Below are positions 1 to 64,000 of a stretch of DNA of 64,000 bases, in pieces. The translations under genes were made by a program, and so were the position numbers. The notes under the pieces were generated by a model, which worked only from the letters and a program-made list of their open reading frames with translations, ran no database searches and was not told the origin of the DNA. The stretch is from Deinococcales bacterium (GTDB lineage Bacteria; Deinococcota; Deinococci; Deinococcales; JAAFIG01). How positions within the stretch are numbered: the first letter of the stretch is position 1; the number at the start of each line of letters is the position of its first letter. The stretch lies in assembly GCA_043778225.1 (NCBI GenBank), contig JAYWGM010000094.1, forward strand, positions 1 to 64,000. Reading direction: 5' to 3'.

Positions 1-117
1 TCGTTGCAGGCGTTTGACGAGAGACTTTGAGGGTTTACCGAGTACAACCGAATCTTGGGCTTATTTGGCGAATATTCAGTTGATTTTGAGACGTTTTGAA
101 ACTTTATAAACACGCTC
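1..117 (+). mobile_element. IS5-family insertion sequence, right end (transposase C-terminus 2-109 plus terminal inverted repeat)
   Basis: Frame 2 reads RCRRLTRDFEGLPSTTESWAYLANIQLILRRFETL*, matching the IS5-type C-terminal pattern RRLxxDYE...IxLxLRR. It ends ...AAACACGCTC and is followed by TTA, a typical TWA target. Confidence 0.75.
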
Positions 118-534
118 TTAGGGTCTGGACATGGATTTGGAATACAGCTAGGTACTTCAATGGAAATTGGCGTGGGAAATGTCGGGTTGTCAGGTCAAGT
201 GGCTGTTGGTGCTGGGGTTTTCTTTGACCGCCAAAATAATTTAAGCATTGGTGTTTTTACTGCTGGTGGAGCATCCACATCAAATGTTGCAGGCTTTTCC
301 ATTGGTGCTTCAGCAGGTGTATTTGGTACTAATGCTCGAAAAGTGGAAAATTTAAGTGGAGCAGGTTCGACAGGTACAATTACATTAGGTGCAGGTGCAT
401 TAGGTTATGCCTCAGAAACAACGAGTGGTAACGTGAGATATGGGACTGGCGGTGTCGGAGCAGGTTATGGGTTTAGTATTTCTCGGTATGACACAACAAC
501 TGCTGCTGCTACTATTTTTGGTAGAACCTGTTAA
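118..534 (+). pseudogene. Gly-rich C-terminal domain of a putative polymorphic toxin, 5' part cut off by IS5
   Basis: Frame is open from the IS end (TTA at 118) to the stop at 534. Gly-rich beta-type sequence resembles RHS-type C-termini and is followed by a small AT-rich gene. Confidence 0.55.
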
Positions 535-573
535 TGCGTTATCTTAAAACGGGTCTTTTAATGGGGTATTATT

Positions 574-987
574 ATGAATTCGTATCATTTACTATTATTC
601 GTGTCAGGTTTGCAAAGAACACAGCTTATTCAAAATAGCAATCAAAGTAACATTACTTTTGTTTTGGTTAGTTTTTTATATGTTTTATTCGTGCTTGGAT
701 TTTTTTATATTATTACTAGAATTCTATTTGATGCTCGAGTCGTTGAAAATAAAATTTGCTTTGTTTTGTTGGGAAAAATCACGATTTATGAAATGAATAT
801 ATTTGAAGTAAAGGAGTTTAGAATTGCAAAATTATCGGATTTTTTAAATCCTTTCAAATTATTTTTGCCTAATAATCCATTTAACAAAACTCAATATTTC
901 TTTATCTCAAATGGAAGATTTTCTTGTGTATTTTCTTCGAGTAGCTCCTCCTTGCTTATTGAAAAATTAAATTTTCAAGGTAAATAA
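574..987 (+). CDS. AT-rich membrane protein, putative immunity protein
   Basis: 137 aa, one strong TM segment, very low GC, directly downstream of the putative toxin CT. Confidence 0.5.
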   Translation: MNSYHLLLFVSGLQRTQLIQNSNQSNITFVLVSFLYVLFVLGFFYIITRILFDARVVENKICFVLLGKITIYEMNIFEVKEFRIAKLSDFLNPFKLFLPNNPFNKTQYFFISNGRFSCVFSSSSSSLLIEKLNFQGK

Positions 988-1049
988 AAACTTGCATCAC
1001 TCAATTTAGATGTATCTCGAGTCACCCGCTTCTGCTCACACTTGCCCAT

Positions 1050-1114
1050 GCTTCTGCTCGAGCCTCGCGCTTGGTGCTTGGGCAGGTCGCGGAATCTCGA
1101 GCAAGAAAAACCCC
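1050..1114. repeat. 65-bp direct repeat A, copy 1 (core bounded by two CTCGAG)
   Basis: Identical to 3935-3999: gcttctgCTCGAGcctcgcgcttggtgcttgggcaggtcgcggaatCTCGAGcaagaaaaacccc. Confidence 0.95.
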
Positions 1115-1148
1115 TACTCGAGAAAAGAATCTCATGCTTCTCAAGGGT

Positions 1149-1544
1149 CTATCCTTTCACGTTTTGCAGTACCCGCGCAACCTCGAGAACCCGAGCTAAA
1201 CTCGCACTGGCGTATCTCGAGGCTTCGTAACGCTGAATCTGTTGTGGTTTCATTTTCAGTTTGGCTGCTAATTGCGCTTGGGTGAATCCACTGGCAACCC
1301 TTGCTTGAATCAGCTTCTCCGCGATGCCTTGTAGTGACTCGAGTTCGATTTGTGTTTTTCCATCGCGTAATTGTTCAAATTCTTCTAATTCTAAGCCCAG
1401 AACTTCGATTTCACTTTGTACCGCATCATGTTGAACTTGTACTTCGAGTTTGGATTGATCTAATTTTAGGATGTTTAAGAATGTGTTTTTGAAGCGCTCG
1501 AGTTGCATTTTTGTGTGATTGTACTGACGTTGATTTTCGATCAT
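1149..1544 (-). CDS. XRE-family HTH protein, putative antitoxin
   Basis: C-terminal HTH (ARVASGFTQAQLAAKLKMKPQQIQRYE); start overlaps the upstream gene's stop. Confidence 0.85.
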   Translation of the reverse strand: MIENQRQYNHTKMQLERFKNTFLNILKLDQSKLEVQVQHDAVQSEIEVLGLELEEFEQLRDGKTQIELESLQGIAEKLIQARVASGFTQAQLAAKLKMKPQQIQRYEASRYASASLARVLEVARVLQNVKG

Positions 1545-1996
1545 GGTTTCACTCCTAATTCGGTTAAGTTTAATTCGAGAATGCCTTTGGGTTGTTGTTT
1601 TCTGTCCATTTGAAAGAATTCAAGGAAAGTCATGCCGTTTGGCGAAGCTGGGAGGTTAGCAGGGAAGCATTCGCTGCTAAATTTTTGTTTCATTTTGGCT
1701 CGAGCATTAGAAAAATCCAGTAAAACAGGTTCGAGTTGTTTGAGTTGATGTAAGTCCGTGTTGGTATTGTCGTAACAAATGTCTATGTCGTTTGGATTGT
1801 CTTTGTTGCTGATAAAACTTCCGTCTATCCAAGCAGTTGGGCAACCGCAGGTGTGTAAGCTGATCAGGGCTGCGCGGAGTCCGCCAATCATGATGGCGCG
1901 GTGTGTGTTCCAAGCGAAGTGTTGTGTGAAGGCTGTCCATGTACATTGGTAGATTCCTTGGGGCAGGTTGCCGTTATGGTCAAAATCTGGTATCAT
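1541..1996 (-). CDS. DUF6932-like nucleotidyltransferase-fold protein, putative toxin
   Basis: MIPDFDHNGNLPQGIY start and WIDGSFISNKDNPNDIDI (GS...DID) motif; coupled to the HTH gene. Confidence 0.75.
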   Translation of the reverse strand: MIPDFDHNGNLPQGIYQCTWTAFTQHFAWNTHRAIMIGGLRAALISLHTCGCPTAWIDGSFISNKDNPNDIDICYDNTNTDLHQLKQLEPVLLDFSNARAKMKQKFSSECFPANLPASPNGMTFLEFFQMDRKQQPKGILELNLTELGVKP

Positions 1997-1998
1997 TG

Positions 1999-2018
1999 TT
2001 ACAACAATAGTGTTGTAA
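1999..2018. promoter_or_regulatory. Palindromic operator of the DUF6932/HTH operon
   Basis: Perfect inverted repeat TTACAACA-atag-TGTTGTAA immediately upstream of the ATG at 1996. Confidence 0.6.
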
Positions 2019-2025
2019 TGATTTT

Positions 2026-3411
2026 TTGTCAAGCTCGAGCAACCCACCACCCAGCAACCCTGCCACCAATGTGACAAGTCCTAGCACAGGAGTCTCGAGT
2101 CCAACAGCAACACCCACAACTCAGACCCCAGCACCCTCGAGTCCAGCCAACGGCACCACCACCTCGAGCAACCCAAGCCCAGCCCAAACCCCAGCAATCT
2201 CGAGTCCAACCACAACATCTAACCCAGTCTCGAGTCCAGCAATTGGTACAACAGGAATTTCTGTGACCCCACTCCAAGCCCCAAGTCAAGCCGCTCCAAG
2301 TGGGGTAGCTGTAACCGCTTCTAGTGTCTCGAGTCCAAATTCAGTTCCAAATGCGCCAAGTGTTACCGCCTCGAGTGTCACCAGCCCAAATGCAAGTGTC
2401 TCGAGTCCTAGTACAGTTTCGAGTGTTAGTAGCCCTAGTGCCTCGAGTTCGGCTGTTGTGGTCTCGAGTGTGACTTCGCCTGTCTCGAGTGTTAAGCCAG
2501 TTGGGGTGACTGTTAAGCCGCTTGGATACTATGATTCCAGTGGTACTTGTGTCGAAAGCGCTACCAGAACTGAATGTAAAACCTCCAAAGAATTATCAGA
2601 CGAAGCAGACCGACTCAAGGCACAAGCCAGAAAAGCAGCAGGTGATGCTGAACGGGAACGAGCCAGACTCGAGGCTGCCCGAATTCGAGCGCAAATTGAT
2701 ATGCGAGAAGCTGTAGGTAATGACCGAACGGCGGATGGTTATGTTAGCAGAATCGAAAATTCGGCTTTGTACAAATCGCTTGAAGGTAATCCAGTTGGTA
2801 AAACCATGTTCTGGCTTGCAATTAGTACAAAACTCGAGGGTAAGGGTTGGAATGAAATTTATGGTAGCCCTCGAGCTTTTGTTGAAGGTGTGGTTCGAGC
2901 CTCGGAAACATTGGTTTATAAAGGCAGGGATTCGCAAGGAAGAATGATTTTTGCTTCTGCTCCCGCGAATACTGGTTCAAGTTCTTTAAGCAATGTAAAT
3001 GCAAGTGCGCCTCCTATTCCCATTCATCCTGCGGTGGTGGGAGCGTACATTGTTATAGGAGGTATTGCCTTAACCCCTGGTATTGGAGGATATTTACTCG
3101 AGGGTATATTTAACGATGTCTACGAAATTTTCAAATCAGGAATAGATATGTTTAGGGGTTTGATAAATGCCGCATCTGATGCTAGGGATGACCCTAATTC
3201 CAAACTTGGCACGAATAAACAAGACAATGGACAAGTAAAACGAATCTCTAAAGACGTAGGTTTGAATCCAGCACAAGAAGATTTATTAGAGGCGGCAATT
3301 ACTGGTACAGGCGCAAGCCCAGAAGAAATTCGAGAAATTGCCGAACAAATAAAAAGAAACTTTTCTGGAGTATCAAAAGGAGATCGGAAACGTGAAAGCA
3401 ACAGAAGGTAG
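2026..3411 (+). CDS. Putative orphan polymorphic toxin module: Ser/Pro/Thr-rich linker, coiled coil, hydrophobic segment, basic C-terminal domain (no convincing start)
   Basis: 461-codon frame with only a TTG start and no RBS. Low-complexity N-terminus is homologous to 4945-5120 and 7845-8040; overlaps a downstream AT-rich gene. Confidence 0.55.
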   Translation: MSSSSNPPPSNPATNVTSPSTGVSSPTATPTTQTPAPSSPANGTTTSSNPSPAQTPAISSPTTTSNPVSSPAIGTTGISVTPLQAPSQAAPSGVAVTASSVSSPNSVPNAPSVTASSVTSPNASVSSPSTVSSVSSPSASSSAVVVSSVTSPVSSVKPVGVTVKPLGYYDSSGTCVESATRTECKTSKELSDEADRLKAQARKAAGDAERERARLEAARIRAQIDMREAVGNDRTADGYVSRIENSALYKSLEGNPVGKTMFWLAISTKLEGKGWNEIYGSPRAFVEGVVRASETLVYKGRDSQGRMIFASAPANTGSSSLSNVNASAPPIPIHPAVVGAYIVIGGIALTPGIGGYLLEGIFNDVYEIFKSGIDMFRGLINAASDARDDPNSKLGTNKQDNGQVKRISKDVGLNPAQEDLLEAAITGTGASPEEIREIAEQIKRNFSGVSKGDRKRESNRR

Positions 3412-3889
3412 GGAAAAGAGTGTTATACAAAATGCGCCAGTATATTGCCTTAAACAGCTTCAGGGTCTAAGTATCTGGAATTTATCACTTGCGGCAGATT
3501 CACTAACAATTCAAATTGGTGAAAAAATTGATATATATATTGTGGCATTAGGTATTACAAGAAAGGTTGGCTTGTTCGGATTGCACGTTCATTGCCAATG
3601 GAGTTTGTACAGAGGTAAATCTCTAATTTTGAGCCGCAATACATTAAGTTCGGATTTTAAGAAAGATTCTGAAACTATTCTTAGTGTATCGGAGTTACTT
3701 TTGAAAAACAAAAGTGTATGCACCATTTGTAATTACTCTCTAGGAAGTTTTGAAGTAGTTTTCGGTAAATTTCTTTTGAAGGTGAATAATGATGTCAAAA
3801 GTGGTGAGGAAAGTTGGCGGATTTTGGATAATTCAAACTCTTTTCACCACAAATACCGAGCTAGGTCACTCCCCTCGCAGGAGAGGTAA
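3392..3889 (+). CDS. AT-rich protein, putative immunity protein
   Basis: Overlaps the toxin-like ORF. HVHCQWSL and GEESWRI motifs recall small immunity-type proteins; low GC, no CTCGAG seen. Confidence 0.55.
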   Translation: MKATEGREKSVIQNAPVYCLKQLQGLSIWNLSLAADSLTIQIGEKIDIYIVALGITRKVGLFGLHVHCQWSLYRGKSLILSRNTLSSDFKKDSETILSVSELLLKNKSVCTICNYSLGSFEVVFGKFLLKVNNDVKSGEESWRILDNSNSFHHKYRARSLPSQER

Positions 3890-3934
3890 TAGACTAATTT
3901 CTCTATCACAGCTTCTCTTCCGCTCGAACAGCCC

Positions 3935-3999
3935 GCTTCTGCTCGAGCCTCGCGCTTGGTGCTTGGGCAGGTCGCGGAATCTCGAGCAAGAAAAACCCC
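3935..3999. repeat. 65-bp direct repeat A, copy 2
   Basis: Identical to 1050-1114. Confidence 0.95.
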
Positions 4000-4016
4000 G
4001 CCATCTCGAGCGGGGT
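3995..4016 (-). terminator. Hairpin terminator downstream of Rpn gene 1
   Basis: ACCCCGC-catctcga-GCGGGGT with an A-tract on the left (U-tract on the minus strand); near-identical hairpin at 6858-6883. Confidence 0.65.
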
Positions 4017-4036
4017 GTAGCTCCTCTTCGATTTTG

Positions 4037-4888
4037 CTAAGAAATCCCGTTCTGCTCGAGTTCTTCGGCACTTAATCCCGTTGCGGCTGCGATTTGCTCC
4101 AAGTTCATTCCCAAAGTTTTTAAGTTTCGGGCTGTCTTTAAGTTGGCGTTCAGTTCCCCTCGAGCCTCCCCTTCGGCAAAAGCTGTTTGTTGTGTCGCAA
4201 AGTTATCCCTAATAATTTTTAGACTGTACTCGTATTGGTCTCTGCCCTTTTGGTCAAGATTTGAGAATTTTGCTACTTCAAATGCACTCGAGAACATTTC
4301 ATCTCCAAGTAACTTTGGGATACTTTGTAAGTCCTTGAGATTGTTGATAAAAAACAACCACTTATCAAGGCGTGTTTCTAATTCCTCAAGTCCTTTTTTG
4401 AAGTTCGGCATCTCGAGGTACATTAGGGTTAGTTTGTCAGAGAATACGTTATTATTCTGGTCTTTGAGATTAACCTTATGCACCACTTCGTAAAGATTAG
4501 CTCGGTCATCATCGAAGGTAAAATCTAAAATGGCAATGCAATAAACAGGTGCAAGTTTATAATTCCAAGTACCTTTTTGTGCTTGTTGTTGAATTGGGAA
4601 AGTAGCATAAAATAGTGTTCTGTCCTTAAAAAAGTCTTGTTTTAATTTCTGTAACTCAACAATAAAATACTCGCCATTCACGCCTTGACAGTAAATATCG
4701 TAAACAGCTTTGCGTTCGTTTTCAATGCTGGGCAATTGCTCGAGATTCTTAAAACTAAGGTCTTTAATCTGGGCAAAAGCGGGCAATAACGAGTTCAAAA
4801 AGTCAATCAAATGGGGTTTTGATGCTTCTTCCCCAAAGATTTTTTTGAATCCGAAATCAGTAAATGGATTGATGAAGGTCGTGACCAT
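4037..4888 (-). CDS. Rpn family recombination-promoting nuclease / PD-(D/E)XK putative transposase, copy 1
   Basis: FINPFTDFGFKKIFG, AVYDIYC, FIVELQ motifs and a C-terminal EQIAAATGLS HTH-like tail. Confidence 0.92.
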   Translation of the reverse strand: MVTTFINPFTDFGFKKIFGEEASKPHLIDFLNSLLPAFAQIKDLSFKNLEQLPSIENERKAVYDIYCQGVNGEYFIVELQKLKQDFFKDRTLFYATFPIQQQAQKGTWNYKLAPVYCIAILDFTFDDDRANLYEVVHKVNLKDQNNNVFSDKLTLMYLEMPNFKKGLEELETRLDKWLFFINNLKDLQSIPKLLGDEMFSSAFEVAKFSNLDQKGRDQYEYSLKIIRDNFATQQTAFAEGEARGELNANLKTARNLKTLGMNLEQIAAATGLSAEELEQNGIS

Positions 4889-5070
4889 GCTATAATCGTA
4901 GCAGCCAAAAGCCTATTTTCCTAGGGTAAAAACGCTTACTTATCACCCCTCTAAGCACTCAAACAGGAATCACCACTGCCTCGAGCGTCACCAGTCCATC
5001 CTCGAGCAACCCAGCCCAGCCAGCCCCGTCGCCACCCCAACCACAGGAGTCTCGAGTCCAAGCACCCCAG
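4889..5070. repeat. Repeat C copy 1: Rpn promoter region plus frameshifted Ser/Pro/Thr linker remnant
   Basis: Near-identical to 7788-7969; homology to 2034-2240 continues to 5120. Confidence 0.9.
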
Positions 5071-5177
5071 CACCAGCCAGCAACCCAATCTCAAGTCCAG
5101 CAAACAGAACAACCACCTCGTGAATTGGGTACACTTTCGTGGACATGAAGTTCGGTTTCAAATGGAAATCGGAGACT

Positions 5178-5531
5178 ATGATGTCAAAACAAATGAAAAC
5201 ATACACACTAGAGTTCAAGCAACAAGCCATCCAACTCGCCCAGCAAGAGGGAATGAGTATTTCACTAGCCGCTCGGGACTTAGGAGTCTCCCAAGCAGGA
5301 CTCAACCGATGGGTAAACTTAGCCAAGCAAGCTGACCTTCATGGACGACCAGCCTTTACTGGACGAGGTGTAATCGCATTGAGTGAATCCGAAAAGCGAA
5401 TGAAAGACCTTGAGCGAGAAGTGGTTTTACTTCGTCAGGAGCGTGAAATTTTAAAAGCAGCAGCCAAATTCTGTCTTGACCCTAAAGATGCACCTGACGG
5501 GCTGGGTCGCTTTGCCAAGGAGAGCCGGTAA
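5178..5531 (+). CDS. IS3 transposase OrfA with a 13-codon in-frame insertion
   Basis: YTLEFKQQAI...AARDLGVS HTH and LRQEREILKAAAKF; GGAG RBS before ATG 5178. Confidence 0.88.
   Translation: MMSKQMKTYTLEFKQQAIQLAQQEGMSISLAARDLGVSQAGLNRWVNLAKQADLHGRPAFTGRGVIALSESEKRMKDLEREVVLLRQEREILKAAAKFCLDPKDAPDGLGRFAKESR
5474..5510 (+). mobile_element. 37-bp structured micro-element, copy 1 (inside IS3 orfA)
   Basis: tcttgaccctaaagatgcacctgacgggctgggtcgc; homologs at 26884, 32429 and 39760. Confidence 0.8.
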
Positions 5532-5578
5532 GGTACGAATTTATCAAAGAAAATCTCGTAAAGTACCCACTAAAACCA

Positions 5579-6394
5579 ATGCTAAACGTTCTAAACGTCT
5601 CAAAAAGCGGTTACTATGCGTGGCTAAACCGACCGAAAAGCAAGCAAAAACTCGAGAATGAAGAACTTGCTAAGAGCATTGAGGAGGTCTATAACGAGTC
5701 TCGAGGCAACTCTGGCAGTCTCAAAGTATTACATGGCTTGGAGGCTCGAGGAATCAAGGCTAGTCGTCCTCGGATAGCCAGGATCATGAAGGCTCGAGGG
5801 TGGAAAGGTAAATGTAAACGCAAATTCCGTGTAACAACAGATTCTAAGCATTCTCATGGGTATTTTGAGAATAAACTCAATCGTGCTTTTGGAGCAGAAA
5901 AACCAAATATGAAATGGGCATCGGACATTACTTACATTCCCACAAGTGAGGGTTGGTTATATCTTGCTGTGGTGCTGGACTTATTCTCGAGAAAAACTGT
6001 GGGCTGGGCAATGGGAACGAGTCTCGAGGCGAGTCTGCCAGTAAAAGCACTTGAGATGGCTCGAGTGAGTCGTAAACCAAGTGATGGACTGCTACATCAC
6101 TCTGACCGTGGCGTGCAATACGCTAGTCTCGAGTTCCAAACGGCTGTTGGTAAATTCAATGGAATCTCGAGTATGAGTAGAAAGGGGAATTGCTGGGATA
6201 ATGCTGTGGTAGAGAGTTTCTTTGGTACTTTGAAGCTCGAGTTAGGTTTAGATAAAGTTATTGGGTCTCGAGAAGTCACAAAAGCTGTGGTGTTCGAGTG
6301 GATTGAAGTGTTCTACAATCGTCAACGGCTGCACTCAACAAATGGAACTTGGGACAGCCTTTTAGATGATATTGCTGAGGATTGTTCCAAATGA
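5579..6394 (+). pseudogene. IS3 transposase OrfB (DDE), C-terminally truncated and fused to the tail of an unrelated gene
   Basis: WASDITY, HHSDRGVQY and GNCWDNAVVESFF motifs. After RLHST the sequence becomes NGTWDSLLDDIAEDCSK*. Confidence 0.85.
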
Positions 6395-6741
6395 AAAAGC
6401 GCCACAGGTATTTATTATCTTCTGTAGACTTCCTCAGAAAGAATGTCGTTATTTCACTGTTAGGTTTGCATTTTTTGCTGGGGATTGTAGTACAAGTAGT
6501 AGCCCTTGGATTTGATTTAGGCTATCAAATAAATGGTTTTTTTTTAAGTAAAGTCTTGATACCTACCTGTTTAATTCTTTGTGTTGTTACGATTTCTATC
6601 AGTATTTTCAGAAAGCGTTATTGGGGCATAGTGTACTCAGCCGTCTATTTCGTATTTAATTATTTTTTCTACATTTTAGTGTATCTATTTATCCTTTTAC
6701 CTATAGCCGCTATTCTGACCGAGTTGCAAAAGATATTTTGA
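6391..6741 (+). CDS. AT-rich multi-pass membrane protein, putative immunity protein
   Basis: ATG overlaps the preceding TGA (ATGA); 3-4 hydrophobic segments; low GC. Confidence 0.6.
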   Translation: MKKRHRYLLSSVDFLRKNVVISLLGLHFLLGIVVQVVALGFDLGYQINGFFLSKVLIPTCLILCVVTISISIFRKRYWGIVYSAVYFVFNYFFYILVYLFILLPIAAILTELQKIF

Positions 6742-6857
6742 TAAGCCACCCTTCATATCCAATCTGTCCTTCACATTTTTTTCCGCTCGAGCCTCTGGCT
6801 CTGCCCACGCTCGCTTGTGGCTAGGAAGGCGAAGGGCAAAAGGCAAAAGGCAAAAGT

Positions 6858-6883
6858 AAACCCCGCCATCTCGAGCGGGGTTT
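6858..6883 (-). terminator. Hairpin terminator downstream of Rpn gene 2
   Basis: AAACCCCGC-catctcga-GCGGGGTTT. Confidence 0.65.
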
Positions 6884-6899
6884 ACTTCTTTGGCGTTTT

Positions 6900-7787
6900 C
6901 TAAGAAATTCCGTTCTGCTCGAGTTCTTCCGTACTTAATCCTGTAATCGCCTGAATCTGTTCAAGTGTTAGTCCTGTGGCTTTTGAATTTCTCGCTACCT
7001 CGAGCTTGGCTTTTAGTTCTCCCTCGAGAATACCCGCTTCACGCCCTTTTGCTTCCCCTTCGAGAAGTCCTTCTTCTCTTGCCGATTTGAACGCCGAATA
7101 ATTATCCCGCAGACTTTTTAAGCTGTACTCATAGCTATCCCGTTCACTCGGCTCGAGATTCGCGTATTTGGCTGTTTCAAAGGCAGATAAAAAGGCTTCT
7201 TCTTTGAATAGTTCTGGAATTTGTTGCAAGTCCACTAAGTTCTTTAAGAAGTACAACCACTTATCTAGGCGGGTTTCTAATTGCTCGAGTGGCTTATCAA
7301 AATTTGGCATTTCAAGATAAATAAAAGTGAGTTTCTTGTAGAATACTTCATTGTTCTGGTCTTTGAGTTCAACCGTATGAACCACTTCGGTACGATTTGC
7401 TTTCTTATCATCGAAGGTAAAGCCTAAAACACCAACACAATACACGGGTTGAAGCAGGTAATCCCAGTCTCCTTTGGGTGCTTGGTCTTGAATTGGAAAC
7501 GTAGCATAGTAAAGTGTTCTATCCTTAAAGTTAATCTGTTTGACTTTTTGCAGTTCAACAATAAAATACTCACCATTTTTTCCACGGCAATAAATGTCGT
7601 AAACAGCTTTGCGTTCATCTTCGGAACGTGGGAGTTGCTCGAGATTCTTGAAACTCAAATCGGCTATTTTAGCATCATCTGGCAGCAGGGAATTGAGGAA
7701 ATCAATCAGATGAGGCTTACTGGCTTCCTCGCCGAAGATTTTTTTGAATCCAAAATCAGTAAATGGATTGATGAAGGTCGTAACCAT
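6900..7787 (-). CDS. Rpn family recombination-promoting nuclease / PD-(D/E)XK putative transposase, copy 2
   Basis: Same motifs as 4037-4888; identical N-terminal 36 aa and EELEQNGIS C-terminus. Confidence 0.92.
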   Translation of the reverse strand: MVTTFINPFTDFGFKKIFGEEASKPHLIDFLNSLLPDDAKIADLSFKNLEQLPRSEDERKAVYDIYCRGKNGEYFIVELQKVKQINFKDRTLYYATFPIQDQAPKGDWDYLLQPVYCVGVLGFTFDDKKANRTEVVHTVELKDQNNEVFYKKLTFIYLEMPNFDKPLEQLETRLDKWLYFLKNLVDLQQIPELFKEEAFLSAFETAKYANLEPSERDSYEYSLKSLRDNYSAFKSAREEGLLEGEAKGREAGILEGELKAKLEVARNSKATGLTLEQIQAITGLSTEELEQNGIS

Positions 7788-7969
7788 GCTATAATCGTAG
7801 CAGCCAGAAGCCTATTTTCCTAGAGTAAAAACGCTTACTCATCACCCCTCTAAGCACTCAAACAAGAATCACCACTGCCTCGAGCGTCACCAGCCCATCC
7901 TCGAGCAACCCAGCCCAGCCAGCCCCGTCGCCACCCCAACCACAGGAGTCTCGAGTCCAAGCACCCCAG
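7788..7969. repeat. Repeat C copy 2
   Basis: Near-identical to 4889-5070; linker-like sequence continues to about 8040. Confidence 0.9.
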
Positions 7970-8040
7970 CCACCAACCCAAGTATCCCCAACAACCCAGC
8001 CAGCCCCCAATCTCGAGTCCAAGCACTGGAATCACCCCCA

Positions 8041-8113
8041 GCGTATTCATTTCGGATTGATACCCTCTACCTCTGCTTTTGAAGCACTCGAGAACATCCG
8101 CAACAGCAACCCG
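8041..8113 (-). pseudogene. BrnA antitoxin gene fragment
   Basis: Reverse strand reads RVAVADVLECFKSRGRGYQSEMNT, closely matching RVDADVLEWFKSRGKGYQSEMNA of the gene at 20968-21255. Confidence 0.8.
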
Positions 8114-8127
8114 ATATACTAAAACCA

Positions 8128-8421
8128 ATGGAACTCGAGCTAAGCGGCGAACTTTGGTATTGGCGTGGACCTGCACCACATTACTTTATTATCGTGCCAG
8201 AAAAGCAATCTGTTGAATTAAAAGCTGCCTCAAAATTGGTGACTTATGGCTGGGGAATGATTCCAGTCAAAGCCCAAATTGGCAAAACCAGATGGAAAAC
8301 TTCTTTGTTTCCTAAAAATAACCTCTATCTTGTGCCAATCAAAAAAATTGTCCGAATCGCAGAAAATCTCGAGGAAGGCAACCTAGTGGCGGTACGCCTC
8401 GAGCTTGGCTTTTTGCCTTAG
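8128..8421 (+). CDS. DUF1905 domain protein
   Basis: LWYWRGPAPHYF...TYGWGMIPV...WKTSLFPK...YLVPIKK; TATACT 7 nt upstream of the ATG. Confidence 0.85.
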   Translation: MELELSGELWYWRGPAPHYFIIVPEKQSVELKAASKLVTYGWGMIPVKAQIGKTRWKTSLFPKNNLYLVPIKKIVRIAENLEEGNLVAVRLELGFLP

Positions 8422-8757
8422 TTCGGTGCTTTTTCTTGTTACCTCTAAGCCATTGACAACTGTGTTCTCGAGCTAAAAAAATCACTGTGATGAATTACAT
8501 TCTTGCCGTAGAGTAAGTGTCCAATTACAATTTGGCAGGCAATGTCCTCAGTCTATGTTCAGTTTTTCTACTATACTGCTGGCTATGGCTGAACGGGGGC
8601 TGTAGGCGTTTGCAATGGGATAACCAAGTCGAGCATTGGTCACGCCTTTAGAGGCTATATCACAAAGTTTAGAACCACCTCGAGCTAAGCTCGAGTGACT
8701 GTTTTTGTTGCTGTTTGCCTCTAAGCCGTTTTCCCCACCAAAATTATTGGAGTACCT

Positions 8758-10050
8758 ATGAAAAAATACTGGATTGCTGCCCCACTTGTTTTAAGTTTTG
8801 TTGCCCTGGCGCAAGGTGTGACCGTCGAGTTCTGGCACACCTTTGGCGATGCCAAGCGCAGTGGCTGGATTCAGGCTCGAGCCGACGAGTACAACAAAGC
8901 TAACCTAGGGCAAAAAATTGTTCCACTCTATAAAGGCAGTTCCGATGAGAGCCTGCAAGCGACCGTACTGGCAGCCCGTCAGGGTAAGCCTCCTGCGCTG
9001 TTGCAAGTCGAAGGGGTCAGCTCTCAATTGGCGCTCGATAGTGGGGTTTTTCAGTCGGTCAGCGCGATTAAGAACGTTGATTTTAGCGATTACATCAAGC
9101 CAGTGGTTAGTTATTACACGATTGGCGGCAAGGTCAACAGTATCCCGTTTAACAGCAGCAGCCCAGTGCTGTACTTTAATAAAGACTTGATGCTCAAAGC
9201 TGGCTTAGACCCTAAAAACCCGCCAACCACCTTTAGTGCCGTCTTCAAAACCTGTGCTACTTTCGATGCGGCTAAACTCGGCATCAAGTGTATGGCTTTA
9301 ACCCCGTTTAGTTGGCTATTTGAACAGTGGATGAGTCAGCAAAACGCGCAATTGCTCAATAACAGCAATGGTCGTCAAGACCGAGCCACCGCCACGAATA
9401 TAGACAGTCTGGCAGGACGCAAGATTTTTGAGTTTTATAAAGAATTAAATGACAAAGGCTACTTGACCAATACTGGAAAGTTAGCCGATACAGTCGGCAC
9501 AAACGCAATCTTTGGCAACCAAAAAGCACTGATGACCATTAACAGCACCGCCGGCTTGGGTAATTTACTCGATGCGGCTAAACAAAGTGGCTTCCAGATG
9601 GGTGTTGGCGTACTGCCGATTCCAAATGGCTCGAGCCGCAACGGTGTGATTATTGGCGGCGCAAGCCTTTGGGTAGCAAAAGCGGTCTCCAAGCCAGAAG
9701 CCGAAGCTGCCTTGGATTTTGCCCTTTTTATGACCAACACCGAAAATATGGCAAGCTGGCACAAGATAACCGGCTACTACCCAGTGCGAACCAGCACCGT
9801 GGCTTTGCTGCGTAAGCAAGGCTGGTTCTTAAATAATCCGCTTCAGATTGTGGCGTTTAATCAGTTACTCAACACCAAGCCAAACATCGCCAATGCTGGG
9901 GCGCTGACTGGGGCGAACCTACAAATGCGAGCCGTGATTGAGCAGAGCATCCAAAAAGTCCTGAGTGGTCAGGGTGTCGCCGATGTTGCCAAAACCGCCA
10001 ACGAACAGGTCAATGCAGCGCTGGTGGAGTACAACAAGAATTTTAAGTAA
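8758..10050 (+). CDS. ABC transporter substrate-binding protein (CUT1 / UgpB-like)
   Basis: Signal peptide, VEFWH, SIPFNSSSPVLYFNKD, IIGGASLW and TGYYP motifs. Confidence 0.9.
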   Translation: MKKYWIAAPLVLSFVALAQGVTVEFWHTFGDAKRSGWIQARADEYNKANLGQKIVPLYKGSSDESLQATVLAARQGKPPALLQVEGVSSQLALDSGVFQSVSAIKNVDFSDYIKPVVSYYTIGGKVNSIPFNSSSPVLYFNKDLMLKAGLDPKNPPTTFSAVFKTCATFDAAKLGIKCMALTPFSWLFEQWMSQQNAQLLNNSNGRQDRATATNIDSLAGRKIFEFYKELNDKGYLTNTGKLADTVGTNAIFGNQKALMTINSTAGLGNLLDAAKQSGFQMGVGVLPIPNGSSRNGVIIGGASLWVAKAVSKPEAEAALDFALFMTNTENMASWHKITGYYPVRTSTVALLRKQGWFLNNPLQIVAFNQLLNTKPNIANAGALTGANLQMRAVIEQSIQKVLSGQGVADVAKTANEQVNAALVEYNKNFK

Positions 10051-10108
10051 AGCAGAACAAAAGCCAAACCTCGAGCCATCTCGAGGTTCGTTTTGCCGGG
10101 GGAATGCC

Positions 10109-11083
10109 TTGAATGCAGTTCGACCAAACACCAAAGTAAAACGCAGCCGTCTGGCGACTCGAAAAAAGCTACCCAAGTCTAGTGGTGAACACGCCACCTT
10201 TCGCGGGCGCTGGTTGCCTTGGTTACTGTTGTTCCCAACCTTACTGATTCTCGGGGTATTCTCGTATTACCCAGCCGCTAAAACCTTGCGCCTGAGCGTT
10301 TTTCGATCCAATATCATTATTGGCAACGAGCAGTTTGTTGGATTCGAGAATTTCACGACGCTGCTCTCGAGTCGGGTTTATCACCAAGTGATTGTGCAGA
10401 CACTGGTCTTTGTTGGGCTGGTAGTGGTACTCGGGTTGGGTCTTGCTTTGGGGTTGGCGTGGTTAGCCAGTAAGCCGATTCCGGGCGCTCAATTCTACCG
10501 CCTGATGCTGATTTATCCGTATGCGCTGTCCCCAGCTATCGCTGGAACGCTGTGGTTATTTTTGTTCAATCCCGAAATTGGGGCAGTCAATAATCTTTTA
10601 GAGACGCTATTTGGCATCAAACCACGCTGGCTTGATAATCCATTTTTGACATTTGGACTGGTGGTCATGGCGACCATTTGGAAAGGGCTGGGCTACAACA
10701 TCGTCTTTTATTTAGCGGCAATCCAAAACCTGCCAAGTGAAGTCATGGAAGCCGCCGAGATTGATGGCGCGACCGCGTGGCAGCGTTTTTGGCACGTGGC
10801 ATTGCCGCTTTTGTCGCCGATGACTTTTTTTCTGATTTTTACCAATATTGTGGCTGCTTTATTCGACAGCTTTGGGTTGGTCAATATCCTGACTCGAGGT
10901 GGTCCGGTTTATGGCGAGACTGGCATCACGACTTTCTTGGTCTATCAGTTGTACGAGGATGGTTTTCGTAATTTCAAAACAGGTGCAGCCGCCACTCAAG
11001 CCGTGCTGATGCTGATGCTGGTGATGTGCCTGATTGTTTTGCAATTCAGATACGGCAACCGCAAGGTACATTATGGCGCTTAG
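10109..11083 (+). CDS. Carbohydrate ABC transporter permease (UgpA-like)
   Basis: FVGFENF and EAA loop EAAEIDGA; start placed at TTG 10109 after a G-rich RBS. Confidence 0.88.
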   Translation: MNAVRPNTKVKRSRLATRKKLPKSSGEHATFRGRWLPWLLLFPTLLILGVFSYYPAAKTLRLSVFRSNIIIGNEQFVGFENFTTLLSSRVYHQVIVQTLVFVGLVVVLGLGLALGLAWLASKPIPGAQFYRLMLIYPYALSPAIAGTLWLFLFNPEIGAVNNLLETLFGIKPRWLDNPFLTFGLVVMATIWKGLGYNIVFYLAAIQNLPSEVMEAAEIDGATAWQRFWHVALPLLSPMTFFLIFTNIVAALFDSFGLVNILTRGGPVYGETGITTFLVYQLYEDGFRNFKTGAAATQAVLMLMLVMCLIVLQFRYGNRKVHYGA

Positions 11084-11909
11084 GCGGCGAAACCGCCGCA
11101 AGCATGGCGGTTTTTGGACGCACTTGATTCTCAGTTTAGCAGTGCTGCTTGTGGCTTCGCCATTACTATTTGCATTGATTAAAGCCACCCAGACCAGCGC
11201 CCAAGTAACGGGTCCCAGCCTTGTGCCGGGCTTAAATTTGCTCGAGAATGCTCGAGCCGCTTGGGTTGGGGCTGGGCTGGGGCAGTATATGGTCAACAGC
11301 ACAATTGTGGCGGTCTGTGTGACCTTTGGTAAAACAGTGCTGTCGTTGCTGGCAGCGCTGGCGTTTGTCTACTTTAGATTTCCAATCAAAGGCTTGTTGT
11401 TTGCGTTGGTGCTGTTTGCCCTGACACTGCCAACCGAACTATTGATTGTGGCGTTGTTTGACTTGGTTTCGGGCGACCTCAAATGGGCAAACAGTTACGC
11501 TGCCATGGTTGTGCCGTTTATTGCCTCTGCCACTGGGGTGCTGCTGTTTCGCCAGCATTTTATGAACATCCCATCCAGTTTATCCGATGCTGCTCGGATA
11601 GATGGCGCAGGACCGCTGACATTTTTGATGAAAATCCTCGTTCCAATGAGCTGGAATACCGTTGGGGCGCTAACCGTAATCCAGTTTGTTTCGGCTTGGG
11701 ACCAATACCTCTGGCCTCTGGTGATTATGCAATCTGATAACAAACAAGTCATTCAGGTTGGACTAAGCCGACTGATTGACCTCGATTCGCAAGGCAACTG
11801 GGGGGCGGTCATGGCAGGAGCAATCCTAACGATTTTGCCGCCTGTTGTTGTTTTTACCTTACTTCAAGAGCAGTTCAGCAAAGGCTTTGCGCTTGGGCAG
11901 GACAAGTAG
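11073..11909 (+). CDS. Carbohydrate ABC transporter permease (UgpE-like)
   Basis: DAARIDGAG and WDQYLWPL motifs. Confidence 0.88.
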   Translation: MALRRRNRRKHGGFWTHLILSLAVLLVASPLLFALIKATQTSAQVTGPSLVPGLNLLENARAAWVGAGLGQYMVNSTIVAVCVTFGKTVLSLLAALAFVYFRFPIKGLLFALVLFALTLPTELLIVALFDLVSGDLKWANSYAAMVVPFIASATGVLLFRQHFMNIPSSLSDAARIDGAGPLTFLMKILVPMSWNTVGALTVIQFVSAWDQYLWPLVIMQSDNKQVIQVGLSRLIDLDSQGNWGAVMAGAILTILPPVVVFTLLQEQFSKGFALGQDK

Positions 11910-11924
11910 CTCGAGCTTGGTTGA

Positions 11925-13322
11925 TTATTCTTTACTGTAGGTCATCTCGAGTGGAATCACCCATTCGCTAAATTCCTCGTCGGTCACAAAGCCAAGTTTT
12001 AAGGCAGCTTGGCGCAGACTCAAACCTTCCTTGTGGGCTTTTTTGGCTATTGCGGCGGCTTTGTCGTAACCAATGTGGCGGTTTAGGGCTGTGACCTGCA
12101 TTAAATTTGTGCCAAGGTTCTGAGCGATTCTTTCTAAATTCGGCTCAATCCCAACCGCACAATTGTCGTTAAAACTAAGGCAAGCATCACCCAGCAAACT
12201 GATGCTCTCGAGGACGTTATGCACCATTACGGGCTTAAAGACATTGAGTTGAAAATTGCCTTGGCTACCCGCAAATGCCACCGTGGCATCGTTGCCAAAA
12301 ATTTGCGCCACGACCATTGTCATGGCTTCAGATTGGGTCGGGTTGACCTTACCGGGCATGATGGAGGAGCCGGGTTCATTTTCGGGAATATCAATTTCGC
12401 CAATCCCGTTGCGTGGTCCACTTGCCAACCAACGCACATCATTTGCCATTTTCATCAAAGCCCCAGCCAGTGTTCGTAAGCTGCTCGAGGTCGTGACCAG
12501 CGCATCGTGTGCCGAGAGTGCCGCAAATTTATTGGCGGCAGAAGTAAATGGCAAGCCCGTAATTCTGGCAATTTTAGCGGCGGCTAAATCACCAAATTTT
12601 GGATGGGCATTTAAGCCTGTGCCAACTGCTGTTCCACCGATGGCAAGTTCGTATAACCCAAGTTCGGCATGGCGCACTTGCCCCAGACAAAAATCGATTT
12701 GCGCCACCCAGCCGCCAATTTCTTGCCCCAGTGTAATCGGCGTGGCATCCTGCAAATGGGTGCGCCCGACCTTAACGATACTCGAGAATTCTTCGGCTTT
12801 TTTGTGCAGCGTATCGCGCAGCCGCAAAACTTTTGGATAGAGTTGGCGGTGCAGTTCCTCGACCACGGCAATGTGCATCGCGGTTGGAAAGGTATCGTTG
12901 CTGCTTTGACCACGGTTGACATGATCGTTTGGGTGAACAGGTTTTTTGCTGCCAAGTTGTCCGCCAGCCAGCGCAATGGCGCGGTTAGAAATCACTTCGT
13001 TGGCATTCATGTTGCTTTGTGTTCCCGAACCAGTCTGCCAAACGACCAATGGAAAATGGCTATCGAGGCTGCCATCAATCACTTCATCGGCGGCTCGAGC
13101 CACCAAATCGGCAATATCTGGTGGCAACTGTCCAAGTTCGGCATTGGCAAGCGCGGCGGCTTTTTTGAGGATGCCAAGGGCGCGAATAATCGCCCGACCC
13201 CAAATAAAACGGTCGCGTCCAATCGGGAAATTTTCGATACTGCGTTGGGTTTGTGCGCCCCAGTAACGGCTTGAGTCTACATTTAGAGCGCCCATTGAAT
13301 CGGTTTCGGTGCGGGTTATCAT
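11925..13322 (-). CDS. fumC: Class II fumarate hydratase
   Basis: [22 protein letters not shown] and [13 protein letters not shown] signature. Confidence 0.97.
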
Positions 13323-13381
13323 GTTTTCTATTTTATCACTGCTTTTTAGGCAACTGCTACCAATATCTGATATACTACTTT

Positions 13382-14038
13382 ATGCCAGTCCCCGAAGCGC
13401 TGCCGCTCGAGAAGCGTCTGTTTAGACAAGATGTTTACCAGACCATTAAAAACTGGATTATAGACGGTACACTCGAGCCACTCGAGAAAATCCGTGATGC
13501 CGATTTGGCGCTACAACTCGGAGTCAGCCGCACTCCAATTCGTGAAGCGCTGCGTCAACTCGAGGACGAAAAACTGATTGAGACCAAAAGCAATGCCTGG
13601 ACTCGAGTGACGGGTGTGGACACCAGCCTTGCTAGGCGGGTTTACCCAATTTTACGGGTTCTCGAGCCTTTGGCATTAGAACTGGGCTTTATGAATCTCG
13701 AGCCACATAATTTTATCGCCATGAAAGCCCTGAACATTGCCGTGCAGCAGCATTTAGAAACCACCAATCCCAAAGCTGCGGCGCTCGAGGATACGGCGCT
13801 GCACAGCCTTTGGACTGGGCGCTGCCAAAATCCAGAATTGCTGCGTATTTTAGCCGACTTAAAAACCAATCATATTCGGCTCGAGATTCATTATTGGCGT
13901 GGTGGAAATACTGCCAAAAAAAGCGTCAGAGAACACCAAAAAATCATTGCGGCACTCGAGAAGAAAGACATAGAACTTGCCAAACGCGAACTCGAGGCGC
14001 ATTGGACTCGAGCCTTGGCACGTTGGGAAGCTAGATGA
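13382..14038 (+). CDS. GntR family (FCD) transcriptional regulator
   Basis: LALQLGVSRTPIREAL HTH; EHQKII in the FCD domain. Confidence 0.92.
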   Translation: MPVPEALPLEKRLFRQDVYQTIKNWIIDGTLEPLEKIRDADLALQLGVSRTPIREALRQLEDEKLIETKSNAWTRVTGVDTSLARRVYPILRVLEPLALELGFMNLEPHNFIAMKALNIAVQQHLETTNPKAAALEDTALHSLWTGRCQNPELLRILADLKTNHIRLEIHYWRGGNTAKKSVREHQKIIAALEKKDIELAKRELEAHWTRALARWEAR

Positions 14039-14913
14039 AAAGCTGGTTGATTCGACTTGCACCATTTGTTTTTGTGCTTCTTTGGAGTACGGGATATATT
14101 GGGGCTAAATTTGGCTTGCCTTATATTGAACCGTTTACTTTTCTTTTTATTCGCTTAATCGTTGCAATGGTCTTGCTGGCTGTTCTTGCCGCAGTCTTGC
14201 GTCAACGTTGGTTAGAAAAACTCGAATGGCAACACGCAAGTATAGCTGGATTGCTGTTACACGCAGGGTACTTGGGGGGTGTCTTTAGCGCCATTAAACT
14301 TGGTATGCCTGCTGGTCTAAGTGCCATCATTGTGAATTTACAACCTGTTCTGACCTCAAGCTTTGCCGCTTTTTTATTAAAAGAAAAAATTACACAACGC
14401 CAATGGCTGGGCTTAATTCTTGGTTTTATTGGAGTTGCCTTGGCAATTCTTGAAAAAACGACTGGTATCTTCCACGAGAATATTCCTATTTGGGGCATAA
14501 TTGCTGCTTTTATTGCCTTATTCTCGAGTACCTTTGGTACGATTTACCAAAAAAGATTTGCACAAAATATCCCACTTTTAACTGGAACAGCCGTTCAATA
14601 CGCCGCTTCGAGCTTAGTGTTTTTAATCGCTGCTTTGGCATTTGAAAAACGAATAATAATTTGGAATACAACACTATTGTGGACGATGCTTTGGTTTATT
14701 GTGATTATTTCACTTGGCGCAATTCTACTTTTACTTTGGTTGATTCGCCAAAATAGCACCACTCAAGTCTCGAGTTTATTTTACTTAGTGCCACCATTCA
14801 CTGCCCTCGAAGCCTACTTATTATTTGGTGAACAACTAGGAATTTTAGCAATTCTTGGACTTGCTTTGACCATGTTTGGAGTTGGTTTGGTTGTTACAGA
14901 AGGGAAACCATGA
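14035..14913 (+). CDS. DMT/EamA family transporter
   Basis: FVLLWSTGYIGAK start, about 10 TM segments, SLFYLVPP. Confidence 0.9.
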   Translation: MKSWLIRLAPFVFVLLWSTGYIGAKFGLPYIEPFTFLFIRLIVAMVLLAVLAAVLRQRWLEKLEWQHASIAGLLLHAGYLGGVFSAIKLGMPAGLSAIIVNLQPVLTSSFAAFLLKEKITQRQWLGLILGFIGVALAILEKTTGIFHENIPIWGIIAAFIALFSSTFGTIYQKRFAQNIPLLTGTAVQYAASSLVFLIAALAFEKRIIIWNTTLLWTMLWFIVIISLGAILLLLWLIRQNSTTQVSSLFYLVPPFTALEAYLLFGEQLGILAILGLALTMFGVGLVVTEGKP

Positions 14914-16076
14914 ACATTCGAGACAGCATCACCACCAGTACCGTCTTGGCTGGGATTTTAATTGTGATTGTTGGTTTTACAGGTTCGTTGGTTTTAACCT
15001 TTGATGTGGCTGATAAAGCCAATTTAACAAGTGCTGAACTGAGTTCTTGGGTTTGGTCTATCTGTGTTGGCAGTGGAATTTTGAGTTTGAGTTTATCGTG
15101 GTGGTACAAACAACCAGTCTTGGCAGCTTGGAATACCCCCGGATTGGCGCTTTTGGCAACCAGCCTTGGCAAGTACCCACTTTCGGATGCGGTTGGTGTT
15201 TATATTGTTTCTGGTGTACTGATTGCGCTTTTAGGGGCATTTGGTTGGTTTGATAAGGTCATGAAACTCGTACCGCAAAATGTGGCATTGGCGGTGCTGG
15301 CAGGAGCGCTTTTTAAGTTTGGCTTAGGCTTATTTACTGCCGCAACGCTCGAGCCAGCCTTGGTGCTGATGATGATTGCAGTATTTTTAGTGGCAAAATT
15401 TTTGAAATCTCGAGTCCCGATGCTTTGGGCATTGGTGGTTGGTTTCTCGAGTGCCGCATTGCTGAATAAATTCAGTTTAGTAGGCATCAATCTCGAGTTG
15501 GCAATGCCGATATTGATTGCTCCAACTTTTCATCTCGAGGCACTAATTGGGCTAGGGCTTCCCCTAACTGCCTTGGCGCTGGCTTCGCAGAATGCCCCCG
15601 GATTGGCGGTGATGCGTTCCTTTGGCTATGAGCCGCCAACCAAAGGCGCATTGGTCAGCACAGGACTGCTGAGTGCCTTATTGTCCCCGATGCTGTGTCA
15701 TGGTATAACACTGGCAGCCATCACTGCTGCGCTTGGTAACAGCCCCGAAGCTCACCCAGACCCCAAGAAACGGTATGGCGCGGGTATTGTGGCGGGTGTC
15801 CTCAAAATCGTTTTGGGGTTATTTGGCACAACCATCGTGGCGCTTTTTTTGGCACTGCCTAAACCACTTGTGGCTGGCATGGCTGGGCTGGCACTCTCTG
15901 GCACAATTGCCAGTTGTCTCGAGGGCGCATTTGGGGGCAGCAACCGCCGCGACTCGAGTATTTTTGCACTCTTAATCACCGCTTCTGGCGCAGAATTTCT
16001 TGGCTTAGGCAGTGCCTTTTGGGGCTTACTGATTGGTGCTTTGGTAGCAGGAATCCTTGAGCGCCAAAAGTTATAA
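14910..16076 (+). CDS. benE: BenE family benzoate/H+ symporter-like transporter
   Basis: PVLAAWNTPG, ASQNAPG, LAAITAA and GSAFWGL motifs. Confidence 0.85.
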   Translation: MNIRDSITTSTVLAGILIVIVGFTGSLVLTFDVADKANLTSAELSSWVWSICVGSGILSLSLSWWYKQPVLAAWNTPGLALLATSLGKYPLSDAVGVYIVSGVLIALLGAFGWFDKVMKLVPQNVALAVLAGALFKFGLGLFTAATLEPALVLMMIAVFLVAKFLKSRVPMLWALVVGFSSAALLNKFSLVGINLELAMPILIAPTFHLEALIGLGLPLTALALASQNAPGLAVMRSFGYEPPTKGALVSTGLLSALLSPMLCHGITLAAITAALGNSPEAHPDPKKRYGAGIVAGVLKIVLGLFGTTIVALFLALPKPLVAGMAGLALSGTIASCLEGAFGGSNRRDSSIFALLITASGAEFLGLGSAFWGLLIGALVAGILERQKL

Positions 16077-16144
16077 TTTCATGAATACTGAGATTGCTAA
16101 ACAATTTTTAGCCCTCGAGCAGATACAACAAAGCCTGAAATAAA

Positions 16145-17389
16145 TTATTTAGAAAGTTGACTCGAGGGGATGACTTCAAAGGTTTTTTGTCCATGACTAA
16201 GGTTATGCGTAAATTTAAGTACCACAATGTTGCTGGCTGCACCAGCTTGAGTGGTTTTTAATTCGCGTAAGTCGTTAGCAAAGCCTAAAGTTTTAGCTGA
16301 ACTTGGGTACTCGAGTGTGCCATCAGCTTGAACTTCGGTAAAGTAAGCTCGGTAGCCAACAGGTATTTCTTGTTTCTTCTCGAGAAATTCAAAAGTATAG
16401 GCTCTTTCTAAGCTGGCTATGGCTACGATACGCCCAGCCGGTAAGTTGGTTTGAATGGTGTGGGTGTAGTCCCGAAAAAAGGGTTTAATTGAATTGGGTA
16501 GGGTATCTATGATGGCTGCTGAATCTGTCATTAAATTATCGTTGTCTGTCCAGCCACCCAATAAGACTTGGAAACGCTGATAAAGAACAGATGGATACCA
16601 TACTGCTCCAGCAACTGGTTGTTCTTTTGTGCCAATGGTAAATCGGATTCCAGCGTACCGAATAACAGGATTATTCCACCCTGACATGGTGACTTCACCA
16701 CCAGCTTCACGTATCGCATCGGTTAGACTTCCAGCGTAAGCGTAATCTCCAATGAATGGAACAAGTTCGGTTTGACCATTGGGTAAAAGCATTTTCATGT
16801 TCTTTTGTGTGGTCAGGCGTGCTGAGCCACCTTTTGGGAAAAATATTTGTAATTGGGTGTATTTTTGTATTTCGGGTTGACGGGTCATGCCATTGATGAA
16901 TTTAGTTTCGATTTCTTTGCTTTCAAATTTTACTCCTTGAGGCTCGAGTACCGCCTTGAGGCTTTCCACACTAATCCAAGACCCATAACATCCTAGATTG
17001 GGGATGGTTTGACCTGAAGGTGTTTGGAGGTCAATCATGATTTGCTGGGTTTCTAAGCATTGTTTTACTGGTAAACGCTCTAAAACTGTAATCTGTGCGC
17101 TCGAGACACTGAGCATGGCTATTGCGCCGGCTGCCACAATTGTTAAAAATCCTGATATTTTGAATACGTTTGGCATGGTGTGAACTCCTATCATTCCTGC
17201 TCGAATGGTTTTGGCATCGCCAAGTTCTTCTAGTGTGCGAGCCACGGCGTGTTCATGCGGTATTCCAGCTATTTCGTGCTTGTGCGCCCGCTCGAGAATG
17301 TGCGCGGTAAGTTCTTCGCGTATCTCGAGTTTCTTCTTGCCCCACAGCCCTTTGGTGGCTTGGCTCAGGTATTTCTCGAGGACGTTCAT
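16145..17389 (-). CDS. Permease-prefix (HAAS-like) domain membrane protein with extracytoplasmic domain
   Basis: YLSQATKGL...EIREELTAHI...ELGD N-terminus, then one TM; coupled to PadR. Confidence 0.75.
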   Translation of the reverse strand: MNVLEKYLSQATKGLWGKKKLEIREELTAHILERAHKHEIAGIPHEHAVARTLEELGDAKTIRAGMIGVHTMPNVFKISGFLTIVAAGAIAMLSVSSAQITVLERLPVKQCLETQQIMIDLQTPSGQTIPNLGCYGSWISVESLKAVLEPQGVKFESKEIETKFINGMTRQPEIQKYTQLQIFFPKGGSARLTTQKNMKMLLPNGQTELVPFIGDYAYAGSLTDAIREAGGEVTMSGWNNPVIRYAGIRFTIGTKEQPVAGAVWYPSVLYQRFQVLLGGWTDNDNLMTDSAAIIDTLPNSIKPFFRDYTHTIQTNLPAGRIVAIASLERAYTFEFLEKKQEIPVGYRAYFTEVQADGTLEYPSSAKTLGFANDLRELKTTQAGAASNIVVLKFTHNLSHGQKTFEVIPSSQLSK

Positions 17390-17727
17390 GTTGCACCGCC
17401 GCGCAGGGCTTCGATGGCTTGGTTAAAGCGTTTCCACTCGAGGCGTTTTTGGGCTAGGGTTTTGTTACCTTTGTCGGTTAGGCGGTAGTATTTGCGTTTT
17501 GGTCCGCCTGTGGTGCTGTCCATGAATTCGGCAGCTAATAACCCCTGTTGCTCGAGTCGGTGTAGGGCTGGGTAAAGGCTACCTTCCTTAAAGTCAAAGT
17601 AACCTTCGGTGCGGTGTTGGGCTTCGTTAATGATTTCAAGTCCGTACATTGGGTTTGGCTCGAGAATCTCGAGCAGAATCAGGTCTAAGTTGCCTTTGAG
17701 TAAATTTGCATCTGGTTTCATATCCAC
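17386..17727 (-). CDS. PadR family transcriptional regulator
   Basis: LKGNLDLILL, MYGLEI, EGSLYPALHRLE and RKYYRLT. Confidence 0.93.
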   Translation of the reverse strand: MDMKPDANLLKGNLDLILLEILEPNPMYGLEIINEAQHRTEGYFDFKEGSLYPALHRLEQQGLLAAEFMDSTTGGPKRKYYRLTDKGNKTLAQKRLEWKRFNQAIEALRGGAT

Positions 17728-17814
17728 CTCGAGTACCTAGGATAAGTACATAGTAAACCTATATACGAATTTGTCAAGCGACGACCCTCCTCCGAGCAGC
17801 CATCTTGAAGGCTG

Positions 17815-18165
17815 TTAGACCGATTCTAATAAAATCGGCATTGACAATTGGTACAACTCGAGCGCCACCAACACAGCCACCAGCAAAATCGGGTCTGGTC
17901 GCTCGAGAATCATGGCTTTGGGGGCTGTGCCAAGCCGAATGGCTTCTAGCAAGACACTTGAACTGCTGCTTGAGCCTTTGGTATAGGGCATCCGCACAAT
18001 TTTATTGCTTAGGCAGATGCCAAAACTTGGGTGTCGGGCATCAATAATTATTCCCGTAGCGCTGTCTAAACCACCCCAAAAAGAAAGAGGTTCGATAGAG
18101 ATTAGCTGACCCTCAATCGTGGTTGTTTTCTGGTTCAAAAGGTCAATCCCAGAAATTCGGGTCAT
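17815..18165 (-). CDS. Aconitase X swivel subunit (DUF126)
   Basis: PLSFWGGLD...GIIID..HP and KGSSSSSSVL; start set at MTRISG. Confidence 0.85.
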   Translation of the reverse strand: MTRISGIDLLNQKTTTIEGQLISIEPLSFWGGLDSATGIIIDARHPSFGICLSNKIVRMPYTKGSSSSSSVLLEAIRLGTAPKAMILERPDPILLVAVLVALELYQLSMPILLESV

Positions 18166-19393
18166 GCCACACCTCCCCGCGCACTGCTGATTGAACACAC
18201 TCGAGGGTGCTGCCAAAGGCAATCCCGATGCCGAGATTGGCTGGGGCGTAATATGCCATTTTGGCACTCGAGGTCATGACCACCTTGGCGGTTTTTTCTA
18301 GAATTGGCGCGAGGTAAACACAAGTATCAAGAATTAAAACAATGCCCGATGCAAGCAATGGCTCGAGTAAACCTTGCTGCTCGAGTTGGCTTTTGACATA
18401 GCGGTTGGTGTTGACAAAAAAATCGGTTTGTAGCTTTTGACCACGCAGCAACTCGAGCAGCCGTATAAATTCATCGAGCGAATAATGTGGTGTCCCCAAA
18501 CTGACCGCATCAAGCCGCGTGCCAACAGCCATGGTACTCAGTTCGGCTCGAGCTTGCTGCAACATCTGGCGACTGACTTTGACTTGGCGTAGCGGTGCTT
18601 GGTGCTGCAATGCCACCTCGAGACTGGGGGCTTCTGGGGTGATACCAACGGCGTGAAACATCGCCACCGCGCCACTTGAAGCGGCGGCTGCCCCAAAGGT
18701 TTTTAAGTCATCTGGACGGGTTTGTAAAGGTAAACCATGTAGCACTGGAATTTGGTCTCCACAATCCAGACCAACAAAATGACCCAACACAGCATAGGTG
18801 CTGTTGTCCTCAAACCAAGCAGTCTCGAGATGATAAACAATTTGTCCACGGCGATTTTCTGGGCAGTGCAAACCAACATAAGGCACACGAGCCGTCAGGG
18901 CAGCACAGATGTCAGTAAAATCGCCATAGCGGTTGGTACGCGCTCCCAAAAGCGAATTGGCAAAAACAATCGCATTTGATTCTGCCCAAGCGATTTGTTG
19001 ACCCAAATGCGGCTGACTGGGCAGTTGATACGGCGCACAAGTCCAAGTGGCATCGCAACCCAAGTCCAAATAGGCTTGCATTTGTTGCTCCATGGCGAGT
19101 CTGGTTTCTTCTGGGTAACGGTTGCGCTCTGGGTGCAAGAGATTGAGCGAAGCGACATTGAGGGTGGTCGGGATAGCCACTTTTGCCCCGAGGTTTTTTA
19201 AGTGCAGCACAAAGTCAAGGCTGGCTTGCCCGTGGTATAAACAGCCATCAATATGGGCTTGGCAAATTGGCTCGAGTCGAGTTGCCCCGAGCGTCTCGGC
19301 AAGTCGGCAGATTAAGCCCATCGCAAATGCCACTCCAGCCCCCTGTGCGCCATCGAGCATGGCTTGTTCATATGGCTCGAGATAGAAGCTCAT
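18143..19393 (-). CDS. Aconitase X catalytic subunit (DUF521)
   Basis: AHIDGCLY, TCAPY, WAESNA..FANS..GARTNR, LGTPH, DTC and SAKMAYY. Confidence 0.9.
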   Translation of the reverse strand: MSFYLEPYEQAMLDGAQGAGVAFAMGLICRLAETLGATRLEPICQAHIDGCLYHGQASLDFVLHLKNLGAKVAIPTTLNVASLNLLHPERNRYPEETRLAMEQQMQAYLDLGCDATWTCAPYQLPSQPHLGQQIAWAESNAIVFANSLLGARTNRYGDFTDICAALTARVPYVGLHCPENRRGQIVYHLETAWFEDNSTYAVLGHFVGLDCGDQIPVLHGLPLQTRPDDLKTFGAAAASSGAVAMFHAVGITPEAPSLEVALQHQAPLRQVKVSRQMLQQARAELSTMAVGTRLDAVSLGTPHYSLDEFIRLLELLRGQKLQTDFFVNTNRYVKSQLEQQGLLEPLLASGIVLILDTCVYLAPILEKTAKVVMTSSAKMAYYAPANLGIGIAFGSTLECVQSAVRGEVWHDPNFWD

Positions 19394-19598
19394 GATGAAT
19401 TCTAACAGTTTTTCTTGACTTCTCAGTAGCTCCTCGTGTAGCCTCGAGTTATGCAGCCCCCACAAATCACACTTCATGCTGCGGTTCGCGTCAAGCGCTC
19501 TAAAGCTGGCTAGAGAAAAGGTTAAAAAGTCAAAAGGTTAAAGGGTGAATTCACTTTCTCTTTTTCTCTATACTCGAGTTTTTTCTTGTGGGGTTTCT

Positions 19599-20810
19599 AT
19601 GCGTGTTTTATTGATTGGTGCGGGTGGCGTTGGTGGAGCGTTTGCAATTATTGCGGCGCGGCGGCAGTTTATTTCTAAGTTAATTGTGGCAGATTTTAAT
19701 TTGAGCAAAGCCCAAGTCGTGGCGGCAGATGCGGCTCGAGATGGTTTAGACAGCACCGCCGAAACCATCGATGCCAGTTCGTTTGAAAGTGTGCTGGCAG
19801 TGGCACAAAAACACAAGGTAGATGCGATTGTTAATCTCTGCGCCCCACTTTTTAATCCACCAATTTTTAGGGCAGCCTTTGAACTGGGGATTGTTTATTT
19901 GGATACCGCCGCCAACCTTTCAGAGCCGCATCCAACGGACCCATTTCATCAGCTTGGCAAAACGCTTGGTATTGACCAATTTGCAGCGCACGAGGCTTGG
20001 GTGGCTCGAGGGGCGCTCGGCATCACCAGCATTGGCGTTGAACCGGGCTTATCGGATGTCTTTGCACGCTATGCCGCCGACCATCTCTTCTCGAGCATCG
20101 AAGAAATAGGGGTACGAGACGGTGGAAATTTAACCATCGATGGCTTTGCTTTTGCGCCGACTTTTAACATCTGGACAATGCTCGAAGAATGCCTCAATCC
20201 ACCGATTCACTACGACAAAAAACGTGGCTGGTACACCTCTGAACCGATGAGCCACCTCGAGCTTTTTGATTTCCCCGCCGGTATTGGGTTGCTCGAGTGT
20301 GTGGCAGTCGAACACGAAGAAGTGTTGTTTATTCCGCGTTATATCGACGTGGAGCGCGTGAGCTTTAAGTATGGACTAGGCGCAGAATTTGTCGAGGTGC
20401 TAAAAACTTTGCACAAACTGGGCTTAGATTCGACCAAGAAAATTCAGTTTGATCATTTTGCAATTTCGCCACGCGATTTTGTGGCGGCTGCCCTGCCCGA
20501 CCCTGCCAAGTTGGGGAGCAGAATGCACGGCATCACCTGTGCCGGAACGCTGGTCAAAGGGATTGGTAAAAATGGGTTGCCTCGAGAAACTTACCTTTAT
20601 CATATCGCCGATAATGCCATCACCATGCGCGAGTACGGCTGCCAAGCGGTGGTTTGGCAAACCGCGATTAACCCAGTGATTGCGCTCGAGTTAATTTTTA
20701 ATGGCGCATGGCGTGGAACGGGTGTCTACTGTCCAGAGCATTTTGAGGCTCTGCCGTTCCTCGAGTTACTATCAGCTTACGGTGCGCCGCATCAAATTCA
20801 GGAACGCTAA
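19599..20810 (+). CDS. Saccharopine dehydrogenase family protein
   Basis: Rossmann IGAGGVG, GVEPGLSDVF and VEHEEV. Confidence 0.88.
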   Translation: MRVLLIGAGGVGGAFAIIAARRQFISKLIVADFNLSKAQVVAADAARDGLDSTAETIDASSFESVLAVAQKHKVDAIVNLCAPLFNPPIFRAAFELGIVYLDTAANLSEPHPTDPFHQLGKTLGIDQFAAHEAWVARGALGITSIGVEPGLSDVFARYAADHLFSSIEEIGVRDGGNLTIDGFAFAPTFNIWTMLEECLNPPIHYDKKRGWYTSEPMSHLELFDFPAGIGLLECVAVEHEEVLFIPRYIDVERVSFKYGLGAEFVEVLKTLHKLGLDSTKKIQFDHFAISPRDFVAAALPDPAKLGSRMHGITCAGTLVKGIGKNGLPRETYLYHIADNAITMREYGCQAVVWQTAINPVIALELIFNGAWRGTGVYCPEHFEALPFLELLSAYGAPHQIQER

Positions 20811-20861
20811 TACTGTAGCGACGAAGCGTTGCTCGAGACAGCATAAGCGTTTTTGCTCTAG

Positions 20862-21005
20862 GAAAAAACAATCAACATTGCATTTTTACGTAGTCGAGTC
20901 GTAACCATTATCTGCGCTCCTCAACTTAAAAGCACTCGAATTATCAGCATGAGAAAGGCGACTATTGATGAAGAAAAACTCCTCTTTGCCCAAATACAAC
21001 TCTAA
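20862..21005 (+). pseudogene. BrnT toxin remnant (5'-truncated)
   Basis: Frame encodes ...TRIISMRKATIDEEKL, the BrnT-type RIISxRKA motif, and overlaps brnA. In-frame TAG at 20859, no start codon. Confidence 0.65.
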
Positions 21006-21255
21006 GACCGATTGGACTCGAGTAGATGCCATGACCCCAACTCAAATAGACTTGAGTGATAACCCAGAAATGACCCCAGAATTATTTGCAACTGGAGTCT
21101 TAAAGCGTGGTGGGCTGGTGGTCGCTCGTCCTAAAGAACTGATTAGTCTGCGGGTGGATGCGGATGTTCTTGAGTGGTTCAAAAGCCGAGGTAAAGGTTA
21201 TCAATCCGAAATGAATGCGTTGCTTAAAGCCTACAAAGAAGTTCATACAAGCTAA
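20968..21255 (+). CDS. brnA: BrnA antitoxin family protein
   Basis: TDWTRV and ISLRVDADVLEWFKSRGKGYQSEMNALL. Confidence 0.88.
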   Translation: MKKNSSLPKYNSKTDWTRVDAMTPTQIDLSDNPEMTPELFATGVLKRGGLVVARPKELISLRVDADVLEWFKSRGKGYQSEMNALLKAYKEVHTS

Positions 21256-21285
21256 CTCGAGCAGCACAACGCCATCTACAAAAAA

Positions 21286-21312
21286 GCTCGAGCCAAAGCA
21301 GTTGGCTCGAGC
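21286..21312. terminator. Hairpin between convergent brnA and ftsZ, built from two CTCGAG
   Basis: GCTCGAGCCAA-agcag-TTGGCTCGAGC with a flanking A-tract on the left and a T-rich tract on the right. Confidence 0.65.
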
Positions 21313-21326
21313 CTCTTATTTTTGGT

Positions 21327-22412
21327 TTACCTTTTATTATCTTTATCCTGCCAACGCAAAAAGGTTGGAATCTCGTAAATGTCTGGTGAACTGTTCGGGT
21401 TGGGTATGACAGAAAATGGCTGGGTGAGCGGTGATTGCTGCCCGTTGCGAATAAAGTTGCCTAAACCGGGGGTGTCGTTAAAGCCGCTTGCCACCACTGT
21501 GACACGGATTTCATCGCCAGCGTTTTCGTCGTATGCCACACCAAACAGCACTTCGACGGTGTTTTGGTCAAAGCCAGTGGCTTCGGTAATCCGATTGACA
21601 ATTTCGTAGGTGTCTGAAAGCGTGACTTTTTCTTCGTGTCCCGTGATGTTAATTAAAATCTTTTTTGCACCTTCTATCGAGCGCTCGAGCAACGGCGAAT
21701 GAATCGCGCTCTTGACGGCATCTTCGATTAAGTTGTCGCCGTGTCCAGCCCCAATCCCCATCAGCACACTGCCCGCGTCTTTAAGTTGATTTTTGACATC
21801 GGCAAAGTCCACATTAATCATGCCGCTCGAGTTAATCACATCCGAAATACCTTTGATGCCAAAGTACAACACGCGGTCTGCCATTAAAAAAGCGTCTTTG
21901 AGCGATACTTTTTTGTCGGCGGCTTGAATCAGTTTTTCGTTGTTGACAATAATCATGCCATCCACGCGCTCGGAAAGTTTTTTGATGCCTTCTTCGGCAA
22001 CTCGCAAACGCTTGGGTCCTTCAAAACGAAATGGTCGGGTGACAATGGCGACCGTCAAAATACCCATTTCTCGAGCAATTTCGGCAACCACAGGAGCGCT
22101 GCCCGTACCCGTGCCGCCACCCATACCAGCCGTGATAAAGACCAAATCGGTATCTGCCAGATGTTCTTTGATGGTTTCGCGGTCTTCCTCGGCGGCTTTT
22201 TCGCCAACTTCTGGGTCTGCGCCCGCCCCTAAGCCTCGAGTAATTCTGTCGCCCATTTGAATGCGGTACTCTGCATGGCTTTTAGAAAGCACTTGTGCGT
22301 CGGTGTTGCCCGCGATAAATTCCACACCGTCCAAACCATTTTCGATCATGCGATTGACAGCGTTGTTTCCAGCGCCACCTAAGCCGATCACCCGAATTTT
22401 TGCTCCTAGCAC
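21327..22412 (-). CDS. ftsZ: Cell division protein FtsZ
   Basis: [19 protein letters not shown] and INVDFAD. Confidence 0.98.
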
Positions 22413-22468
22413 GATACGCCTCCCGAGCGCATCGAAGCGCGGGTTGAAATTTGAGTAGAAAAAACCAT

Positions 22469-23860
22469 TTAGAACCAGTCCTTGAAAAAACCACGTATTT
22501 TGTCCATCAGACCGGGCTTATCTTCGCTTGCCACCCGTTCGCGTTCTTGGATCGTCTCGAGTGTGCCTTCGGCACGTTCTAGGCGTGGCTCTAAACGCGC
22601 TTCGCTTCGGCTGTCCACACGGGCTGGCTCGAGTCGGATTGGTTCGGGCAGCAGCGTCTCTTCGGGGTGCGAATCCACCACATCCGAGCGAATTGCACCG
22701 CTTCCAGAGCCATGTTCCATGCCATACCAAATTAAGCCAACTACAGTGGCATGGGTCGGTGTCCCGATGAGACCATTTAAGCCGCCAGCCACAGGGCGGG
22801 GTTTACCAACTCGGACTGGTAACTTAAAGCGCTCACGGGCAAGTTCGACCACACCGCGCATCAGGGCAGTCCCGCCGGTCAAGACCACACCACCCGCGAT
22901 CAATTCGACTGGTCCAAGCACACTGTCTATTTCGGCTCGAGCCAAGTTAAAAATCTCGGCAACTCGAGGCTTGATAATACGGCTCAGGTCGTATGCCGAG
23001 ACACTTGGCACAACCCCGTTTTGGGTCAGTTCTAAATTCAGTTCTGGGTCGGCAAGTTCGGGTACAGCACTGCCGTATTTCTTTTTGACCCGCTCGGCTT
23101 CGTCGGCTGGAATTTTTAAGATTTGGGCTAAATCTTGGGTCACGTGTTCGCCACCAAGCGGCAAGACCGCACTGTGGGCAAGGTTGCCACGCCGAAAGAC
23201 CGCCACATCGGTTGTGCCGCCACCAATGTCTATCAGCACCGTGGTGGTGTCTTCCTCGACTGGCTCGAGGGTACTGAGTCCACTGGCATAGCCTTGTAGC
23301 ACCAAGCCATTGACATGAACCCCAGCTTGCGAGACACAGTGGCGCAGATTTGCCAAAGGTCCTTGTGAGCCAGTCACGATATGGACATCCACCTCGAGGC
23401 GAACGCCGTGCATTCCTAGGGGGTTTTTGATGCCTTCTTGACCATCCACGGTATATTCTTGAGGCAGAACATGAATCACTTCGCGGTTGGGGTCGAGCGG
23501 TACAGCTCTGGCATTTTCGACCGCGCGGTCAATGTCCGAACGGGCAATTTGTTGCCCTCGGCGAATCGCCGCTAAACCATGGCTGGTCAAAGCACTCAGA
23601 TGACCACCAGCCACGCCAACATAGACATCGCGCACCGACACCCCAGCCACCCGCTCGGCAGCACTGATGGCGGCTCTGATGCTGGCAGTTGCTCGCTCGA
23701 GATTGACCACCACACCGCGTTTTAAGCCTTCGGATGGCACTGTGCCTTCGCCGATAATATCGAGGATGTTATCCGAACCAACTTCACCGATAACAGTGGT
23801 GATTTTGGTACTGCCGATGTCCAAACCGACAATCAGCCGACTCTCTGTATTTGAGGTCAT
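22469..23860 (-). CDS. ftsA: Cell division protein FtsA
   Basis: VGLDIGSTK, IDIGGGTTD and VLTGG. Confidence 0.97.
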   Translation of the reverse strand: MTSNTESRLIVGLDIGSTKITTVIGEVGSDNILDIIGEGTVPSEGLKRGVVVNLERATASIRAAISAAERVAGVSVRDVYVGVAGGHLSALTSHGLAAIRRGQQIARSDIDRAVENARAVPLDPNREVIHVLPQEYTVDGQEGIKNPLGMHGVRLEVDVHIVTGSQGPLANLRHCVSQAGVHVNGLVLQGYASGLSTLEPVEEDTTTVLIDIGGGTTDVAVFRRGNLAHSAVLPLGGEHVTQDLAQILKIPADEAERVKKKYGSAVPELADPELNLELTQNGVVPSVSAYDLSRIIKPRVAEIFNLARAEIDSVLGPVELIAGGVVLTGGTALMRGVVELARERFKLPVRVGKPRPVAGGLNGLIGTPTHATVVGLIWYGMEHGSGSGAIRSDVVDSHPEETLLPEPIRLEPARVDSRSEARLEPRLERAEGTLETIQERERVASEDKPGLMDKIRGFFKDWF

Positions 23861-24483
23861 TGGACACTCACCCCCCATGTATAAACATTAACGCGCTTAC
23901 CTCGAGATTGCATAACCATCATTCTGACACTTTCCCCATGTTTCAGCAAACTGTCATGGGTTTGCGCCCAGATTTGCCCAGACTTAAAGCTCACCAAAAA
24001 CCCATTAGAATCAAATTTTACTCGAGTAGCGCCCATATCTTTTGCAGTTCGTGCCACCAAAAGGCTTTCAGCAAAACGGGCTTGGCTTTCGCCCTCGAGA
24101 ATGAGTGTGGCTTTTGCGCCTGGTAAAACCGTGCCATCTTCGGCAATCACGACTGTTTTACCTGTTTGTTTCCAAATAGCCAACGGCAGACGCTCGACCA
24201 ACCGAATCGTGATTTGCCCTGGAAAGCGTTTGACAATGCTGGCACGCAGCACCCACGGTTCGCGTTCAAGTGCCACGGCTCGAGCCGTTGAGACCCACAA
24301 CCACGGATTGCCTCGAGCCACACCCGCCATTTGTGCGACCTCTTTGGCAGCTAAATTCTTTGTGCCAGACACCAGCACTTGGTCAACTGGAAAGAAAAAC
24401 CAACTCGAGGCAAAAAGTACCACCACAATCACCCCAAGCGCAAAAAAAGAACGCCAGACGGTTTGTTTTATCGGATTAGTCAT
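23857..24483 (-). CDS. ftsQ: Cell division protein FtsQ/DivIB
   Basis: TM plus POTRA domain (PWV..ASIVKRFPGQITIRLVER.P); dcw position. Confidence 0.88.
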   Translation of the reverse strand: MTNPIKQTVWRSFFALGVIVVVLFASSWFFFPVDQVLVSGTKNLAAKEVAQMAGVARGNPWLWVSTARAVALEREPWVLRASIVKRFPGQITIRLVERLPLAIWKQTGKTVVIAEDGTVLPGAKATLILEGESQARFAESLLVARTAKDMGATRVKFDSNGFLVSFKSGQIWAQTHDSLLKHGESVRMMVMQSRGKRVNVYTWGVSVQ

Positions 24484-24504
24484 GCTGCCTCCCAGGCACA
24501 GTCA

Positions 24505-24586
24505 GGGTGAAAAGGTAAAAGGGTAAAAAGGTGAAAAGAAAAAAGCATCATACCTTTTACCTTTTCTACTTTTAACCTTTTGACCT
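24505..24586. repeat. Short tandem AAAAGG(T/G)-type repeats followed by their inverse complement
   Basis: gaaaaggtaaaagggtaaaaaggtgaaaag...ccttttaccttttctacttttaaccttttgacct. Confidence 0.8.
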
Positions 24587-25483
24587 TCATACCTTCCCCC
24601 AAATTTCAACTTCGCGCTCTAATGGTACACCCAAAGCGTTTTCAACTTGCTCGAGCAGTGCCAAGACATCGGTGGCAGTTGCGCCACCAAGATTGACGAT
24701 AAAATTACCATGCTCGAGTGAGACCATGGCGTTACCGACTTGTGTACCTTTTAAGCCAGCCAAATCTACCATTCGTCCAGCGCTGTTGCCAACGGGGTTT
24801 TTCCAAGCACAGCCAAAAGTGCGCCAGTGGGGTTGTCCTTTGCGGGCAGCGTCGGCAAGGTTCATGCGCTCTTGAACAATTTCGGGGGTTGTTTTCTCGA
24901 GTTTAAGTTTAACTTTGGTGACCACGCCAACGCCATTTTGACCTTGCGGTAGGCTCGAGTTGCGGTAGACAAAGCCGAGTTCTTGGGGCGTGTGGACTTT
25001 AGCAAGACCATCGGTCACGATTTCTAGCTCCGTGATGACATCTGCCATTTCGCCGTAACGTGTGCCAGCATTCATCCGGACTGCGCCGCCAATCTGGGCT
25101 GGCACACCCCAAAGCCCCTCGAGACCCGATAAACCAAGGCGCTGTAACTGGCGCACCAAACCTGGAATCGGTTTGGCTGCCCCGACCCAACCCGTAAAAA
25201 CATGGGTCTCGGTCTCGAGTTCTGGGGTTAAATCAGCTTGGCTGTATTCGCCACCCAACCGAATCACGCGCTCGGTCAAGCCCGCATCCGAGACAATTAA
25301 ATTGCTACCGCCACCCAAAACTTTATAGGGGGCTTTGGTCGCCTCGAGCAGTTGCGCCAAATTGTGGCAGACCCAAAGTTCAGCTTGTCCACCAACACCA
25401 AGGGTCGTAAACTGGGCTAAACGCACCACTCGAGGCAGACCTTTGGCGGTCGGACTTGGCATTACGCTACAGGCTTGGGTCAT
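24587..25483 (-). CDS. murB: UDP-N-acetylenolpyruvoylglucosamine reductase
   Basis: TTLGVGG, LGGGSN, GGAVRMNAG, HGNFIVN and LEREV. Confidence 0.95.
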   Translation of the reverse strand: MTQACSVMPSPTAKGLPRVVRLAQFTTLGVGGQAELWVCHNLAQLLEATKAPYKVLGGGSNLIVSDAGLTERVIRLGGEYSQADLTPELETETHVFTGWVGAAKPIPGLVRQLQRLGLSGLEGLWGVPAQIGGAVRMNAGTRYGEMADVITELEIVTDGLAKVHTPQELGFVYRNSSLPQGQNGVGVVTKVKLKLEKTTPEIVQERMNLADAARKGQPHWRTFGCAWKNPVGNSAGRMVDLAGLKGTQVGNAMVSLEHGNFIVNLGGATATDVLALLEQVENALGVPLEREVEIWGKV

Positions 25484-26850
25484 CGGGCAACCTCTGATAA
25501 GACTTCGCGCAGTACCTTGGTGACATCGCCAGCCCCCATGCTGACGATTAAATCGCCAGCTTGGGCAGTTTCTCGAATATGCTTTTTAACCGATGCCAAA
25601 TTTGGATAGTAGGTCACCTCGAGAAAACCTTGAGACTGCATTTTTTCGAGAATCCGCTGCGAATTAACCCCTTCAATTTGGCTTTCGCCAGCACTGTAAA
25701 TATCCAAAAGTAACACTTCGTGGGCATTTTGCAACACGGTCACGTATTTTTCCCAGTCTCTGGCGGTGCGAATCACGCGGTGTGGCTGAAAAATCACCCG
25801 CACCCGTTTATCGTAAGAAAGCGCCCCATAAATGGCGGCTTTGACTTTGGTTGGATTATGGGCGTAGTCGTCCACCAAGAGCGCTTTTTTGTATTCGCCC
25901 AAGACTTCCCAGCGCCGCCCAGCCCCACGAAAATTTGCCAGCGCCAGTGCGGCTTTTTCTAAATCCAAGCCCTCGAGATGCGCCACTGCCAAAGTTGCCA
26001 CGGCATTGAGGACATTGTGCGCCCCCGGCACAAGCAAGCGCACATCTACCAAAGGCAAGCCATGCAGGGTCAGGGTAAACGTCGGTTGTCCACCCTCGAG
26101 CTTGAGGTGACTGGCGCGGTAATCGCCACGCTCGATGCCATACGAAACCGCACCCTCGAGACAATCTTTAAGAATCTCCTCGAGAACCAGCCAATCGGCA
26201 CAGTAGACCACTTGTTTAGCATTGCCAGCAAATTCACAAAATGCCTGGTGCAAATCTGCCACACTGGCATGATAATTGTTGCGAACGTCGGCTTGGGACA
26301 GTGCCACATGGTCATCTTCGATGTTGGTGATGATTGCAATATCAGAATGCACTTTAGCAAAAAGCGGGTCGGACTCGTCTATTTCAGCAATAAAATGCAC
26401 CCCAGCCCCGACCTTAGCGTTGCCACCAATCGCCGCGACTTCGCCGCCAACAAAAGCCGTCGGGTCAGCGCCGCAATCCTCAAAAACAGTTGCTACCATC
26501 GCACTGGTACTGGTTTTTCCATGTGTCCCAGCCACCGAGATACCGCGTTTTAAGCGCATCAGGTCTGCTAACAATTCGATTCGCCGCAAAACCGTTTTAC
26601 CTTGTTCTCGAGCATACAGCACTTCGGGTTCATCGCTGTGGATACCCGTAGACAAAACCAGCGCATCCAAGTCTTGGGTCACGTGCAGCACCGAATGCCC
26701 ATGCGCCACTAAAATTCCAGCCGCCTCGAGTTCTCGAGTTTTTGGAAAAATATTTTTATCGCACCCAGAAACCTGATGCCCAAACGACTGCAAAATCAGG
26801 GCTAAACCGCTCATGCCGATTCCGCCAATGTCCATTAGATGGTAGTGCAT
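25480..26850 (-). CDS. murC: UDP-N-acetylmuramate-L-alanine ligase
   Basis: IGGIGMSG, GTHGKTSTS, EIDESD and DDYAHNP. Confidence 0.96.
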   Translation of the reverse strand: MHYHLMDIGGIGMSGLALILQSFGHQVSGCDKNIFPKTRELEAAGILVAHGHSVLHVTQDLDALVLSTGIHSDEPEVLYAREQGKTVLRRIELLADLMRLKRGISVAGTHGKTSTSAMVATVFEDCGADPTAFVGGEVAAIGGNAKVGAGVHFIAEIDESDPLFAKVHSDIAIITNIEDDHVALSQADVRNNYHASVADLHQAFCEFAGNAKQVVYCADWLVLEEILKDCLEGAVSYGIERGDYRASHLKLEGGQPTFTLTLHGLPLVDVRLLVPGAHNVLNAVATLAVAHLEGLDLEKAALALANFRGAGRRWEVLGEYKKALLVDDYAHNPTKVKAAIYGALSYDKRVRVIFQPHRVIRTARDWEKYVTVLQNAHEVLLLDIYSAGESQIEGVNSQRILEKMQSQGFLEVTYYPNLASVKKHIRETAQAGDLIVSMGAGDVTKVLREVLSEVAR

Positions 26851-26864
26851 GGCGCTCCCTTAGG

Positions 26865-26985
26865 GAAGGTAAAAAGGTAAAAAGCGACCCAGCCCGTGAG
26901 GTGCATCTTTAGGGTCAAGAAAGGTAAAAAGGCAAAAGAAGAACCTTTTAACCCTTTGACCCTTTGACCTTTTAACCCTTTTTTC
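26865..26985. repeat. AAAAGGT-type tandem repeats and inverse complement, interrupted by the micro-element
   Basis: aaggtaaaaaggtaaaaa[element]aaggtaaaaaggcaaaag...ccttttaaccctttgaccctttgaccttttaaccc. Confidence 0.8.
26884..26920 (-). mobile_element. 37-bp structured micro-element, copy 2
   Basis: Reverse complement tcttgaccctaaagatgcacctcacgggctgggtcgc, one mismatch to copy 1. Confidence 0.85.
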
Positions 26986-28060
26986 ATAATCCCTCGAGTA
27001 TCGCGTCTGCTAGGCGCTTGGCTGCGCCAACTGGACTGTTTTTTTGTACAACACTTCGCCACTCAGCGAGGTGAGCCGCATCCAAGCATGACAGCATACC
27101 GCTTACCAGCTTGCCGTCAATACCCAAAAGTTCGGCTTCTAGGTCCGGCTCGAGAACACATAAGCCAGCCCCCCGAGCTTCGAGGGCTTGGGCATTTTTG
27201 ACCTGATGGTTTTCTGCACTGCTGGGCAGTGGAATTAAAGCCAGTGGCACACCATGAAAAGCTGCGTCGGCAATCGTACTCATACCGGCTCTGGTAATCC
27301 CAAAATCAGCCGCCGAAAAAGCGGCTGCACCATCTATAAATTCGGCACACTTGTACCAAGGCAAGTGTTTGACCTGAGATGCAACTTCCTCGAGTCTGCC
27401 ACGCCCAGTCTGATGCAGCACTTGGGCATTTTTGCCTGTTAGAATTCGCTCGAGAAGCGGCGGCAGCAAGGTATTGAGGCGCACACTGCCCTGCGAGCCA
27501 CCCATCACCAGCACCGTGAATTTATCTGGCTCGAGATCAAACATGGCTCTTGCCTCGAGACGTAGCACAATGGTTTCGCGCACGGGCATACCGACCACCA
27601 CTGTTTTGGCGTTTTTCAGGTGGGTTTTTGTGGCGGCATCGGCTAAGGCAATCAGTTTGGCTCGAGTCGCAAAAAGCCGTGTCACCAAGCCCGGAAAAGC
27701 ATTGGCTTCGTGCATCGCCAGTGGCGTACCCGTGAAAAAAGCGCCCGCCATGCCGGGAAAACTGGCAAAGCCGCCAAACCCAACGACCAAATTTGGTTGA
27801 TATTGGCGCACCACTCGAGTTGCATCTAAAAAACCCATGCCCGCATTCCAGAGCGCTACTGGGTTTGGGCGCGAACGGTCTAATTTACCTGCCCGAACGC
27901 CAAAAAATTCAAGGGCTTCGTCTCGAGCCAGACGCTCTTCCATACCGCCAGACGCACCAATTAAGGCACTTTGTATGCCTCGAGTTTTGAGTTCTCGAGA
28001 TAGGGCTATGGCGGGGAAAATATGCCCAGCCGTGCCGCCTGCCGAAAGCAGAATTTTCAT
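26984..28060 (-). CDS. murG: Undecaprenyl-PP-MurNAc-pentapeptide GlcNAc transferase
   Basis: GGTAGHIFP, GFGGFAS, HEAN, GGSQG and HQVKNA. Confidence 0.96.
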   Translation of the reverse strand: MKILLSAGGTAGHIFPAIALSRELKTRGIQSALIGASGGMEERLARDEALEFFGVRAGKLDRSRPNPVALWNAGMGFLDATRVVRQYQPNLVVGFGGFASFPGMAGAFFTGTPLAMHEANAFPGLVTRLFATRAKLIALADAATKTHLKNAKTVVVGMPVRETIVLRLEARAMFDLEPDKFTVLVMGGSQGSVRLNTLLPPLLERILTGKNAQVLHQTGRGRLEEVASQVKHLPWYKCAEFIDGAAAFSAADFGITRAGMSTIADAAFHGVPLALIPLPSSAENHQVKNAQALEARGAGLCVLEPDLEAELLGIDGKLVSGMLSCLDAAHLAEWRSVVQKNSPVGAAKRLADAILEGL

Positions 28061-28063
28061 GCT

Positions 28064-29200
28064 TTAATCGCCACTCTCGAGCAGTTGCCCACGCAGGTGT
28101 GGTCTTGGGGTGCTGCGTTTTTCGTGTTTGACCAAAAGCGCATGAGCGCCGTGCATCCAGCCCATAACAATCGCACAAGCCACCATACTCGAGCCACCAT
28201 CGGAAACAAACGGTAGAGTCATGCCCGTATTAGGAAAACGCCCAATCGTGACTGCCAAGTTAATCAGGGCTTGGGCGACCAAAAGCAGCATTGCGCCACC
28301 ACACAAAATACTGGCGGCATCGCGTTCGTCAGCATCTATATGAACCGCCTTTGAAAGCCGCCGCATGGTGTCTAAACCAACCCAAAGAATACAGGCAAAA
28401 GCAGCAAAAATCGTGGTGATGCCCAATAACCCAAGGCTGTGTGCCACCGTCGAAGACACAAAATCGTTGGTTTCAGCAAAGAACTTAAATTTATCTTGAG
28501 CTGGTCCACGCCCATATACGCCACCACGTTCAATCACACACCGCGCAAATTCGACTTGGGTTTTATCGGGTTTATAACACAGGTCGTCGGTGCGGAGGGT
28601 GTCGGTAAAACCATCGAGTCTCGAGCCAATATAATTATTTTGCTGCACATAATAGCCAATCAAAGGCGAGGCAATCACGGCGGCAGTTATAGCGATACTC
28701 AGAATTCTGCCAATTGGTGCGTTAGCCAAAAACATCACACCCAAGCCAAGCATAAACGTAAAAATCCCAGCCGAGGTACTTGGCGCAAGTAAAATCAGCA
28801 CACTGGTTGCTCCAAGTGCCAAAGCTGGAACCCAAAGCGCATAGCGTGTACCGCGCCGTGCAAAAAAAGAGGCAAAATAAGCAATTAAAGCCACTTTGGC
28901 AAACTCGGAGGGTTGGAACTGAAAGCCAAAAATTGGAATCCAGCGCCGCACACCGTTGATTTCGCGCCCAAAAAACAAGACCGCCACCAGAGCAATTAAA
29001 CACAAGACCCAAGCGTATTTACCAAGTTGTACCGAAGCTCCAGCCCTAAGCTGCGAAACCGCCAAAGTAACGGCTAAACCCAAGCCAATAAAAATCAGGC
29101 TGCTTGGCACATCGGCAGGTGTGGCGGTTGCCATTGCCAGTGTTCCCAAAGCAAAAAGCACCAACTGAGCAGCCAGCAATAACGGATTAAGTGGTTTCAT
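28064..29200 (-). CDS. ftsW: SEDS family protein FtsW
   Basis: NGVRRWI, FQPSEFAK, NDF and PNTGMTLPFVSDGGSS. Confidence 0.93.
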   Translation of the reverse strand: MKPLNPLLLAAQLVLFALGTLAMATATPADVPSSLIFIGLGLAVTLAVSQLRAGASVQLGKYAWVLCLIALVAVLFFGREINGVRRWIPIFGFQFQPSEFAKVALIAYFASFFARRGTRYALWVPALALGATSVLILLAPSTSAGIFTFMLGLGVMFLANAPIGRILSIAITAAVIASPLIGYYVQQNNYIGSRLDGFTDTLRTDDLCYKPDKTQVEFARCVIERGGVYGRGPAQDKFKFFAETNDFVSSTVAHSLGLLGITTIFAAFACILWVGLDTMRRLSKAVHIDADERDAASILCGGAMLLLVAQALINLAVTIGRFPNTGMTLPFVSDGGSSMVACAIVMGWMHGAHALLVKHEKRSTPRPHLRGQLLESGD

Positions 29201-30546
29201 GATGCTCCTTTTTTGAGTGCTGTCACAGTTGCATCTTTGAGTGCTGTCACAGTTCCATCTTTGAGTGCTTGGACTGCATCCCGAAAAGCCAGTCCTCGAG
29301 CTTTATAATTTTTATACAAATCAAAACTTGTGCCAAGTGGCGCAAGCAGCACACTGCCACCTTTGGCAAGTTCAAAACCGAGTTGAACGGCTTTGGGCAT
29401 GAGTGTTTCGGCAGTTTCGGCGCTCAGGTCTACAATCCGAATTCCAGTGTGCTGCAAGGCTTTGGCATAAACCAGACCCGATTCACCAAAAGCAAGTAGC
29501 ACGGCTACTTTTTTCATCAAAGGCTCGAGTTTCAAAAATTCGGTGCTGTGTTCTTCGGGGGTCAGTTTATCGCGCCCACCCACAATCCATGCAATCGGGG
29601 CTGGGGCATTCTCGAGGGCGCTCTGGACAGCCAGAACCCGTGTGGCGATACTGTCTTCGATAAAGCGAGTATTTTGGAGAATCGCAATGGTTTCAAAACG
29701 CCCAGCCACACCGGGAAACTCCAGCAGGGCTTGGCGCATTTTTTCAAGGTTTGGCAATTTATCATGGCGCTTTAAGTATGCCAGCACCGCCACGACCGCG
29801 ACTCGAGCATTTTGTGGATGAACCGTGTTTGGAATCTCCTCGAGTGTTAATAGTGTTGTACCTTGGGCTAAAACTGCCCCAGATTCGGCAACTCGCGCCA
29901 GTTGCGCCTGTGTCTCGCGCCCAAGGGCTAAGGATTCTGGTAGCACCAAGGTATCGTTGACCCCAAGATTCTTGGCAATCTGCCATTTGGCGGCTTGATA
30001 GGCTGCCAGTGAACCATGATCGCGGATGTGGTCTACGCCAATGTTGGTGATCACCGCCACTTCTGGGCGGTAGGTCTGGATGCGCTCTAACTGGAAACTC
30101 GAGAGTTCGACCACACAGACTTGGGCATCCAGCACATCCAAAAGCGGTGGGTCAAAATTGCCACCGACTTTGGCGTTTAGCCCTTGCGACTCGAGCAAGT
30201 GGGCAATTAAAAGCGTGGTGCTGCCTTTTCCAGCTGTACCTGTAATGCCGATACTTGAGAATGTAGCGGTTCTAAAAGCCAGTTCGACTTCGCCCCAGAC
30301 TGGAATGTTAGCCGCTTTTGCCGCCTGCATACTCGGGTGCAGCATCATCACCCCGGGCGCAGCCACCACAAGTTCAATCCCAGATAAATCAAAAGTCTCG
30401 AGCCGCAAAAACCCCAATGCCAATGCCTCGGATGCGCCAAATGGGTTTGATGATTCATCAAACCAGACTCCAGACCAGCCAAGTTTAGCAAGGTGGCGGA
30501 TTACACTCGAGCCACTGCGCCCTAGCCCAAAAACAAGGGTTTTCAC
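29197..30546 (-). CDS. murD: UDP-N-acetylmuramoyl-L-alanine-D-glutamate ligase
   Basis: GLGRSG, GITGTAGKGST, ELSSFQL, EDSIAT and SFDLY; GTG start overlaps the mraY stop. Confidence 0.95.
   Translation of the reverse strand: MKTLVFGLGRSGSSVIRHLAKLGWSGVWFDESSNPFGASEALALGFLRLETFDLSGIELVVAAPGVMMLHPSMQAAKAANIPVWGEVELAFRTATFSSIGITGTAGKGSTTLLIAHLLESQGLNAKVGGNFDPPLLDVLDAQVCVVELSSFQLERIQTYRPEVAVITNIGVDHIRDHGSLAAYQAAKWQIAKNLGVNDTLVLPESLALGRETQAQLARVAESGAVLAQGTTLLTLEEIPNTVHPQNARVAVVAVLAYLKRHDKLPNLEKMRQALLEFPGVAGRFETIAILQNTRFIEDSIATRVLAVQSALENAPAPIAWIVGGRDKLTPEEHSTEFLKLEPLMKKVAVLLAFGESGLVYAKALQHTGIRIVDLSAETAETLMPKAVQLGFELAKGGSVLLAPLGTSFDLYKNYKARGLAFRDAVQALKDGTVTALKDATVTALKKGAS
29212..29268. repeat. 24-bp tandem repeat (about 2.4 copies) in the murD 3' end
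   Basis: ttgagtgctgtcacagtt(g/c)catct; encodes ALKDGTVT-ALKDATVT-ALK. Confidence 0.9.
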
Positions 30547-31475
30547 ACCTGACCGCCCGTCATGATACTCCAAGCCAGCATCGTGGCAACCGCCGTAATG
30601 GCAAGAAAACGCACTGTAACCTTGGTTTCCGCCCAACCAAGTTTTTCAAAATGATGATGAATTGGAGTCATTAAAAATAGACGTTTATCCACACCGTGAA
30701 AGCGTTCGTTATAGCGCTTAGAAAGAACTTGCAGCACGACACTGACAATTGCCATGACTGGAAAAATCGCAGCGATTGGTAAAACCCAGGTCCAACCTTG
30801 GGTGATGTAAACGCCAGCCACAACACCGCCAAGGGCATGAGACCCTGCATCTCCCATGAAAATTTGGGCTTTTGGGGCATTAAACCATAAGTAGCCAAGC
30901 AGGGCTGCCACGGTCATACCTGCAATTGGCGATAAACCAATTAATGGCACAAGAATAATGGCAACCGTCCCCGCACAAAGTCCGTCTAAGCCATCGGAGA
31001 AGTTAATCGCATTGGCAGTACCGACTGCCACAAAGCAGTAAAAAGCCGCATCCAACCAAAAGTTGCCAAGTAAAGAAATTTGACCCGCCACGACATAAGC
31101 AAAGCCTGCTGCCACAAAAATTTGGGCTGGGAATTTGTAACGCGCTGGTAAATCGCCTCGAGTAGCACGCCCGAGCATTCTCGAGCGGACAATGCTGATG
31201 TCGTCCCATGCACCAACGCAGTACATCCCAAAAGCCAGCCAGACCACCGCCCAACCTTTGATGTCTGACATTCCAGTCAAGCCAACAAAACCCAGCCAGA
31301 CCACAAAAATAACCAATGTGAACGGAATCCCGCCCATTGTTGGTGTGCCGTCCTTGACCAAATGGGTTGCAGGACCATCGCGACGCACGGTTTGTCCCCA
31401 ACCGCGCTGCTTGGCGAAACGCAAAAAAATACCAACCGCAAACCACGATAACAAGGCTGTCAAAACAAATCTCAT
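30543..31475 (-). CDS. mraY: Phospho-N-acetylmuramoyl-pentapeptide transferase
   Basis: GTPTMGG, NAINFSDGLDGL, FMGDAGS and PIHHHFE. Confidence 0.96.
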   Translation of the reverse strand: MRFVLTALLSWFAVGIFLRFAKQRGWGQTVRRDGPATHLVKDGTPTMGGIPFTLVIFVVWLGFVGLTGMSDIKGWAVVWLAFGMYCVGAWDDISIVRSRMLGRATRGDLPARYKFPAQIFVAAGFAYVVAGQISLLGNFWLDAAFYCFVAVGTANAINFSDGLDGLCAGTVAIILVPLIGLSPIAGMTVAALLGYLWFNAPKAQIFMGDAGSHALGGVVAGVYITQGWTWVLPIAAIFPVMAIVSVVLQVLSKRYNERFHGVDKRLFLMTPIHHHFEKLGWAETKVTVRFLAITAVATMLAWSIMTGGQV

Positions 31476-31491
31476 GGTGATACCTCGACCT

Positions 31492-32301
31492 TCATCGTGT
31501 CACCAAACAAGCTCGAGTCATCAGCGACACAAACGACCGCGCATCAAAAAACGCCACACTCGAGCCAACTGCCACTGCCAGTGTATCGCCACCAACTGCA
31601 AGGCTCGAGCCAGTGCTGGATAAGATGATGGTTTTGATTGGCTGCTCGTTGCTGCTGACTTGGACGGTTGATTTGTCTAAAGTGTAGGTGTAGCCCAATG
31701 AGCGCACAGCTTGCCCGCGCACCACCGCATAGGTATTTTGGTCAGCCACCAAGGAAAAATTATTGTTCTCGAGTTGGCGTACTCGAGTAACAGCATTGGA
31801 CAAAACATAGATTTCTTTACCGACCAAAGCAAAAGTGCTGCTTGGTAAGTCCAGCACACTTGAAGGTAAACTCGGCACACGCCCGATTTTTGTGCCATCA
31901 AAACGAAAAACATCACCCTCAAGCGTAAAAATAAAACGGCTTGAAAGAAGGCTCGGTTGTCCAGCCACGCCAAGACTTTGCGGCACACCCTCGGCGCGTT
32001 GCACCAATCCAGCCCGAGGCAGTGCCAACCACCACGCATTGTTGTACCAAGCCACACTCGAGATTCGCAAAGGGGCTTCAAACCAACCATGCCCCGTTTG
32101 TCCACGAATTGCAGCTCGAGAAAAAACCGCCGCCATACTTGAGTTGGCTGCCACACAGACTGCATCGCCGTTGGGATTGACCACCAGACTGGCAATGCTA
32201 TTCAGGCTCGAGCTTTGACTGGCTTGGGTGGCTTGGACTGGAACGCAAGCCGATAAAATTATCAACACCAGCAAAGCTGCTTTGGCATTTTGCCTTGGCA
32301 T
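31492..32301 (-). CDS. Putative lipoprotein (possible beta-propeller) within the dcw cluster
   Basis: Signal peptide with lipobox LSAC; start set at MPRQNAK because the upstream frame is REP-derived. Confidence 0.65.
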   Translation of the reverse strand: MPRQNAKAALLVLIILSACVPVQATQASQSSSLNSIASLVVNPNGDAVCVAANSSMAAVFSRAAIRGQTGHGWFEAPLRISSVAWYNNAWWLALPRAGLVQRAEGVPQSLGVAGQPSLLSSRFIFTLEGDVFRFDGTKIGRVPSLPSSVLDLPSSTFALVGKEIYVLSNAVTRVRQLENNNFSLVADQNTYAVVRGQAVRSLGYTYTLDKSTVQVSSNEQPIKTIILSSTGSSLAVGGDTLAVAVGSSVAFFDARSFVSLMTRACLVTR

Positions 32302-32303
32302 AT

Positions 32304-32481
32304 CAGGGTGATGACCCCTACGGTTTTTTGGTTTGTGTAGGGGCGAACCTTGTGTTCGCCCTGCTTTAGCCTGTGTTCGCCCTGCTTTAGCATTTTGCAA
32401 CAGCCTTGGCGAGTCAGGGTAGACACGGGCGACCCTGCCCGATAGGTGCGTGTTTTGGGTCAAGAAAGGGTCTACCCCTAC
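32304..32481. repeat. Cluster of GTAG-type REP hairpins with a 21-bp duplication and an inserted micro-element
   Basis: gtaggggcgaaccttgtgttcgccct (32337-32362), cagggtagac...gtctacccctac (32415-32481), partial copy at 32304-32321; tgtgttcgccctgctttagc twice. Confidence 0.8.
32429..32465 (-). mobile_element. 37-bp structured micro-element, copy 3 (diverged, in a REP loop)
   Basis: Reverse complement tcttgacccaaaacacgcacctatcgggcagggtcgc. Confidence 0.75.
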
Positions 32482-32515
32482 GGCTGGATAGGCTCTGTTG
32501 TTCTGATTCGGCTTA

Positions 32516-33802
32516 TTAGAGGCGTTCACGCAGCACCTCCACAATTTGCTCTAGCTGCATAAATCTTGAGCCTTTAACAAGGATGGTATCGCCGTTTTGA
32601 ATATCTGGTAAAAAACGCTGCTTGGCTTCGGTGGTGCTGGCATACCAAAGCGCATCTGCGCCGTTCTCGAGGGCGGCTTGAGCTAAGGCATCGCCGTGTT
32701 CACCAATCGCAATCACAAGGTCAGCAAGTTGCCCAGCCGTTGCCCCAACTTCGCTGTGGTAGCGGCGGCTGTCAACACCAAGTTCGCGCATATGCCCTAA
32801 AATTGCCACCTTGCGCCCAGAAAAGCGTGCAAGGGTCTCGAGACTGGCGGTCATCGAAAGCGGATTGGCGTTGTAAGCATCGTCTATTAGCGTAATTTTA
32901 CCACGTTCAATCTTCAGCCGCCCACCGGGGATTTGGCTGTTCTCGAGCCGATTTTTGGCGGTCTCGAGCGCAATTCCATAGTGTTCTGCCAGCGCCAGTG
33001 CCAAGACTGCACTTTCGGCAATCTGCAAACTTGGGGTCTCGAGACGGATTGACTGCCCATGGTAGCTAAAACTGACCGCTTCAGCACTGACTTGGACATT
33101 GATGGCGCGGTGGCTGCACGACTCGAGGAAACCATAACTGTTGGTGTTTGGGTATCGGTGCGCCGTATTTCCAGCCACCAAATTATATGGGGCTTGAAGA
33201 ATTCGACCTTTTTCGTACTGCACCGTTTCGACACTGCCTAAAAATTCGGTGTGCGCCGCGCCAACTGCCGTAATCACGCCAACATTGGGCGCAACCAGTG
33301 CCATCAGGTCGTCCATTTCACCAATTCGGTCTATGCCCATTTCAATCACATGGGTGCTGTCGGCAGTCACCTCGGAGAGCAAATAGCACGCCAAGTAATT
33401 GAGGGTATTGAGGTTGCCGGGCGTACACGAACAATCCAGCGCACTCGAGACCAGACTTTTGGCGGTGGTTTTGCCTGCCGAACCAGTGATGCCGATTATT
33501 TCGGCTTGGGTTGAGTCGCGGTGCAACCTTGCCCAACTTCGTAAGGCAACCGTGGCATCTGGCACACGCACGGCTCGAGGCACATCCTGGTCGGTCAAGA
33601 TAAAAGGCGCACCCGCCTCGAGGGCAGCCTCAATAAAGTCATTGCCATGCCGGGTTGCCCCTTGGAGGGCAGCAAAAGCGGTATTTGGGTCGCACTCCGA
33701 ACTGACAAAACTGATTCGCTGGGCGGGTCGGGCATCGCTCGAGATGGTGGCATGGAGTTGTTGGGCATATTGGTGAGGGTCAATCATTTGCGCCTCGAGC
33801 AT
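32516..33802 (-). CDS. murF: UDP-MurNAc-tripeptide-D-Ala-D-Ala ligase
   Basis: GITGSAGKTT, IEMG, DDAYNANP and VKGSR. Confidence 0.95.
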   Translation of the reverse strand: MLEAQMIDPHQYAQQLHATISSDARPAQRISFVSSECDPNTAFAALQGATRHGNDFIEAALEAGAPFILTDQDVPRAVRVPDATVALRSWARLHRDSTQAEIIGITGSAGKTTAKSLVSSALDCSCTPGNLNTLNYLACYLLSEVTADSTHVIEMGIDRIGEMDDLMALVAPNVGVITAVGAAHTEFLGSVETVQYEKGRILQAPYNLVAGNTAHRYPNTNSYGFLESCSHRAINVQVSAEAVSFSYHGQSIRLETPSLQIAESAVLALALAEHYGIALETAKNRLENSQIPGGRLKIERGKITLIDDAYNANPLSMTASLETLARFSGRKVAILGHMRELGVDSRRYHSEVGATAGQLADLVIAIGEHGDALAQAALENGADALWYASTTEAKQRFLPDIQNGDTILVKGSRFMQLEQIVEVLRERL

Positions 33803-33804
33803 AC

Positions 33805-33858
33805 TTGAGTATCATGTGTAAGTGATTCATCATTGAGTATCATGTGTAAGTCACTCAT
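33805..33858. repeat. 28-bp tandem duplication between the PBP gene and murF
   Basis: ttgagtatcatgtgtaagt(g/c)a(t/c)tcat twice. Confidence 0.85.
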
Positions 33859-33862
33859 GGTT

Positions 33863-35290
33863 TTATTTTTTAACGCACGGCACAGGAGCAATCCCATAAC
33901 GTGCGGCGGTCTCGAGGACAAGTTGACGAAAGACTGGGGCAGCACCCAACGAACCGTGGACATCTTTTTTCGGCGCGTATAACTGCACCGCGATAATCAC
34001 TTTGGGGGCTTGCACTGGAAAAAACCCAGCAAACAAGGCATGGTAACGACTGGCGGATTTTTTGCCGTTGTACCAAGTCTCGGAAGTCCCAGTTTTGCCA
34101 CCGACACAATAATTTGGCACTTGGGCGCGTTTTACGCCTTCATTGACCGTATACTCAAGCATTTCGCGGGTGGTGCGGGCGGCGCTTTCCGAAATCACTT
34201 GGACTGGCTTAGGAATGTCTTGTCCCTCAAATAATTTGGGGGTAATCAGTTGCCCATCGTTGACCAAAACGCTAAAACTGGTGGCAAGTTGCAGGGCAGT
34301 GCTGGTAAAACCTTGCCCAAAGCTGTGGGTTGCAAAGTCTCGAGGTCGCCAAGTCTGCCAGTCGGATAATTCGTTGCGCTCGAGGCTGGGGTCGTTTTTC
34401 CAAGTCTTTTGTCCAAAACCAAATTTGACCAAATAATCATGCAGTTTCTGCGCCCCCAATTGGTCGGCAAACCTCGAGATGCCAACATTGCTCGAGTAGC
34501 GCAGCACTTCTTTGAGTGTCAGGTTTGGTTGGTGTTCAATCGCATCGCGGATGGGTGGCGCGTTGCGGTACGGGCGCTGCATTGGCGCGTAAATCGGCGA
34601 GTCTGGGGTTGCCATACCCTCGTTGACCAACATACTGGCGACCAGCGCTTTAATCGTGCTGCCGGGGTCGAAGGTATCGCGGAAAGCCCGATTTTTCCAG
34701 AGACCTTCGCGTGAAGCTTGCCAATTGCTCGAGTCAAAGCCCGGCGCATTGGCAATGGCTAATGCCCGACCTGTTTTTGCCTCGAGAATCACCACCGTGC
34801 CACCCTCTGAACCAGTTGAAAGCATCGCATTCTCGAGCGTCGCTTCGGCACTGGCTTGCATAATCGGGTCGAGGGTTAAGACCAAATCTTGTCCGCGCTC
34901 GAGTCGGGCATTTTGGAATTTTTCGATGCCATACAAACCAGTATTGTCGTCGCCAACAAACCCCAGTACGCCAGCCGCCAAACGCCCTTGGGGGTAAAAG
35001 CGCTCGAGGTTATCTTTTTTGCCTGTGCTTTCGGCTAAGGTAATAAATCCATCTTCGCCGCGCAGTAAAACCCGCCCACGCCGCACATCCTCGGATATTT
35101 TAGGCACAAATGGCAATCCCAAAGATAAACCCGTAAACTCAAGCCAAAGCACAACCGTAAAAAATGCCAAAACCGCACCAACCAAACCAAAGCGCCAAGG
35201 TTGACTCTGGGCAGGCACGACCTCAATTGGGGTAAAAACCTGCTCGAGCGCAGTTGGAAGGTGTTCAGTTTTGTCTTGGGTCTGAATCAT
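33863..35290 (-). CDS. ftsI: Class B penicillin-binding protein (FtsI-like)
   Basis: STIK (SxxK), SSN and KTGT motifs; dcw position. Confidence 0.9.
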   Translation of the reverse strand: MIQTQDKTEHLPTALEQVFTPIEVVPAQSQPWRFGLVGAVLAFFTVVLWLEFTGLSLGLPFVPKISEDVRRGRVLLRGEDGFITLAESTGKKDNLERFYPQGRLAAGVLGFVGDDNTGLYGIEKFQNARLERGQDLVLTLDPIMQASAEATLENAMLSTGSEGGTVVILEAKTGRALAIANAPGFDSSNWQASREGLWKNRAFRDTFDPGSTIKALVASMLVNEGMATPDSPIYAPMQRPYRNAPPIRDAIEHQPNLTLKEVLRYSSNVGISRFADQLGAQKLHDYLVKFGFGQKTWKNDPSLERNELSDWQTWRPRDFATHSFGQGFTSTALQLATSFSVLVNDGQLITPKLFEGQDIPKPVQVISESAARTTREMLEYTVNEGVKRAQVPNYCVGGKTGTSETWYNGKKSASRYHALFAGFFPVQAPKVIIAVQLYAPKKDVHGSLGAAPVFRQLVLETAARYGIAPVPCVKK

Positions 35291-35617
35291 TTATCTCCAC
35301 TGGGTCTCGAGGGTTATTTTTTGCGGAACTTCTAGAATTGGCTTAGGGGCTTTGAAAGGCTTAAACTCAAGTTGCAAGCTGTCGGCACTTGAAAAAGGAA
35401 TCATGTTGTTGCTAAAAGCCCAGCGCCGCACCCGAGTTGGACTCTCGAGGTTGGCAAGTTGCAATTGTAATTCAGAGCGTTCTGCCATCAGGTCAGCCGT
35501 CTCGAGTTGTAAATCCGATAGGTTTTGCTGGCTGTCTCGGGTGGCAAAACGCACCCCAACCAAGAGCAGCACCAAAGCTGTATAAAACAACATAAAACGC
35601 TGAATGCGCTCGGTCAT
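35291..35617 (-). CDS. ftsL: Cell division protein FtsL-like
   Basis: TM plus leucine coiled coil and LESPTRV; located between rsmH and ftsI. Confidence 0.75.
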   Translation of the reverse strand: MTERIQRFMLFYTALVLLLVGVRFATRDSQQNLSDLQLETADLMAERSELQLQLANLESPTRVRRWAFSNNMIPFSSADSLQLEFKPFKAPKPILEVPQKITLETQWR

Positions 35618-36507
35618 GGTCGAATCACCGTACCGATTCGCAGCTTAGCGCTTCTGGAACGCGAATTCTCGAGCAGTTCAGACTCACTTGCCTCAAGTGG
35701 CTTTTTCGTGGTCGGCTCAAGCTCAGAACGCATAAAGCGCTTAACAATTCGGTCTTCGAGCGAATGAAAACTAATCACCGCTAAACGCCCGCCGTCTTTA
35801 AGAATCGTTTTGGCTGCCACCAAACCAGCTTCTAATGCGCCCAATTCGTCGTTGACATAAATTCGCAAGGCTTGAAAAGTGCGCCGGGCTGGGTGAATCC
35901 CTCGTGCGTGCTGACCGGGGTAAGCGCTTTTAATGATTGTGGCAAGTTGGATGGTGCTGTTTAATTCGGTTTTCTCGCGGGCTGCCACAATCGATCGAGC
36001 AATGCGCCGCGAATGCCGCTCTTCGCCATAATCGTAAATAATTTGTGCCAATTCCTCGTAGTCCATGGTGTTGACCACATCGGCAGCACTCTCGCCCTGT
36101 TGCGACATTCGCATATCCAGTGGCGCATCGGTATGAAAAGAAAAACCACGCATCGAATCATCGAGTTGGAAACTCGAGACCCCCAAATCGAGCAACACAC
36201 CATCCACTTTTTCGGGGATAAGCACGGCTAAATCCCGAAAGTTGCCTTGACGGGTTTCTAAACCAATCAAATTGGCTTCGGCAGCCCGTGCTAAAGCAAA
36301 TGGGTCTTGGTCAACACCAATCACTTGCGCCCCAGCCGCCAGCAACAAGCGCGTATGCCCAGCCCCGCCCAGTGTGCCATCCACAAAGAGCTTTCCAGCT
36401 TTTGGCTCGAGACCAAGCAGCACTTGGTTTGGCAGCACAGGCAAATGAGTCAACTCAGACGAAACGTCTGTTTGCCTTTTAACCCTTTGCCCTTTTACCC
36501 TTGCCAT
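35614..36507 (-). CDS. rsmH: 16S rRNA m4C1402 methyltransferase
   Basis: HLPVL, DGTLGGAGH, DLGVSSFQLD, ISFHSLEDRIVK and SRSAKLR. Confidence 0.97.
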   Translation of the reverse strand: MARVKGQRVKRQTDVSSELTHLPVLPNQVLLGLEPKAGKLFVDGTLGGAGHTRLLLAAGAQVIGVDQDPFALARAAEANLIGLETRQGNFRDLAVLIPEKVDGVLLDLGVSSFQLDDSMRGFSFHTDAPLDMRMSQQGESAADVVNTMDYEELAQIIYDYGEERHSRRIARSIVAAREKTELNSTIQLATIIKSAYPGQHARGIHPARRTFQALRIYVNDELGALEAGLVAAKTILKDGGRLAVISFHSLEDRIVKRFMRSELEPTTKKPLEASESELLENSRSRSAKLRIGTVIRP

Positions 36508-36947
36508 TAGCCCACCAACCTTCGCAGCACTTCGGGCAGGTCATCTTGTTTGGGTGGCTGCATTTGAACTTCAGCAATAATCGTGTTCCATCGGTCTATA
36601 TTCCACAGTTCAAGCCGTTTTGGTGCGCCAGTCACAACCACATCACCCTCGAGCGCCGCATAGCCACGCAGGGTGCTTGGAATAGTAATCCGAAAAGCGT
36701 TATCTAAACGAATTTTCTGAGCGCCACTGTAAAAAAAACGCATAAAATCCCGACCAGCTTTGTCGTTTAAGGGTAAATCCTCGACCGCACTTTCGATGCG
36801 CTGCCACTCGGACAACGGAAAAATATAGACGCAACCCTCAAAGCCTCGAGTCAGCACCATGCCATCCTCGACAAACTTACGAAAGTCCGGTGGCATCACC
36901 ACCCGACCTTTGTCATCAATTGCGTAAGGGTATTCTCCGAAGGGCAT
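36507..36947 (-). CDS. mraZ: Division/cell wall cluster repressor MraZ
   Basis: MPFGEY..IDDKGRV and LELW. Confidence 0.96.
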   Translation of the reverse strand: MPFGEYPYAIDDKGRVVMPPDFRKFVEDGMVLTRGFEGCVYIFPLSEWQRIESAVEDLPLNDKAGRDFMRFFYSGAQKIRLDNAFRITIPSTLRGYAALEGDVVVTGAPKRLELWNIDRWNTIIAEVQMQPPKQDDLPEVLRRLVG

Positions 36948-37059
36948 CTCCCACCCATTCCCACCCTGCTTAGATTCGCTGCTCGAGACCACCTCGAGCA
37001 ATAACACGACCAGCAAAAGGTGAATCGTTCTCGGAAGAGAATATCACGCTTTGCCTAGT

Positions 37060-37120
37060 TTTACCACTCAGCCCCACAAATCCCCATTTAAGAGGCATTT
37101 TTCACATTGTTTTCCCACTT
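37060..37120 (-). promoter_or_regulatory. Probable MraZ-binding (G/A)TGG(G) boxes upstream of mraZ
   Basis: Minus strand aaATGGGgatttGTGGGgctgaGTGGTaa with 10-bp spacing, plus an upstream GTGGG. Confidence 0.65.
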
Positions 37121-37215
37121 GAGCTAAAAACTTAGAATCTGAATCAAGATAACTAAAGCCGTGCTGAACGAATTACTTGATGCGATTATACACCAAACCC
37201 AGTTATTGCCAACTT

Positions 37216-37962
37216 CTAAACTGCTCGAGTCGGCAACGGAACAATCATGCCACTTGCATCTGTGCCAATCCAGACTTCAACGCCATACAATTGACGCAGC
37301 AAGTCCGAATTCAGCACCTCGAGTGGTGTTCCATCTGCCACGACCCGAGCCTCACCGAGCGCAATCACGCGATTTGCTCGGGCTGCATAAGGAATATCAT
37401 GGGCAATAAAAACCACACACGCTCCAGCCTTGGCTCGAGTTTGCAGTGCCTCGAGTAAGCGCATTTGATAACGTGGGTCAAGCCCAGCCAAAGGTTCATC
37501 AAGCAGTAAAATCAGTGTGGCTCGAGCCAGTGTCATGGCTAACCAAGCGCGTTTGGCTTCGCCAGTCGAAAGCTGGGTGATTGGTTTTTCGATCAAATCC
37601 TCGAGTTCCATGGCAGCAACCGCCTCGAGAAAAGCGCTTTGACGAGGTTCTGCCAGCAAAATCAATTCACGCACCGACAACGGGAACGGCACACTCGAGT
37701 ACGCTGGTAAAAACGCCAATTTGGAAGCCACCACACCTTTAGATAAGCCGCGAATATCTGTTCCCTCGAGCAGTATCGAGCCATCCAAATGCTGTAACTC
37801 GCGCAGCCCCGCCAAAGCAGCCAGCAAAGTGCTTTTACCAGCCCCATTAGCGCCAATAATCGCCGCCACTTCGCCAGCTTTGAACTCGAGTTGCACATTT
37901 TGTACAATTACTCGAGCAGCGCGGCGAATCGTGATGTTTTGGGCAGTCAAGGGTAAAGTCAT
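37216..37962 (-). CDS. FecE/BtuD-like ABC transporter ATP-binding protein
   Basis: GANGAGKST, LSTGE and LLLDEP. Confidence 0.92.
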   Translation of the reverse strand: MTLPLTAQNITIRRAARVIVQNVQLEFKAGEVAAIIGANGAGKSTLLAALAGLRELQHLDGSILLEGTDIRGLSKGVVASKLAFLPAYSSVPFPLSVRELILLAEPRQSAFLEAVAAMELEDLIEKPITQLSTGEAKRAWLAMTLARATLILLLDEPLAGLDPRYQMRLLEALQTRAKAGACVVFIAHDIPYAARANRVIALGEARVVADGTPLEVLNSDLLRQLYGVEVWIGTDASGMIVPLPTRAV

Positions 37963-37991
37963 AAATCCTTTAGAATATACCTTGAAAAATT

Positions 37992-38010
37992 GGACATTTT
38001 GTCCTAGAAT
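37992..38010 (+). promoter_or_regulatory. higBA operator and -10 box
   Basis: GGACA-ttt-TGTCC palindrome adjoining TAGAAT, 6 nt before the GTG start. Confidence 0.55.
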
Positions 38011-38016
38011 AAAGCT

Positions 38017-38328
38017 GTGAACGTCATCGCTCCAAAAGCCATTCGGGATTTTGTGCAGCGTTACCCAGAAGCCGATGAAGTGCTGCGCGATTGGTACAAC
38101 ACGCTACGAAAATCCGAGTTTCAAAACTGGGCAGAACTTAAAGCCACCTTCTCAAGCGCTGATGTCATTCCTAACCAACAAAGTGGTTTACTGGTGATTT
38201 TTGACATTGGTGGAAACAAATACCGCGTGGTGGTCAAAATAGATTTACAAAGCAACTTTGCCATGATTCGTCATATTTTTACCCATCTTGAGTACACCAT
38301 TTGGAATAAAAAAGGAAAACCCTCATGA
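38017..38328 (+). CDS. higB: HigB family toxin
   Basis: WAELKATFSSAD, IFDIGGNKYR and FTHLEY. Confidence 0.9.
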   Translation: MNVIAPKAIRDFVQRYPEADEVLRDWYNTLRKSEFQNWAELKATFSSADVIPNQQSGLLVIFDIGGNKYRVVVKIDLQSNFAMIRHIFTHLEYTIWNKKGKPS

Positions 38329-38723
38329 ATATCTCGCAAGCCCTTGAGTCGTGGACAGGATTATACAGCGCCAACATTCGCAAACCCGAAAGCGAACATC
38401 AGTACCTTGAATTGCTCGAGTTTATGAATCATTTGACTGACCATTACAACACCGACCTCGAGCCACACCGAGGACTTTGGAATTTAGTGGCACAGTATAT
38501 GTTTGAATGGGAACAAGCCAACGAACCAAAAATCCCTGAATCCGAACCGCATCAGATTTTACAATTTTTGATGCAGCAACACCACTTAAAAGCAAAAGAT
38601 TTCAAGGATGTGATAGACCAGAGTCTACTCTCAAAAATCTTATCGGGCAAACGAAAAATTAGTAAACACATGGCTCAGATTTTTGCGAAACGTTTTGATA
38701 CATCACCAGCCATGTTTTTATGA
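38325..38723 (+). CDS. higA: HigA-type HTH antitoxin
   Basis: LQFLMQQHHLK...SLLSKILSGKRKIS; ATGA overlap with the toxin. Confidence 0.88.
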   Translation: MNISQALESWTGLYSANIRKPESEHQYLELLEFMNHLTDHYNTDLEPHRGLWNLVAQYMFEWEQANEPKIPESEPHQILQFLMQQHHLKAKDFKDVIDQSLLSKILSGKRKISKHMAQIFAKRFDTSPAMFL

Positions 38724-39725
38724 AGCCCGTCTCGAGAGAACCATCAGGTAAATCCCGCCCAGCACCGTCGTAAATGCCCCAGCCGGAATTTCGTTGGGAG
38801 CAAGCAAGGTGCGCCCCAAAACATCCGCCAAGCTGACAAAAATCCCACCCAGCAAGGCACTGGCGGGCAATAACTTACGGTAATCTGTGCCAAAAATGGC
38901 TCGAGCCAGACTGACTGCCAATAAGCCGACAAAACCCATTAAACCGCTTGTGCCAACCGCCACACCGGTCAGCAAAGCTGCCAGCATCAAAACCAAATTT
39001 CTCGAGCTTTTGGCATTCAGACCCAGATTTTCGGCTACGTCGTCGCCCAGTTGCAAAAGGTTGGCGGTGCGCCCAAGCATCAGCCCCAGACCAAGACCAA
39101 AGACCGCAAACGGCAGCATCAGCCAAAGTTGACTTGTGCCAAGCGCATAAAAACCACCCACCACCCAGCCCAGTACATTGGCACTGGAGGGGCTTTGTGA
39201 AAGCGCCAGCAGCAACGCCAACCCCGCAAGGCTAATCGAAGCCAGTGCCACACCAATTAAGGCGCGACGCTCGCTCGACCGTTCAAACGACAATTGACTT
39301 AAAAGCCAAACCGCAAACCCCGCACCCATGCTGGCTAAGACTGGCGTACCAAAACCCGCCATGCCAATTTGTTGCAACAAGACCGCACCAAGCGCCGCAA
39401 AACCTGCTAAGCCCAGCAAGTACGAATCTGCCAGACTGGTACGAAACCCAGCTTGTAAAAGTGGACCGGTCATGCCCAAACTCGAGCCGACCAGCAACGC
39501 TAAAAATACTCGAGGCGCACGAACTTCTGACAGAATTTGGGCGGCAGTCACATCAGCTTGACCAACAACCCATGCCAGCAGGGTTTGAACTGAAATAGGA
39601 TATGAACCAAGCGCTAACGAAACACCAAGCACCAAAAGTAAAACCAGGATCAGCACAAAAAACCAAAGACGACTCGAGCCATTGGTGTGGCTCGAGATTC
39701 GAGAAAATGGTTTGGGCGTTGTCAC
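38718..39725 (-). CDS. FecCD/BtuC family ABC permease
   Basis: RAPR, LADSYLLG, LGDDVAENLG, GFVGL and EIPAG. Confidence 0.9.
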   Translation of the reverse strand: MTTPKPFSRISSHTNGSSRLWFFVLILVLLLVLGVSLALGSYPISVQTLLAWVVGQADVTAAQILSEVRAPRVFLALLVGSSLGMTGPLLQAGFRTSLADSYLLGLAGFAALGAVLLQQIGMAGFGTPVLASMGAGFAVWLLSQLSFERSSERRALIGVALASISLAGLALLLALSQSPSSANVLGWVVGGFYALGTSQLWLMLPFAVFGLGLGLMLGRTANLLQLGDDVAENLGLNAKSSRNLVLMLAALLTGVAVGTSGLMGFVGLLAVSLARAIFGTDYRKLLPASALLGGIFVSLADVLGRTLLAPNEIPAGAFTTVLGGIYLMVLSRRAS

Positions 39726-39746
39726 ATTGATAACCTGTCATACAAG

Positions 39747-39810
39747 CAGGGAGACCACTTCTTGACTCTAAAGATGCACCTTCGGGCTGAGTCGCAAGGG
39801 TCTCCCCTAC
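39747..39810. repeat. GTAG-type REP hairpin interrupted by the micro-element
   Basis: cagggagacc...[36 bp]...ggtctcccctac. Confidence 0.75.
39760..39795 (+). mobile_element. 36-bp structured micro-element, copy 4
   Basis: tcttgactctaaagatgcaccttcgggctgagtcgc; GACTC/GAGTC replaces GACCC/GGGTC. Confidence 0.85.
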
Positions 39811-39827
39811 TTTTTAGCCTTACGATA

Positions 39828-40733
39828 TTATTGCTTGGGGTAAAGAAGCGCAATTAAGGTCTCGAGCGTTTCGACTGCTCTTGGACCCGGAGCGGTCACA
39901 AATGGGTCGGAGCTAAGGATATGGACACGGTTATTTCGCACCGCATTGAGGTTTTTCCACGCCGCACTTTGCTCAAGCCGCTCGACTGGGCTTGGAGCAA
40001 CTGCGCCCGTGGCGGTCACAGCCCGAAACGCCACAATCACATCGGGGTTAGCTGCCACGATTTGCTCTAAACTTAAAACCACAAAACCGGGTTGACGTGG
40101 GTCGGCGCTGGGCGTGCCTTTAGCAACATTATTTGCGCCAGCTTGCTCGAGCAAGTCGCCAATATAGGTTTCGTCGGTGGTGCTAAAAACCTGTCCACCA
40201 GCCGCCAACAGCGCCAGAACTTTGGGCTTAGTCACTTTGCTAGGTACTTTTGCCAGAATTCGCTTGACTCGAGACTTCAAAAAATCCAAACGGGCTTGAG
40301 CATACGATTCGCGCATCGTTAATTTGCCAAACAGCGTGTAGGTATCGTAGACATCTTTGAGGCTCGAGTCTGGAGTGACGATTAAAGGCATTGGCAGCGC
40401 ACCAAGTTGACGCGCCGAAGCTGCTGTTGTGCCAACCGAACCAATGAGGAGGTCTGGGCGCAGTCCAAGAATTTTCTCGAGGTCTGGGCGGTAGGCACTG
40501 CCCACTTCGGGGATACGCAAGGCAGCATCTGGATGGGTGGCACTGCTTGGGCGACCGATAGGATTTGCGCCGATGTCCACCAGAATTTCGGTGGCGGTTA
40601 AGGACAACGCCACAATTCGTTTGGCTGGGGCATTGACACTAACAGCCCGACCAAGACCATCACGAACTTGAATTGGTGCAGCTAACGCAAGCCCCGCTAA
40701 AAGCGTGGCACTGAGTAAAAATAATTTTTTCAT
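39828..40733 (-). CDS. ABC substrate-binding protein (BtuF / siderophore type)
   Basis: Signal peptide, RIVAL, PDLEKILGLRPDL and LNAVRNNRV. Confidence 0.9.
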   Translation of the reverse strand: MKKLFLLSATLLAGLALAAPIQVRDGLGRAVSVNAPAKRIVALSLTATEILVDIGANPIGRPSSATHPDAALRIPEVGSAYRPDLEKILGLRPDLLIGSVGTTAASARQLGALPMPLIVTPDSSLKDVYDTYTLFGKLTMRESYAQARLDFLKSRVKRILAKVPSKVTKPKVLALLAAGGQVFSTTDETYIGDLLEQAGANNVAKGTPSADPRQPGFVVLSLEQIVAANPDVIVAFRAVTATGAVAPSPVERLEQSAAWKNLNAVRNNRVHILSSDPFVTAPGPRAVETLETLIALLYPKQ

Positions 40734-40860
40734 ACAAACCTCGAAAGAATAAAAACGAAAGCCGAAAACAGCACAGTACAGCATTCAGGTTTTCAGACTC
40801 CTGAATGTCCCCATTCAAACCTGTTTGAGGCTACAAATTGTCACAAAAGTGTCGGGTTAA

Positions 40861-41106
40861 TTAGAACCCATAATACCATTCTCGGAAACCAGCTTGAATT
40901 GGAAAGTCCAAGAACAAATAGCCGTGTTTATTTTGCTGCATCAAACCTTGAATAGCCTCTGGCTCGAGCCATTGCAACGCCAGTAAATCTGAAGCGATTT
41001 GAGTCATTAAAAACGTGGTTTCTGGAGTAGACTCGAGCCGTGCCGCCAAAGGAATTTTCTGGTCAATCAACTCGGTTTTGTAATTCAGACCACGTGACAA
41101 AATCAT
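40861..41106 (-). CDS. Hypothetical protein (5' end uncertain, possibly frameshifted)
   Basis: Fills the gap between fmdE and the SBP gene. Frame is open about 23 codons upstream; the nearest ATG (41179) is out of frame across a T-run. Confidence 0.4.
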   Translation of the reverse strand: MILSRGLNYKTELIDQKIPLAARLESTPETTFLMTQIASDLLALQWLEPEAIQGLMQQNKHGYLFLDFPIQAGFREWYYGF

Positions 41107-41195
41107 CGTCAGTAAACCCGCTTTAAGTTCGGTTTTGGTTTCTGGTAATTCAAAAATGTTGATTCCAAAAATAATTCATGCCAACATTATGCCAC

Positions 41196-41819
41196 TTAAA
41201 CTGCCCAGTACGAATCCCCAGCACAAGACTGACACAGGACTTTGCCGCCTTGCAGCACTTCACGACCATTGAGAATTTCTTCAAAACACGTTTCGCAAGT
41301 GACTCGAGCGCCAGCCTGTGAAATCAGTCGCTCGAGTGAAAAAGTCAGGTTCACTGCTTGCAGCACCAATAATTCTGAATCTGGCAAAACCTTGTATCCC
41401 TCGAGGTAGGCGCTCCATTTGGAAAGGTAGGGAAATAAAGCTCTGGCATTGGCTCGAGCCTCAGGGTGCGGTGCAATTCGGATTGCCAAACTCGAGCGGG
41501 TGTCTATAAAGGTTGCTGCGACCTTGCCGTAATCCATTAAGCGCAGGGTGCGCCGCCCAAGCCAGCAGCCAGTTGCCACGCTCAGACCATCGGCAAAGCA
41601 ACCATCGGTTTCGGTCAGAACCAGCAAGCGCTTATCGGAACGGGGTAACTCGAGACCCAGCCTCTGACCTGCCAAAAGCCCCATCCGAGCGCCCAGCACT
41701 TGGCGTGGGCAGATGTGGCGGTGTAATTTGCCAGATTGCTCGAGCATGGCGTTTAGGTCTTGATTTTTATTGGTTTGAGAGTTGGGTGAGGTAAGCCCCA
41801 CCCCTACGGAATTATTCAT
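41196..41819 (-). CDS. FmdE family protein with C-terminal zinc finger
   Basis: HRHICP..VLG.RMG, ETDGCFADG, ATGC..G, CETC...CQSC; the N-terminus contains a REP, so the start is uncertain. Confidence 0.88.
   Translation of the reverse strand: MNNSVGVGLTSPNSQTNKNQDLNAMLEQSGKLHRHICPRQVLGARMGLLAGQRLGLELPRSDKRLLVLTETDGCFADGLSVATGCWLGRRTLRLMDYGKVAATFIDTRSSLAIRIAPHPEARANARALFPYLSKWSAYLEGYKVLPDSELLVLQAVNLTFSLERLISQAGARVTCETCFEEILNGREVLQGGKVLCQSCAGDSYWAV
41784..41807 (-). repeat. GTAG-type REP hairpin
   Basis: Reverse complement gtaggggtggggcttacctcaccc. Confidence 0.65.
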
Positions 41820-41829
41820 GATTGATCGC

Positions 41830-43296
41830 TTATGACTCTGGCGCTTTACGTTTTTGCAGTGCCATCACACGTTGCGCCACGACTTCGATTGCACCTTCGA
41901 CAGCAGCATCGAGGCTTTCTCCGTCTATGACCGGTACGCCAACGGCTCGAGCCAAGCGCTCAACATATTCTTGGAGGTTGCGAATGTCCTCAAAATGCTC
42001 GAGGTAACGCTGCATTGGGCGGTGCTTATTGGTTTCGGCATCTCGAGAATAAAAACGTTGGCGGTGTGTATCTGCCGAGTGAATCGCCACGACCATTGGC
42101 ACGACAATCACATTTTCAAATAAATCCACTGGTAAATAGCCCGGAACAATGTGTGCGCCCTCAATAATCATGGTGCTGTGTTCTTTCGAGGCACGTTCGA
42201 TGATGGCTCGCACCCCCACCGAAACTTGTTTTACTTGGTCACGAAAACCATCCAGCAGTTGTTCTCGAGTTGGCTTGATGTGCTGCCGACCACCACCACG
42301 CTTAAATTGGGCTTCTTCGATTGGCTCGAGGGTTGCTGTCCAAGCATCAAAGGTACTCGAGTGCAGGGCGGGCAGGAGTTCTTTACTGACCATGGCTCGC
42401 ATCACTTGGCGAATAGAATCCGAGGATTCGACCCGAGTAATCCCCAAGCGGTAGCCAATTTCGGCTGCCAGCACGCTTTTACCTGTGCCGGTCACACCGC
42501 CAATCAGAATTAAAATCGGTTTTTCTGGACGGCGAATCGAGCGCAACAAAACATAGCGCCGTGCCACTTCTTCGCCAGCTTCGGCAGTCAAAGCTGTGGC
42601 AACAATTTTACGCACCCGATCTCGAGTCACCACCAGTTCGTTTTGCTCGAGCAAGTCTAACTCAATTTCTCGAGCAATCTGATGTGCCAAAGCTGGGTTT
42701 AAGCCCGTTGCCATCAGGCTTTGCGCCAGAATTCCCTTAGAAAACGGAAAACTTACGCCATCGTCATCCTCGAGAACCATCACTTGGGTGGCTCGTTGGT
42801 AGCGCTCTAAATAGGCATCTTTGCGGTCTTCACCGTAGACCCGCATGATTTCCTCGAGCGTGATGTTTTCTAAACTGGCGCGAGAAATTTCTGAAATACC
42901 AGAAACCCGCAGTTGTTTTTCGAGGTCTTTGGCAAAACCAAAGGCATCCTTAATTGGAATTCCTGCCAGTTCCAGGCTTCTGGAGAGTAAACCTTTACTA
43001 AACGGAATGGTGCGTTCGCCATCACGCACAATCACATCCTCGAAAGCTGTGGTTTGGCGCTCGAGTTTCTGAGCCGCCGCCACACCCAAAACGCTTTGGG
43101 TTTCCTCGAGAATAATTTCTTTGAGCGTTTGTGGGTCAATCATTTTGAGTTTTTTGTCCACCAAACTCTGCTCGACCCGCCGCGCAATCACCATGGCTGA
43201 TTCACGGGCAATATCGGCATTGAGTAAGGATTCGACTACTAAGCCCTTGGAGAAAAAGAAATCGTGACCCCCACTTGAAACATGAATCTCGCGCAT
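41830..43296 (-). CDS. 2-phosphoglycerate kinase-like protein with three ATP-cone domains
   Basis: Three FSKG-initiated ATP-cone repeats, P-loop GGVTGTGKS, SDSIRQ and IIEGAH. Confidence 0.85.
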   Translation of the reverse strand: MREIHVSSGGHDFFFSKGLVVESLLNADIARESAMVIARRVEQSLVDKKLKMIDPQTLKEIILEETQSVLGVAAAQKLERQTTAFEDVIVRDGERTIPFSKGLLSRSLELAGIPIKDAFGFAKDLEKQLRVSGISEISRASLENITLEEIMRVYGEDRKDAYLERYQRATQVMVLEDDDGVSFPFSKGILAQSLMATGLNPALAHQIAREIELDLLEQNELVVTRDRVRKIVATALTAEAGEEVARRYVLLRSIRRPEKPILILIGGVTGTGKSVLAAEIGYRLGITRVESSDSIRQVMRAMVSKELLPALHSSTFDAWTATLEPIEEAQFKRGGGRQHIKPTREQLLDGFRDQVKQVSVGVRAIIERASKEHSTMIIEGAHIVPGYLPVDLFENVIVVPMVVAIHSADTHRQRFYSRDAETNKHRPMQRYLEHFEDIRNLQEYVERLARAVGVPVIDGESLDAAVEGAIEVVAQRVMALQKRKAPES

Positions 43297-43322
43297 AAAG
43301 CTATTGTATACATACTTGGGCG

Positions 43323-43763
43323 TTAGAAATGGATTTGCCGATAAACCAGATACGCCAGTAAACACGTCTTGACCGACCAAGCAATGGTGCGAATCCAGTT
43401 GCTCGAGACTAAAATCTGGTGCGCCTGTGCATTAAAGCCAGCACTCAAAATACTGTGTTGTGGCACTTGCAAAAAAAACGTACTCAGCCACACCACACCA
43501 ACCAAAACAGCACAGACCCAAGGACACCAAAATGGCACTTCTTTGAGGCTCGAGCCAAGAAAAAGACCAGACAAGACCAACTCGAGCAGCATTGGCACAA
43601 GCACAATCCCCGAGATTCTTAGCGAGTGCGCCGCTTCAAAAGCACTAAAGTTAGCGCGGTCTGCCATCTCAAAAAGTGGATAATGCACCACTTGAATTGT
43701 CCAGATAAGACCCGTCAGGTACGCCCCGACAACCAGATTTGCCAGCAGTACAAGTTTGTCCAT
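43323..43763 (-). CDS. Conserved membrane protein
   Basis: GLIWTIQVVHYP, QVPQH and NWIRT motifs; 4 TM segments. Confidence 0.75.
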   Translation of the reverse strand: MDKLVLLANLVVGAYLTGLIWTIQVVHYPLFEMADRANFSAFEAAHSLRISGIVLVPMLLELVLSGLFLGSSLKEVPFWCPWVCAVLVGVVWLSTFFLQVPQHSILSAGFNAQAHQILVSSNWIRTIAWSVKTCLLAYLVYRQIHF

Positions 43764-43837
43764 GATTTCAAAATACGTTCTTGGTAGGAAGGATTCAAGG
43801 GCGAACACGACGTTTTGAGCAGATGGTGGTTTTTTTG

Positions 43838-43875
43838 CTCGAGACACGCTTTCAGGCTTTAAGCCAAGGCTCGAG
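43838..43875. repeat. CTCGAG-bounded cassette repeat B, copy 1
   Basis: CTCGAGacacgctttcaggctttaagccaaggCTCGAG. Confidence 0.9.
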
Positions 43876-43918
43876 AATGATAAGGATACAAGTACAGTCT
43901 TGAATCTATTGTTATGTG

Positions 43919-43937
43919 TAACGATATACGTTATAAT
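43919..43937 (+). promoter_or_regulatory. higBA operator overlapping the -10 box
   Basis: TAACG-atata-CGTTA palindrome overlapping TATAAT, 5 nt before the ATG. Confidence 0.65.
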
Positions 43938-43942
43938 TCAAT

Positions 43943-44236
43943 ATGATTATCGGGTTTCGTAATTCTGGGACAGACGATATTTTTAATGGATTGGATACAA
44001 AAGCCGCTCGAGCAACCTGCCCAGAAAATATTCTTCGGGTTGCACGACGAAAACTTGACCAGATAAACCAAGCTATTGACTTACGGGATTTGTTCGCACC
44101 GCCGGGTAATCGTCTCGAGCCACTAATCGGAAATCGGTTAGGGCAACACAGTATTCGTATTAACGAGCAATTTCGGATTTGTTTTATCTGGACTCAAAAC
44201 GGTGCGACAGACGTAGAAATAACGGATTATCATTAA
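43943..44236 (+). CDS. higB: RelE/ParE superfamily HigB (plasmid-killer type) toxin
   Basis: ARRKLD, PPGNRLE.L.G, GQHSIRINEQFRICF and VEITDYH. Confidence 0.93.
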   Translation: MIIGFRNSGTDDIFNGLDTKAARATCPENILRVARRKLDQINQAIDLRDLFAPPGNRLEPLIGNRLGQHSIRINEQFRICFIWTQNGATDVEITDYH

Positions 44237-44257
44237 GCAAAAAAATAAGGAGTTAAA

Positions 44258-44566
44258 ATGCGAATTCCAACCAACCGAACCCCAACCCATCCAGGCGAAA
44301 TGTTACTCGAGGATTTTCTTGTGCCACTCGGCATGACCCAACAAGATTTAGCCCAGCGATTACACGTTTCTTATCCACGAATTAACGAATTAATTCATGG
44401 TAAACGTGGTGTAACTCCAGATACAGCTTTGCGTTTAGCCAAATTATTTGGCACAAGCCCTGAGTTTTGGTTAAACGGGCAATTGGCATGGGATTTATTT
44501 CAAGCCATGCACTCAGCAAAAATGCTTGGAGTGGCAGAAATCCAGCCGCTCGAGCAGATGGCTTAG
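44258..44566 (+). CDS. higA: HigA family addiction module antitoxin
   Basis: HPGEML.EDFL, GKRGVTPDTALRL and FWLNGQ. Confidence 0.93.
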   Translation: MRIPTNRTPTHPGEMLLEDFLVPLGMTQQDLAQRLHVSYPRINELIHGKRGVTPDTALRLAKLFGTSPEFWLNGQLAWDLFQAMHSAKMLGVAEIQPLEQMA

Positions 44567-44569
44567 TTA

Positions 44570-44605
44570 CTCGAGACACGCCAAAGGCATAAGCCGAGGC
44601 TCGAG
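44570..44605. repeat. CTCGAG-bounded cassette repeat B, copy 2
   Basis: CTCGAGacacgccaaaggcataagccgaggCTCGAG. Confidence 0.9.
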
Positions 44606-44610
44606 TAAGT

Positions 44611-45045
44611 TTACTTCGTATCAAGCAACTGCAATACTTGTGAAATTTTCAAGACTAAAAGTTTTTCACTTGGATTCACCAAACTCTGATACAAATCTTG
44701 GGTATTTTGTGAAACCAGCCAATCGGCTTTATTTTTAATCGCAATCCCAATAATCCAATCATCATCAGCGTCAGGTGAACGTTTCCCCATTCGACGATTA
44801 GCAACAAAGACCGCCCGTTGTCGCAAAATCAGCAACAAATCCTCTAAATCTTCGAGTGCAATGTATTGTCGTGCATCTCGAGTTTGAAAATACTGTTGCA
44901 CAACCCCAATCAACTCTTCGATTTGCAAAGCCGATGTCAGCAGCACAAAACGTTTCATTCGCCAAAAGTACATTAGGCGTTTTGCGCCAACACCACCGAG
45001 CAAAAACGAAACGTAAACATTGGTGTCAAAAACGACTTGGAGCAT
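44611..45045 (-). CDS. PIN-domain putative toxin
   Basis: VVFDTNVYVS, EEL, DADDD and ADWLVS..DL. Confidence 0.88.
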   Translation of the reverse strand: MLQVVFDTNVYVSFLLGGVGAKRLMYFWRMKRFVLLTSALQIEELIGVVQQYFQTRDARQYIALEDLEDLLLILRQRAVFVANRRMGKRSPDADDDWIIGIAIKNKADWLVSQNTQDLYQSLVNPSEKLLVLKISQVLQLLDTK

Positions 45046-45260
45046 TAACCACGACGATAATTTTGCACAGCCATTACTGCTAACATATCGGCTTCGTCAT
45101 CAGGCATGGAATCTTTACCCATCAGACGGTCAAAAGCAGCTTCGGTCTTAGCGATAACCAACAATCTTTCTATGGCTTGGGAAGTGTTAAGCCCATACTG
45201 CATTTGATACGCCTCGAGTTGAGAAGCAATTGGTTGCTCGAGTTGAAGAGTTCGTAACAT
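45045..45260 (-). CDS. Putative antitoxin (RHH-like)
   Basis: Small gene coupled upstream of the PIN gene; NTSQAIERLL. Confidence 0.65.
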   Translation of the reverse strand: MLRTLQLEQPIASQLEAYQMQYGLNTSQAIERLLVIAKTEAAFDRLMGKDSMPDDEADMLAVMAVQNYRRG

Positions 45261-45283
45261 ATGGGCATTGTAGCAGAGTTTTA

Positions 45284-45320
45284 CTCGAGACACGCCAAAG
45301 GCTTTAAGCCAAGGCTCGAG
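45284..45320. repeat. CTCGAG-bounded cassette repeat B, copy 3
   Basis: CTCGAGacacgccaaaggctttaagccaaggCTCGAG. Confidence 0.9.
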
Positions 45321-45372
45321 AATAGTGTGAGGGATGAGAATATGGTTGAAAAGATTGAGGTTAGGCTGTCTA

Positions 45373-45780
45373 TCAGGTAAAAGAGATATTATTTTTTGTT
45401 AGCACCCTCTTTAATTCACTTTCTAGTAGCGCCCTATTTTCGTATAACGCAATTATGAAAAAACCACTTTTGCTTTGATTAGTTTTTGTACAATACAAAG
45501 CGTCTGATTTATCTTCAAAACCGTCAACTTGAATAACATTGGTGAAAAACACTTTTCTTTTGAAAATTAATGTTCTAATTGCAATATAATCATCATGTAT
45601 CTCAAGGGTGTTAGTCAAAATTGTGCTGCAACCAATTATAGTTGCAAAAATACCTAAAGGAATCATGTGATCAACTTGAGTAGAATCAGCAGTGAAATAG
45701 TAAATACTGCCACCTAAAGTAATAACTAGAGTCAAAAAAAAGAAGAAAATCTTCACTGATTTTTTAGGGCTAAATTTCAC
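45373..45780 (-). CDS. AT-rich 2-TM hypothetical protein (PH-like / immunity-like)
   Basis: Two TM segments then a beta-rich domain; low GC, no CTCGAG seen. Confidence 0.6.
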   Translation of the reverse strand: MKFSPKKSVKIFFFFLTLVITLGGSIYYFTADSTQVDHMIPLGIFATIIGCSTILTNTLEIHDDYIAIRTLIFKRKVFFTNVIQVDGFEDKSDALYCTKTNQSKSGFFIIALYENRALLESELKRVLTKNNISFT

Positions 45781-45835
45781 TTATTGCTCCTAGAGTTGCC
45801 TTGGGTGGGAATTTACCCACCCATTCCAAATTATT

Positions 45836-47110
45836 TTATTTCTTCGCAGCCTCGAGTATCACGCTCTCGAGAACATCGGCGGCAAATTTGGCATCTTCGG
45901 CTGTCAGCACAAGCGGCGGCGCGAGGCGTATGGCGTGGCTGCCAGCGCCAAGTAATATCAAGCCTTTCTCGAGGGCAAGTTTTTGTACCATATCGCGCAT
46001 TTCTGGGTTCTCGAGCTTAGAAGTGGCATCTTTGACAAATTCGAGTCCAATCATTAAACCGCGTCCGCGCACATCGCCGAGTTCTGGCACTCGAGCTTGC
46101 ACGGCTTTCATGCGCTCAAGCAAATACGCGCCTTGCACATTGGCATTTTCCATTGCGCCATTCTCGAGAACATCCAGTGTGGCTAGGGCGGCGGCGCTCG
46201 AGACGGGGTTGCCGCCAAAAGTTGTGCCGTGTGCGCCCGGTCCCCAAGTTGAAATGCTGTCTTTGAACATCACCGCGCTAATTGGGTAGCCACTTGCCAA
46301 GCCTTTTGCCAGTACCACAATGTCTGGCTTGACGTTATCGGCTTCACAAGCTAGGAATTGCCCAGTGCGCCCAACGCCTGTTTGCACTTCATCGGCAACC
46401 AACAAAATTCCGTGTTTGTCGCAGACTTCGCGCAGTTGGCGCATAAATCCGACGGGTGGCACAATGTAGCCGCCTTCGCCTTGGATTGGTTCGACAAAAA
46501 TCGCGGCGACTTCTTCGGCTGGGGTGGTGTGCTTAAATAAATACTCGAGATGCTCGAGTACCATTTGGCTGGTGCGCGGGTATTTATATGGCTGTGGGTA
46601 CGGTGCATGAAACACACCCGGCACGAGGTTGCCAAAGCCTTTGCGGTACTTAGACACACTAGCGGTTAGGCTTAACGCGCCCATGCTGCGCCCGTGGAAA
46701 CTGCCTGTGAACGCAATGTAGTACGGGCGTTTGGTGTGATACCGTGCTAATTTCATGGCGGCTTCGATGCCTTCTGTGCCAGAATTGCCAAAGAAAACAC
46801 GATAATCCTCACCGACGTGTTTTTTGAGGCGTTCGGCAAGTTCAATCTGAGGCTCGGAAGCAAAGACCGCAAAGCACAAATGCTGCACTTTGGCAGCTTG
46901 TTCTTGGACAGCTTTGACCACGGCTGGGTGAGCGTATCCCGTGGTATTAACGGCAATTCCAGCCATCATGTCTAAAAATTTATTGCCGTCTAAGTCGGTC
47001 AGCCAGCAGCCCTCTCCGTGCGATACAACCATCGGAAAAGAGACTGCATTGGAGGTGCTTAAAGAATTGGCATAACGTTCGAGTATTGCTTTTGATTTGG
47101 TAAAATCCAT
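45836..47110 (-). CDS. Class III PLP aminotransferase (GabT/ArgD-like)
   Basis: NSGTEG.EAA, SFHGRS, EPIQGEGG, DEVQTG.GRTG, AKG and HGTTFGGNP. Confidence 0.93.
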   Translation of the reverse strand: MDFTKSKAILERYANSLSTSNAVSFPMVVSHGEGCWLTDLDGNKFLDMMAGIAVNTTGYAHPAVVKAVQEQAAKVQHLCFAVFASEPQIELAERLKKHVGEDYRVFFGNSGTEGIEAAMKLARYHTKRPYYIAFTGSFHGRSMGALSLTASVSKYRKGFGNLVPGVFHAPYPQPYKYPRTSQMVLEHLEYLFKHTTPAEEVAAIFVEPIQGEGGYIVPPVGFMRQLREVCDKHGILLVADEVQTGVGRTGQFLACEADNVKPDIVVLAKGLASGYPISAVMFKDSISTWGPGAHGTTFGGNPVSSAAALATLDVLENGAMENANVQGAYLLERMKAVQARVPELGDVRGRGLMIGLEFVKDATSKLENPEMRDMVQKLALEKGLILLGAGSHAIRLAPPLVLTAEDAKFAADVLESVILEAAKK

Positions 47111-47282
47111 GAGAAAACCGCCTTTGTAAACCCGAGTAGCCTCGAGCCGAGAGAATTAGAAACGAGGAGGCAGTGGTTCATTGGCGGGTCTATTGAACCG
47201 CTCGTGCCACTGAAACCCGCGCCTAATCGTAGCGACCTCATCAGCTAAATTGTACTCGAGAAAACGTTAAAACGTAACCCCG

Positions 47283-48164
47283 TTAGCGGCTGACCAAGGT
47301 TTTAATCGCTCGAGTGGCGTTGTTGGTGTTTGGCACAGGATAATCTGGGTCGCCTTGTTGGTCGTCTGGGCGCACAAAAACCCTCGAGTCCACTTCGATT
47401 GGCATCGGTGGGCGCAGTTTTTCACGCCTTGGCTTAGCGGGAATACCATAAGCAATCGTGTGTGGTTCGATGTCTTTGGTCACGACGCTCATTGTGCCAA
47501 CAATCGCATCATCGGAAATCGTGCTGCCCGCCAAAATAGTCGAGTGGTAGGTGATTCTTGCGCCAGCCCCAATCGTGGTGTGCTTTAAGGTCACATCGCT
47601 GGTCTCGAGTGGGCTATGGGTGTGGCTATAAATGTTGGCATAATCAGAAACCGAAACATGGCTGTGCAGCGTCACACCGCCGATGTCGTCTATAAAGACA
47701 TTGCGGTGCAGGGTTACGTCATCACCAACACTGAGGTTATAACCAACACTCAATTGCACCCCCGGAAAAATCTTGACGTTTTTGCCGCAACGCAAAAAAA
47801 TATGCTGTGCTAAAACCCGCCTAAAAGCAATTCCAAACGCCATATTATGCGCCGCAGGGCTGAGGTCGAAATTGTACCAGAGCCATAAAAGCGGTTTAAC
47901 TTTGGCGAACTTTACTTTGTCCAAGATTTGGTAATGCTCTGCCTCGAGCAAGATATTATTCGGGTCTAAGTTGAGTGCCACCCACGGCAAACGTGCCTCG
48001 AGTTCGGGATAGGTTGTACCGTATAAAAACTGAGCGAGTAATTCACGACACAACAAAGCGCGGTTGGTGTTTGCATCGGATAGTTTTGCGGTTAAGTCCT
48101 GCAAATAAGTATCGAATGCACTAGAAGCGCTTTGGGTGATGTGTCGAGTCTCGAGCCAAGCCAT
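47283..48164 (-). CDS. Hexapeptide-repeat (LbH) acyltransferase
   Basis: Hexapeptide repeats and SVVTKDI..HTIAYGIPAK. Confidence 0.85.
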   Translation of the reverse strand: MAWLETRHITQSASSAFDTYLQDLTAKLSDANTNRALLCRELLAQFLYGTTYPELEARLPWVALNLDPNNILLEAEHYQILDKVKFAKVKPLLWLWYNFDLSPAAHNMAFGIAFRRVLAQHIFLRCGKNVKIFPGVQLSVGYNLSVGDDVTLHRNVFIDDIGGVTLHSHVSVSDYANIYSHTHSPLETSDVTLKHTTIGAGARITYHSTILAGSTISDDAIVGTMSVVTKDIEPHTIAYGIPAKPRREKLRPPMPIEVDSRVFVRPDDQQGDPDYPVPNTNNATRAIKTLVSR

Positions 48165-48281
48165 GCGGTTAGCTTACGGAATTTACTTGGCAACTCGAGT
48201 ATTGAAGGTAACGCAGCCAAAGAAATCTCCAGCATAAAGTTTCTCATGGTCGTTTTTAGGATTTAAGTGCATACTAAACCC

Positions 48282-48980
48282 ATGAGACGATTTATTGTTG
48301 CTGTGGTGTTTTTGGGTTCGCTGACTTTTGCTCAGGAAGGCTTTATCTCGAGTTACCACCCATATCCGAGCGCCAAAAAAATTGCGTTGCGAAACTGCAT
48401 CAATAATGCCACTGGTTTTGTCTGTCCACACGGACGGGTCTTGGTGCGTCGCACTGCACAAGGCGAGCAAATTGTGAATCTAGATTTATTTGGGCGGCGC
48501 TACCCAATTCGTTTTGCAACCATGCCGAGTTTTGTCTCGAGTGTCTGGCAAGCCGACCTCAATTTAGACCGCAAAGCCGACATGATTATTAAATTAAACT
48601 GGGGCGGCAATGGTATTATTGCCGATGGTAACCTGACCGTTTTTGCGCTCTCGAGTACAAGTGGTTACAAGCTAACCACCATCAATACCATTACTTTTGA
48701 CCCGAACGCCCTGATTTATTTGCGTGGCAAGCCGACCATTCTGCACACTGCTTTGGTGGGTGTCACTTTTCCTAGCAGTAAAAAATTTGCCGAGCGCAAC
48801 CATAACTATTGGGTTTTTCATCCGCTCGAGATTCGCGGTGCTAGACTCTCTAAAAACCAAGCTGCCACTTGGGTGCAGTACACCTACATACCAAGTCATC
48901 GGGCTGCCCGCTTAACCAAGACTCAAAAAAGTACAGCCTTGCGGCTCGAGCCAATTCAATTTTTTGAAACGATGAAATAA
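48282..48980 (+). CDS. Secreted hypothetical protein
   Basis: Signal peptide and one FG-GAP-like ADLNLDRKAD motif. Confidence 0.65.
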   Translation: MRRFIVAVVFLGSLTFAQEGFISSYHPYPSAKKIALRNCINNATGFVCPHGRVLVRRTAQGEQIVNLDLFGRRYPIRFATMPSFVSSVWQADLNLDRKADMIIKLNWGGNGIIADGNLTVFALSSTSGYKLTTINTITFDPNALIYLRGKPTILHTALVGVTFPSSKKFAERNHNYWVFHPLEIRGARLSKNQAATWVQYTYIPSHRAARLTKTQKSTALRLEPIQFFETMK

Positions 48981-48991
48981 GGACTCCAGTC

Positions 48992-49888
48992 ATGGTAGTT
49001 TTAGGCACTGTGCTGAACTTTATGCGCCGCGCTTGGACTCCTCCGGTCACCCAAATAGACCTTGAGCGAGCCTTGAAGCAACTTGGTCTAAACAACCAAA
49101 CCCCACTGATTGTTCACTCGAGTTTATCGAGCCTTGGCAACATGATTGGCGGCGCAAAAAGTGTCCTCAACGCCCTCGGGCGCTACTCGAGTACCTTGGT
49201 GATGCCCACTTTTACTTATTACACTTTGGTCTGGCCTGCCGCTTATCGCAACGAAGATTGGCCCATCTCACCCGGCGAGGATGGACCACCGTTTCGTCCA
49301 GACAGCCCTGTCTCGAGAGACATCGGACGAATCCCACAAGTCTTTCTCGAGCAAGCCGGCGTGCTTCGCAGTCAGCACCCGACCCTTTCTTTTGGCGCTC
49401 GCGGAGACGATGCTGCCCTGATTTTGGGGGTGCAAACCCTCGAACACCCCTATGCCCCGATTGGCGTTCTCGAGCAGCTTGATGCTTGGGTGCTGCTTTT
49501 GGGGGTAGACCACCGCAGCAACACCAGTCTGCACTACGGCGAATTTATGGCGGGTCGCCCACTTTTGGAGCGCTGGGCAAATACCAAAAATGGGATGGTA
49601 CGCACCTTCTATCCCAATTGCAGTGCTGCCTTTAATGGAATCGAAGGCAGTCTAAAAACCTTACGCAGCCTTGACTTGGGTCATGCCACGCTGCAAGTGG
49701 CTCGAGTACGCGATGTTGTGGCAGCCACAGGGCGGTTAATCAATAATCATCCAGAAGCGCTGCTGTGCAGTTACCCCAATTGCCGTTGTCAAAATGTGCG
49801 GGCAAAAATTCGCCGTGATGGCATTCGGGCAAGGCGCGACACTCGGCTCGAGGAATGGTTGGGAACACAGCAACTCGAGGCGGTATGA
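48992..49888 (+). CDS. AAC(3) family N-acetyltransferase homolog
   Basis: IVHSSLSSLG, LVMPTFT, RSQHP..SF and LLLGV...NTSLH..E. Confidence 0.88.
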   Translation: MVVLGTVLNFMRRAWTPPVTQIDLERALKQLGLNNQTPLIVHSSLSSLGNMIGGAKSVLNALGRYSSTLVMPTFTYYTLVWPAAYRNEDWPISPGEDGPPFRPDSPVSRDIGRIPQVFLEQAGVLRSQHPTLSFGARGDDAALILGVQTLEHPYAPIGVLEQLDAWVLLLGVDHRSNTSLHYGEFMAGRPLLERWANTKNGMVRTFYPNCSAAFNGIEGSLKTLRSLDLGHATLQVARVRDVVAATGRLINNHPEALLCSYPNCRCQNVRAKIRRDGIRARRDTRLEEWLGTQQLEAV

Positions 49889-49968
49889 AGCCCGAAACTC
49901 GAGGCGGCGTAAAGCCCGAAACTCGAGGCGGTATGAAGCCCAACACTCGAGGCGGCGTAAAGCCCGAA
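49873..49968. repeat. 24-bp tandem repeat x4 (ABAB), each unit with CTCGAG
   Basis: actcgaggcggtatgaagcccgaa alternating with actcgaggcggcgtaaagcccgaa. Confidence 0.95.
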
Positions 49969-49969
49969 G

Positions 49970-50581
49970 CTAGGCTTGGCTGACTTTTTGCTCGAGTAAA
50001 TCCCCGATTTCGGCAGCCCCGAGTAAATCGTTACCCCGTTCAAAAGCGGCTTTACTTTGCAGCAGCATGGCTTTACGCATGGTTGGGTTAGCAGCCACTT
50101 CGCCCAGCCCACGGTAGGCACAGGCTTGGGCAATCTGGTCGCCAGCCAATTGGGCTTGCTCGAGTGCCACCCCAAGCCACTGTCGTGCTTGGGGCAACTG
50201 CCCGAGCTTAGCGTAAATAATGCCCTGCTCAAAAGCATTGGCACTGACCGCCAGTGGTGGATTCTCGAGCTTGGCAATAATTTTGGCTTCTTGGGCAAAA
50301 ACCTCGAGGGCTGTTTGGTACTGTTCTGCCATGCGCTCGACCATCCCAAGCTGATGCAGTGCCGCATACTCGCGCCCAAAATCTTGTTGGCTCTGCGCCT
50401 CGAGCCACAGCAAGTCACATTCGCTTCTTGCCTCCTCAAAGCGCCCTGTGCGTGCAAAGACATAAACCAAGCCCATCCGAGCCACCGCCGCTAAACTTGG
50501 CTCGAATCTGGCACGACGAAACTCGAGTTCGGCTTGTGCAAAATCCTCGGCTTCAAACGCCGCCCAAGCTCGAGCCAACAT
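49970..50581 (-). CDS. Tetratricopeptide repeat protein
   Basis: TPR-like helices (ALHQLGMVERM..Y..AL; AYRGLGEV). Confidence 0.8.
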   Translation of the reverse strand: MLARAWAAFEAEDFAQAELEFRRARFEPSLAAVARMGLVYVFARTGRFEEARSECDLLWLEAQSQQDFGREYAALHQLGMVERMAEQYQTALEVFAQEAKIIAKLENPPLAVSANAFEQGIIYAKLGQLPQARQWLGVALEQAQLAGDQIAQACAYRGLGEVAANPTMRKAMLLQSKAAFERGNDLLGAAEIGDLLEQKVSQA

Positions 50582-51253
50582 TTAGATACCAGGAATCGGT
50601 AATCCCAAAGCTGCAATCGCACTGAGCATACCGCTAATGATTGGACTGCGAACTGCTCCAAGTAAACCCGTAAAAGACAGCACCAAAAAAATTCCCATAA
50701 AACCAAATGGGGTGCGGCTCATCCATTGCTCGAGATTGCTTAGAAAACTTTTGACTTTACTGTTGCCAACCGCAAATAAGGCTCGAGCGCCATCGAGCGG
50801 CGGAATCGGAAAAATAAAAATAGCCGCCAAAGAAATACTGTTAAACGCCCCAAGCATAATGCCCAAAACCAAAGACCGCAGGCTGTCGTCGCTGCCCGAA
50901 AGCTGGGTAATAAAACTGGCGACCAGCATCAGCACAAATGCCCAAAGCAGCATCGAGATTGGTCCAGCCAACCAGACAGCGGCTTCTTTAGCATACTGAC
51001 GGTTGTGTAGGCGCACGGGTACAGAAGTTGGAACTGCAAAACCAAAAATAGCCAACCAAATCCACGAGAAGCTATCCAAGTGCAGTGTCGGGTTGCTGGT
51101 GCTGGCAAAGCCGCGCTGCTTGGCGCTTGGGTCGCCAAAGGCATTGGCAAGTAAGGCTTGAAAGACATTGTGCAAGACAATGCCAAACGCCAAGACAAAG
51201 AGCGCAATTAGGTACGCCAGAGGGTCTTGTCCGAGGTATTGAATAAAAAACAT
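50582..51253 (-). CDS. Site-2 protease (M50) homolog lacking HExxH
   Basis: A..FGD, NP..HLD, AGP and PIPPLDG motifs; LHNVFQ at the HExxH position. Confidence 0.8.
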   Translation of the reverse strand: MFFIQYLGQDPLAYLIALFVLAFGIVLHNVFQALLANAFGDPSAKQRGFASTSNPTLHLDSFSWIWLAIFGFAVPTSVPVRLHNRQYAKEAAVWLAGPISMLLWAFVLMLVASFITQLSGSDDSLRSLVLGIMLGAFNSISLAAIFIFPIPPLDGARALFAVGNSKVKSFLSNLEQWMSRTPFGFMGIFLVLSFTGLLGAVRSPIISGMLSAIAALGLPIPGI

Positions 51254-51391
51254 AAGTACAAATAGGCTAACACGTCAAGCCTCGAGACTCGAGGGGTGAA
51301 AGTTCCATTTCAAAGTTTCAAAAGCTCCATTTGAACTGGGGTCATTTTGCCCGATTCGCATTTTGTGCCTAAAAATGTGTACGATACAAAA

Positions 51392-52093
51392 GTGAACGCG
51401 CTCGAACTCCTCGGCACGATTCAAGCGATGGACTTGGATTTAGACAAGCTACGACTTGATGAAGACAGCATTCCTGGTGAGTTAAAAGCCGCTCGGGAAG
51501 ATAAAACCAGGCATCATGCCAAACTCGAGAAACTGCGCCAAGAGCATCTGGCAGTGCGGCGTAAGTTATCTGAAGCCGAGTTAGAACTGGCGGCGCTTGG
51601 CGAACAACTTAAACGTGCCGAACACGACCAACAGCACTCCTCGAGCGCCAAAGAGCAAGGGCAGTACGCCAGCCGTGTGGTTTCTTTGCGTGGCGAAATC
51701 AATGACCTGACCGACGACAGCTTGCCACTGACCGAAAAACTCGACGACTTAAATGCCCAAATCGAAGACATTGGTTTACTGCTCGATGAAGTCGAGCCAA
51801 AACTCGAGCATTTAGAAAGTCTGGATGACGACCGCATCAAAGAACTACAAAAACAGTTTGCGGTTCAACAAGCCAAACGCGATGCCCTAGCGGTCGGCGT
51901 GGACGAGAAAGTCTTAAAAGAATACGATCATGTCCGCAAAGCCAAAAAAGGCATTGGTTTTGTCAAGGTTATCGCTGGTAAATGCGGCGGTTGCAAAGTC
52001 CAATTAACCCCTAATTTGGTACAGCGCATTCGGGCTGGGCAATTTCCGGTTAAATGTCAATCGTGCGGTCGGATTCTTTCACCTTCGGTCTAA
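51392..52093 (+). CDS. Coiled-coil C4 zinc-ribbon protein (DUF164-like)
   Basis: Long coiled coil ending CGGC...CQSCGRIL. Confidence 0.88.
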   Translation: MNALELLGTIQAMDLDLDKLRLDEDSIPGELKAAREDKTRHHAKLEKLRQEHLAVRRKLSEAELELAALGEQLKRAEHDQQHSSSAKEQGQYASRVVSLRGEINDLTDDSLPLTEKLDDLNAQIEDIGLLLDEVEPKLEHLESLDDDRIKELQKQFAVQQAKRDALAVGVDEKVLKEYDHVRKAKKGIGFVKVIAGKCGGCKVQLTPNLVQRIRAGQFPVKCQSCGRILSPSV

Positions 52094-52096
52094 GTT

Positions 52097-52555
52097 GTGG
52101 AGCTTGCGTTGTTTGCCATTCGTCGAGCCTTAAAGCGCGATCTTGATTCATTGCTCGAGGTTTGTCTGGCGTGGCAAGGCGCACCGGCTGTGGCAAATCC
52201 GCAACGTTTACGCGAATTGCTCGAGCAAGCCCTTTCGGACGACGACAGCACCATTTATTTGGCGTTTACCGATTCGGTTGTGGCTGGCTTTGCCCACATC
52301 ACCTTTCAGGCACGCCCAGTCCGACTTGGCTGGCGCTGCACAATCGAAGAGCTTCATGCGCTGCCAGAGTACACTGGAAGCCTCGAGCCACGGCTTTTAG
52401 AAGCGATTGTCCACGAATGCCAACAGCGCGGCGATGTGATTGCGCTGTATTTACTGACCCAGCCCGACCTCGAGCCACACCAACTCGAGTTTTATGGCTC
52501 GCTGGGTTTTAAGGAACGTGGGCGTGAAGTCTTGATTTATGGTGGACTGACATGA
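52097..52555 (+). CDS. GNAT family N-acetyltransferase
   Basis: IRRA..D, VAGF, IEEL...PEY.G and FYGSLGF. Confidence 0.8.
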   Translation: MELALFAIRRALKRDLDSLLEVCLAWQGAPAVANPQRLRELLEQALSDDDSTIYLAFTDSVVAGFAHITFQARPVRLGWRCTIEELHALPEYTGSLEPRLLEAIVHECQQRGDVIALYLLTQPDLEPHQLEFYGSLGFKERGREVLIYGGLT

Positions 52556-52968
52556 ATTACGCGGCGCTCTTGGCGGTGCTGGTTGCCTTGAGCTTGGCAT
52601 TTCCTGTTTTGGTGCGGGTTGCCAATGCCAATGGTCTGCCGCAGTCCTACAGCCTTGTGGCGGCAGCGCTTGGAGCGATTTTTGTGCTGGCTTGGTTTTT
52701 GATTCGCCAACGGGTCAATCGTTACCGCAGCCTCAGCGCTCGAATTGAAAGTATCAAACAAAAACTGCTCGAGAACCCCGAAGTGGTTGGGTCATATTTT
52801 GACCAAAACGAACACTTAGGCGATTTACTGGTCTCTACCAATCGCCGTCGTGAGGCGTTGGGTGTTTTTGAGCAGTATTTGGAACTCGAGAAAAAATCGG
52901 GCAAAGACTTACCAAAACTCGAGGACAAAATAGCCAAGCTCAAAGCCCATTTGGATGAATTAAGCTGA
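52552..52968 (+). CDS. Membrane protein with TPR-like tail
   Basis: Two TM segments; ATGA coupling to the GNAT gene. Confidence 0.7.
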   Translation: MNYAALLAVLVALSLAFPVLVRVANANGLPQSYSLVAAALGAIFVLAWFLIRQRVNRYRSLSARIESIKQKLLENPEVVGSYFDQNEHLGDLLVSTNRRREALGVFEQYLELEKKSGKDLPKLEDKIAKLKAHLDELS

Positions 52969-53030
52969 ATGCTGGAGCAGACCTTCTCGAGAAATTCACA
53001 AATCAAGCTATTCTGGTATAAAATACCACC

Positions 53031-53726
53031 ATGCGCTGGATTTTATTGCTTCTGTTCTCGAGTTTTGCCTTGGCAGCCGATTTATCCGATGCCAAAGAAT
53101 TGTACAAAGATGGCGAGTTTTTACGTGCCGCTAAAATGGCGGCTCGACTCGAGACTTCCGAAGGGTTTTCGTTTGCGGCTCGGGCTTTAGCCGAACACGC
53201 CAACACCCGTCCTCGAGATGAGCGCGATGCTTTGTACAGCACCTGTGAGGGCTACGCCCGTCAAGCGGTAGCCCTCAATCCAAAAAACCCCGACGGTTAC
53301 TTTGAAATTGCTGTGGCAGTTGGGCAGTTAGCCAATCTGCGCGATGCCAGCTATGCCATCTCGAGCGGTGTGCCAAGTCAGGTGCGCGATAACCTCAACC
53401 AAGCCCTCGAACTGAGTCCGCGCCACTGGTTTGCGATGGTCGTCTTGGCGCGTTGGCACGCCGAAATGGCGGCTCGAGGCATCGGTTGGCTTTACGGTGC
53501 AAGTGGCGAAAGAGCCATTGAATTGCTCGAGTTAGCCATTAAAACCGCACCAAAAAGAATTCTGGTGCGGGTCGAAACGGCTTTGGCACTGTTGGTTTTG
53601 GACAAGCAAAAATACCGTGACCGAGCCAAGCGTGAACTCGAAGTGGCAGCTAAGCTCGAAGTCGTAGATGCTGCCGAGCGCCGACAATCAGAACGAGCCA
53701 AACGCGAACTCGAGAACTGGCGCTAG
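53031..53726 (+). CDS. Secreted TPR-like helical protein
   Basis: Signal peptide; ARQAVALNP and QALELSP repeats. Confidence 0.75.
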   Translation: MRWILLLLFSSFALAADLSDAKELYKDGEFLRAAKMAARLETSEGFSFAARALAEHANTRPRDERDALYSTCEGYARQAVALNPKNPDGYFEIAVAVGQLANLRDASYAISSGVPSQVRDNLNQALELSPRHWFAMVVLARWHAEMAARGIGWLYGASGERAIELLELAIKTAPKRILVRVETALALLVLDKQKYRDRAKRELEVAAKLEVVDAAERRQSERAKRELENWR

Positions 53727-53761
53727 ATTCCAAATCTCGAGAACTGGCGCTAGATTCCAAA
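53709..53761. repeat. 27-bp tandem duplication spanning the convergent stop codons
   Basis: ctcgagaactggcgctagattccaaa(t) twice. Confidence 0.95.
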
Positions 53762-54931
53762 CAGCCCACTGGCGGCTTTTTCGACCGGTTGCCCACTCGA
53801 GCCACTAAAAACATTAACCTCTTCGATAAAACGCTGAAACAAATAGAAACTGTCGTGCGGTCCTGGACTGGCTTCTGGATGGTACTGAACACTAAAAACA
53901 GGATAACGCAAATGTGCCATGCCCTCGAGACTATTGTCGTTGAGGTTAATGTGGGTGGTCATAAAATGGTCTTTGACGGTTTGGGCATCTACGGCATAAC
54001 CATGATTCTGGCTGGTGATTTCGACTTTACCGTTGATTAAATTTTTGACTGGCTGATTGCCGCCCCGATGCCCATATTTCATCTTAAAAGTCTTGCCGCC
54101 GACCGCCAAGCCCAAAATCTGATGCCCAAGGCAAATCCCAAAAGTTGGCAGTAAACCAAGCAGTTTCCAAGCGGTGTCGTGAGTATAAGCTGGAGCGCTT
54201 GGGTCGCCGGGACCGTTTGACAAAAATAAGCCCTGTGGATGCAATGCCATAATCGCAGCCGGCGTGGTGCTGGCTGGTACAACAATCACTTCTGCGCCAA
54301 TGCCCGCTAGTTTTTTAATAATCATGTGCTTAATGCCAAAGTCCATAAAGACAATGCGCTTGCCCTTCTCGAGCGTCGGATAAACATACGGTATTTGGGT
54401 CGTGACTTCGGGCATCATGTCGCGTCCATCAATGTCGTCGTGAAATTTGGCTCGAGCCACCAAACGGCGCTCTTCTTCGGGGCTGAACTCGCCAAATGGG
54501 TCTTCTGGGTGGGTGTAGGAACGGTGCGAGACCACACCTTTGACCACGCCACCTTCGCGCAGTCGGCGCACCAAGGCTCGAGTATCTATGCCCTCGATGC
54601 TGACCACGCCGTGTTGCTTGGTGAAACTCTCTAAGGCATCGGTTGCCCGAAAATTAGAGTGGTGCTTGGTGAATTCTCGAGCAATAAAACCACGCACATA
54701 GGGTTTATTGCTTTCCATATCGTAGACCGTAATGCCGTAATTGCCGATGTGCGGGTAAGTCATGCAGACAATCTGCCCGTTATAACTTGGGTCGGTCATG
54801 ATTTCTTGATAACCAGTCATGCTGGTGTTAAAAACCACTTCGCCAATCGTTTCGCCGCGTTTACCGGCAGCATAGCCACGGTAGACCGTTCCATCCTCGA
54901 GTGCCAGTACCGCCCGTTCACGTTTAAGCAT
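53750..54931 (-). CDS. carA: Carbamoyl-phosphate synthase small subunit
   Basis: [28 protein letters not shown] and [10 protein letters not shown]. Confidence 0.98.
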
Positions 54932-55166
54932 GGGTCAACTCACTTTCAGAAAAAGTAATCATATCGGTTAAAACTTGGCGCTTAGGAACATCATCACGAT
55001 GCGTTAAATCCCAAAGCCGTTCAGCCATGGAAGCGTGCAAATATAATTCATCGGTTTTTGGATCATGTAAATAAGGTACTTGTTCAACCAAAATTAAACG
55101 CCCATCTATAACTTGAGAGTAATCACGGAATTCAATTTCAAAACCTTCGATGTCTTTGTGCATCAT
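54924..55166 (-). CDS. YgiT/MqsA-type antitoxin-like small protein without cysteines
   Basis: Y...[12 protein letters not shown]...E.Y......ERL pattern. Confidence 0.55.
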
Positions 55167-55285
55167 GCTTCACCTCTGATTCCGATTCTAAACCCTGTCT
55201 GCTAAGAGTCAAGGTCGGGTTCGTTAAAACCTCACTCCTCGAGTGCCGTGTATTTATACAAAATTCTGCATAAAAATGCAAATTT

Positions 55286-56287
55286 TTAATCCACGAAAAC
55301 CGCCTCGAGCAAGTCCGCTGCAAAACGCACGGTATTTCCGCGCACCTCAAGCCAATCCGATAAAGGCTTGTTAACACCACCAATGTTCACCATGTCATTC
55401 TTAGAAACCCCATTGGTCTTTGTCCATAGAAGCCACGCTTTAATGTTGCCCTTATATTCTTTTTTCTTAATTGTATCCAAATAATCACTTGCTCGACGAA
55501 AAAACTTAGGCAAAATAAGCTGCCCAGCCGCATCTATGTCAGCTTGTGACTTCAAAACAAAATCAGATGATTTATCTATTGCCCAAACGCCGCGCTTACT
55601 GGCTCGAGCCTTGGCACTGACTTGGCGTAAATAATCGCGCTGTAGGGCTGGGGTACTCGAGTAAACGGTGTAGTATGCCAAACCGTTTTTAAGCATCACC
55701 ACATTGAGGCTTTTCTCGAGGATAGCATCGGTGATTTCGATTCTCGAGCCATCCTCAAAGACATTGGCAAACTGCCCGACGATGGCATAAGCAATCGGAC
55801 GACCATTGCCTTCAGCAGCTTGCGACAAAATTACGCCACGAATTTCTTTGGGCGTACTTTGGCGCACGATTCGGTTCTCGAGCTTGATATTTGTAAACCC
55901 CATTTCTTGCAGCAAGACATCTCGAGACTTTGCACCAAGCGGTTGCTCGAGCGACCCATAATGCAGTTCTGGCGCGTCTATCCCTTCAAAACGCAGTTGC
56001 ACACTGCCATCTGCCGAGACTTTGATTCGGCTTGGATTTTTGAGGGTAAACAGTAATTTCTGGTTATCTGGCTTAAAACGCACGCTATCACCATCGGGAG
56101 ATTTACCAATAATCACAAATGCACCTTTTAAGACTAAAAAACCTTTGGCTTTTTTGTTGATGGTTGGTGTGGAGCTTGGAATTGGACTCGAGTCTTTTGA
56201 TTGAATCTGTGGCTGAAATAAAAATAAAGCAACTGCTCCAACCAAGACAATCAAAAGCGGCACAAGCCACGGGAGGCGTAAAAACAT
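55286..56287 (-). CDS. Membrane-anchored thermonuclease (SNase-like) family protein
   Basis: DGDSV, LRFEGIDAPE, GRPIAY, GLAY and AR..KRGVW. Confidence 0.82.
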   Translation of the reverse strand: MFLRLPWLVPLLIVLVGAVALFLFQPQIQSKDSSPIPSSTPTINKKAKGFLVLKGAFVIIGKSPDGDSVRFKPDNQKLLFTLKNPSRIKVSADGSVQLRFEGIDAPELHYGSLEQPLGAKSRDVLLQEMGFTNIKLENRIVRQSTPKEIRGVILSQAAEGNGRPIAYAIVGQFANVFEDGSRIEITDAILEKSLNVVMLKNGLAYYTVYSSTPALQRDYLRQVSAKARASKRGVWAIDKSSDFVLKSQADIDAAGQLILPKFFRRASDYLDTIKKKEYKGNIKAWLLWTKTNGVSKNDMVNIGGVNKPLSDWLEVRGNTVRFAADLLEAVFVD

Positions 56288-56315
56288 AGGCGCTACAATA
56301 CCGTATAATCAGTCC

Positions 56316-56879
56316 ATGCTTGCCGAACGCTCAAACCCAATCATTGAACCGACACGGTTCAAATTTAGTTTTGAAATGTTTGAATCCTTGAGTGAAAATG
56401 GGCATTTTGTAGATAAAATAGTCGAATTGTTGAACGGAGAAATACTTGTGAAAGGACTTCAATCCGACGACCATGCTTACGCCATTCAAAACCTGACCGA
56501 TATTTTTTATGCTGTTCTGAGTGAGCAAGCCACAATTCGGGTTCAGTTACCTCTGGTTCTCGAGTCTCCTCCTCCAGATTTTGTTGTACCAGATATAGCA
56601 CTCTTAAAACTTCCAAAATTACAATATAAAACCCGTACTGCAAGCTCGAGCGATGCGCTTTTGGTGGTCGAAATCAGCAATTCAACACTGGACTACGACC
56701 AGACTACAAAACTCGAAGCCTATGCCAGAAATATGATTCCCGAATACTGGATTTATCACCTAAATACCAATCAACTCGAGGTCTGCTCAGAACCGAACGC
56801 TCAGACTTATGCCTTGCGTCGGATGCTTAAACACGGACAAGTTGCTGAAATACTTGGCTCGAGCCTAAAGTGGTGGTGA
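56316..56879 (+). CDS. Uma2 family endonuclease
   Basis: VELLNGEI, PDIALL, VVEISNST..YD..K...YA and IPEYW. Confidence 0.9.
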   Translation: MLAERSNPIIEPTRFKFSFEMFESLSENGHFVDKIVELLNGEILVKGLQSDDHAYAIQNLTDIFYAVLSEQATIRVQLPLVLESPPPDFVVPDIALLKLPKLQYKTRTASSSDALLVVEISNSTLDYDQTTKLEAYARNMIPEYWIYHLNTNQLEVCSEPNAQTYALRRMLKHGQVAEILGSSLKWW

Positions 56880-57318
56880 CCGCCTTAAAGTAGGTGCGGT
56901 ACTCGAGGTCTTCACGCATAAATCCCATGCGTTCATAGAGTTTTTGCCCAGACAAGTTGGTGTGGGCTGTCTCGAGAACCACGCCTTTTGCACCGCTTTC
57001 TTTGGCGTGTGCTAAGGCTCGTTCAATCAGGCGTTCGCCGACGCGCTGCCCTCGAGAGGCTGGGATGACGTACAAATCGTTGAGAATCCAAAGACGCTGC
57101 ATTCCAACACTGGTAAAACTTGGAAAAAGCTGTGTAAACCCAAGTGGCACATCGTTCTCGAGCGCCAAAAAAAGCACAGTTTCGCGCAGCAGCAAACGCT
57201 GGCGAAGAAATTCTCGAGCCGAGGTTATATCGGAGGCTTGACCATAAAAAACGCGGTAGGCATCGAATAGCGGCGCGATTTGCTCGAGATGATCTAAGGT
57301 GACACTGATGATGTTCAT
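56827..57318 (-). CDS. GNAT family N-acetyltransferase
   Basis: FDAYRVFY, GFTQL, LNDLYV..RGQRVG and LYERMGF. Confidence 0.9.
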   Translation of the reverse strand: MNIISVTLDHLEQIAPLFDAYRVFYGQASDITSAREFLRQRLLLRETVLFLALENDVPLGFTQLFPSFTSVGMQRLWILNDLYVIPASRGQRVGERLIERALAHAKESGAKGVVLETAHTNLSGQKLYERMGFMREDLEYRTYFKAVTTTLGSSQVFQQLVRV

Positions 57319-58130
57319 GGGCGTTCCTCCAAAGCATGAATTAAGGTGAGGACAGTCTCGAGGTCAGCGTTTTGAGTTTGCGGCGCATACTCAGTCACAG
57401 CAAAACTGATAACTTCAAACTGCTTTTTAAGGCTGTGAATAACTGCCAAAAGACTGGTCAGGTCTAATCCATCTGGCTTTGAGAAACTTGCACTGGCAAA
57501 ACTTTTTTGCACATCCAAATCCAGATGGACGTGGATTTTAGAGTATCCAGCTTTGGCAATTGCTTGGGCTAAACTGCTTGGGTCAGCTTGTAATTCGGTC
57601 ACACTCGAGATATGGATTTTATGTGTCCGAACATACTCGAGTTCGGGTGTGTCAAAATCTCGAGCGCCAGCTAAAAAAACTTGTCTAGGCACAATCGGAT
57701 GGGGGTTGAATGCCGCAAAATCTGGGTCTGAATCGCCAAGATTAGCCCGCAGTACCATGCCATGAAAATGACCGCTTGGACTCGAGATAGGTGTATTCAA
57801 ATCAGCATGGGTATCCAGCCAAACCACAGCTAAATCCTGACCATAAAGCTGGCTTGAGTGTGCCAAGAGTACATAATCGCTCGAGCAATCGCCACCAAGC
57901 AAGGCAATTCGAGTTTTTCCATGCAAAGCAGTTTTGAGTAGCTTCATTGCCTCAAGTAATTCTGGTTTAGCTTTGATAAAATCAGTTTTCTCGAGATTCG
58001 CGTGCTGGGAAACAGGAATCTCGAAACCAGCATGATTAAAAGCAGCCAGTAAAGCATCACAGCCATTTGGCACAAAAGTTTTTACGCCAGCCCCCATCCA
58101 CAACGGAAAGAAAATTCGTTCGTAATTCAT
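57315..58130 (-). CDS. Arginase family protein
   Basis: GGDC, WLDTHADLNTP..SPSG.FHGM and HLDLDV. Confidence 0.9.
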   Translation of the reverse strand: MNYERIFFPLWMGAGVKTFVPNGCDALLAAFNHAGFEIPVSQHANLEKTDFIKAKPELLEAMKLLKTALHGKTRIALLGGDCSSDYVLLAHSSQLYGQDLAVVWLDTHADLNTPISSPSGHFHGMVLRANLGDSDPDFAAFNPHPIVPRQVFLAGARDFDTPELEYVRTHKIHISSVTELQADPSSLAQAIAKAGYSKIHVHLDLDVQKSFASASFSKPDGLDLTSLLAVIHSLKKQFEVISFAVTEYAPQTQNADLETVLTLIHALEERP

Positions 58131-58150
58131 GTTTTATCCTTTTTACCTTT

Positions 58151-59065
58151 TTACCTTTTTACCTTGCTATTCTGCGCCCAAGCTATAAAGCCCATACCAA
58201 TAAAAATAATGGGCAAGGCAATTAGGGTTCGAGTTTCGATTTTCTCGTTAATCAGCCATGCGCCTAAGCCGATTGCCACCAGTGGATTGATGTAAGCATA
58301 ACTGGTTGCCACCGCAGGACGGGTTTTCTCGAGCAAAAAGGTGTAGGCACTGTAGCCAATCATACTGCCAGCCACCACAAGGTAAAGCCAAACCCACCAA
58401 GCATTGGCATTGGGCATTTGCCAAGTTTCGCCCAGTACAAAACTAAGCGGTAAAGCTGCCAAGCCACCCGCCAACATTTGAATACTCGTAGACATCAAAC
58501 CACTTGGCATCTCGAGTTTACGGCTGAGGATACTGCCAAACGACCAAAGCATTGGTGCGGCAAATTGAATCAAAATTGCAGGGTTACTCTGAATGTTGCC
58601 ATCGAGCGTTAGAATTGCCACACCGCAGACCCCAATGCCCATACCAAGCCACTCAAGTTTGTGCGGGCGATTCCCCCAGAGCGTACTCCACAAGCCAGCC
58701 CAAAGCGATGTGGTGGCAATAATCGTGGCGCTCAGTCCACTTGGTGCGCCCCATTTTAGGGCGAGTGTGGTTAAGCCGTTGCCACCAATCACCAAAAATA
58801 AGCCTATGAGCGCCGCGTTTCTGGTCTGGATAGCATTTGGTAATTTGCCACCTCGAGCCAGTAAAATACCAAGCATTAAAAGCCCCGAAAAAATAAAGCG
58901 AATGGCATTGAGTTGAAAACTGGCAAAGCCGCCCGGTTGCACAGCTTGGCGAATCCCAAGGTAGGTGCTGCCCCAAATAAAGTAGAGTGATACCAAGGCT
59001 AAAATAATCAAAAGCGTGTCTCGAGATTTTACGGGTGCAACCAGAGCAGAATTCATGGCTAACAA
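58151..59065 (-). CDS. EamA/DMT exporter (YedA-like)
   Basis: YFIWGSTYLGI and TSYAYINP. Confidence 0.9.
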   Translation of the reverse strand: MLAMNSALVAPVKSRDTLLIILALVSLYFIWGSTYLGIRQAVQPGGFASFQLNAIRFIFSGLLMLGILLARGGKLPNAIQTRNAALIGLFLVIGGNGLTTLALKWGAPSGLSATIIATTSLWAGLWSTLWGNRPHKLEWLGMGIGVCGVAILTLDGNIQSNPAILIQFAAPMLWSFGSILSRKLEMPSGLMSTSIQMLAGGLAALPLSFVLGETWQMPNANAWWVWLYLVVAGSMIGYSAYTFLLEKTRPAVATSYAYINPLVAIGLGAWLINEKIETRTLIALPIIFIGMGFIAWAQNSKVKR

Positions 59066-59124
59066 TATGTGACAAATAGGCTTTTCGTCAATACACCATT
59101 GGGCTTATGTGTTAGAATCCGAAT

Positions 59125-59583
59125 ATGATTCAGCTAGATGAAACCGACCGAGCCATTCTGCGAGAGTTACAACAAGACTGCCGACAGACCTATGCCGACA
59201 TTGCCACCAAGGTTGGTTTGAGTGCCGCAACCGTTCATGCTCGCGTCAAGAACCTCGAGAAGCGCGGTGTAATTAGTGGTTACGGCGCTCGAATCAACGC
59301 CCCAAGTGTTGGTTTAAGTACCTTGGCTTTTATCCAGTTGCGGCTCGAGAATAACTCCAACAGTTTAGCAGTTGCCTCGAATCTTATTCAGTTACCCGAA
59401 ATCGAAGAATGCTACAGCGTGGCAGGAGATGTAGACGCGATCCTCAAAGTTCGCACTTCTAACCCACACGAACTCGAGATGCTGCTCTACCGAATTAAAA
59501 ATGTTCCTGGCGTAACCCGCACCAACACCCTTGTGACTTTATCCACTTTATTCGAGCATCAGCCAATTGAACCAGTCGCCTAG
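59125..59583 (+). CDS. Lrp/AsnC family regulator
   Basis: LDETDRAIL.ELQ.D.R HTH and ECYSVAGD.D; divergent from the exporter. Confidence 0.93.
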   Translation: MIQLDETDRAILRELQQDCRQTYADIATKVGLSAATVHARVKNLEKRGVISGYGARINAPSVGLSTLAFIQLRLENNSNSLAVASNLIQLPEIEECYSVAGDVDAILKVRTSNPHELEMLLYRIKNVPGVTRTNTLVTLSTLFEHQPIEPVA

Positions 59584-60146
59584 TCTTCTTGGGGCGGTAG
59601 ATTCTTGTATAAATCCGAGAGTGTAAAACTGTACTCGAGACTCGGAAAATGCAGCATATCATCAGCCGTAAAGCGTTCGTACAACCACTTACTTTCACTT
59701 CTCGAGAAAACTTCAGCAACTGCTTCTGATTGTGAAAGCAGCACATACTGCTCTAAACTCGGAATGGTTTGGTACTGCTCCCACTTTTCGCCACGGTCAA
59801 TCGCTTCGGTGGTGCTTGATAAAACTTCGACAATAATGCTTGGGCGGTGAATCGTGCGGCTCGAGTCAAGGCTCGAGTTACAAGTCACAACCACATCGGG
59901 ATAGTAGCCTTTGCCATTTGGTACTTTTGTAATCACATCGTTACTGTAAGCATAACAGCCTTTTTCGATGGCGACCTCAAAAAATCGCATCAAACAACGG
60001 TTGGTCACAAAATTATGGCATTTTGTTCCTCCGGGCATGACAAATAGATTACCATCCACAAACTCATGGCGCACATCCGAAGTCGTCTCGAAATGCACAT
60101 AATCCTCGAAGGTCAATTGGGTTTTGACAGGTAAGGCTCGGAGCAT
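59580..60146 (-). CDS. Uma2 family endonuclease
   Basis: RHEFVDG, YYPDVVVTC, IVEVLS.TT...DRGEK and SLEQYVL. Confidence 0.9.
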   Translation of the reverse strand: MLRALPVKTQLTFEDYVHFETTSDVRHEFVDGNLFVMPGGTKCHNFVTNRCLMRFFEVAIEKGCYAYSNDVITKVPNGKGYYPDVVVTCNSSLDSSRTIHRPSIIVEVLSSTTEAIDRGEKWEQYQTIPSLEQYVLLSQSEAVAEVFSRSESKWLYERFTADDMLHFPSLEYSFTLSDLYKNLPPQED

Positions 60147-60188
60147 AACAGCAGTATACTCGAGCCTTATCTGAATTAGAATAAGCTC

Positions 60189-61286
60189 ATGAAACCTAAT
60201 CCATTTCGTATCGAACAATTTTATGCCAAGTACGAATTTAGCACGCCCTATATGCTCTCGAGTTCCGATGCCGAATCGCGTAGCGTCGCAGAATTATTGG
60301 CTTTTGAACCGAGTGCCAAGCTCGAGCAGCTTTGGCTTGGCTACACCGAATCAAGTGGTGCGCCATACTTGCGCCAGACGATTGCTGGAATTTACCAAGC
60401 CATAACCCCAGACGATGTACTGGTGTTCTCGAGTGCTGAAGAAGGGATTTTTGTTTTTTATAACGCCCTGATTGCCGCCACCGACCATGTGATTGTCGAG
60501 TCGCCGTGTTATGAATCGGCATTTGAAATTGCCCGTTGTACTGGTGCAAGTGTCTCGAAATGGCAACGAAACTTTGAAACGGGCTGGGCGCATGACTTGA
60601 CGGCTTTAGAAAGGCTTATTCAAAAAAACACCAAAGCCATTTATATCAACACGCCACACAATCCAACTGGCACAAACATGACTTTGGATACGCTTAACGC
60701 TGTGCTGAATTTGGCTCGAGAACACGGCATCTATGTTTTTTGTGATGAAGTCTACCGAGAACTCGAGCATGACCCACACACCCGTTTACCAGCCGCCTGC
60801 GATTTATACGAAAATGCGATTTCGCTTGGTTCAATCAGCAAGGCTTATGGCTTGCCGGGTTTGCGCTTGGGTTGGTATGCCAGCCGCAACCGCCACGTAT
60901 TACAAGCGGCTCGAGATTACAAAGATTACACCACCATCTGCTCGAGCGCACCTTCCGAATTTTTAGCCGATTTAGCGCTGCGTCACCGCGATATTTTACT
61001 CGAGCGCAATTTGGGTCTGGTGTTGCACAATCTGCCGCTACTCAAGGCTTTTATCACCCGTCACTCGAGCTTGTTTTCGTGGGTCAAGCCAACTGCCAGC
61101 CCAATTGCATTTCCACGTCTCGAGATGCCAAATATAGAAGCATTTTGTGAAGCCGCCGCCTTAGAAGCTGGCGTACTGCTCTTGCCAGGTGCAGTTTACG
61201 ACCAACCAAATCACTTACGGATGGGCTTTGGACGGCGCAATATGCCCGAAGCATTGGCGCAACTCGAGGCATTTTTAGAACGGTAA
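60189..61286 (+). CDS. Class I/II PLP aminotransferase
   Basis: NTPHNPTG, DEVYR and SISKAYGLPGLRLGW. Confidence 0.92.
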   Translation: MKPNPFRIEQFYAKYEFSTPYMLSSSDAESRSVAELLAFEPSAKLEQLWLGYTESSGAPYLRQTIAGIYQAITPDDVLVFSSAEEGIFVFYNALIAATDHVIVESPCYESAFEIARCTGASVSKWQRNFETGWAHDLTALERLIQKNTKAIYINTPHNPTGTNMTLDTLNAVLNLAREHGIYVFCDEVYRELEHDPHTRLPAACDLYENAISLGSISKAYGLPGLRLGWYASRNRHVLQAARDYKDYTTICSSAPSEFLADLALRHRDILLERNLGLVLHNLPLLKAFITRHSSLFSWVKPTASPIAFPRLEMPNIEAFCEAAALEAGVLLLPGAVYDQPNHLRMGFGRRNMPEALAQLEAFLER

Positions 61287-61339
61287 CTCGAGTTTCTGGC
61301 ATTACAAAATTTCAAAGCCACACAGCGTAGACTCGAGCC

Positions 61340-62185
61340 ATGATGCGTTTTGCTTGGCTCGAGATGGGCGTTTTACAACTGCACGGCTCGGACAGAATTC
61401 CATTTCTGCATGGACAATGCACCAACGATGTACGTGGCTTGGCAATTGGTACAACCTGTCGAGCCTTAATTTTGAATGCTAAGGGGCAAATCGAATTTGA
61501 TATTACAGTTTTGCGCCGCAGCGATGACCTAATGGTTTTTTGCCCGCTTGGTCTCGAGGAAGTTTTATTCGAGCGTTTGAAGCGCTATATTATTTTTGAT
61601 GATGTGCAAATGGTTGTTAGCACTGATTGGCGTTTGCTGCATCTGATTCCAGACCTCGGGACAAGTGCTGCTCCTCTCGACCTCGGGACAAGTGCTGCTC
61701 TCCCCTACCTCGAGACAAGTGCTGCTCATTGGGAATCAAATCGCGGTTTTGGGATTGGGCAAGATATTTTATTTTCTGTATCCGAATTGCCAACGCTCGA
61801 GAATGCACGACCGCTCGAGAATTTAGAATTGGCTCGAGTAGAAGCTAGTTTACCCCAAGCCCACAGCGATGCTTTTTTAGGCTTGCTGCCCCAAGAATGT
61901 GGTTTAGAATTTGCTGTCTCGTATAAAAAAGGCTGTTATATCGGGCAAGAAATCATGGCAAGACTCGAGGCTCGAGGTACGAGGCGCTATGAATTGCGCC
62001 GAGTGCGATTAGCCAATGCCGTGGCTCGAGGTACAAAAATCAAACTCGAGCAACGCGAGGTCGGGCAGTTGGGAGCGGTCATTCAAGACGATGCTGCTTT
62101 TATAGCCTTGGCGGTGCTGCGCCGTGACCTCGCGCCAGAGGCTGCCTTACTCGCAGATTCAGTTGCTTTGCGACTCGAGCGGTAA
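61340..62185 (+). CDS. ygfZ: YgfZ/GcvT family folate-binding protein
   Basis: G.DR..FLHGQ.TND and KGCYIGQE signature. Confidence 0.9.
   Translation: MMRFAWLEMGVLQLHGSDRIPFLHGQCTNDVRGLAIGTTCRALILNAKGQIEFDITVLRRSDDLMVFCPLGLEEVLFERLKRYIIFDDVQMVVSTDWRLLHLIPDLGTSAAPLDLGTSAALPYLETSAAHWESNRGFGIGQDILFSVSELPTLENARPLENLELARVEASLPQAHSDAFLGLLPQECGLEFAVSYKKGCYIGQEIMARLEARGTRRYELRRVRLANAVARGTKIKLEQREVGQLGAVIQDDAAFIALAVLRRDLAPEAALLADSVALRLER
61652..61727. repeat. 27-bp in-frame tandem repeat x3 within ygfZ
   Basis: acctcg(g/a)gacaagtgctgctc x3; encodes DLGTSAAPL-DLGTSAALP-YLETSAA. Confidence 0.9.
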
Positions 62186-63025
62186 AACAGCAATGATTTG
62201 GGTTGGATAAACAGCAGGTTTTGCTGTGGACTCGAGCGAAACCATGACCATACGGGTTTGGGCTGGCACAACAAAGTCTGGGCTTAATGGCTCAAAAATT
62301 TGTAATGGCTGCGGGGCGTTGTCCGATGGATTCATAACCCAGATTTGCCAGTGCATCCCTTGGGGCTTATCGGCTCGCAGGTGTAAACGCCATTGATTTT
62401 GGTTATAGCGTTCGATTCGGGCAACAGCTTCGGGTTTGGCTTGCTGCCGAATGCGTTTTAGAATTTGACTCTCAAGCCCAGCCACAGGTTGGCTGGGTAA
62501 AAGCAGTTGAGTTGCCACTTCGATGCCAGCCGATTCTTCTTGGCGGACTCGAGCCTCGAGTAAGACCAGCACTTTTTGGGCAAACTGCTCGAGTTTTTGG
62601 ATTTGTGGTTCGGTAAATGGTCGGGTTTGATGGTCAAAAACACAGACTGTGCCAACCGCACAACCTTCGGAATTGATAATCGGTGCGCCAGCATACGCCA
62701 GTATTTGGGCTTCTTGCAGTGGCGGCATATCAGCAAAGCGTGGCTCGCGCCGCACATTGGGTACAGCTAAAGTGGTGGCTTGGTAAATCGTGTGGGCGCA
62801 CGTTGCCCATTCGCGCTGATTGACGCTGATTTGTGTCCCAAACTTGGCTTTGAACCAGTGGCGGGTTTGGTCTATAAAACCAATAATCGCGATTGGGGCT
62901 TCTAAGGCTGCCGCAACTTCGGCTGCCAAAATATCAAACTGATGTTCTGGAGGCGTATCGAGGACAGCATAAGCATAAAGCGCCTCGAGTCGGGCTGTTT
63001 CGTTGTAAGGCACAGGAGCAATCAT
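62159..63025 (-). CDS. GAF domain protein with RskA-like (anti-sigma K) C-terminus
   Basis: NE..RL.AL..Y.VLDT, C.HTI, YAGAPI and GTVCVFD (GAF); WQIW...P.P and VSLE...PT (RskA-C-like). Confidence 0.7.
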   Translation of the reverse strand: MIAPVPYNETARLEALYAYAVLDTPPEHQFDILAAEVAAALEAPIAIIGFIDQTRHWFKAKFGTQISVNQREWATCAHTIYQATTLAVPNVRREPRFADMPPLQEAQILAYAGAPIINSEGCAVGTVCVFDHQTRPFTEPQIQKLEQFAQKVLVLLEARVRQEESAGIEVATQLLLPSQPVAGLESQILKRIRQQAKPEAVARIERYNQNQWRLHLRADKPQGMHWQIWVMNPSDNAPQPLQIFEPLSPDFVVPAQTRMVMVSLESTAKPAVYPTQIIAVLPLESQSN

Positions 63026-63588
63026 AATTCCACCAATCTTTGGGTTGACCCACCAAGCGCATTGGCTAATTTCTCGAGACCCAAACGCAGTCTGGATTTA
63101 ATTGTACCCAATGGTAGCTCGGTTTTTTTGGCAATTTGCGAATGACTCAGACCCGCAAAAAATGCCAGTTCAATTAATTCGCGTTCATGGGTATTGAGAA
63201 CCCCCAACGCTCGGCTAATCATGGCTTGCTCGAGTGGGTCTCGGTTTGGCTCAAGGCTGTATCGCTCGAGGTTTTCTTCTGGATAATCGGTACGCCGTGC
63301 AGCACGGCGGCGCAAGGCATCTATGCTGGCATGATGGGCAATCGTCATCAGCCAACTGGCGGCACTGCCGCGCTGTTCAAAAAAACCATTGGCACGTTCC
63401 CAAAGTTTAACAAAAACCTCTTGGGTGACATCATCGGCTTCGGACTGGCTGCCAAGAATACGCCGTGCCAAAGAATGCACCCGACTCGAGAAGCGCCGAT
63501 AAAGCTCCGCCAAGGCTTTTTCGTTGCTTAAAGCGACCTGTGCCAGCAAAAACTCATCCGTGCTGTCGTCGGTGTCAAAATTCACCAT
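63022..63588 (-). CDS. ECF RNA polymerase sigma factor (SigK-like)
   Basis: DVTQEVF.KLW, WL.TIAH..ID.LR and LPLGTIKSRLR. Confidence 0.92.
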   Translation of the reverse strand: MVNFDTDDSTDEFLLAQVALSNEKALAELYRRFSSRVHSLARRILGSQSEADDVTQEVFVKLWERANGFFEQRGSAASWLMTIAHHASIDALRRRAARRTDYPEENLERYSLEPNRDPLEQAMISRALGVLNTHERELIELAFFAGLSHSQIAKKTELPLGTIKSRLRLGLEKLANALGGSTQRLVEL

Positions 63589-63662
63589 TGGCAAAGTATA
63601 CGTGTTTATGCCAAGAAATAAGAGCATCAAAAAGTATACGCAGGCTTAGCCCACTTTGGATG

Positions 63663-64000
63663 TCAGTAGCCCATCGCCTGAATGCTGCCCAAACTCAGTT
63701 CTTCTTCTCGAGGCGGCGCACGGCGCTGGTCAAGATGCCAGCCTTGGGGTAAACGCGGAGCTTCACGGAGTTTGCCCGATAAACGTTTACGCAGCGTATC
63801 GAGCTTAGCTAAGTTCTCGAGCAATAAACTTGGGTCATTGCGGGGAATGCGAATTTCTGCGCCATCCTTGGTGTGTCCGATGTCTGGGATTCCAGCGTAC
63901 TCGAGCGTAATGGTTTTGGTCTTGGTGGCACGCACCAGCACCCACTCGAGCCAATCAAATTCGACTGGCTGCATTGCCAAATGGCGGTCGCGCAGTCCTT
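63663..64000 (-). CDS. Partial CDS (3' end), function not recognised
   Basis: Frame is open to the window edge. Confidence 0.55.
   Translation of the reverse strand, partial: GLRDRHLAMQPVEFDWLEWVLVRATKTKTITLEYAGIPDIGHTKDGAEIRIPRNDPSLLLENLAKLDTLRKRLSGKLREAPRLPQGWHLDQRRAPPREEELSLGSIQAMGY

Follow-up and report, generated by a model that had tools for sequence, protein, structure and literature searches.

The first 8,113 nucleotides of the 64,000-nucleotide stretch that we analysed (the window) probably hold a set of orphan toxin/immunity modules, for the most part decayed, that belong to an RHS/YD-repeat polymorphic toxin system. As part of this explanation, the system is likely to be specific to a family of uncultured Deinococcales. 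The overall scheme is of a known kind, the spare toxin/immunity cassettes of giant RHS-repeat toxins, in an unusual form and lineage. An earlier note had read the region as a library of polymorphic toxin cassettes. The core of that reading, orphan C-terminal modules, stands, whereas its CTCGAG handles, its third toxin domain and a library working in its own genome do not.

The Ser/Pro/Thr linkers described at the outset were confirmed as C/A-rich coding stretches at 2026-2517, 4942-5112 and 7841-8040 on the plus strand. The window itself opens with a multi-copy repeat (1-121, plus strand), which is probably the end of an insertion sequence; six other contig ends carry copies of bases 24-121 at 98-99% identity. 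Module 1 loses its 5' part to this repeat. A frame on the plus strand closes at 107-109, inside the repeat, and the unique sequence of the module begins at about 122. The remnant, A (97-534, plus strand, frame open from 97), is a Gly-rich C-terminal tail ending in Cys. A search for homologues of A as a toxin tail found none, its match to the Gly-rich tail of an RHS protein in G006, a genome of the same genus, was weak (28% over 111 aa, E 0.014), and we assign it as a toxin tail from its context. Small AT-rich plus-strand ORFs overlap each tail or come shortly after it, in agreement with the original description. These are B (574-987), F (3392-3889) and I (6382-6741), with GC contents of 0.258, 0.37 and 0.331 compared to 0.49 in the remaining window. 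According to BLASTP they are mutually unrelated. B and I are small, hydrophobic candidate immunity genes, and B matched nothing in Pfam or NCBIfam. F is the candidate cognate immunity gene of module 2. It resembles the ORF 3' of the same tail type in G013, a closed genome of the same family (26% identity, E 4e-6); we found no homologue of F beyond this ORF, and the neighbour gene in G126 showed no significant similarity to it.

Module 2 is the only complete orphan module in the window. Its putative toxin gene E (2026-3411, plus strand) opens with the linker (2026-2517); then come a conserved helical domain of pre-toxin-like character (2518 to about 2970), a Gly-rich hydrophobic segment (about 3010-3110) and a three-helix tail (3187-3411). 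Both E and F are intact open frames, F overlaps the stop of E, and a gene caller placed the start of E at a GTG at 2263 (P0001, 382 aa). Neither the helical domain nor the tail matched a Pfam model. A structure search with the tail gave at best a VIA Z of 5.4, to generic three-helix bundles, and Foldseek returned nothing at E<=1e-3. A profile search with the E family recovered 62 representatives at E<=1e-3, 60 of them shorter than 600 aa and two giants that were matched C-terminally. Within the family the C-terminal region diverges at two points, past V-K-P-(L/F) and past the hydrophobic segment: P0003 and P0004 share 93% identity across 214 aa and differ entirely from there on, and an alignment of 41 sequences contains several unrelated tail types beyond the hydrophobic segment. 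The tail of E carries Glu at a position held by His in all 15 relatives (15/15). The same tail type also occurs on a protein headed by WXG100 and on a further fragment, the start of which resembles, by eye and by motif, the end of an Rhs core. Within this genome (G000), the same linker is shared by E, the stubs of modules 3 and 4, and a stand-alone gene on contig C102, which is 46% identical over 299 aa to the C-terminal region of the RHS ORF of G006.

The architecture of E corresponds to the C-terminus of RHS/YD-repeat proteins of 2805-3587 aa in relatives of the same family and genus. G013 encodes two such RHS_repeat proteins (2805 and 3587 aa; E 8e-31 and 2e-25, with YD_repeat_2x over its cut-off), and the region of E 3' of its linker matches the C-termini of the 2823-aa and 3592-aa open frames in that genome. 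Both giants run from the core through a linker of roughly 250-300 aa to a V-K-P-L boundary, beyond which lie an E-like domain and a tail; in the relatives, small immunity-like genes and orphan modules beginning inside the linker follow. The orphans of G013 share 162-324 nt with the main genes at 80-85% identity, starting within the linker. Of the seven alignments, three (one for each fragment) stop at an identical coordinate of the 3587-aa gene; the other four either have their ends within about 15 nt of each other or are located elsewhere. The low-complexity linker is the homology common to orphans and full-length genes, as had been proposed and as G013 shows. G006 carries a 2834-aa RHS ORF whose linker start matches the stubs of the window (52% over 56 aa). 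RHS_repeat was found in 7 of 19 genomes of the family and in 4 of the 7 other genomes of the genus. An NCBIfam scan of the G013 giants for the Rhs-associated core-end domain did not detect it and gave only YD_repeat_2x and an RHS_core match far under its threshold (18-31 bits, cut-off 2000); they are RHS-repeat proteins but perhaps not classical Rhs. The relatives' carrier has a hydrophobic, signal-like N-terminus, and no secretion-system marker domain was detected.

The expectation that a full-length carrier with this linker exists was borne out in the relatives but not in the genome itself, as far as its 89%-complete assembly extends. A PF05593 search of this assembly gave 0 matches (positive control: matches in 3 of 14 genomes), and tblastn with the G013 giants found only a core-end remnant (C2:9276-9671). 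A carrier may have gone unassembled, because completeness is 89% and collapsed repeats are missing from the assembly.

Module 3 begins with a linker stub (4942-5112, plus strand) that begins 12 residues inside the G006 carrier's linker. What had been taken for its variable C-terminal domain is an IS3-family element (5120-6345, plus strand; orfA 5139-5531, orfB from 5579), the OrfB of which scores 293 bits on NF033516 (cut-off 160 bits). The element is 3'-truncated: its homology to the copy on C73 stops at 6345 and the end of orfB differs. It also contains a 40-nt genome-wide mini-repeat (5471-5513). The plus-strand piece behind it (6346-6741) appears from its context to keep some 16 final codons of a toxin tail otherwise lost (to 6394), with I after them. 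The stub of module 4 (7841-8040, plus strand) duplicates stub 3 and is joined to the region upstream of a DUF1905 gene (8128-8421). The third and fourth linkers are not independent units: a single junction is present twice, at 4840-5075 and at 7739-7975, with 92-98% identity per 60-nt window; the stubs themselves are 96-98% identical. Stub 3 carries a frame break when read against G003, and the shared stub appears frame-broken. The module pattern of the earlier note holds for the most part, except for its third domain and the independence of its last two linkers. The IS3 element, the contig-start repeat, the identical stubs and the Glu in place of His are signs of decay, and we regard the array as largely decayed because no carrier was found, module 1 has lost its 5' part and the tail of E lacks the invariant His.

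That E+F and the C102 gene are instead kept as self-standing, carrier-free units, either a TA-like pair acting within the cell or mainly a store of immunity genes against the toxins of neighbours, seems unlikely to us. E and F do keep intact open frames in a genome where no carrier turned up, E was given a GTG start of its own, and 60 of the 62 family representatives are orphan-sized. Moreover, orphan rhs elements of Salmonella have been reported as type II TA modules (PMC7043789), and orphan immunity genes to protect against foreign effectors (PMC10539506). However, the frame of E opens within about 27 nt of the opposite-strand DUF6932 start codon with no obvious promoter room before 2026, its tail is without the invariant His, and modules 1, 3 and 4 are plainly broken.

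The conserved repeat reported between the modules was verified. Repeat A is 65 nt long and 100% identical at 1050-1114 and 3935-3999, with a 17/20 nt match at 6781-6800, and a search of the whole assembly found it at these three sites only. Copy 1 is flanked by the immunity gene on one side and by the 3' end of the opposite-strand gene on the other, and is 89% identical to G003:C99; the region of copy 2 is 89.7% identical to the same contig over 97 nt. Copy 2 is joined by the terminator-like hairpin of the nuclease gene Rpn1 (3995-4016; together 3935-4016) and the partial copy by that of Rpn2 (together 6781-6885). A hairpin shared with the Repeat A sites is also found at 6858-6884 and at C2:8908-8941. 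CTCGAG, in contrast, is a feature of the genome rather than of handles, with 24,877 copies or one per 162 bp. The window contains 452 copies (9.2 expected), spaced one per 133 bp in 1-8113 and one per 143 bp in the remainder. Only in the linkers is it 3-4 times denser, at one per 41-54 bp, since Ser-Ser is encoded as TCG-AGY. CTCGAG density thus has no local meaning in this genome.

The probable explanation, a decayed array of RHS orphan modules, is as follows. In intact relatives the carrier consists of a hydrophobic N-terminus, an RHS-repeat core and a Ser/Pro/Thr linker of roughly 250-300 aa ending V-K-P-(L/F). Next comes a conserved helical domain (about 150 aa, two conserved Cys), after which a Gly-rich hydrophobic segment leads to the short variable tail. 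The carrier's stop is overlapped by a small putative immunity gene, and promoterless orphan modules starting inside the linker lie downstream. By analogy with Salmonella rhs, we infer that recombination between carrier linker and orphan linker could provide a new tail together with its immunity gene. In this genome, module 1 is a tail shorn of its 5' part, module 2 is E+F, module 3 has been destroyed by IS3 and module 4 is a bare stub. The slot between an immunity gene and the next linker contains opposite-strand genes of toxin-antitoxin or defence type, here DUF6932-HTH once and Rpn twice.

These minus-strand genes between the modules were identified much as announced. The first two are small and co-oriented with a 4-nt overlap, an HTH_3 (Xre-type) gene (1149-1544; PF01381, E 3.3e-9) and a DUF6932 gene (1541-1999; PF22014, 140 bits). 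The PF22014 alignment starts at residue 30 of the 178-aa ORF, and the start codon is likely the ATG at 1999. A G-S...D-x-D motif gives the DUF6932 protein what we take to be a nucleotidyltransferase-like look. The pair occurs in 14 of 19 genomes of the family, and a toxin-antitoxin role is predicted. The other two genes, Rpn1 (4037-4888) and Rpn2 (6900-7787), are 72% identical at the protein level and belong to the PDDEXK_2/Rpn family, with 214 and 225 bits on PF12784 (cut-off 27.4) and 134 and 127 bits on TIGR01784 (cut-off 52.1). By eye, a four-residue repeat in the C-terminal part is present once in Rpn1, twice in the G003 copy and five times in a pseudogene on C57.

Within the genus, Rpn genes and likewise the DUF6932-HTH pair recur beside the 3' ends of cassettes. 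On the opposite strand, the slot holds an Rpn nuclease twice in this genome and also in G003 and G006; a small tail-anchored ORF in G003, on contig C2 of this genome and as a remnant in G006; and the DUF6932-HTH pair in this genome and G015, and in another orientation in G013. In our reading the pair and Rpn occupy a variable island and do not belong to the toxin machinery itself, and 'incidental neighbours' explains their recurrence only loosely. It is doubtful that the space from immunity gene to next linker is a conserved capture slot, bounded by Repeat A with its terminator hairpin on one side and the first linker codons on the other. Also unlikely is active cassette shuffling along the lines of the earlier note, in which Rpn, and perhaps DUF6932-HTH, would promote RecA-independent exchange at linker/Repeat A boundaries: although two of the three Rpn copies of this genome lie within the 8-kb array, the Rpn of G003:C99 has a cassette's immunity gene on one side and a truncated piece of a cassette on the other, the only PDDEXK_2 match of G006 is convergent and 430 nt past the immunity gene of the full RHS gene, the Rpn-linker junction (92-98% identical, compared to about 70% for the Rpn genes) fits gene conversion, and for the Rpn proteins of E. 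coli a rise in RecA-independent recombination is reported (PMC5350276), the more distant relatives G013 and G015 have cassettes and orphans but 0 PDDEXK_2 matches, Rpn is multi-copy in the genus (10 matches in G001, 9 in G003) and often at contig ends, the third copy (the C57 pseudogene) has no linker beside it, both junctions of the window are copies of one event, and E. coli Rpn genes have been read as hitch-hiking toxin-antitoxin/antiphage genes enriched in defence islands (PMC10400941). Since G013 and G015 have cassettes without PDDEXK_2, Rpn is not an integral part of the system. If Rpn or the DUF6932 pair did act at the slot boundaries, the exchange of RHS cassettes would depend on a nuclease dedicated to it rather than on general homologous recombination.

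As with E. coli Rpn/RpnS (PMC10400941), the paralogs here vary in the count of a four-residue C-terminal repeat. The E. coli proteins belong to PF04754 (PMC5350276) and those of the array to PF12784, and the portion of PMC10400941 on which we draw makes no mention of repeated Rpn siting at RHS cassette ends. Like the Sec-exported, WapA-type RHS toxins of Gram-positive bacteria, the carrier of the relatives combines RHS repeats with a hydrophobic, signal-like N-terminus. To our knowledge, a long Ser/Pro/Thr linker and a hydrophobic segment before the tail are not features of WapA, and we know of no type VI secretion in Deinococcota. The template of polymorphic toxin systems (Zhang et al. 2012, PMC3482391), with trafficking part, repeats, pre-toxin domain, variable toxin, immunity gene and recombination with stand-alone cassettes, fits well, and Deinococci are listed in its phyletic patterns. 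The array studied here contributes two protein modules absent from Pfam, the helical pre-toxin-like domain and the three-helix tail. There is also a close likeness to the Rhs system of Enterobacteriaceae, as in STM0291/STM0292 of Salmonella Typhimurium LT2 (PMC3967940, PMC3150448): a giant RHS-repeat carrier (here in relatives), a variable C-terminal toxin region with the immunity gene (here a candidate) directly after it, promoterless downstream orphans that retain a conserved upstream coding piece, and the orphan tail type of one genome on the carrier of another (here the C102 gene and the G006 carrier). There are differences as well. The carrier was not found in this genome, and no Rhs-associated core-end domain was detected in the relatives' giants; a second, inner break-point follows the hydrophobic segment; and the homology is shared in the Ser/Pro/Thr linker that ends V-K-P-(L/F) instead of in the end of the Rhs core. 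The recombining handles of Salmonella are 95% identical over 522 bp (PMC3967940), compared to the lower 80-85% over 160-320 nt in G013. The array would extend the Rhs main-plus-orphan scheme to Deinococcota, provide a case in which a low-complexity linker and not the repeat core carries the shared homology, and show the course of decay once the carrier is gone.

Module 2 is whole from its linker on. Its toxin module E (2026-3411, plus strand), made up of linker, helical domain, hydrophobic segment and tail, opens about 27 nt from the start of a DUF6932 gene on the opposite strand (1541-1999), and is followed by the candidate immunity gene F (3392-3889, plus strand). The DUF6932 gene is paired with an HTH_3 gene (1149-1544, minus strand). 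The assembly comprises 4.03 Mb in 107 contigs and is 89% complete; the window covers the initial 64 kb of its contig C94. Module 1 lacks its 5' part before about position 121, where a repeat common to six other contig ends begins. It retains a Gly-rich frame (A, 97/160-534, plus strand) and a small, hydrophobic, AT-rich ORF, the candidate immunity gene B (574-987, plus strand). That the window starts with a piece of IS3 was rejected, as the match covers 23 nt only. For A, the homolog search found no homologs, and the Atlas returned nothing beyond unnamed clusters and beta-rich look-alikes of low confidence; the sole homology support is a weak match (E 0.014) of the module 1 tail to a tail in the relative G006. 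No relatives were found of B or of I, the small, hydrophobic, AT-rich candidate immunity gene of module 3 (6382-6741, plus strand).

What the earlier note took for a third variable C-terminal domain turned out to be an IS3 element (5120-6345), whose orfB scores 293 bits on NF033516. Module 3 runs from a C/A-rich linker stub (4942-5112) into this element and then into the last ~16 tail codons, which overlap the start of I. Homology to a second IS3 copy on contig C73 is limited to 5120-6345, so the element is without its 3' end. About 49 of the 53 own-genome matches listed contain, at 86-100% identity and in places as tandem copies, a sequence of ~40 nt from orfA (5471-5513; elsewhere C1:26155-26300, C51:61141-61305 and many other sites); it looks like a genome-wide mini-repeat that landed in IS3. 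Module 4 is a stub alone (7841-8040). Beyond it lies a DUF1905 gene (8128-8421, plus strand), the only gene matched in synteny across the genus (71-75% identity). An Rfam scan of 1-8500 gave a single sub-threshold match, by chance. The stretches 4840-5075 and 7739-7975, which take in the stubs, the Rpn upstream regions and the first ~16 Rpn codons, are 92-98% identical; the bodies of the two PDDEXK_2 genes Rpn1 (4037-4888, minus strand) and Rpn2 (6900-7787, minus strand) are 58-83% identical. Measured against the single-frame linker of the relative G003, both stubs shift frame between their S-S-S-N-P and T-G-V-S-S-P parts, so that both look as if copied from a single dead fragment.

The E region was searched across 61 related genomes. 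In the closed genome of G013, from the same family, it was placed at the ends of open frames of 2823 and 3592 aa that carry RHS_repeat and YD_repeat_2x. These giants end in core, long Ser/Pro/Thr linker, V-K-P-L, E-like domain, hydrophobic stretch and tail, and each has a small ORF overlapping its stop. The 3587-aa gene of G013 is followed by two more ORFs, each starting within a linker and bearing a different tail. At the DNA level, three orphan or linker fragments of this genome match the main-gene linkers over 162-324 nt at 80-85%; one alignment per fragment stops at the identical coordinate of the 3587-aa gene, and on the 2805-aa gene the alignments stop no more than about 15 nt apart. This layout is that of the Salmonella Rhs loci with a main gene plus orphans, in which recombination over a shared 522-bp stretch joins the main gene to an orphan (PMC3967940).

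RHS_repeat was found in 7 of the 19 family genomes and in four of the seven other genomes of the genus. Among these, G006 has a 2834-aa RHS ORF with a hydrophobic N-terminus. The window stubs match the start of its linker, from 12 residues into the linker (52% over 56 aa), and its C-terminal region matches a stand-alone gene of the own genome (C102:11310-12257; 46% over 299 aa). The latter consists of linker and tail, lies 117 nt from a contig end, and has asp23-like, nusB-like and folD-like neighbours, named by eye. RHS_repeat was not found in the 89%-complete own assembly, and the sole tblastn match to the G013 giants is a core-end remnant with broken frame, together with a linker, at C2:9276-10579. 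The assembly accordingly lacks the carrier, which the genome may really have lost or which may have escaped assembly. A full-length carrier of the linker, which the earlier note proposed to look for, was found in relatives (G013, G006) but not in the own assembly. A second orphan island (C2:3039-8875), which includes Hint-like modules recognized by eye, adjoins the core-end remnant. Between C2:3039 and 10579 we observed a linker and Gly-rich tail accompanied by a small hydrophobic ORF, a 711-aa module of linker, Hint-like part (by eye) and tail, and an orphan starting inside the Hint-like part; at the frame-broken core end, the linker abuts an ABC transporter gene.

Among 5.8 billion proteins, only four others matched the E region after the linker at E<=1e-3 with shared words. 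Two proteins, P0003 and P0004, are 93% identical across 214 residues and diverge completely beyond, the signature of a polymorphic C-terminus. When 1.84 billion representatives were scored with a profile of seven E-family members, 62 matched at E<=1e-3, 60 of them shorter than 600 aa and two of them giants, matched at their C-termini; a pattern search from alignment A3 gave 52 matches, none confirmed. In an alignment of 41 sequences the linker comes first and is followed by V-(K/T)-P-(L/F/Q); next come a conserved region, which has two Cys and a coiled stretch, and a hydrophobic Gly-rich segment, and last the tail. Several unrelated tails follow the hydrophobic segment, and many of them are Cys-terminated. 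This Cys lies within the last one to five residues of many unrelated tails (alignment A4; window 529-534), and the conserved domain itself contributes two more that are conserved; they may serve for a disulfide or lipid link.

The E tail (~60 aa) is also found on P0067, a protein headed by WXG100 (Pfam E 4.8e-6), where it lies behind hydrophobic segments, and on small proteins. The start of a fragment with this tail type, P0061, resembles an Rhs core end, by eye and by motif. The His of a conserved L-H pair is present in all 15 aligned tail relatives and is Glu in E (window 3280-3300). AlphaFold2 modelled 300 residues of E with pLDDT above 90 in the conserved domain and 83-93 in the tail (mean 76.9); the tail alone was predicted as three helices (mean pLDDT 73.5). 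Foldseek returned no match at E<=1e-3 for the full model and nothing for the tail model, and the best VIA Z scores were 6.5, on generic helical hairpins, and 5.4, respectively, neither of them meaningful. A Pfam scan of nine tail-bearing proteins found nothing credible for the tail, and a PDB sequence search with it gave 0 matches. Because of the hydrophobic segment, our guess is that E would act on membranes. F is 26% identical to the ORF after the same tail type in G013 (pairwise E 4e-6); the homolog search returned no further homolog, and the similarity of a neighbouring ORF in G126 to F was not significant.

The earlier note had described a conserved repeat as identical at two sites and partial at a third, and this was borne out: Repeat A matches exactly over 65 nt at 1050-1114 and 3935-3999, and over 17 of 20 nt at 6781-6800. 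A dispersed genome-wide element was rejected by whole-genome search, which found the window copies only, plus a shared hairpin at 6858-6884 and C2:8908-8941. Membership of the Rpn unit was likewise rejected, since the repeat is absent from the Rpn copy on contig C57 and from the G006 spacer. On contig C99 of G003, repeat and hairpin recur at 89-90% identity, flanked by a truncated cassette and a complete linker, and the 340-nt spacer that follows is 76% identical to C2:8908-9277 of the own genome. On the strand opposite the cassettes, the spacer (G003:C99, locus L114, ~6190-6400; C2:8941-9277) encodes an ORF of ~57 aa whose N-terminus is basic and whose C-terminal helix is hydrophobic; in the window, its position is occupied by DUF6932-HTH or Rpn. 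Since G003 has the same layout, the proposed order of cassette, repeat, opposite-strand gene and linker is real and conserved. Boldly read, the inter-cassette position would be a capture slot; soberly, it would be a variable island accumulating defence-type genes.

PDDEXK_2 had 0 matches in G013 and G015, both cassette-bearing, which marks Rpn as a genus-level feature and not as part of the toxin system. G001 has ten matches, G003 nine and G006 one. Many Rpn copies of the genus share an upstream unit boundary equivalent to about window position 4938-4946; the third own-genome copy, a pseudogene on C57, has no adjoining linker. Rpn stands at the 3' end of cassettes in three genomes of the genus (G000, the own genome, twice; G003; G006): on G003:C99 it separates an immunity gene from a truncated Hint fragment, and in G006 it is the sole match, 430 nt beyond the RHS immunity gene and convergent with it. 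A published account finds Rpn toxin-antitoxin and antiphage genes to be enriched in defence islands and to lack autonomous mobility (PMC10400941). The paralogs vary in the number of four-residue G-E-A-R-type repeats near the C-terminus (one in 4037-4888, about two in 6900-7787, five in C57:16771-17721 and two in L114:7577-8593), a trait described for the hypervariable RpnS repeat of E. coli. Identical strong sigma-70-like matches (10/12, extended TG) at 4869-4896 and 7768-7795 face the stubs, away from the Rpn starts. Read on the opposite strand, the same TATAAT lies directly before the Rpn ATG, so that Rpn transcripts may be leaderless; the plus-strand sites are probably the mirror image of the Rpn -10 region.

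DUF6932-HTH is present in 14 of the 19 family genomes, with three copies in the own genome, the other two of which have no cassette beside them. It is convergent with a cassette immunity gene in G015, as in the window, and comes after a linker fragment in G013. The pair lies directly beside RHS-type cassettes in three genera (G015:C27 3708-6822, locus L057; G013 7159-8924, locus L055), and over its C-terminal 36 residues the HTH protein is near-identical in G000 and G015. DUF6932 did not come up in the literature searched.

CTCGAG had been seen as a feature of the linker handles, but it proved to be a genome-wide word: its 24,877 copies in 4.03 Mb, or one in every 162 bp, outnumber the next palindromic hexamer ninefold. 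The window holds 452 copies against 9.2 expected, at one per 133 bp in 1-8113 and one per 143 bp in the remainder. Linkers have one per 41-54 bp because their Ser-Ser runs are coded as TCG-AGY. The 8-mers favoured are GCTCGAGC, ACTCGAGT and TCTCGAGA. The longest CTCGAG-free gap of the window (845 bp, 3097-3942) opens exactly at the hydrophobic segment and spans the E tail and F, only a hint of their foreign origin. As proof that tails and immunity genes are foreign such gaps are weak, being common: the window has 16 of at least 500 bp and the genome 849.

Among the matches listed by literature searches combining Deinococcus with Rhs or polymorphic-toxin terms, there was no paper naming Deinococcus; deinococci do appear in the phyletic patterns of Zhang et al. 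(PMC3482391). Main-plus-orphan RHS arrays and pre-toxin domains are already established in published accounts (PMC3967940, PMC3482391). New relative to these are the low-complexity linker as a shared handle, two domains without a family, two nested break-points and the recurring neighbours.

Follow-up and report, generated by a model that had tools for sequence, protein, structure and literature searches.

The genomes of one uncultured Deinococcales family carry a hairpin repeat of 36-39 nt that encodes nothing and that is, with little room for doubt, a mobile non-autonomous element. It inserts precisely, mostly adding 39 or 38 nt, and its orientation to a non-palindromic CT target is always the same. 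We favor the view of a non-autonomous, REP-like hairpin micro-transposon that is moved in trans by a RAYT-like Y1 HUH enzyme, a reading to which we would give an even chance. A preliminary description had already proposed, from four copies, a non-autonomous micro-element that an enzyme encoded elsewhere mobilizes as structured ssDNA or RNA, and this is supported by empty sites, by covariation, by the fixed CT orientation, and by the lack of a coding parent with the same ends.

Four copies in the window and their hosts

The window, that is the whole stretch of 64,000 nt that was analyzed (C94:1-64000), belongs to a draft genome of 4.03 Mb in 107 contigs with 48.7% G+C and 89% completeness, called the own genome in the following. 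Four copies are present, on the strands and at the positions first proposed for them: 5474-5510 (+), 26884-26920 (-), 32429-32465 (-) and 39760-39795 (+). When the window was searched with a degenerate 19-mer pattern, four matches were obtained where 0.23 are expected, a number that none of 100 shuffles reached, and these matches are exactly copies 1-4. A search of the 64-kb window with the Rfam covariance models, which had been suggested along with the original observation, gave no match at gathering score. The copies and their hosts are the following:

5139..6394, plus strand: host IS3-family element, with orfA at 5139-5531 (HTH_Tnp_1) and orfB at 5579-6394 (rve)
5472..5510, plus strand: copy 1, a 39-nt insert composed of TG and the 37-nt element at 5474-5510, in frame in IS3 orfA
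26884..26920, minus strand: copy 2, within an array of the 8-mer CCTTTTTA in an intergenic spacer
32415..32481, minus strand: REP hairpin around copy 3, GTAGGGGTAGACCC ... GTGTCTACCC
32429..32465, minus strand: copy 3, in the loop of this GTAG-type REP hairpin
39748..39810, minus strand: REP hairpin around copy 4, with GTAG on the minus strand, GTAGGGGAGACCC ... GGTCTCCCT
39760..39795, plus strand: copy 4, 36 nt long with a 3-nt loop and the outer stem GACTC/GAGTC, inside the REP loop

Copy 1 gives the IS3 orfA 13 additional codons, CLDPKDAPDGLGR (39 nt). Copy 2 does interrupt a tandem array as had been claimed, but not strictly one of AAAAGGT: the array consists of 8-mers (CCTTTTTA on the element strand) that adjoin heptamers. 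The placement of copies 3 and 4 in the loops of GTAG-type REP hairpins holds, and the compensatory change to GACTC/GAGTC in copy 4 is real.

Filled and empty sites

Is this repeat a mobile one? A pair of IS3 paralogues with 82% identity shows a reciprocal pattern of filled and empty sites. The orfA in the window carries the additional 39 nt (13 codons), and the paralogue at C73 is empty at that place (AAATT-CT-TTGC); the orfB at C73 in turn holds a different micro-element of 40 nt on the opposite strand, and the orfB in the window is empty there. The 39 bp are thus no constant part of IS3 relatives; their presence in all of these relatives was the outcome that the preliminary description had named as speaking against its own reading.

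The comparison of filled and empty sites that it had recommended turned up empty alleles of both kinds, paralogous and orthologous. Flank matching within the own genome yielded 54 paralogous filled/empty pairings, with inserts of 39 nt in 31 cases, 38 nt in 15, 40 nt in three, 37 nt and 41 nt in two each, and 36 nt in one. Comparisons across species of the same genus operate at 70-78% DNA identity. Here, the REP around copy 4 has an orthologue in G003 and G005 that contains no element (a 37-nt gap), and a REP inside dnaE contains a 39-nt copy in the own genome and is empty in G003, G006 and G004. No copy was found in the spacers orthologous to that of copy 2 (G006, G002, G005) or of copy 3 (G007, G001, G006, G002); the corresponding spacer of G003 has a different copy, located elsewhere in the spacer than copy 3. 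Further filled and empty sites are provided by two MITE-like repeats of about 130 nt, which carry 0-3 copies at fixed sites, and by the left end of an IS110-family element discussed below (six filled, two empty). These empty-site alleles, paralogous as well as orthologous, show that the element is mobile.

Contigs from two biofilm-metagenome runs were compared with positions 22000-41999 and showed no indel at copies 3 and 4, such contigs being blind to rare alleles. Contig joints near copy 2 in these metagenomes were considered as allele differences and rejected as repeat-graph artefacts that stem from other copies.

An alternative is passive spread: the repeat would hitch-hike in REPs, IS3 and the MITE-like units (termed X/Y units), and gene conversion and slippage would create the arrays. 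Indeed, many copies lie within larger units that are amplified as a whole, for example composites of REP and element or X/Y units at contig ends, and the differences in tandem copy number are slippage-like. What such spread does not account for are the precise solo insertions in unique contexts (IS3 orfA and orfB, the REP of copy 4, the REP loop in dnaE, and the IS110 left end) and the nesting of different sub-families in one another. We therefore consider passive spread highly improbable.

Copy number and distribution

A genome-wide census by regular expression counts 127 un-nested copies in the own genome. The genome scan with a covariance model that had been proposed earlier was carried out with a model built from 48 copies and, in the 150 of 3826 first-look candidates that were scored, returned at least 121 matches at E<=0.01. 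Copies stand within 300 nt of 22 of the 214 contig ends; only about 1.6% of the genome is that close to a contig end, so that roughly two of the 127 copies would be expected there. The true copy number hence lies above the count, and the repeats break the assemblies of the Deinococcales family that carries them.

How far does the element reach beyond this genome? A pattern comprising the left arm, the loop and GGGC matches in all 18 genomes of the same uncultured family, with 1 to 170 matches each; these genomes represent five genera, are all MAG-like, and are 57-94% complete. Among 22 near-complete genomes from the other four families of the order, the same pattern finds 0-2 matches per genome, as does the backwards-pattern control. 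Likewise, the covariance model matched none of 150 genomes of a phylum sample drawn from these four families. A pattern scan with one genome per species gave at least 112 stretches, nearly all of them in MAGs whose titles read "Deinococcales bacterium" or "Deinococcota bacterium", in agreement with the Deinococcota origin assumed in the preliminary description. Among the matches listed, unrelated taxa account for about 17 loci, which are single hits without the right arm and were set aside as chance matches. The element thus characterizes a single uncultured family of the Deinococcales.

Anatomy, covariation and folding

The unit can be written as CT-(0-1 nt)-TCTTG-[outer 5' arm, 5-7 nt]-[5-6 nt A-rich bulge]-GC(A)CC-[loop TNNC]-GGGC-[outer 3' arm]-(T/G)CG-CT, with a length of 36-39 nt for the element itself. 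What stays fixed is TCTT at the 5' end, the inner hairpin including the bulged A, the T that opens the loop, and CGC at the 3' end; in the outer stem, pairing is kept and the sequence varies. An alignment of 102 distinct copies, four from the window and 98 from other MAGs, is invariant at T1 C2 T3 T4, at C18 A19 C20 C21 T22 and at G26-G28, and nearly invariant at G5, G17, C29 and the 3' CGC. All alignment-based counts of covariation rest on the four window copies and those of other MAGs, and the copies of the own genome were analyzed by script only.

The structure was tested on 48 gap-free copies of 37 nt, with the outer stem at 4-10/30-36, the 5'-side bulge at 11-16, the inner stem GC(A)CC/GGGC and the loop TNNC. 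In this alignment 95.3% of the cells are paired versus 86.5% in shuffles, none of 500 of which reach the observed value, and versus 28-43% when the partners are slid. Double-sided changes occur at five of the seven outer pairs and amount to 49 cells, again reached by 0 of 500 shuffles. Examples from these 48 copies are the pairs 6-34 (41 AU, 7 CG), 7-33 (39 CG, 7 UA), 9-31 (25 CG, 15 AU) and 10-30 (14 UA, 12 CG, 4 AU). The inner helix does not vary in the 48 copies and thus neither supports nor opposes pairing. A second class of 38 nt, called "GCTC", behaves in the same way: its 25-sequence alignment is paired in 96.8% of the cells, with compensatory pairs at 9-32 (17 AU, 8 GC) and 10-31 (13 UA, 7 CG). 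An extension of the inner stem in this class was tried and rejected, pair 16-30 excepted, with 91.6% of the cells paired and a covariation of 0.080 versus 96.8% and 0.184 for the outer pairing. The covariation first seen in a single copy of the window thus persists in both larger alignments.

Folded as DNA, the element reaches -1.7 to -3.8 kcal/mol with z-scores of about 0; as RNA, the top strands that were folded reach -6.9 to -10.8 kcal/mol with z-scores of -0.3 to -1.4. The proposed structure is the minimum-energy RNA fold of the 37-nt top strands tested; copy 4 (36 nt) and the 38-nt class have other minimum-energy folds. In thermodynamic terms, the hairpin is of ordinary stability, and a protein would be needed to hold it.

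Target, junctions and orientation

The preliminary description saw no clear target duplication. This has to be revised, since most copies are bracketed by CT...CT and the filled/empty pairs reveal a redundancy of 1-4 nt. Of 103 own copies with distinct flanks, 79 are preceded by a CT that stands 0-2 nt 5' of TCTTG, and 71 read ...CG-CT at their 3' end; for 104 copies taken from other MAGs, the corresponding numbers are 91 and 93. The base that follows ...CG is a C in 126 of the 127 own copies, and none has a flanking AG when the flanks are read by eye. The element therefore enters the CT in a single orientation.

In clean events, the 1-4 nt of redundancy are mostly CT, T or TT, with CA and G found once each; the one event with CA is flanked CA...CA. 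Targets other than CT are GT, TT, TG and CA. At GT or TT targets the right flank is nevertheless CT (three events: GT/CT, GT/CT and TT/CT), which means that the C on this side is brought along by the element. An additional G before TCTTG is heritable within a sub-family, and tandem units measure 39 nt or 38 nt; the junctions in tandem arrays read ...CG-CT-(G)TCTTG. The simplest description of these observations is that (T)(G)TCTTG...CGC is inserted before a T, preferably within CT.

These junctions also bear on the possibility of an ordinary double-stranded MITE with terminal inverted repeats of 5-7 bp, which would be mobilized by a DDE transposase and create a 2-bp target duplication. The outer stem can be read as such short inverted repeats, and a 2-nt repeat of CT or CA is found in half of the clean events. 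Yet it is the inverted repeats that covary and the unpaired and inner parts that are invariant, the reverse of what is expected for the binding site of a transposase. Moreover, a symmetric DDE reaction would give both orientations, and the CT orientation is fixed; the C on the right is element-borne in the three events at GT and TT targets; the redundancy varies between 1 and 4 nt; and no element of greater length with the same ends was found in the own genome. An ordinary MITE is thus quite improbable.

Genomic settings

At least nine copies are located in REP loops, and 21 at the fixed sites of the two MITE-like repeats. In 17 cases a copy is lodged in the loop of another, which often belongs to a different sub-family, and nesting is up to three deep; the loop of the element itself offers a CT, which explains this behavior. 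Adjacent copies less than 100 nt apart share their orientation in 24 pairs and are opposed in one.

Open frames of at least 150 codons contain 20 of the 127 copies versus 2391 of 3000 random positions, so that 107 copies versus 609 random positions fall outside. The genes with copies include purL (two), dnaE, dnaX (four in tandem), a U32 peptidase and the IS3 orfA, and further copies were found in open frames that hold Fer4 and Complex1_30kDa (nuoC-like) domains. The modal insert of 39 nt corresponds to 13 codons and is open in four of six frames. In dnaE, dnaX and purL the copies are in frame, which shows that a selfish insert of this size can persist within these genes.

With respect to transcription, orientation is unbiased (14 sense versus 12 antisense), and so it is with respect to GC skew (47 versus 56), a skew that is weak in the own genome. 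The absence of both biases argues against a function at the RNA level. The even split between sense and antisense also touches on the idea of an RNA intermediate, in which the transcribed hairpin would be reverse-transcribed back into DNA at nicked, T-rich sites. Such a route would fit the agreement between the proposed structure and the minimum-energy RNA fold in the 37-nt class, as well as an invariant U.G pair, whose counterpart on the complementary strand would be a C.A mismatch, and the junction microhomology of 1-4 nt resembles that of target-primed reverse transcription. However, besides the even split between sense and antisense, the 5' boundary is exact, no poly-A and no truncated 5' ends were seen, and the genome has one reverse transcriptase, which adjoins an AAA ATPase and gives weak matches to defence-type and group II models. 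All in all, we regard an RNA intermediate as very improbable.

An IS110 lineage at the loop

The loop of the element is also used by another mobile element. In the own genome, an IS110-family element of 1161 bp splits three nested micro-element hosts, and relatives of this IS110 at C26 were found in eight of 19 family genomes. In all eight loci that were read, the IS lies in the loop of a micro-element, with ...GCAC-CT to its left and CT-NAC-GGGC... to its right; one of the left arms is degenerate. The insertion point is in each of the eight the very loop CT that nested copies use. In G005, the host is a copy in the IS3 orfA at the same site as copy 1 of the window. The left end of the IS contains GCACCT and CCGTAAG, which match the two halves of the target, and ACGGCTGC, which matches its own right end; this is as expected of a bridge RNA with target and donor guides. 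For comparison, passages of PMC11208160 describe IS621, a member of the IS110 family, as having a CT core and targeting REPs. The lineage targets specifically the invariant loop of the element as its landing site. Judging from these matches, it would represent an IS110 bridge-recombinase lineage whose target guide is tuned to the invariant loop of another mobile element. Conversely, a micro-element is placed at the CT of the donor-like stretch (ACGGCTGC) in six of the eight ISs.

Could an IS110-type recombinase with its bridge RNA, or another recombinase, also move the micro-element itself? The element would then travel as a tiny circle of about 39 nt, or a site-specific exchange would take place at a CT core, and the flanking CTs would be the shared core. 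The CT...CT flanks and the fixed orientation fit an exchange at a core dinucleotide, as do the tandem arrays with their ...CG-CT-(G)TCTTG junctions, the entry of the IS at exactly the loop CT of nested copies in all eight loci, and the CT core reported for IS621 (PMC11208160). Against it, the targets of the micro-element share only CT or T when IS3 orfA, orfB, the dnaE REP loop, the arrays and the MITE sites are compared, whereas IS110 targeting requires about 11 matched bases according to the same source. The ends of the element are unlike those of the IS110, whose left end corresponds to its own donor and to the target in the loop, and not to the junction of the micro-element. In addition, the IS110 is found in just eight of 19 family genomes, and left flanks other than CT that face a right CT (GT/CT, TT/CT) are at odds with a matched core. 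For these reasons we judge core exchange to be unlikely.

A candidate mover

We return to the RAYT-like enzyme. The mover would be a trans-acting Y1 HUH single-strand nuclease and transferase of RAYT-like type, for which the own genome has a candidate at C32:27219-27881. Such a protein would bind the folded top strand via its invariant parts and cleave at the CTs that flank the hairpin on both sides; the released piece would then be joined into another CT in single-stranded DNA. This corresponds to known properties of RAYTs. Passages of PMC8266576 and PMC3479197 describe that these enzymes cut single-stranded DNA at CT, 5' or 3' of the REP hairpin, with a distance that varies, that one of them cuts CA as well, that changes of the guide lead to cutting at GT, CC or GA, and that strand transfer is carried out. 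A hairpin between two CTs that is pasted at CT in exposed loops and in a single orientation is the product to be expected of a RAYT.

RAYT-like genes were detected in 16 of the 18 genomes of the family and in six of 22 others. In NCBIfam they match "REP-associated tyrosine transposase" best, mostly with scores under the cut-off. The C32 protein has NF047646 as its best NCBIfam hit (58.9 bits versus a cut-off of 80) and matches Pfam Y1_Tnp with 36 bits (cut-off 23); HVH is present as a motif, NYWERVIR supplies a tyrosine, and the linker contains an in-frame REPIN. A micro-element stands 24 nt upstream of the RAYT ATG in the own genome (G000), within a GTAG REP loop, and G006 has the same arrangement at 24 nt with a copy of another sub-family. 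Altogether, four of 16 family loci have a micro-element near the RAYT gene: these two upstream, one inside the gene and one 506 nt downstream. The RAYT locus of G018, which was scanned separately, has a micro-element upstream.

Several observations speak against this candidate. The element does not contain GTAG, a tetranucleotide that is required or used as a guide by the RAYTs investigated to date, and its 5' tail TCTT is unable to pair with CT. All 20 RAYT loci have 2-8 GTAGGG-like hexamers within 300 nt; being flanked by ordinary GTAG REPs, the genes probably have those REPs as their cognate substrate. Six genomes of other families possess RAYT-like genes but no micro-elements, and in G005 (84% complete) about 60 copies are found and no RAYT-like gene was detected. 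Three of seven aligned RAYT-like proteins, from three g5 genomes, do not have the aligned catalytic tyrosine (FWDRIVR). A micro-element near the RAYT gene is seen at only four of the 16 family loci, besides that of G018. The ordinary stability of the hairpin and its unbiased orientation to the weak GC skew also count against the explanation. Finally, several targets are not CT (GT, TT, TG, CA), and the redundancy extends over 1-4 nt. Weighing both sides, we infer that a RAYT-like HUH enzyme is the best-supported candidate for the mover, at slightly less than even probability; the remainder is shared among core exchange by a recombinase, a DDE transposase, an RNA route, passive spread and an enzyme of some other kind.

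Other candidates were considered. PDDEXK_2 nuclease genes lie beside copy 1, but their occurrence is confined to genus g1 and a single g5 genome, and the copy-rich genera g2-g4 are without them. The IS200/IS605 tnpA-tnpB pair at C28 is the sole such copy in the genome, and its ends are unrelated. The reverse transcriptase was dismissed as a single, defence-like gene. A search for an IS91-type Y2 transposase gave no match, and its control gave none either. A longer parent element with the same ends was searched for in the own genome and none was found, the only far-apart arms being the nested hosts split by the IS110.

What would the element represent in general terms? Possibly, though on the doubtful side, it serves a single-strand transposition system, one whose products remain readable, as the minimal natural substrate, with either a RAYT-like enzyme acting on a non-GTAG hairpin or an enzyme class new to transposition, and with all cis information for mobility held in a 37-nt hairpin. 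If a RAYT-like enzyme does act on this non-GTAG hairpin, the family would constitute the first genome-wide record of RAYT-type cut-and-paste junctions. With either enzyme, the hairpin would be one that tolerates insertion in essential proteins and that has been adopted as an IS110 landing pad specified by a guide RNA. The multiplication of REP-like repeats is still debated mostly on indirect evidence. This family supplies dozens of exact filled/empty junctions, nesting, compensatory sub-families and a fixed CT orientation, which turns the matter into a testable question.

Comparison with known systems

A literature search found no published description of the element, and its motifs were not found in the papers searched; the closest kinds are REPs and the small dispersed repeats of cyanobacteria. 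To our knowledge, very small mobile repeats are otherwise known only from the latter. The element thus extends them to the Deinococcota and ranks among the smallest mobile DNAs with exactly readable insertion sites.

The cyanobacterial repeats SDR4-6 of Nostoc and its relatives, which Elhai et al. are said to have described in 2008, are reportedly mobile repeats of 21-27 nt with hairpin potential that nest mutually and are found in heptamer tandem arrays and in mini-transposons; reportedly, no enzyme is known for them. Compared with these SDRs, the element belongs to another phylum, has another sequence and is longer (37-39 nt). A second parallel is offered by the Rickettsia palindromic elements (RPE) of 100-150 bp. 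Like these and the Coxiella MITEs, the element is a palindromic repeat tolerated in frame within protein-coding genes, but it is three to four times smaller than RPEs, and it nests. SDR5 is listed in a passage of PMC13756078 as a 21-nt repeat of unknown function.

A third parallel is with IS200/IS605 and their non-coding derivatives, the PATEs, which share the dependence on single strands and hairpins, the orientation specificity, the short target and the absence of a true duplication (as laid out in parts of PMC8266576). IS200/IS605 elements differ in having separate left-end and right-end hairpins and a target of 4-5 nt.

A further likeness is to REPs and REPINs, which go together with RAYT (TnpA-REP) Y1 HUH enzymes. 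Both kinds are imperfect palindromes of 20-40 nt with high copy number that lie mostly outside genes, and both have an irregular stem, which in the element is due to the bulged A and the 5'-side bulge. Like them, the element is bracketed by CT, the dinucleotide cut by RAYTs in the passages of PMC8266576 and PMC3479197 cited above. Both are targets of IS110-family elements (for REPs, see the corresponding part of PMC11208160), and RAYT-like genes accompany the element in 16 of 18 carrier genomes. At the same time, the differences are clear. The element has neither a GTAG nor a CGTC tag, its tails being TCTT at the 5' end and CGC at the 3' end (102 aligned copies). Its copies are arranged in direct tandem or nested (24 pairs of the same versus one of opposite orientation) and not as the inverted doublets of REPINs and BIMEs, and 20 of the 127 are found inside long open frames. 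Exact filled and empty sites, unusual for REPs, are plentiful. Separate GTAG REPs flank the RAYT genes of these genomes; as regards a REPtron, in which a RAYT gene is flanked by its cognate repeats, micro-elements were seen at four of 16 family loci and at that of G018. Both the tests for a REP tag and those for a REPIN were negative, and the element is accordingly not a member of the REP/REPIN class as defined: it is a hairpin that resembles REPs in size, abundance and CT flanks and departs from them in tag, arrangement and the readability of its insertion sites.

Insertion of an IS110 lineage into the micro-element

In all eight loci read, the invariant loop of the micro-element holds, at its CT, a member of one lineage of IS110-family elements. 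In the source draft genome, G000, this lineage is represented by the following:

C26:30448-31608, IS110-family element with PF01548 and PF02371 (locus L146/L181; relatives in loci L182-L189)

The left end of these elements contains stretches that match both target halves as well as the element's own right end, a pattern that would fit a bridge RNA. The donor-like stretch of this left end itself holds a micro-element in six of the eight copies.

Other repeats and genes carrying the micro-element

G000 contains two MITE-like repeats, X and Y, which are related to each other, measure about 130 nt each and have ends of the TAAGTAYCTC and ATACCGAATTAA type, respectively. Both combine three internal hairpins with micro-element sites at fixed positions. 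The G000 assembly is broken at these repeats, and no parent IS was identified for them.

C12:500-690, C105:1-400, the end of C58 and C98:44420-44660, examples of X or Y repeats at contig ends

In-frame insertions of a REP, a micro-element or both are also seen in essential genes of G000:

C15:4273-8337, dnaE
C51:60894-63290, dnaX
C4:13263-17102, purL

Four or more species of the genus share the REP within dnaE, and dnaX carries four 39-nt micro-element copies in tandem. A shortened copy of 25 nt (C1:26236-26260), surrounded by a tandem and nested micro-element cluster, shows an internal deletion that fuses TCTTGACCCTAAAG to GGCTGGGTCGC and removes the inner hairpin.

RAYT-like and PDDEXK_2 genes

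The linker of the G000 RAYT-like gene holds an in-frame REPIN formed by two inverted GTAG REPs, and in related genes this position is occupied by other low-complexity inserts. Judged from translations alone, the neighbours of a RAYT-like gene in each of two other genomes of the family, G003 and G001, look like hsdM and hsdS of a putative type I restriction-modification system.

G000 C32:27219-27881 (locus L139 2217-2882, minus strand), RAYT-like gene
G003 C98:105300-108600 and G001 C284 (loci L131 and L132), RAYT-like gene between hsdM-like and hsdS-like genes

Two nuclease/transposase-like genes lie on either side of the IS3 element:

window 4037-4888 and 6900-7787, minus strand, PDDEXK_2 (PF12784)

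PDDEXK_2 has three matches in G000. Of the seven further genomes in the genus, six have 1-10 matches, as does one of the 11 genomes from the four remaining genera of the bacterial family.

A highly iterated palindrome

CTCGAG is a highly iterated palindrome in G000: the whole-genome count across 4.03 Mb gives 24,877 sites, or 6.2 per kb, compared to 2,854 for the runner-up 6-nt palindrome.

window 39670-39700 and 5650-6300, examples of CTCGAG sites

A HIP review (PMC4390886) mentions neither CTCGAG nor Deinococcus. The G000 palindrome is comparable in kind to the cyanobacterial HIP1.

Follow-up and report, generated by a model that had tools for sequence, protein, structure and literature searches.

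Features of the window

The window, i.e. the whole stretch of 64 kb analysed here, comprises the first part of contig C94 of a 4.03-Mb assembly (107 contigs, 89% complete, 48.7% GC) and is occupied along its entire length by copies of the palindrome CTCGAG (Table 1). The 452 sites counted compare with 9.24 expected from 100 dinucleotide-preserving shuffles (sd 2.9, maximum 20). The gene singled out in the original prediction encodes a GntR-family regulator, and all 12 copies that had been ascribed to its 657 bp were located: ten lie in frame 0, where they encode Leu-Glu, two in frame 1 (Thr-Arg) and none in frame 2. With 18.3 sites per kb this gene is among the six densest of 3,500 crude open reading frames (ORFs), for which the tail of a Poisson distribution predicts about 3.6 genes, so that it represents an example of the field and no special locus.

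The three hairpins that had been described as built from CTCGAG are real, and all of them fall within the five best terminator-like stems between positions 8000 and 22000. Repeats within the window also include the motif, as is expected with one site per 142 bases. The three AT-rich ORFs in which CTCGAG had been called scarce or absent (GC 31–37%) contain neither a CTCGAG nor a TCGA, and the first of them (3392–3889) was likely acquired recently.

Table 1. Positions, strands and properties of the features discussed in the 64-kb window
Feature	Position	Strand	Properties
CTCGAG field	1..64000	.	452 sites (one every 142 bases) out of 24,877 in the genome
AT-rich ORF	3392..3889	+	GC 36.5%; 0 CTCGAG; no Pfam family
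AT-rich ORF	6382..6741 (originally given as 6391-6741)	+	GC about 33%; 0 CTCGAG; no Pfam family
Terminator-like hairpin	8679..8695	+	CTCGAG copies form both arms; a T-run follows
Terminator-like hairpin	10065..10090	-	11 pairs; based on two CTCGAG copies
GntR-family regulator gene	13382..14038	+	12 CTCGAG; 10 of the 12 Leu-Glu pairs are CTC-GAG
Terminator-like hairpin	21286..21312	+	11 pairs; based on two CTCGAG copies; best of 8000-22000
AT-rich ORF	45373..45780	-	GC 30.6%; 0 CTCGAG; no Pfam family

Abundance in the genome

Genome-wide, CTCGAG occurs at 6.17 sites per kb (6,174 per Mb, about one per 160 bases), which makes it the top hexamer, threefold ahead of any other, and each contig listed carries 4.0–7.1 sites per kb. 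The zero-order expectation amounts to about 931 sites, or one per 4.3 kb, in line with the background rate of one per 4–5 kb given originally, and corresponds to an excess of 27-fold. The Markov correction that had been proposed as a check leaves the excess at 70-fold when a second-order model is trained on the motif-masked sequence of the genome. The claim of massive over-representation therefore holds in the window as well as in the genome, and places CTCGAG within the range of known highly iterated palindromes (HIPs), which are 15–300-fold over-represented and whose copy numbers per Mb run from hundreds to thousands. The bases flanking the sites are close to background and show no extended consensus genome-wide, indicating that CTCGAG is not a dispersed repeat of the REP or MITE type.

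Reading frames, codons and proteins

For the analysis of reading frames a crude gene set was used, consisting of the longest non-overlapping ORFs of at least 100 amino acids (n = 3,500, 89% of the genome), so that the remaining “non-coding” DNA takes in short genes. The density of CTCGAG is 6.17 per kb in this coding fraction and 6.23 per kb in the remaining DNA. Frames 0, 1 and 2 contain 13,058, 4,465 and 4,632 sites, respectively, while shuffling of synonymous codons within genes, which preserves codon usage and dipeptides although both are already inflated, leaves about 1,640, 407 and 330, i.e. an excess of 8-, 11- and 14-fold. Shuffling of the codon order yields about 660, 217 and 175 sites and thus an excess of 20–26-fold. 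CTCGAG accordingly occurs in every reading frame as well as in non-coding DNA, as known for HIPs, and the prediction that it is present in all three frames is borne out: the excess neither vanishes after correction for codons nor is limited to a single frame, either of which had been named as grounds for abandoning the idea.

The effect on the encoded proteins is considerable. CTC-GAG spells 69.0% of the 18,912 Leu-Glu pairs, compared with 2.1% predicted from codon use outside that context, where CTC (9%) and GAG (23%) are minority codons. Leu-Glu is the most over-represented dipeptide (observed/expected 2.32), while Glu-Leu is not enriched (0.96). When the genes of the cell-division cluster are aligned, Leu-Glu reaches 17.0 per 1000 residues here versus 7.4 in the Deinococcus orthologues. 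At the positions of 179 CTCGAG-encoded Leu-Glu pairs the Deinococcus orthologues show 37 Leu-Glu, 71 Leu alone, 28 Glu alone and 41 with neither, counts which derive from one region and seven outgroup loci and are hence non-independent. The enrichment thus acts at the level of the DNA and not of codons or peptides, and is strong enough to double the Leu-Glu content of proteins. The tRNA genes carry 1.1 CTCGAG per kb (6 sites in 68 tRNAs).

An origin in codon-pair or dipeptide usage, in a family of dispersed repeats or in assembly artefacts would be suggested by the predominance of frame 0 (Leu-Glu), which holds 59% of the coding sites. However, the other two frames and the non-coding DNA are as strongly enriched, the codons involved are minority codons outside of the motif, the flanks lack a consensus, and the trait recurs in 19 assemblies, including a single-contig chromosome, as well as at orthologous positions. 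Since the frame and non-coding counts exclude codon usage and repeats as the source, the probability left to this group of explanations is negligible.

Spacing along the chromosome and imported DNA

The gaps between neighboring sites are distributed nearly exponentially (mean 161, coefficient of variation 1.00), with a deficit of gaps below 20 bases and a surplus of gaps above 1.5 kb (19 versus 2.2 expected). The ratio of variance to mean of the site counts is 0.77–0.88 in windows of 250–1000 bases of native GC and 1.3–1.6 at 5–20 kb, and other frequent hexamers behave alike. No even spacing and no saturation at 6–10 sites per kb was seen in this 107-contig assembly, in which dispersion was measured up to 20 kb. 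CTCGAG is therefore placed almost like independent random events. Close pairs of sites, 7–30 bases apart, are more frequent in non-coding DNA, which makes up 10.9% of the genome and holds 402 of 2,382 such pairs (1.55 times its share).

There are 30 CTCGAG-free gaps of at least 1.3 kb, and these are mostly AT-rich. Corrected for composition, the observed/expected ratio is 25–27 in genes with at least 40% GC, 19 at 36–40%, 6.6 at 32–36% and 3.1 below 32% GC, the ratios of 3–7 below 36% being based on 42 genes. This gradient agrees with the proposal that CTCGAG distinguishes native from acquired DNA, and the AT-rich DNA devoid of the motif has probably been imported.

Distribution across Deinococcota

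The distribution of the motif over the phylum, which had been put forward as a further check, was followed by a pattern scan of 364 Deinococcota genomes with GAGCTC as the control word (G325 is unpublished, and no claim is built on it). The organism does belong to Deinococcota, as had been surmised, and falls within an uncultured part of the Deinococcales. All 19 genomes of the organism's own family, which comprises five genera, carry 4.3–6.8 CTCGAG per kb; among them, the single-contig chromosome G013 (4.9 per kb) shows frame counts of 213/79/87 versus 60/4.4/8.4 upon shuffling (sampled). G032 reaches 3.6 per kb, several genera of family f2 reach 2–2.8 per kb, and the 33 genomes of the Meiothermus-like genera g13, g23 and g24 reach 1.4–3.5 per kb, with the control word being 5–40 times rarer. 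In the Thermus-like genus g9 (32 genomes) the density of about 0.6–1.6 per kb equals that of GAGCTC, and in the large Deinococcus-like genus g7 (111 genomes) it is only 0.01–0.36 per kb. The highest densities were found in metagenome contigs (L318–L321, 8.4–10.3 per kb) and in two genomes of genus g19 (G149, 8.6 per kb; G150, 7.0 per kb), while another genome of this genus, G151, has 0.3 per kb and counts equal to its shuffle (sampled). The difference is evident in the division cluster of seven genes, which holds 52 sites in G150 and 3 in G151 at a protein identity of about 60%. CTCGAG enrichment is thus a graded trait across Deinococcota, extreme throughout one family and in some further lineages, moderate in Meiothermus-like genera and absent from Deinococcus-like ones. 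Like other HIPs it is shared by a whole clade (19/19 genomes of the family) and subject to secondary loss, as seen with G149 and G150 versus G151.

A link between the abundance of CTCGAG and the scarcity of GAGCTC was considered and rejected, because the latter belongs to an avoidance of GDGCHC (GAGCAC 20, GAGCCC 30 and GAGCTC 24 sites versus 2,090 for GAGCGC), which is probably an ordinary restriction effect. Viral contigs were searched for triple CTCGAG clusters as well; the dense matches listed are high-GC contigs with equally frequent GAGCTC, and among them no phage resembling the family of the genome was recognised.

Conservation and turnover of sites

Codon-level alignments of the window genes with 23 loci around ftsA, i.e. 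one region of about 20 kb, show how individual sites behave over time. In the five closest loci (L001–L004 and L012) 59–67% of the CTCGAG sites are shared, compared with 18–40% identity for other hexamers (e.g. 61% versus 27% in L003, and 59% versus 18.5% in L004). The values are 37.5% versus 16% for L005 and 18–30% versus 8–15% for other genera of the same family, while in Deinococcus and other outgroups CTCGAG is shared at 0–6% and other hexamers at 3–6%. Within the family the sites are thus conserved between genomes two to three times better than other hexamers, which, together with the presence in all frames and in coding and non-coding DNA, upholds the original HIP1-like reading: CTCGAG qualifies as a genuine highly iterated palindrome, carried by a lineage of Deinococcota. 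Sites that are shared by distant lineages could reflect convergence at conserved Leu-Glu positions.

Since the density remains constant while the positions shift, CTCGAG sites are both protected and replaced. Among the variants that differ from CTCGAG by one base, transition neighbors are found at 1.8–2.3 times and transversion neighbors at 0.6–1.5 times the background, as expected if they stem from the decay of perfect sites, of which there are many. Sites not shared within a close pair mostly differ at 2–4 positions, but reading these as multi-base events was rejected, since at 76% nucleotide identity synonymous positions are already almost saturated. A metagenome scan for near-identical strains yielded none closer than 72% FtsA identity.

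The conservation data fit weak selection and fixation bias alike. Direct selection on the sites or on their sum, for a function at the level of the chromosome such as organising the nucleoid or marking the DNA as self toward a nuclease, would account for the excess conservation of positions and for the persistence of the trait across the whole family and beyond, and Xu et al. 2018 (PMC5861425) infer selection on HIP1, rather than biased repair, from the conservation of its positions. On the other hand, the sites are spread in a Poisson-like manner and favor neither intergenic DNA nor any other location, 25,000 individually selected sites would impose a heavy load, and G151 as well as the Deinococcus-like and Thermus-like genera have lost the trait with no obvious consequence, all of which makes this explanation very unlikely.

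CTCGAG methylation in cultured relatives

Blow et al. 2016 (PMC4752239) describe active type II m6A methylases specific for CTCGAG, which are not accompanied by a cognate endonuclease, in three Deinococcota. In their data CTCGAG was detected as methylated at 94.6% of the sites in Marinithermus hydrothermalis (Marky_0034), 94.1% in Meiothermus chliarophilus and 99.5% in Meiothermus ruber (Mrub_2385). For M. silvanus DSM 9946 they list five methylated motifs obtained by SMRT sequencing, and CTCGAG is not among these (PMC4752239).

Judged by size and, for the first two, by gene order, G025 would correspond to Marinithermus hydrothermalis, G186 to M. ruber and G173 to M. silvanus. G025 has its sole PF07669 gene at 34.6 kb, and the three PF07669 genes of G186 are located where Mrub_0441, Mrub_1239 and Mrub_2385 would fall. 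CTCGAG amounts to 2.2 per kb in G186 (frames 263/32/24 versus 91/3.4/9.1 upon synonymous shuffling), 3.4 per kb in G025 (199/25/27 versus 122/5.8/4.0) and 2.45 per kb in G173 (133/15/25 versus 53/2.0/5.4), showing that cultured Thermaceae display a milder form of the same phenomenon. G173, which is free of SMRT-detected CTCGAG methylation if it is M. silvanus, is as enriched in all frames as G186, the presumed M. ruber with its methylated sites, which speaks against methylation as the driver that had been predicted. SMRT sequencing performs poorly on m5C, so that m5C on CTCGAG is possible in the cultured strains as well as in the genome studied here.

Search for a cognate methylase

Pfam family searches retrieved at least 20 DNA methyltransferase genes from the genome, namely five of the C5 class, about five of the N4/N6 beta class, three D12, three type I and about eight of the gamma, IIG or ISP type; at least two of the C5 genes adjoin endonuclease genes. 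When every methylase locus of the C5, beta, gamma and D12 classes in the motif-rich genomes G000, G015, G150 and G032 was compared by BLAST, none of the orthologues proved common to the four, and no C5 methylase is common to the motif-rich genomes. The three methylase loci found in G032 (96% complete) are all situated in DNA with 0.3–0.8 CTCGAG per kb, versus 3.6–3.8 elsewhere in that genome, and the same searches detected essentially no methylase loci in G151. A TaqI-like methylase of 650 amino acids (C65, with a TaqI_C domain) was rejected as the cognate enzyme because it occurs in 3 of the 19 family genomes.

The known CTCGAG enzymes also depart from the distribution of the motif. The family of the G186 enzyme has full-length matches of at least 47% identity in 5 of 26 genomes of g13 (one with an internal stop), plus one split into two pieces, and it was matched in two of the three g24 genomes, with fragments in the third; it was found in 0 of 4 genomes of g23 and 0 of 19 of the genome's own family, yet it is present in g40, which has just 0.7–0.9 CTCGAG per kb. 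A tblastn search of the genome with three presumed CTCGAG enzymes gave a best match of 23% identity and no orthologue, where gene absences in this 89% complete assembly are to be read as “not found”. Thus the search for a cognate orphan methyltransferase, which had also been proposed, revealed none that tracks the density of CTCGAG, and the known m6A methylases seem to be bystanders of the enrichment and not its cause. Between the G025 and G186 enzymes the identity is only 29% across about 220 residues, and non-orthologous replacement among methylases is therefore possible.

In the methylation-linked model of Elhai 2015 (PMC4390886), an orphan methyltransferase would mark the CTCGAG sites and methyl-directed repair would make and keep them. 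The orphan m6A methylases active in the three cultured species (PMC4752239), the 2.2–3.4 CTCGAG per kb in all frames of the genomes matched to methylated strains, the more than 20 methylase genes of the present genome and the possibility that dissimilar methylases substitute for each other are in favor of such a link. Against it stand the missing common methylase among motif-rich genomes, the TaqI-like enzyme confined to three family members, the known enzyme family that does not follow motif density, the location of the G032 methylase loci in motif-poor DNA, the genome matched to M. silvanus, which is sevenfold enriched in all frames, and the finding that no Vsr was detected, so that the model appears quite unlikely.

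Comparison with known systems

The cyanobacterial HIP1 (GCGATCGC) and alternate HIPs (GGCGCC, GCsGC and rCCGGy) resemble CTCGAG in being short GC-rich palindromes that are tens-fold over-represented in all frames and in intergenic DNA, conserved at orthologous positions, clade-wide, scarce in foreign DNA and mechanistically unexplained. By contrast, CTCGAG belongs to another phylum, differs in sequence and comprises only six bases with no motif extension found. It is also denser, with 6,174 copies per Mb versus 300–2,700 reported for HIP1 and about 500–2,500 for most alternate HIPs, rCCGGy being higher (PMC4390886; PMC5861425). Elhai 2015 reports a word-specific methyltransferase wherever the HIP word is frequent (PMC4390886); here, many methylases are present and none was found to be common or co-distributed with the motif, their specificities not being readable from sequence. 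While Xu et al. 2018 (PMC5861425) describe a periodic distribution of HIP1 at 10–90 kb, CTCGAG is near-Poisson at scales up to 20 kb.

The orphan m6A enzymes M.Mru1279II, M.Mch9957IV and M.Mhy14884I recognise the same word (PMC4752239), and their hosts in the same phylum also over-represent CTCGAG, but no orthologue of them was found in the genome (best match 23% identity) and their distribution departs from that of the motif. An orphan methyltransferase of Nocardia has been connected with CTCGAG clusters at dnaA (PMC4752239).

Very-short-patch repair by Vsr, which acts on T:G mismatches at one position in conjunction with Dcm, raises the frequency of CCWGG in E. coli and has a small effect. 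It is similar in that a sequence-specific repair bias enriches the target word of a methylase; by contrast, CTCGAG is driven at all six positions, and Vsr (PF03852) was not found in the genome (89% complete), so that repair of the Vsr type is not indicated. The XhoI-family endonuclease (PF04555) was likewise not found, although the control search matched no genome either.

The uptake sequences of Neisseriaceae (DUS) and Pasteurellaceae (USS) are non-palindromic, measure 9–12 bases and occur about once per kb, and molecular drive is a sufficient explanation for them. They share with CTCGAG the genome-wide occurrence regardless of frame, the effect on peptides, the terminator hairpins and the rarity in imported DNA. 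A DNA-uptake or recombination self-signal, in which transformation prefers CTCGAG-rich DNA and the motif spreads by molecular drive, would thus explain why CTCGAG is independent of frame, alters the encoded amino acids and is rare where DNA has been imported, as well as the 1.55-fold share of close pairs in non-coding DNA, where they form terminator stems. ComEC-family genes were found in 24 and secretin genes in 23 of 26 genomes, including this one, all misses falling on assemblies that are 57–82% complete. An uptake-type role has recently been proposed for HIP1, which correlates with pilus and competence genes that pass significance, while methylases fall short of it (PMC13756078).

However, CTCGAG is a six-base palindrome at 6.2 sites per kb with a variance/mean ratio near 1, where an uptake sequence would be long, about one per kb and evenly spaced. 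At 6–10 sites per kb, one more site on a fragment with 30 sites hardly matters, a six-base word discriminates only about 25-fold, no even spacing was seen, and the coding density equals the non-coding density. The motif-poor G151 has the same competence genes, ComEC and secretin included, so that these genes do not discriminate between the models. Deinococcota are not known to have an uptake specificity, and an uptake signal is an unlikely origin of the motif.

A possible mechanism

The explanation that we rank first, and prefer tentatively, is a weak fixation bias toward CTCGAG that would act per site and at the level of the DNA, with biased mismatch correction or gene conversion by a putative CTCGAG-recognising factor as its source. 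It is placed ahead because the sites act independently, reach 6–10 per kb with no saturation and are equally dense inside and outside of genes. According to this proposal, the bias would favor the perfect hexamer at each site and would arise when heteroduplex DNA undergoes sequence-specific, biased mismatch correction or gene conversion, in which a dimeric factor may favor the strand with the perfect site whichever of the six positions is mismatched. Such a factor would be neither a conserved orphan methyltransferase nor a canonical Vsr. In a simple stationary model of mutation bias and drift, in which only the perfect word is favored, the excess of 27–70-fold would correspond to a 4Ne·s of about ln(27) to ln(70), i.e. 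3.3–4.2.

A more specific form of biased repair, which we regard as doubtful, would be a “motif-writing” repair of Deinococcota, in which a CTCGAG-specific mismatch nickase similar to a restriction enzyme converts near-cognate heteroduplexes to the perfect palindrome. If true, HIPs would thereby receive their first molecular explanation, with Meiothermus as a tractable model.

Significance

For thirty years HIPs have lacked an explanation, and work on them was confined to a single phylum; they are now found in a second phylum and in a more extreme form, with one CTCGAG per 160 bases and a doubled Leu-Glu content. A literature search, covering top-ranked results outside of subscription journals, returned no report of CTCGAG hyper-abundance in Deinococcota. 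Orphan CTCGAG methylation in Thermaceae is already known (PMC4752239). In these genomes the density of CTCGAG is usable as a flag for imported DNA. Furthermore, Deinococcota offer contrasts that cyanobacteria lack, namely a graded series from none to 10 sites per kb and close relatives with and without the trait, as well as strains of Meiothermus and Marinithermus that can be cultured and whose methylomes are published; in one of these every site is methylated, and in another no methylated site was detected. Such natural contrasts make direct tests of the methylation, repair and uptake models possible.

Sequence context of CTCGAG and avoided words

Across the genome, CTCGAG lies within the eight-base palindrome CCTCGAGG less often than in its other contexts, with 243 copies, compared with roughly 1,100-2,200 copies for each of the other flank pairs. 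Near-absence was seen for GAGCAC (20 copies), GAGCCC (30 copies) and GAGCTC (24 copies), as against 2,090 copies of GAGCGC, and this scarcity is an avoidance of GDGCHC, which is typical of a restriction system of the SduI/Bsp1286I type. Since GDGCHC is avoided, CTCGAGCTCGAG is never found in the genome.

Six-base palindromes are subject to extreme avoidance in this genome, 30 of the 64 being present at no more than 36 copies in 4 Mb. Among these are AGGCCT, GACGTC and GGGCCC, with a single copy each, and GGCGCC, with three; among four-base words, GGCC has only 131 copies and GATC 2,061. The palindrome counts in the window follow the pattern of the whole genome, which carries at least 20 DNA methylase genes. 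Palindromes are also nearly missing from the CTCGAG-rich metagenome contigs L318-L321, but GGCC is there at a normal level. These contigs, which have the highest CTCGAG density among the sequences examined (8.4-10.3 per kb at 60% GC) and encode an FtsA 55% identical to that of the window, represent a further uncultured lineage.

Repeats, tRNA genes and an AT-rich islet

Repeated and CTCGAG-associated features of the window and of two other contigs of the genome (C19 and C92)
Feature	Location	Remark
Segmental duplication, spacing ~2.9 kb	window 1050-1114 and 3935-3999; 4254-4937 and 7153-7836	
Short arrays of a T-rich 8-base unit	window 24560-24595, 26944-26987, 36467-36502, 58130-58165	CCTTTTAA / CCCTTTGA
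24-base unit in about five tandem copies	window 49848-49991	CTCGAG in four of the copies
tRNA gene cluster	C19:9937-12769	four genes (Ser, Cys, Glu and Met) with a CTCGAG each
AT-rich islet	C92:60296-63236	GC ~37%

Within the segmental duplication the two copies match perfectly over one stretch of 65 bases and share 70-79% identity over two stretches of 300 bases, which points to paralogous copies of genes. Of the T-rich arrays, at least the first two lie immediately upstream of minus-strand genes, and on the gene strand the arrays read as repeated AAAGG-like words, which possibly have a ribosome-binding or regulatory role. Only 6 of the 68 tRNAs of the genome contain CTCGAG. In the AT-rich islet a CTCGAG-free stretch of 1.4 kb adjoins a gene for a gamma-class methylase (501 aa). 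The islet probably represents a restriction-modification unit that was acquired recently.

Follow-up and report, generated by a model that had tools for sequence, protein, structure and literature searches.

The attC sites of integrons are about 57-141 nt in length, and it is their fold, with extrahelical bases, rather than their sequence that is conserved. The pdif sites are 28 bp in length, with two arms of 11 bp each around a 6-bp spacer, and their orientation alternates. Small accessory modules at pdif sites, which are XerC/XerD sites, are described for Acinetobacter plasmids (PMC13141974, PMC6449649). A cluster of attC sites without an integron-integrase is known as a CALIN (Cury et al. 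2016, PMC4889954), and toxin-antitoxin (TA) units that carry their own promoters are described as frequent among the cassettes of chromosomal integrons (PMC13108822). Mostly in competent species, Thermus thermophilus among them, insertions have been reported that duplicate more than 30 bp of target; the duplicated sequence has no copies elsewhere in the genome and extends into a gene's 3' end (Furuta et al. 2010, PMC2853133). Outside integrons and plasmids, the movement of TA modules and their gathering into islands is poorly understood. No integron was found in searches within the phylum Deinococcota, and our literature searches found no account of TA arrays bounded by repeats from this phylum.

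In the window, the whole stretch of 64,000 nt analysed from a Deinococcales assembly of 4.03 Mb (G000), three direct repeats on the + strand bracketed exactly one higBA operon and one PIN/antitoxin operon (Table 1). The repeats had been annotated in a first pass as 36-38 bp long at 43838, 44570 and 45284, and all were confirmed; Pfam matches to higB, higA and PIN likewise bore out the two operons. Consecutive repeats were spaced 732/730 nt and 714/715 nt apart. The higA stop lay 3 nt 5' of repeat 2 and the PIN stop 5 nt past it, matching the annotated distance of 3-5 bp. The partner of the PIN toxin, which has an alternative start giving 82 aa (45045-45293, - strand), matched no Pfam or NCBIfam family at either length (82/71 aa). 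The left-flank ORF would have 174 aa if started at an upstream GTG at 43847, and it too matched no Pfam or NCBIfam family. The aminotransferase was the conserved anchor gene adjoining the array in G000 and in two sister genomes, G001 and G003. The position between the array and this gene held different ORFs, of 102 aa in G001 and 167 aa in G003, and in a contig of run X3, 45328 was joined directly to 45835.

Table 1. Features of the TA array and its surroundings (positions in the window)
Feature	Position	Strand	Basis or remark
Left-flank small membrane-like ORF, outside array	43323..43763	-	146 aa from ATG; ORF list
10-nt remnant GAGCAGATGG, identical to last coding bases of higA	43817..43826	+	11 nt upstream of repeat 1
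Repeat 1	43838..43875	+	38 nt; covariance model 59.2 bits
higBA promoter-like site TTGTTA-17-TATAAT	43909..43937	+	consensus scan only; within cassette, apart from repeat
higB toxin, 97 aa, HigB-like	43943..44236	+	PF05015, E 2.1e-12
higA antitoxin, 102 aa, HTH_3	44258..44566	+	PF01381, E 2.3e-12
Repeat 2	44570..44605	+	36 nt; between two convergent operons; covariance model 64.6 bits
PIN-domain toxin, 144 aa, PIN_3	44611..45045	-	PF13470, E 4.2e-14; TIGR00305, 41.5 bits
Putative PIN antitoxin, 71 aa	45045..45260	-	from ATG common to G001 and G003
Repeat 3, terminal	45284..45320	+	37 nt; covariance model 70.2 bits
Conserved flank 3' of terminal repeat (AATRGYGTG...)	45321..45348	+	sequence comparison
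Variable ORF, 135 aa, between array and aminotransferase	45373..45780	-	no family
Class-III aminotransferase	45836..47110	-	PF00202, E 4e-126

The repeat was specific to this locus. Within the window, its 5' word had seven matches at one mismatch or fewer and its 3' word four matches at two or fewer, counts reached by none of 100 shuffles in either case. A profile of the three copies matched only these three in the whole assembly (E 2.5e-14 to 2.2e-12), the next-best match being partial (E 0.022), and a covariance model scored them at 59-70 bits, with the other 61 of the 64 window matches at 21.6 bits or below. All three copies in the assembly lay at this one locus, at the borders of TA modules. 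A dispersed REP or MITE was rejected, with no further copy in G000 by profile and covariance model, and so was a general class of CTCGAG-bounded hairpins, as the spacing of CTCGAG followed only the 3-nt periodicity of coding sequence, without a peak at 30-32 nt. The first-pass annotation had proposed that the sites were built on an iterated palindrome of the genome. This proposal proved weak: CTCGAG occurred every 162 bp in G000, with 365 adjacent pairs 30-32 nt apart genome-wide, so that the CTCGAG ends are background, and the 5' CTCGAG was mutated in 5 of the 18 aligned copies. The suggested likeness to repeat A of the array at 1-8 kb was at background level (17.9 bits with the covariance model); at this sensitivity the two do not belong to one family, which leaves the idea of a common system without support.

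A search of 151 Deinococcales genomes recovered 19 strong copies (46.6-73.7 bits) in only four of them, with 5 or 6 copies on one or two contigs in each of G001, G003 and a third relative, G005. All 19 were direct within their own array, and the two CTCGAG arms were 36-39 nt apart. Among the 18 copies used in the alignment, the mean column identity was 76%, the 3' 15 nt (AAGCCRAGGCTCGAG) matched the consensus in 15, and the last 9 nt were invariant in all 18, even where the centre differed; this conserved 3' end could mean selection for a protein-binding site. The four carriers were incomplete metagenome bins (84-94% complete), and since three of them are close kin, the copies are not independent. 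A wider family was rejected, as matches below 35 bits in G006, G014, G015, G018, G011, G009, G005 and G001 fell within ordinary coding genes. With a degenerate pattern of the repeat, all 20 metagenome stretches and 18 of 21 genome-collection stretches contained single hits, the metagenome stretches scoring 17.5 bits or less with the covariance model, and viral contigs gave no match.

Comparison with the relatives showed that the same repeat also separated a MazF module, two unassigned two-gene pairs and one small-ORF module, in agreement with its annotation as a cassette boundary; two-gene TA-type modules and the small-ORF module were the only ones seen. Beside the same aminotransferase, G001 contained four repeats with 56-aa ORF, PIN and MazF modules, and G003 five repeats with PIN, MazF, B and A modules, while in G005 six repeats were present on two short contigs. 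The homology between G001 and G003 (96.1% over 1430 nt) began at the first base of a repeat and ended 7 nt after another, and G003 carried two extra modules past this end. In G005, the PIN module was missing between the 56-aa and MazF modules on contig C178, and MazF was missing between PIN and B on contig C585. On a contig of run X3, repeat 1 and higB adjoined another left flank, which started at 43833, and 13-28 nt of the flank following the terminal repeat were common to the array ends of G001, G003 and G005.

The order of the modules was colinear in all arrays. The expected shuffled alleles were thus found in part, as whole modules were present or absent exactly at the repeats and were never permuted, and deletions between direct repeats could therefore explain all of the differences. 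The cassettes were 95-98% identical among G001, G003 and G005, and the flanking housekeeping DNA was 90.7-92.1% identical between G001 and G003; this difference supports an exchange of cassettes between lineages, but selection might likewise account for it. At sites of missing modules, hybrid repeats agreed with different parents at aligned position 11, on the basis of single bases, which argues against one fixed crossover point. Repeat 3 was a mosaic of repeats 2 and 1, which supports recombination among the repeats, its 5' 22 nt being identical to repeat 2 and its 3' 25 nt to repeat 1, flanks included.

A trace of higA was retained at the left ends of the arrays. The word AGCAGA had been noted upstream of all three repeats; at repeats 1 and 2 it was part of the 10-nt match that is the end of higA, and at repeat 3 only GCAGAG matched. 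The left-most repeat was preceded by 10-18 nt of the higA end in G000, G001 (17/18 nt) and G005 (14 nt), and because the left-most repeat of three arrays follows such a remnant, the origin of the repeat is tied to higBA. At a second locus in G001, a solo higBA was followed by one repeat downstream and was preceded by a degenerate repeat copy, itself following 32 nt of higA 3' sequence. A search of relatives for empty sites with a single repeat had been suggested. Among the relatives searched, no genome had a single unoccupied repeat, so no insertion event is documented. Neither G006 nor G002 had a repeat beside the aminotransferase, and the higBA homologs of G007 and G017 were without one. Synteny was broken at both candidate empty sites, including the ftsZ locus, and it was this difference in gene order that made the search fail.

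An array of TA modules is present, its module-sized differences break at the repeat edges, a higA remnant is retained, and IntI, attC cores and other copies of the site are absent. Our preferred reading, to which we give a probability of roughly 45%, is that the TA modules form an array specific to this lineage, which grew at a single duplicated target and has been reshaped by recombination over short homologies. Each module would be self-contained, with its own promoter side and stop side, and separated from the next by an imperfect palindrome of 36-38 nt. The repeat would go back to the DNA immediately following higA and act as a target or junction sequence that has been duplicated: each new module would enter there and leave a further copy, through either Campbell-type insertion or the insertion with long target duplication known from restriction-modification units of naturally competent bacteria. 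Modules would later be lost, converted or exchanged between related lineages by host short-homology recombination, through RecA or single-strand annealing and possibly after natural transformation, with no integron-type integrase taking part. The mode of insertion and the enzymes that act are what we infer here. One objection to this reading is that RecA-type exchange would have to act on 36-38 nt containing mismatches, a short stretch for such a process.

A dedicated recombinase encoded elsewhere, for which the repeat would be the attachment site of a true site-specific cassette system, seems to us possible but unlikely; modules would then leave as circles and be taken up at another copy of the repeat, in the manner of integrons or dif modules. 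Such an enzyme would fit the direct repeats at every module boundary, the occurrence of modules in either orientation and the breaks of homology at the repeat edges, and also the invariant last 9 nt together with the partial dyad symmetry of the repeat. The higBA with one downstream repeat at the second locus of G001 looks like a gene-plus-site unit, and TA cassettes with their own promoters are described as typical of chromosomal integrons (PMC13108822). Three tyrosine recombinases, encoded on contigs C75, C93 and C32 of G000, could act in trans. PF00589 was present in eight of eight genomes, PF00239 only in G004 and G001, and PF01797 in seven of eight, its copy in G000 sitting in an IS200/IS605-type element. 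However, no IntI was found, the best TIGR02249 score in the eight genus genomes being 56.9 bits against a cut-off of 265 bits, and serine recombinases were not found in G000, G003 and G005. No recombinase gene lay near any array, none was a clear candidate for being limited to the four array-bearing genomes when the eight genus genomes were compared, and no further copy of the repeat occurred outside the arrays or adjoining any recombinase in the four carriers; as these bins are incomplete, a recombinase gene could be unassembled. In line with the first-pass annotation, attC cores (RYYYAAC/GTTRRRY) were absent from the cassette borders between 43700 and 45450, where the one attC-like core pair lay within the higA coding region (window background, 10 pairs in 64 kb); an attC reading was rejected on this ground, and attI and Pc were not found. 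The variation in arm spacing (36-39 nt), the absence of compensatory changes and the colinear module order also speak against such a system, and deletions could explain the differences. Alternative junctions were absent from the two runs holding this stretch, possibly the source of this DNA, but these consist of assembled contigs, which drop rare variants and are uninformative on rare excision. We regard as doubtful the proposal that a trans-acting recombinase recognises a minimal, hairpin-capable site of 36-38 nt derived from the higA 3' flank, as an integron analogue in Deinococcota. That this analogue would excise and capture TA and possibly other modules as circles, and so build up, next to a housekeeping gene, a private island for addiction or defence whose modules can be exchanged, is likewise speculative.

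Pure decay of an older array is improbable. It would start from an ancestor of at least 7-8 modules, formed a single time by whatever process, which now only loses them by deletion between direct repeats, and one order, higBA / B-like / 56-aa / X / PIN / MazF / B / A, does fit all contigs. The 361-nt internal deletion in the PIN module of G005 and the higA remnants at the left ends agree with such decay, and single-strand annealing between repeats is described in Deinococcus radiodurans (PMC4627823). Yet many independent losses would be needed in four close genomes, the two G005 contigs can be placed in a single order only on the assumption of two source strains or two loci, and neither the greater likeness of cassettes than of flanking genes between species nor the origin of the same sequence at every module border would be explained. 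Very improbable, in our estimate, is a repeat that serves mainly as an expression element, whether a hairpin insulator or terminator between adjacent operons or a promoter part, with its place at module borders due to that role and recombination being incidental. The repeat always abutted the stop side of the operon (1-8 nt from the stop in four modules and 37 nt in one), it folded with moderate stability (z -1.4 to -4.6, the middle copy being best), and inspection by eye would place the -35 position of the PIN operon within repeat 3. On the other side, the terminator consensus scan flagged no repeat, no T-run followed, and an Rfam search at E up to 1 gave no match. The predicted conserved stem was limited to the outer 6 bp, with compensatory changes at 0 pairs; the annotated GGC..GCC mini-hairpin held for the three G000 copies, but of the 18 family copies in the alignment just 6 had it, with no compensating change. 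A near-identical sequence that serves unrelated TA families at one locus only is also not what a general signal would look like.

At this locus, unrelated TA families share one short junction at which modules come and go, and the usual machinery is not in evidence. Should a dedicated enzyme recognise the site, the locus would represent a new and compact cassette system whose site measures 36 nt. If host recombination is responsible, as we prefer, the locus would illustrate how, in naturally transformable bacteria, a single TA locus can grow from a short duplicated target into an array of exchangeable modules, which would extend the long-target-duplication route known for restriction-modification units.

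The array resembles integrons and CALINs in that small gene units lie in a row between copies of a short site that could form a hairpin, in that TA units with their own promoters are frequent integron cassettes, and in that whole units differ between relatives; as in a CALIN, no integrase lies near it. It is not an integron: it has no IntI in the eight genus genomes, no attC cores at the borders and no attI or Pc found, and its site, at 36-39 nt shorter than attC, has copies that are near-identical in sequence and not just alike in fold; of the cassette gain and loss of integrons, whole-module presence and absence was seen here, with no reordering and no gain found. The dif modules, as described in the sources cited above, share with it the short sites flanking small accessory modules, many of them TA, with no recombinase gene inside, and the shuffling between relatives, whereas here all copies are direct, 36-39 nt long, without dif-like arms by eye (judged against the pdif consensus), and the array is chromosomal rather than on a plasmid. 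As in the tandem accretion of integrated elements at a gene-end att site, the repeat reproduces a gene end with the adjoining flank and lies at each joint in a row of exchangeable small units, with no recombinase nearby; here, however, a protein gene, higA, rather than a tRNA supplied the seed with its 3' end, only the left-most repeat retains the gene-end remnant, and the distribution covers four genomes of one genus. The insertion with long target duplication shares an addictive two-gene unit without a mobility gene, the inserts here holding only TA genes, and flanking direct repeats of more than 30 bp (36-38 nt here) that are unique in the genome and abut the 3' end of a gene (higA). In contrast to that system, a relative carrying one unoccupied target was not found here, and the target appears to have been reused, giving a row of up to five repeats that carries TA modules instead of restriction-modification units.

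The toxin-antitoxin genes studied here form a real, lineage-restricted, modular array with a junction sequence of a new kind. The three direct repeats described in the first-pass annotation were present at their positions, and they bracket one higBA and one PIN/antitoxin operon as it had claimed, with stop codons 3 and 5 nt from the middle repeat. Both half-word counts were far above chance, being reached in 0 of 100 shuffles. In the genome assembly of the window (G000; 4.03 Mb, 107 contigs), a profile of the three copies matched only those three, with E values of 2.5e-14 to 2.2e-12, and the next match was partial (E 0.022). A covariance model built from 18 copies, which match by construction, scored repeats 1-3 at 59-70 bits and the remaining 61 of 64 window matches at 21.6 bits or less. 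Strong matches to the model (46.6-73.7 bits) numbered 19 and came from four genomes, out of 8 searched in the genus, 19 in the family, and 151 in the order. The weaker matches that were fetched all lay within ordinary genes, and pattern scans of genome, metagenome, and viral collections found no further true copy. By the flanking gene, the four carriers are the closest relatives: the sister genomes G001 and G003 and the third carrier G005 are 86-87% identical to G000 and 91-92% to one another, and identity to the compared genomes G006 and G007 was 78-84%.

Coordinates and module orders of the array and of other loci (r, repeat; orders in the + orientation of the repeat)
Sequence	Feature	Position	Strand	Detail
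Window	Repeat 1	43838-43875	+	38 nt
Window	HigB-like toxin, HTH_3 antitoxin	between repeats 1 and 2	+	
Window	Repeat 2	44570-44605	+	36 nt
Window	PIN_3 toxin, small partner	between repeats 2 and 3	-	
Window	Repeat 3	45284-45320	+	37 nt
Window	TACAAT	45261-45300	-	6 nt upstream of PIN-partner antitoxin ATG (by eye)
Window	Variable slot	45321-45835		135-aa ORF
L014 (G001)	Variable slot	2292-2661		102-aa ORF
L013 (G003)	Variable slot	5372-5923		167-aa ORF
L014 (G001)	56-aa ORF	652-822		
L016 (G005)	56-aa ORF	426-596		
L008 (G004, C154)	Homolog of 135-aa ORF	1-230		
L017 (G001, C314)	PIN-like pair	1320-1946		129 aa, 78 aa (by eye)
G000, C58	Same site as PIN-like pair	8257-8328		flanking genes ~70 nt apart
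Window	Identical 65-nt repeats	1050-1114, 3935-3999		2885 nt apart
G000, C28	IS200/IS605-type Y1 transposase	83600-84600		PF01797, 150 bits; then TnpB-like ORF (by eye)
G000	Array order			membrane ORF, r, higBA, r, PIN, r, 135-aa ORF, aminotransferase
G001	Array order			DUF1905 gene, r, 56-aa ORF, r, PIN, r, MazF, r, 102-aa ORF, aminotransferase
G003	Array order			contig end, r, PIN, r, MazF, r, B (weak RHH protein, 113 aa), r, A (126 aa, HTH_31 protein), r, 167-aa ORF, aminotransferase
G005, C178	Array order			B-like end, r, 56-aa, r, MazF, r
G005, C585	Array order			gatB, r, PIN (361-nt internal deletion), r, B, r, start of A

When 41 related genomes were searched at the DNA level, the PIN cassette and both its repeats turned up in G001 and G003, whose rows adjoin the same aminotransferase gene, along with more repeat copies at 420-870-nt spacing in G001, G003, and G005. 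Pfam backed MazF (PF02452, E 2.6e-19), the HTH protein, and DUF1905, and Pfam/NCBIfam assigned no family to the remaining small array proteins. The 56-aa protein, encoded by the sole gene of a 386-nt module, is very basic in its N-terminal half and ends in a hydrophobic tail; from its sequence it resembles the small membrane toxins of type I systems. Between the terminal repeat, with the 13-28 conserved nt that follow it, and the terminator hairpin of the aminotransferase, G000, G001, and G003 each carry a different small ORF without a family; this slot may be a further variable position lacking a right-hand repeat. The homolog of the G000 slot ORF in G004 lies in a different context, behind an ORF whose C-terminus we take to be reminiscent of Rpn/YhgA-type nucleases. 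The PIN-like pair of G001 is another toxin-antitoxin insertion or deletion, without a repeat copy. The position of TACAAT suggests that the antitoxin transcript is leaderless, which by eye would place the -35 position inside repeat 3.

Module-sized differences end at the repeats, as seen from the breakpoints in the relatives and in contigs of X3, a freshwater sequencing run of another study. The arrays of G001 and G003 were 96.1% identical over 1430 nt, in a match whose start coincides with the first base of a repeat and whose end lies 7 nt past another, beyond which G003 has two additional modules. PIN, present in G001 between the 56-aa module and MazF, was absent there from contig C178 of G005, and MazF, present in G003 between PIN and B, was absent there from contig C585. 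One X3 contig had repeat 1 and higB, joined 5 nt before the repeat to another left flank; a second contig linked 45328 to 45835, skipping the 135-aa ORF. The proposal that the repeats are cassette boundaries was thus borne out by whole modules present or absent between relatives; no permuted module order or unoccupied repeat site, the other signs looked for, was found among the mapped contigs and the relatives' candidate loci.

The repeat itself seems to derive from sequence that flanked a higBA module on its 3' side, because remnants of the end of higA precede the left-most repeat of three arrays (10 nt in G000, 17/18 nt in G001, and 14 nt in G005), an intact higBA at a second G001 locus near ftsZ has a repeat right after its stop, and the higBA homologs of G007 and G017, both without the array, have no repeat. 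The ftsZ-locus higBA also has a degenerate repeat on its upstream side, ahead of which 32 nt match the 3' region of higA at 94% identity.

The ends of the repeat had been attributed to an iterated CTCGAG palindrome, a weak reading in a genome where such ends are unremarkable: the hexamer occurs 24,877 times in G000 (one per 162 bp), neighbouring sites lie 30-32 nt apart in 365 cases genome-wide, and the 5' copy is replaced by CTTGAG or TTCGAG in 5 of 18 aligned repeats. The sole signal in its spacing was a 3-nt coding periodicity. Neighbour distances peak at each multiple of 3 (e.g., 207 at 21 nt vs 62 at 20 nt), which fits CTCGAG being written in frame into coding DNA. The cassette bodies, with 4 copies in 694 nt and 3 in 678 nt, match the genome's own CTCGAG density and so are not recent imports from outside the lineage. 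Nor was a shared system with the 1-8 kb array upheld, since its "repeat A" scored 17.9 bits, equal to background. The 65-nt repeats there belong to ~2.9-kb repeated units, a family separate from the cassette repeat.

Of the integron-like description, the cassette-type row of modules bounded by repeats stood and the integron identity was rejected. As the annotation had noted, integrase and attC core were absent: the best TIGR02249 score was 56.9 bits vs a cut-off of 265, and no attC core pair was present at any module border. The repeat had no Rfam match, a variable length of 36-39 nt, and a predicted fold with an outer 6-bp stem only, in which no compensatory changes were found; the GGC..GCC mini-hairpin claimed for each repeat was found in 6 of 18 family copies.

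We tentatively prefer, at a probability of about 0.45, an explanation of the array by target duplication and short-homology recombination, in which modules would have been added through the former and later remodelled by the latter. In G000, repeat 3 is a mosaic of 22 nt from repeat 2 on the 5' side and 25 nt from repeat 1 on the 3' side, which is the expected residue of deletion or conversion between repeats; its centre agrees with the terminal repeat of G003. A dedicated recombinase acting on the repeat is less likely; the variable distance between the two end hexamers fits poorly with a pair of monomers that bind a set distance apart. Three tyrosine recombinases and one IS200/IS605-type transposase, but no serine recombinase, are encoded in G000; none lies near the array or has a repeat copy beside its own gene. 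That transposase, which has no relation to the array, is the sole HUH match in the genome. Hybrid repeats at two "missing module" junctions each agree with a different parent at aligned position 11, which argues weakly against one fixed crossover point.

A single module order accommodates all array contigs, so loss of modules through deletion between direct repeats could be enough to produce all the differences. Cassette identity among G001, G003, and G005 (95-98%) above that of the G001-G003 flanking housekeeping DNA (90.7-92.1%) hints at exchange between lineages; since the G003-G005 flank shows mosaicism too (91.8-97.7%), the pattern may be due to general recombination. A decaying relic is less probable than a dedicated recombinase, and least probable is that the repeat serves as an expression signal; no terminator-like shape was found at the repeats.

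Compared with known systems, the array looks unlike Xer dif modules. It works like a cassette array, yet it failed the defining tests of integrons and, with no attC core pair at its borders, is probably no CALIN either. Among the precedents considered, the closest in mechanism is the insertion with long target duplication of restriction-modification units; their repeats are >30 bp, genome-unique, and often overlap a gene 3' end, and the insertions occur without a mobility gene, mostly in competent species, including Thermus (PMC2853133).
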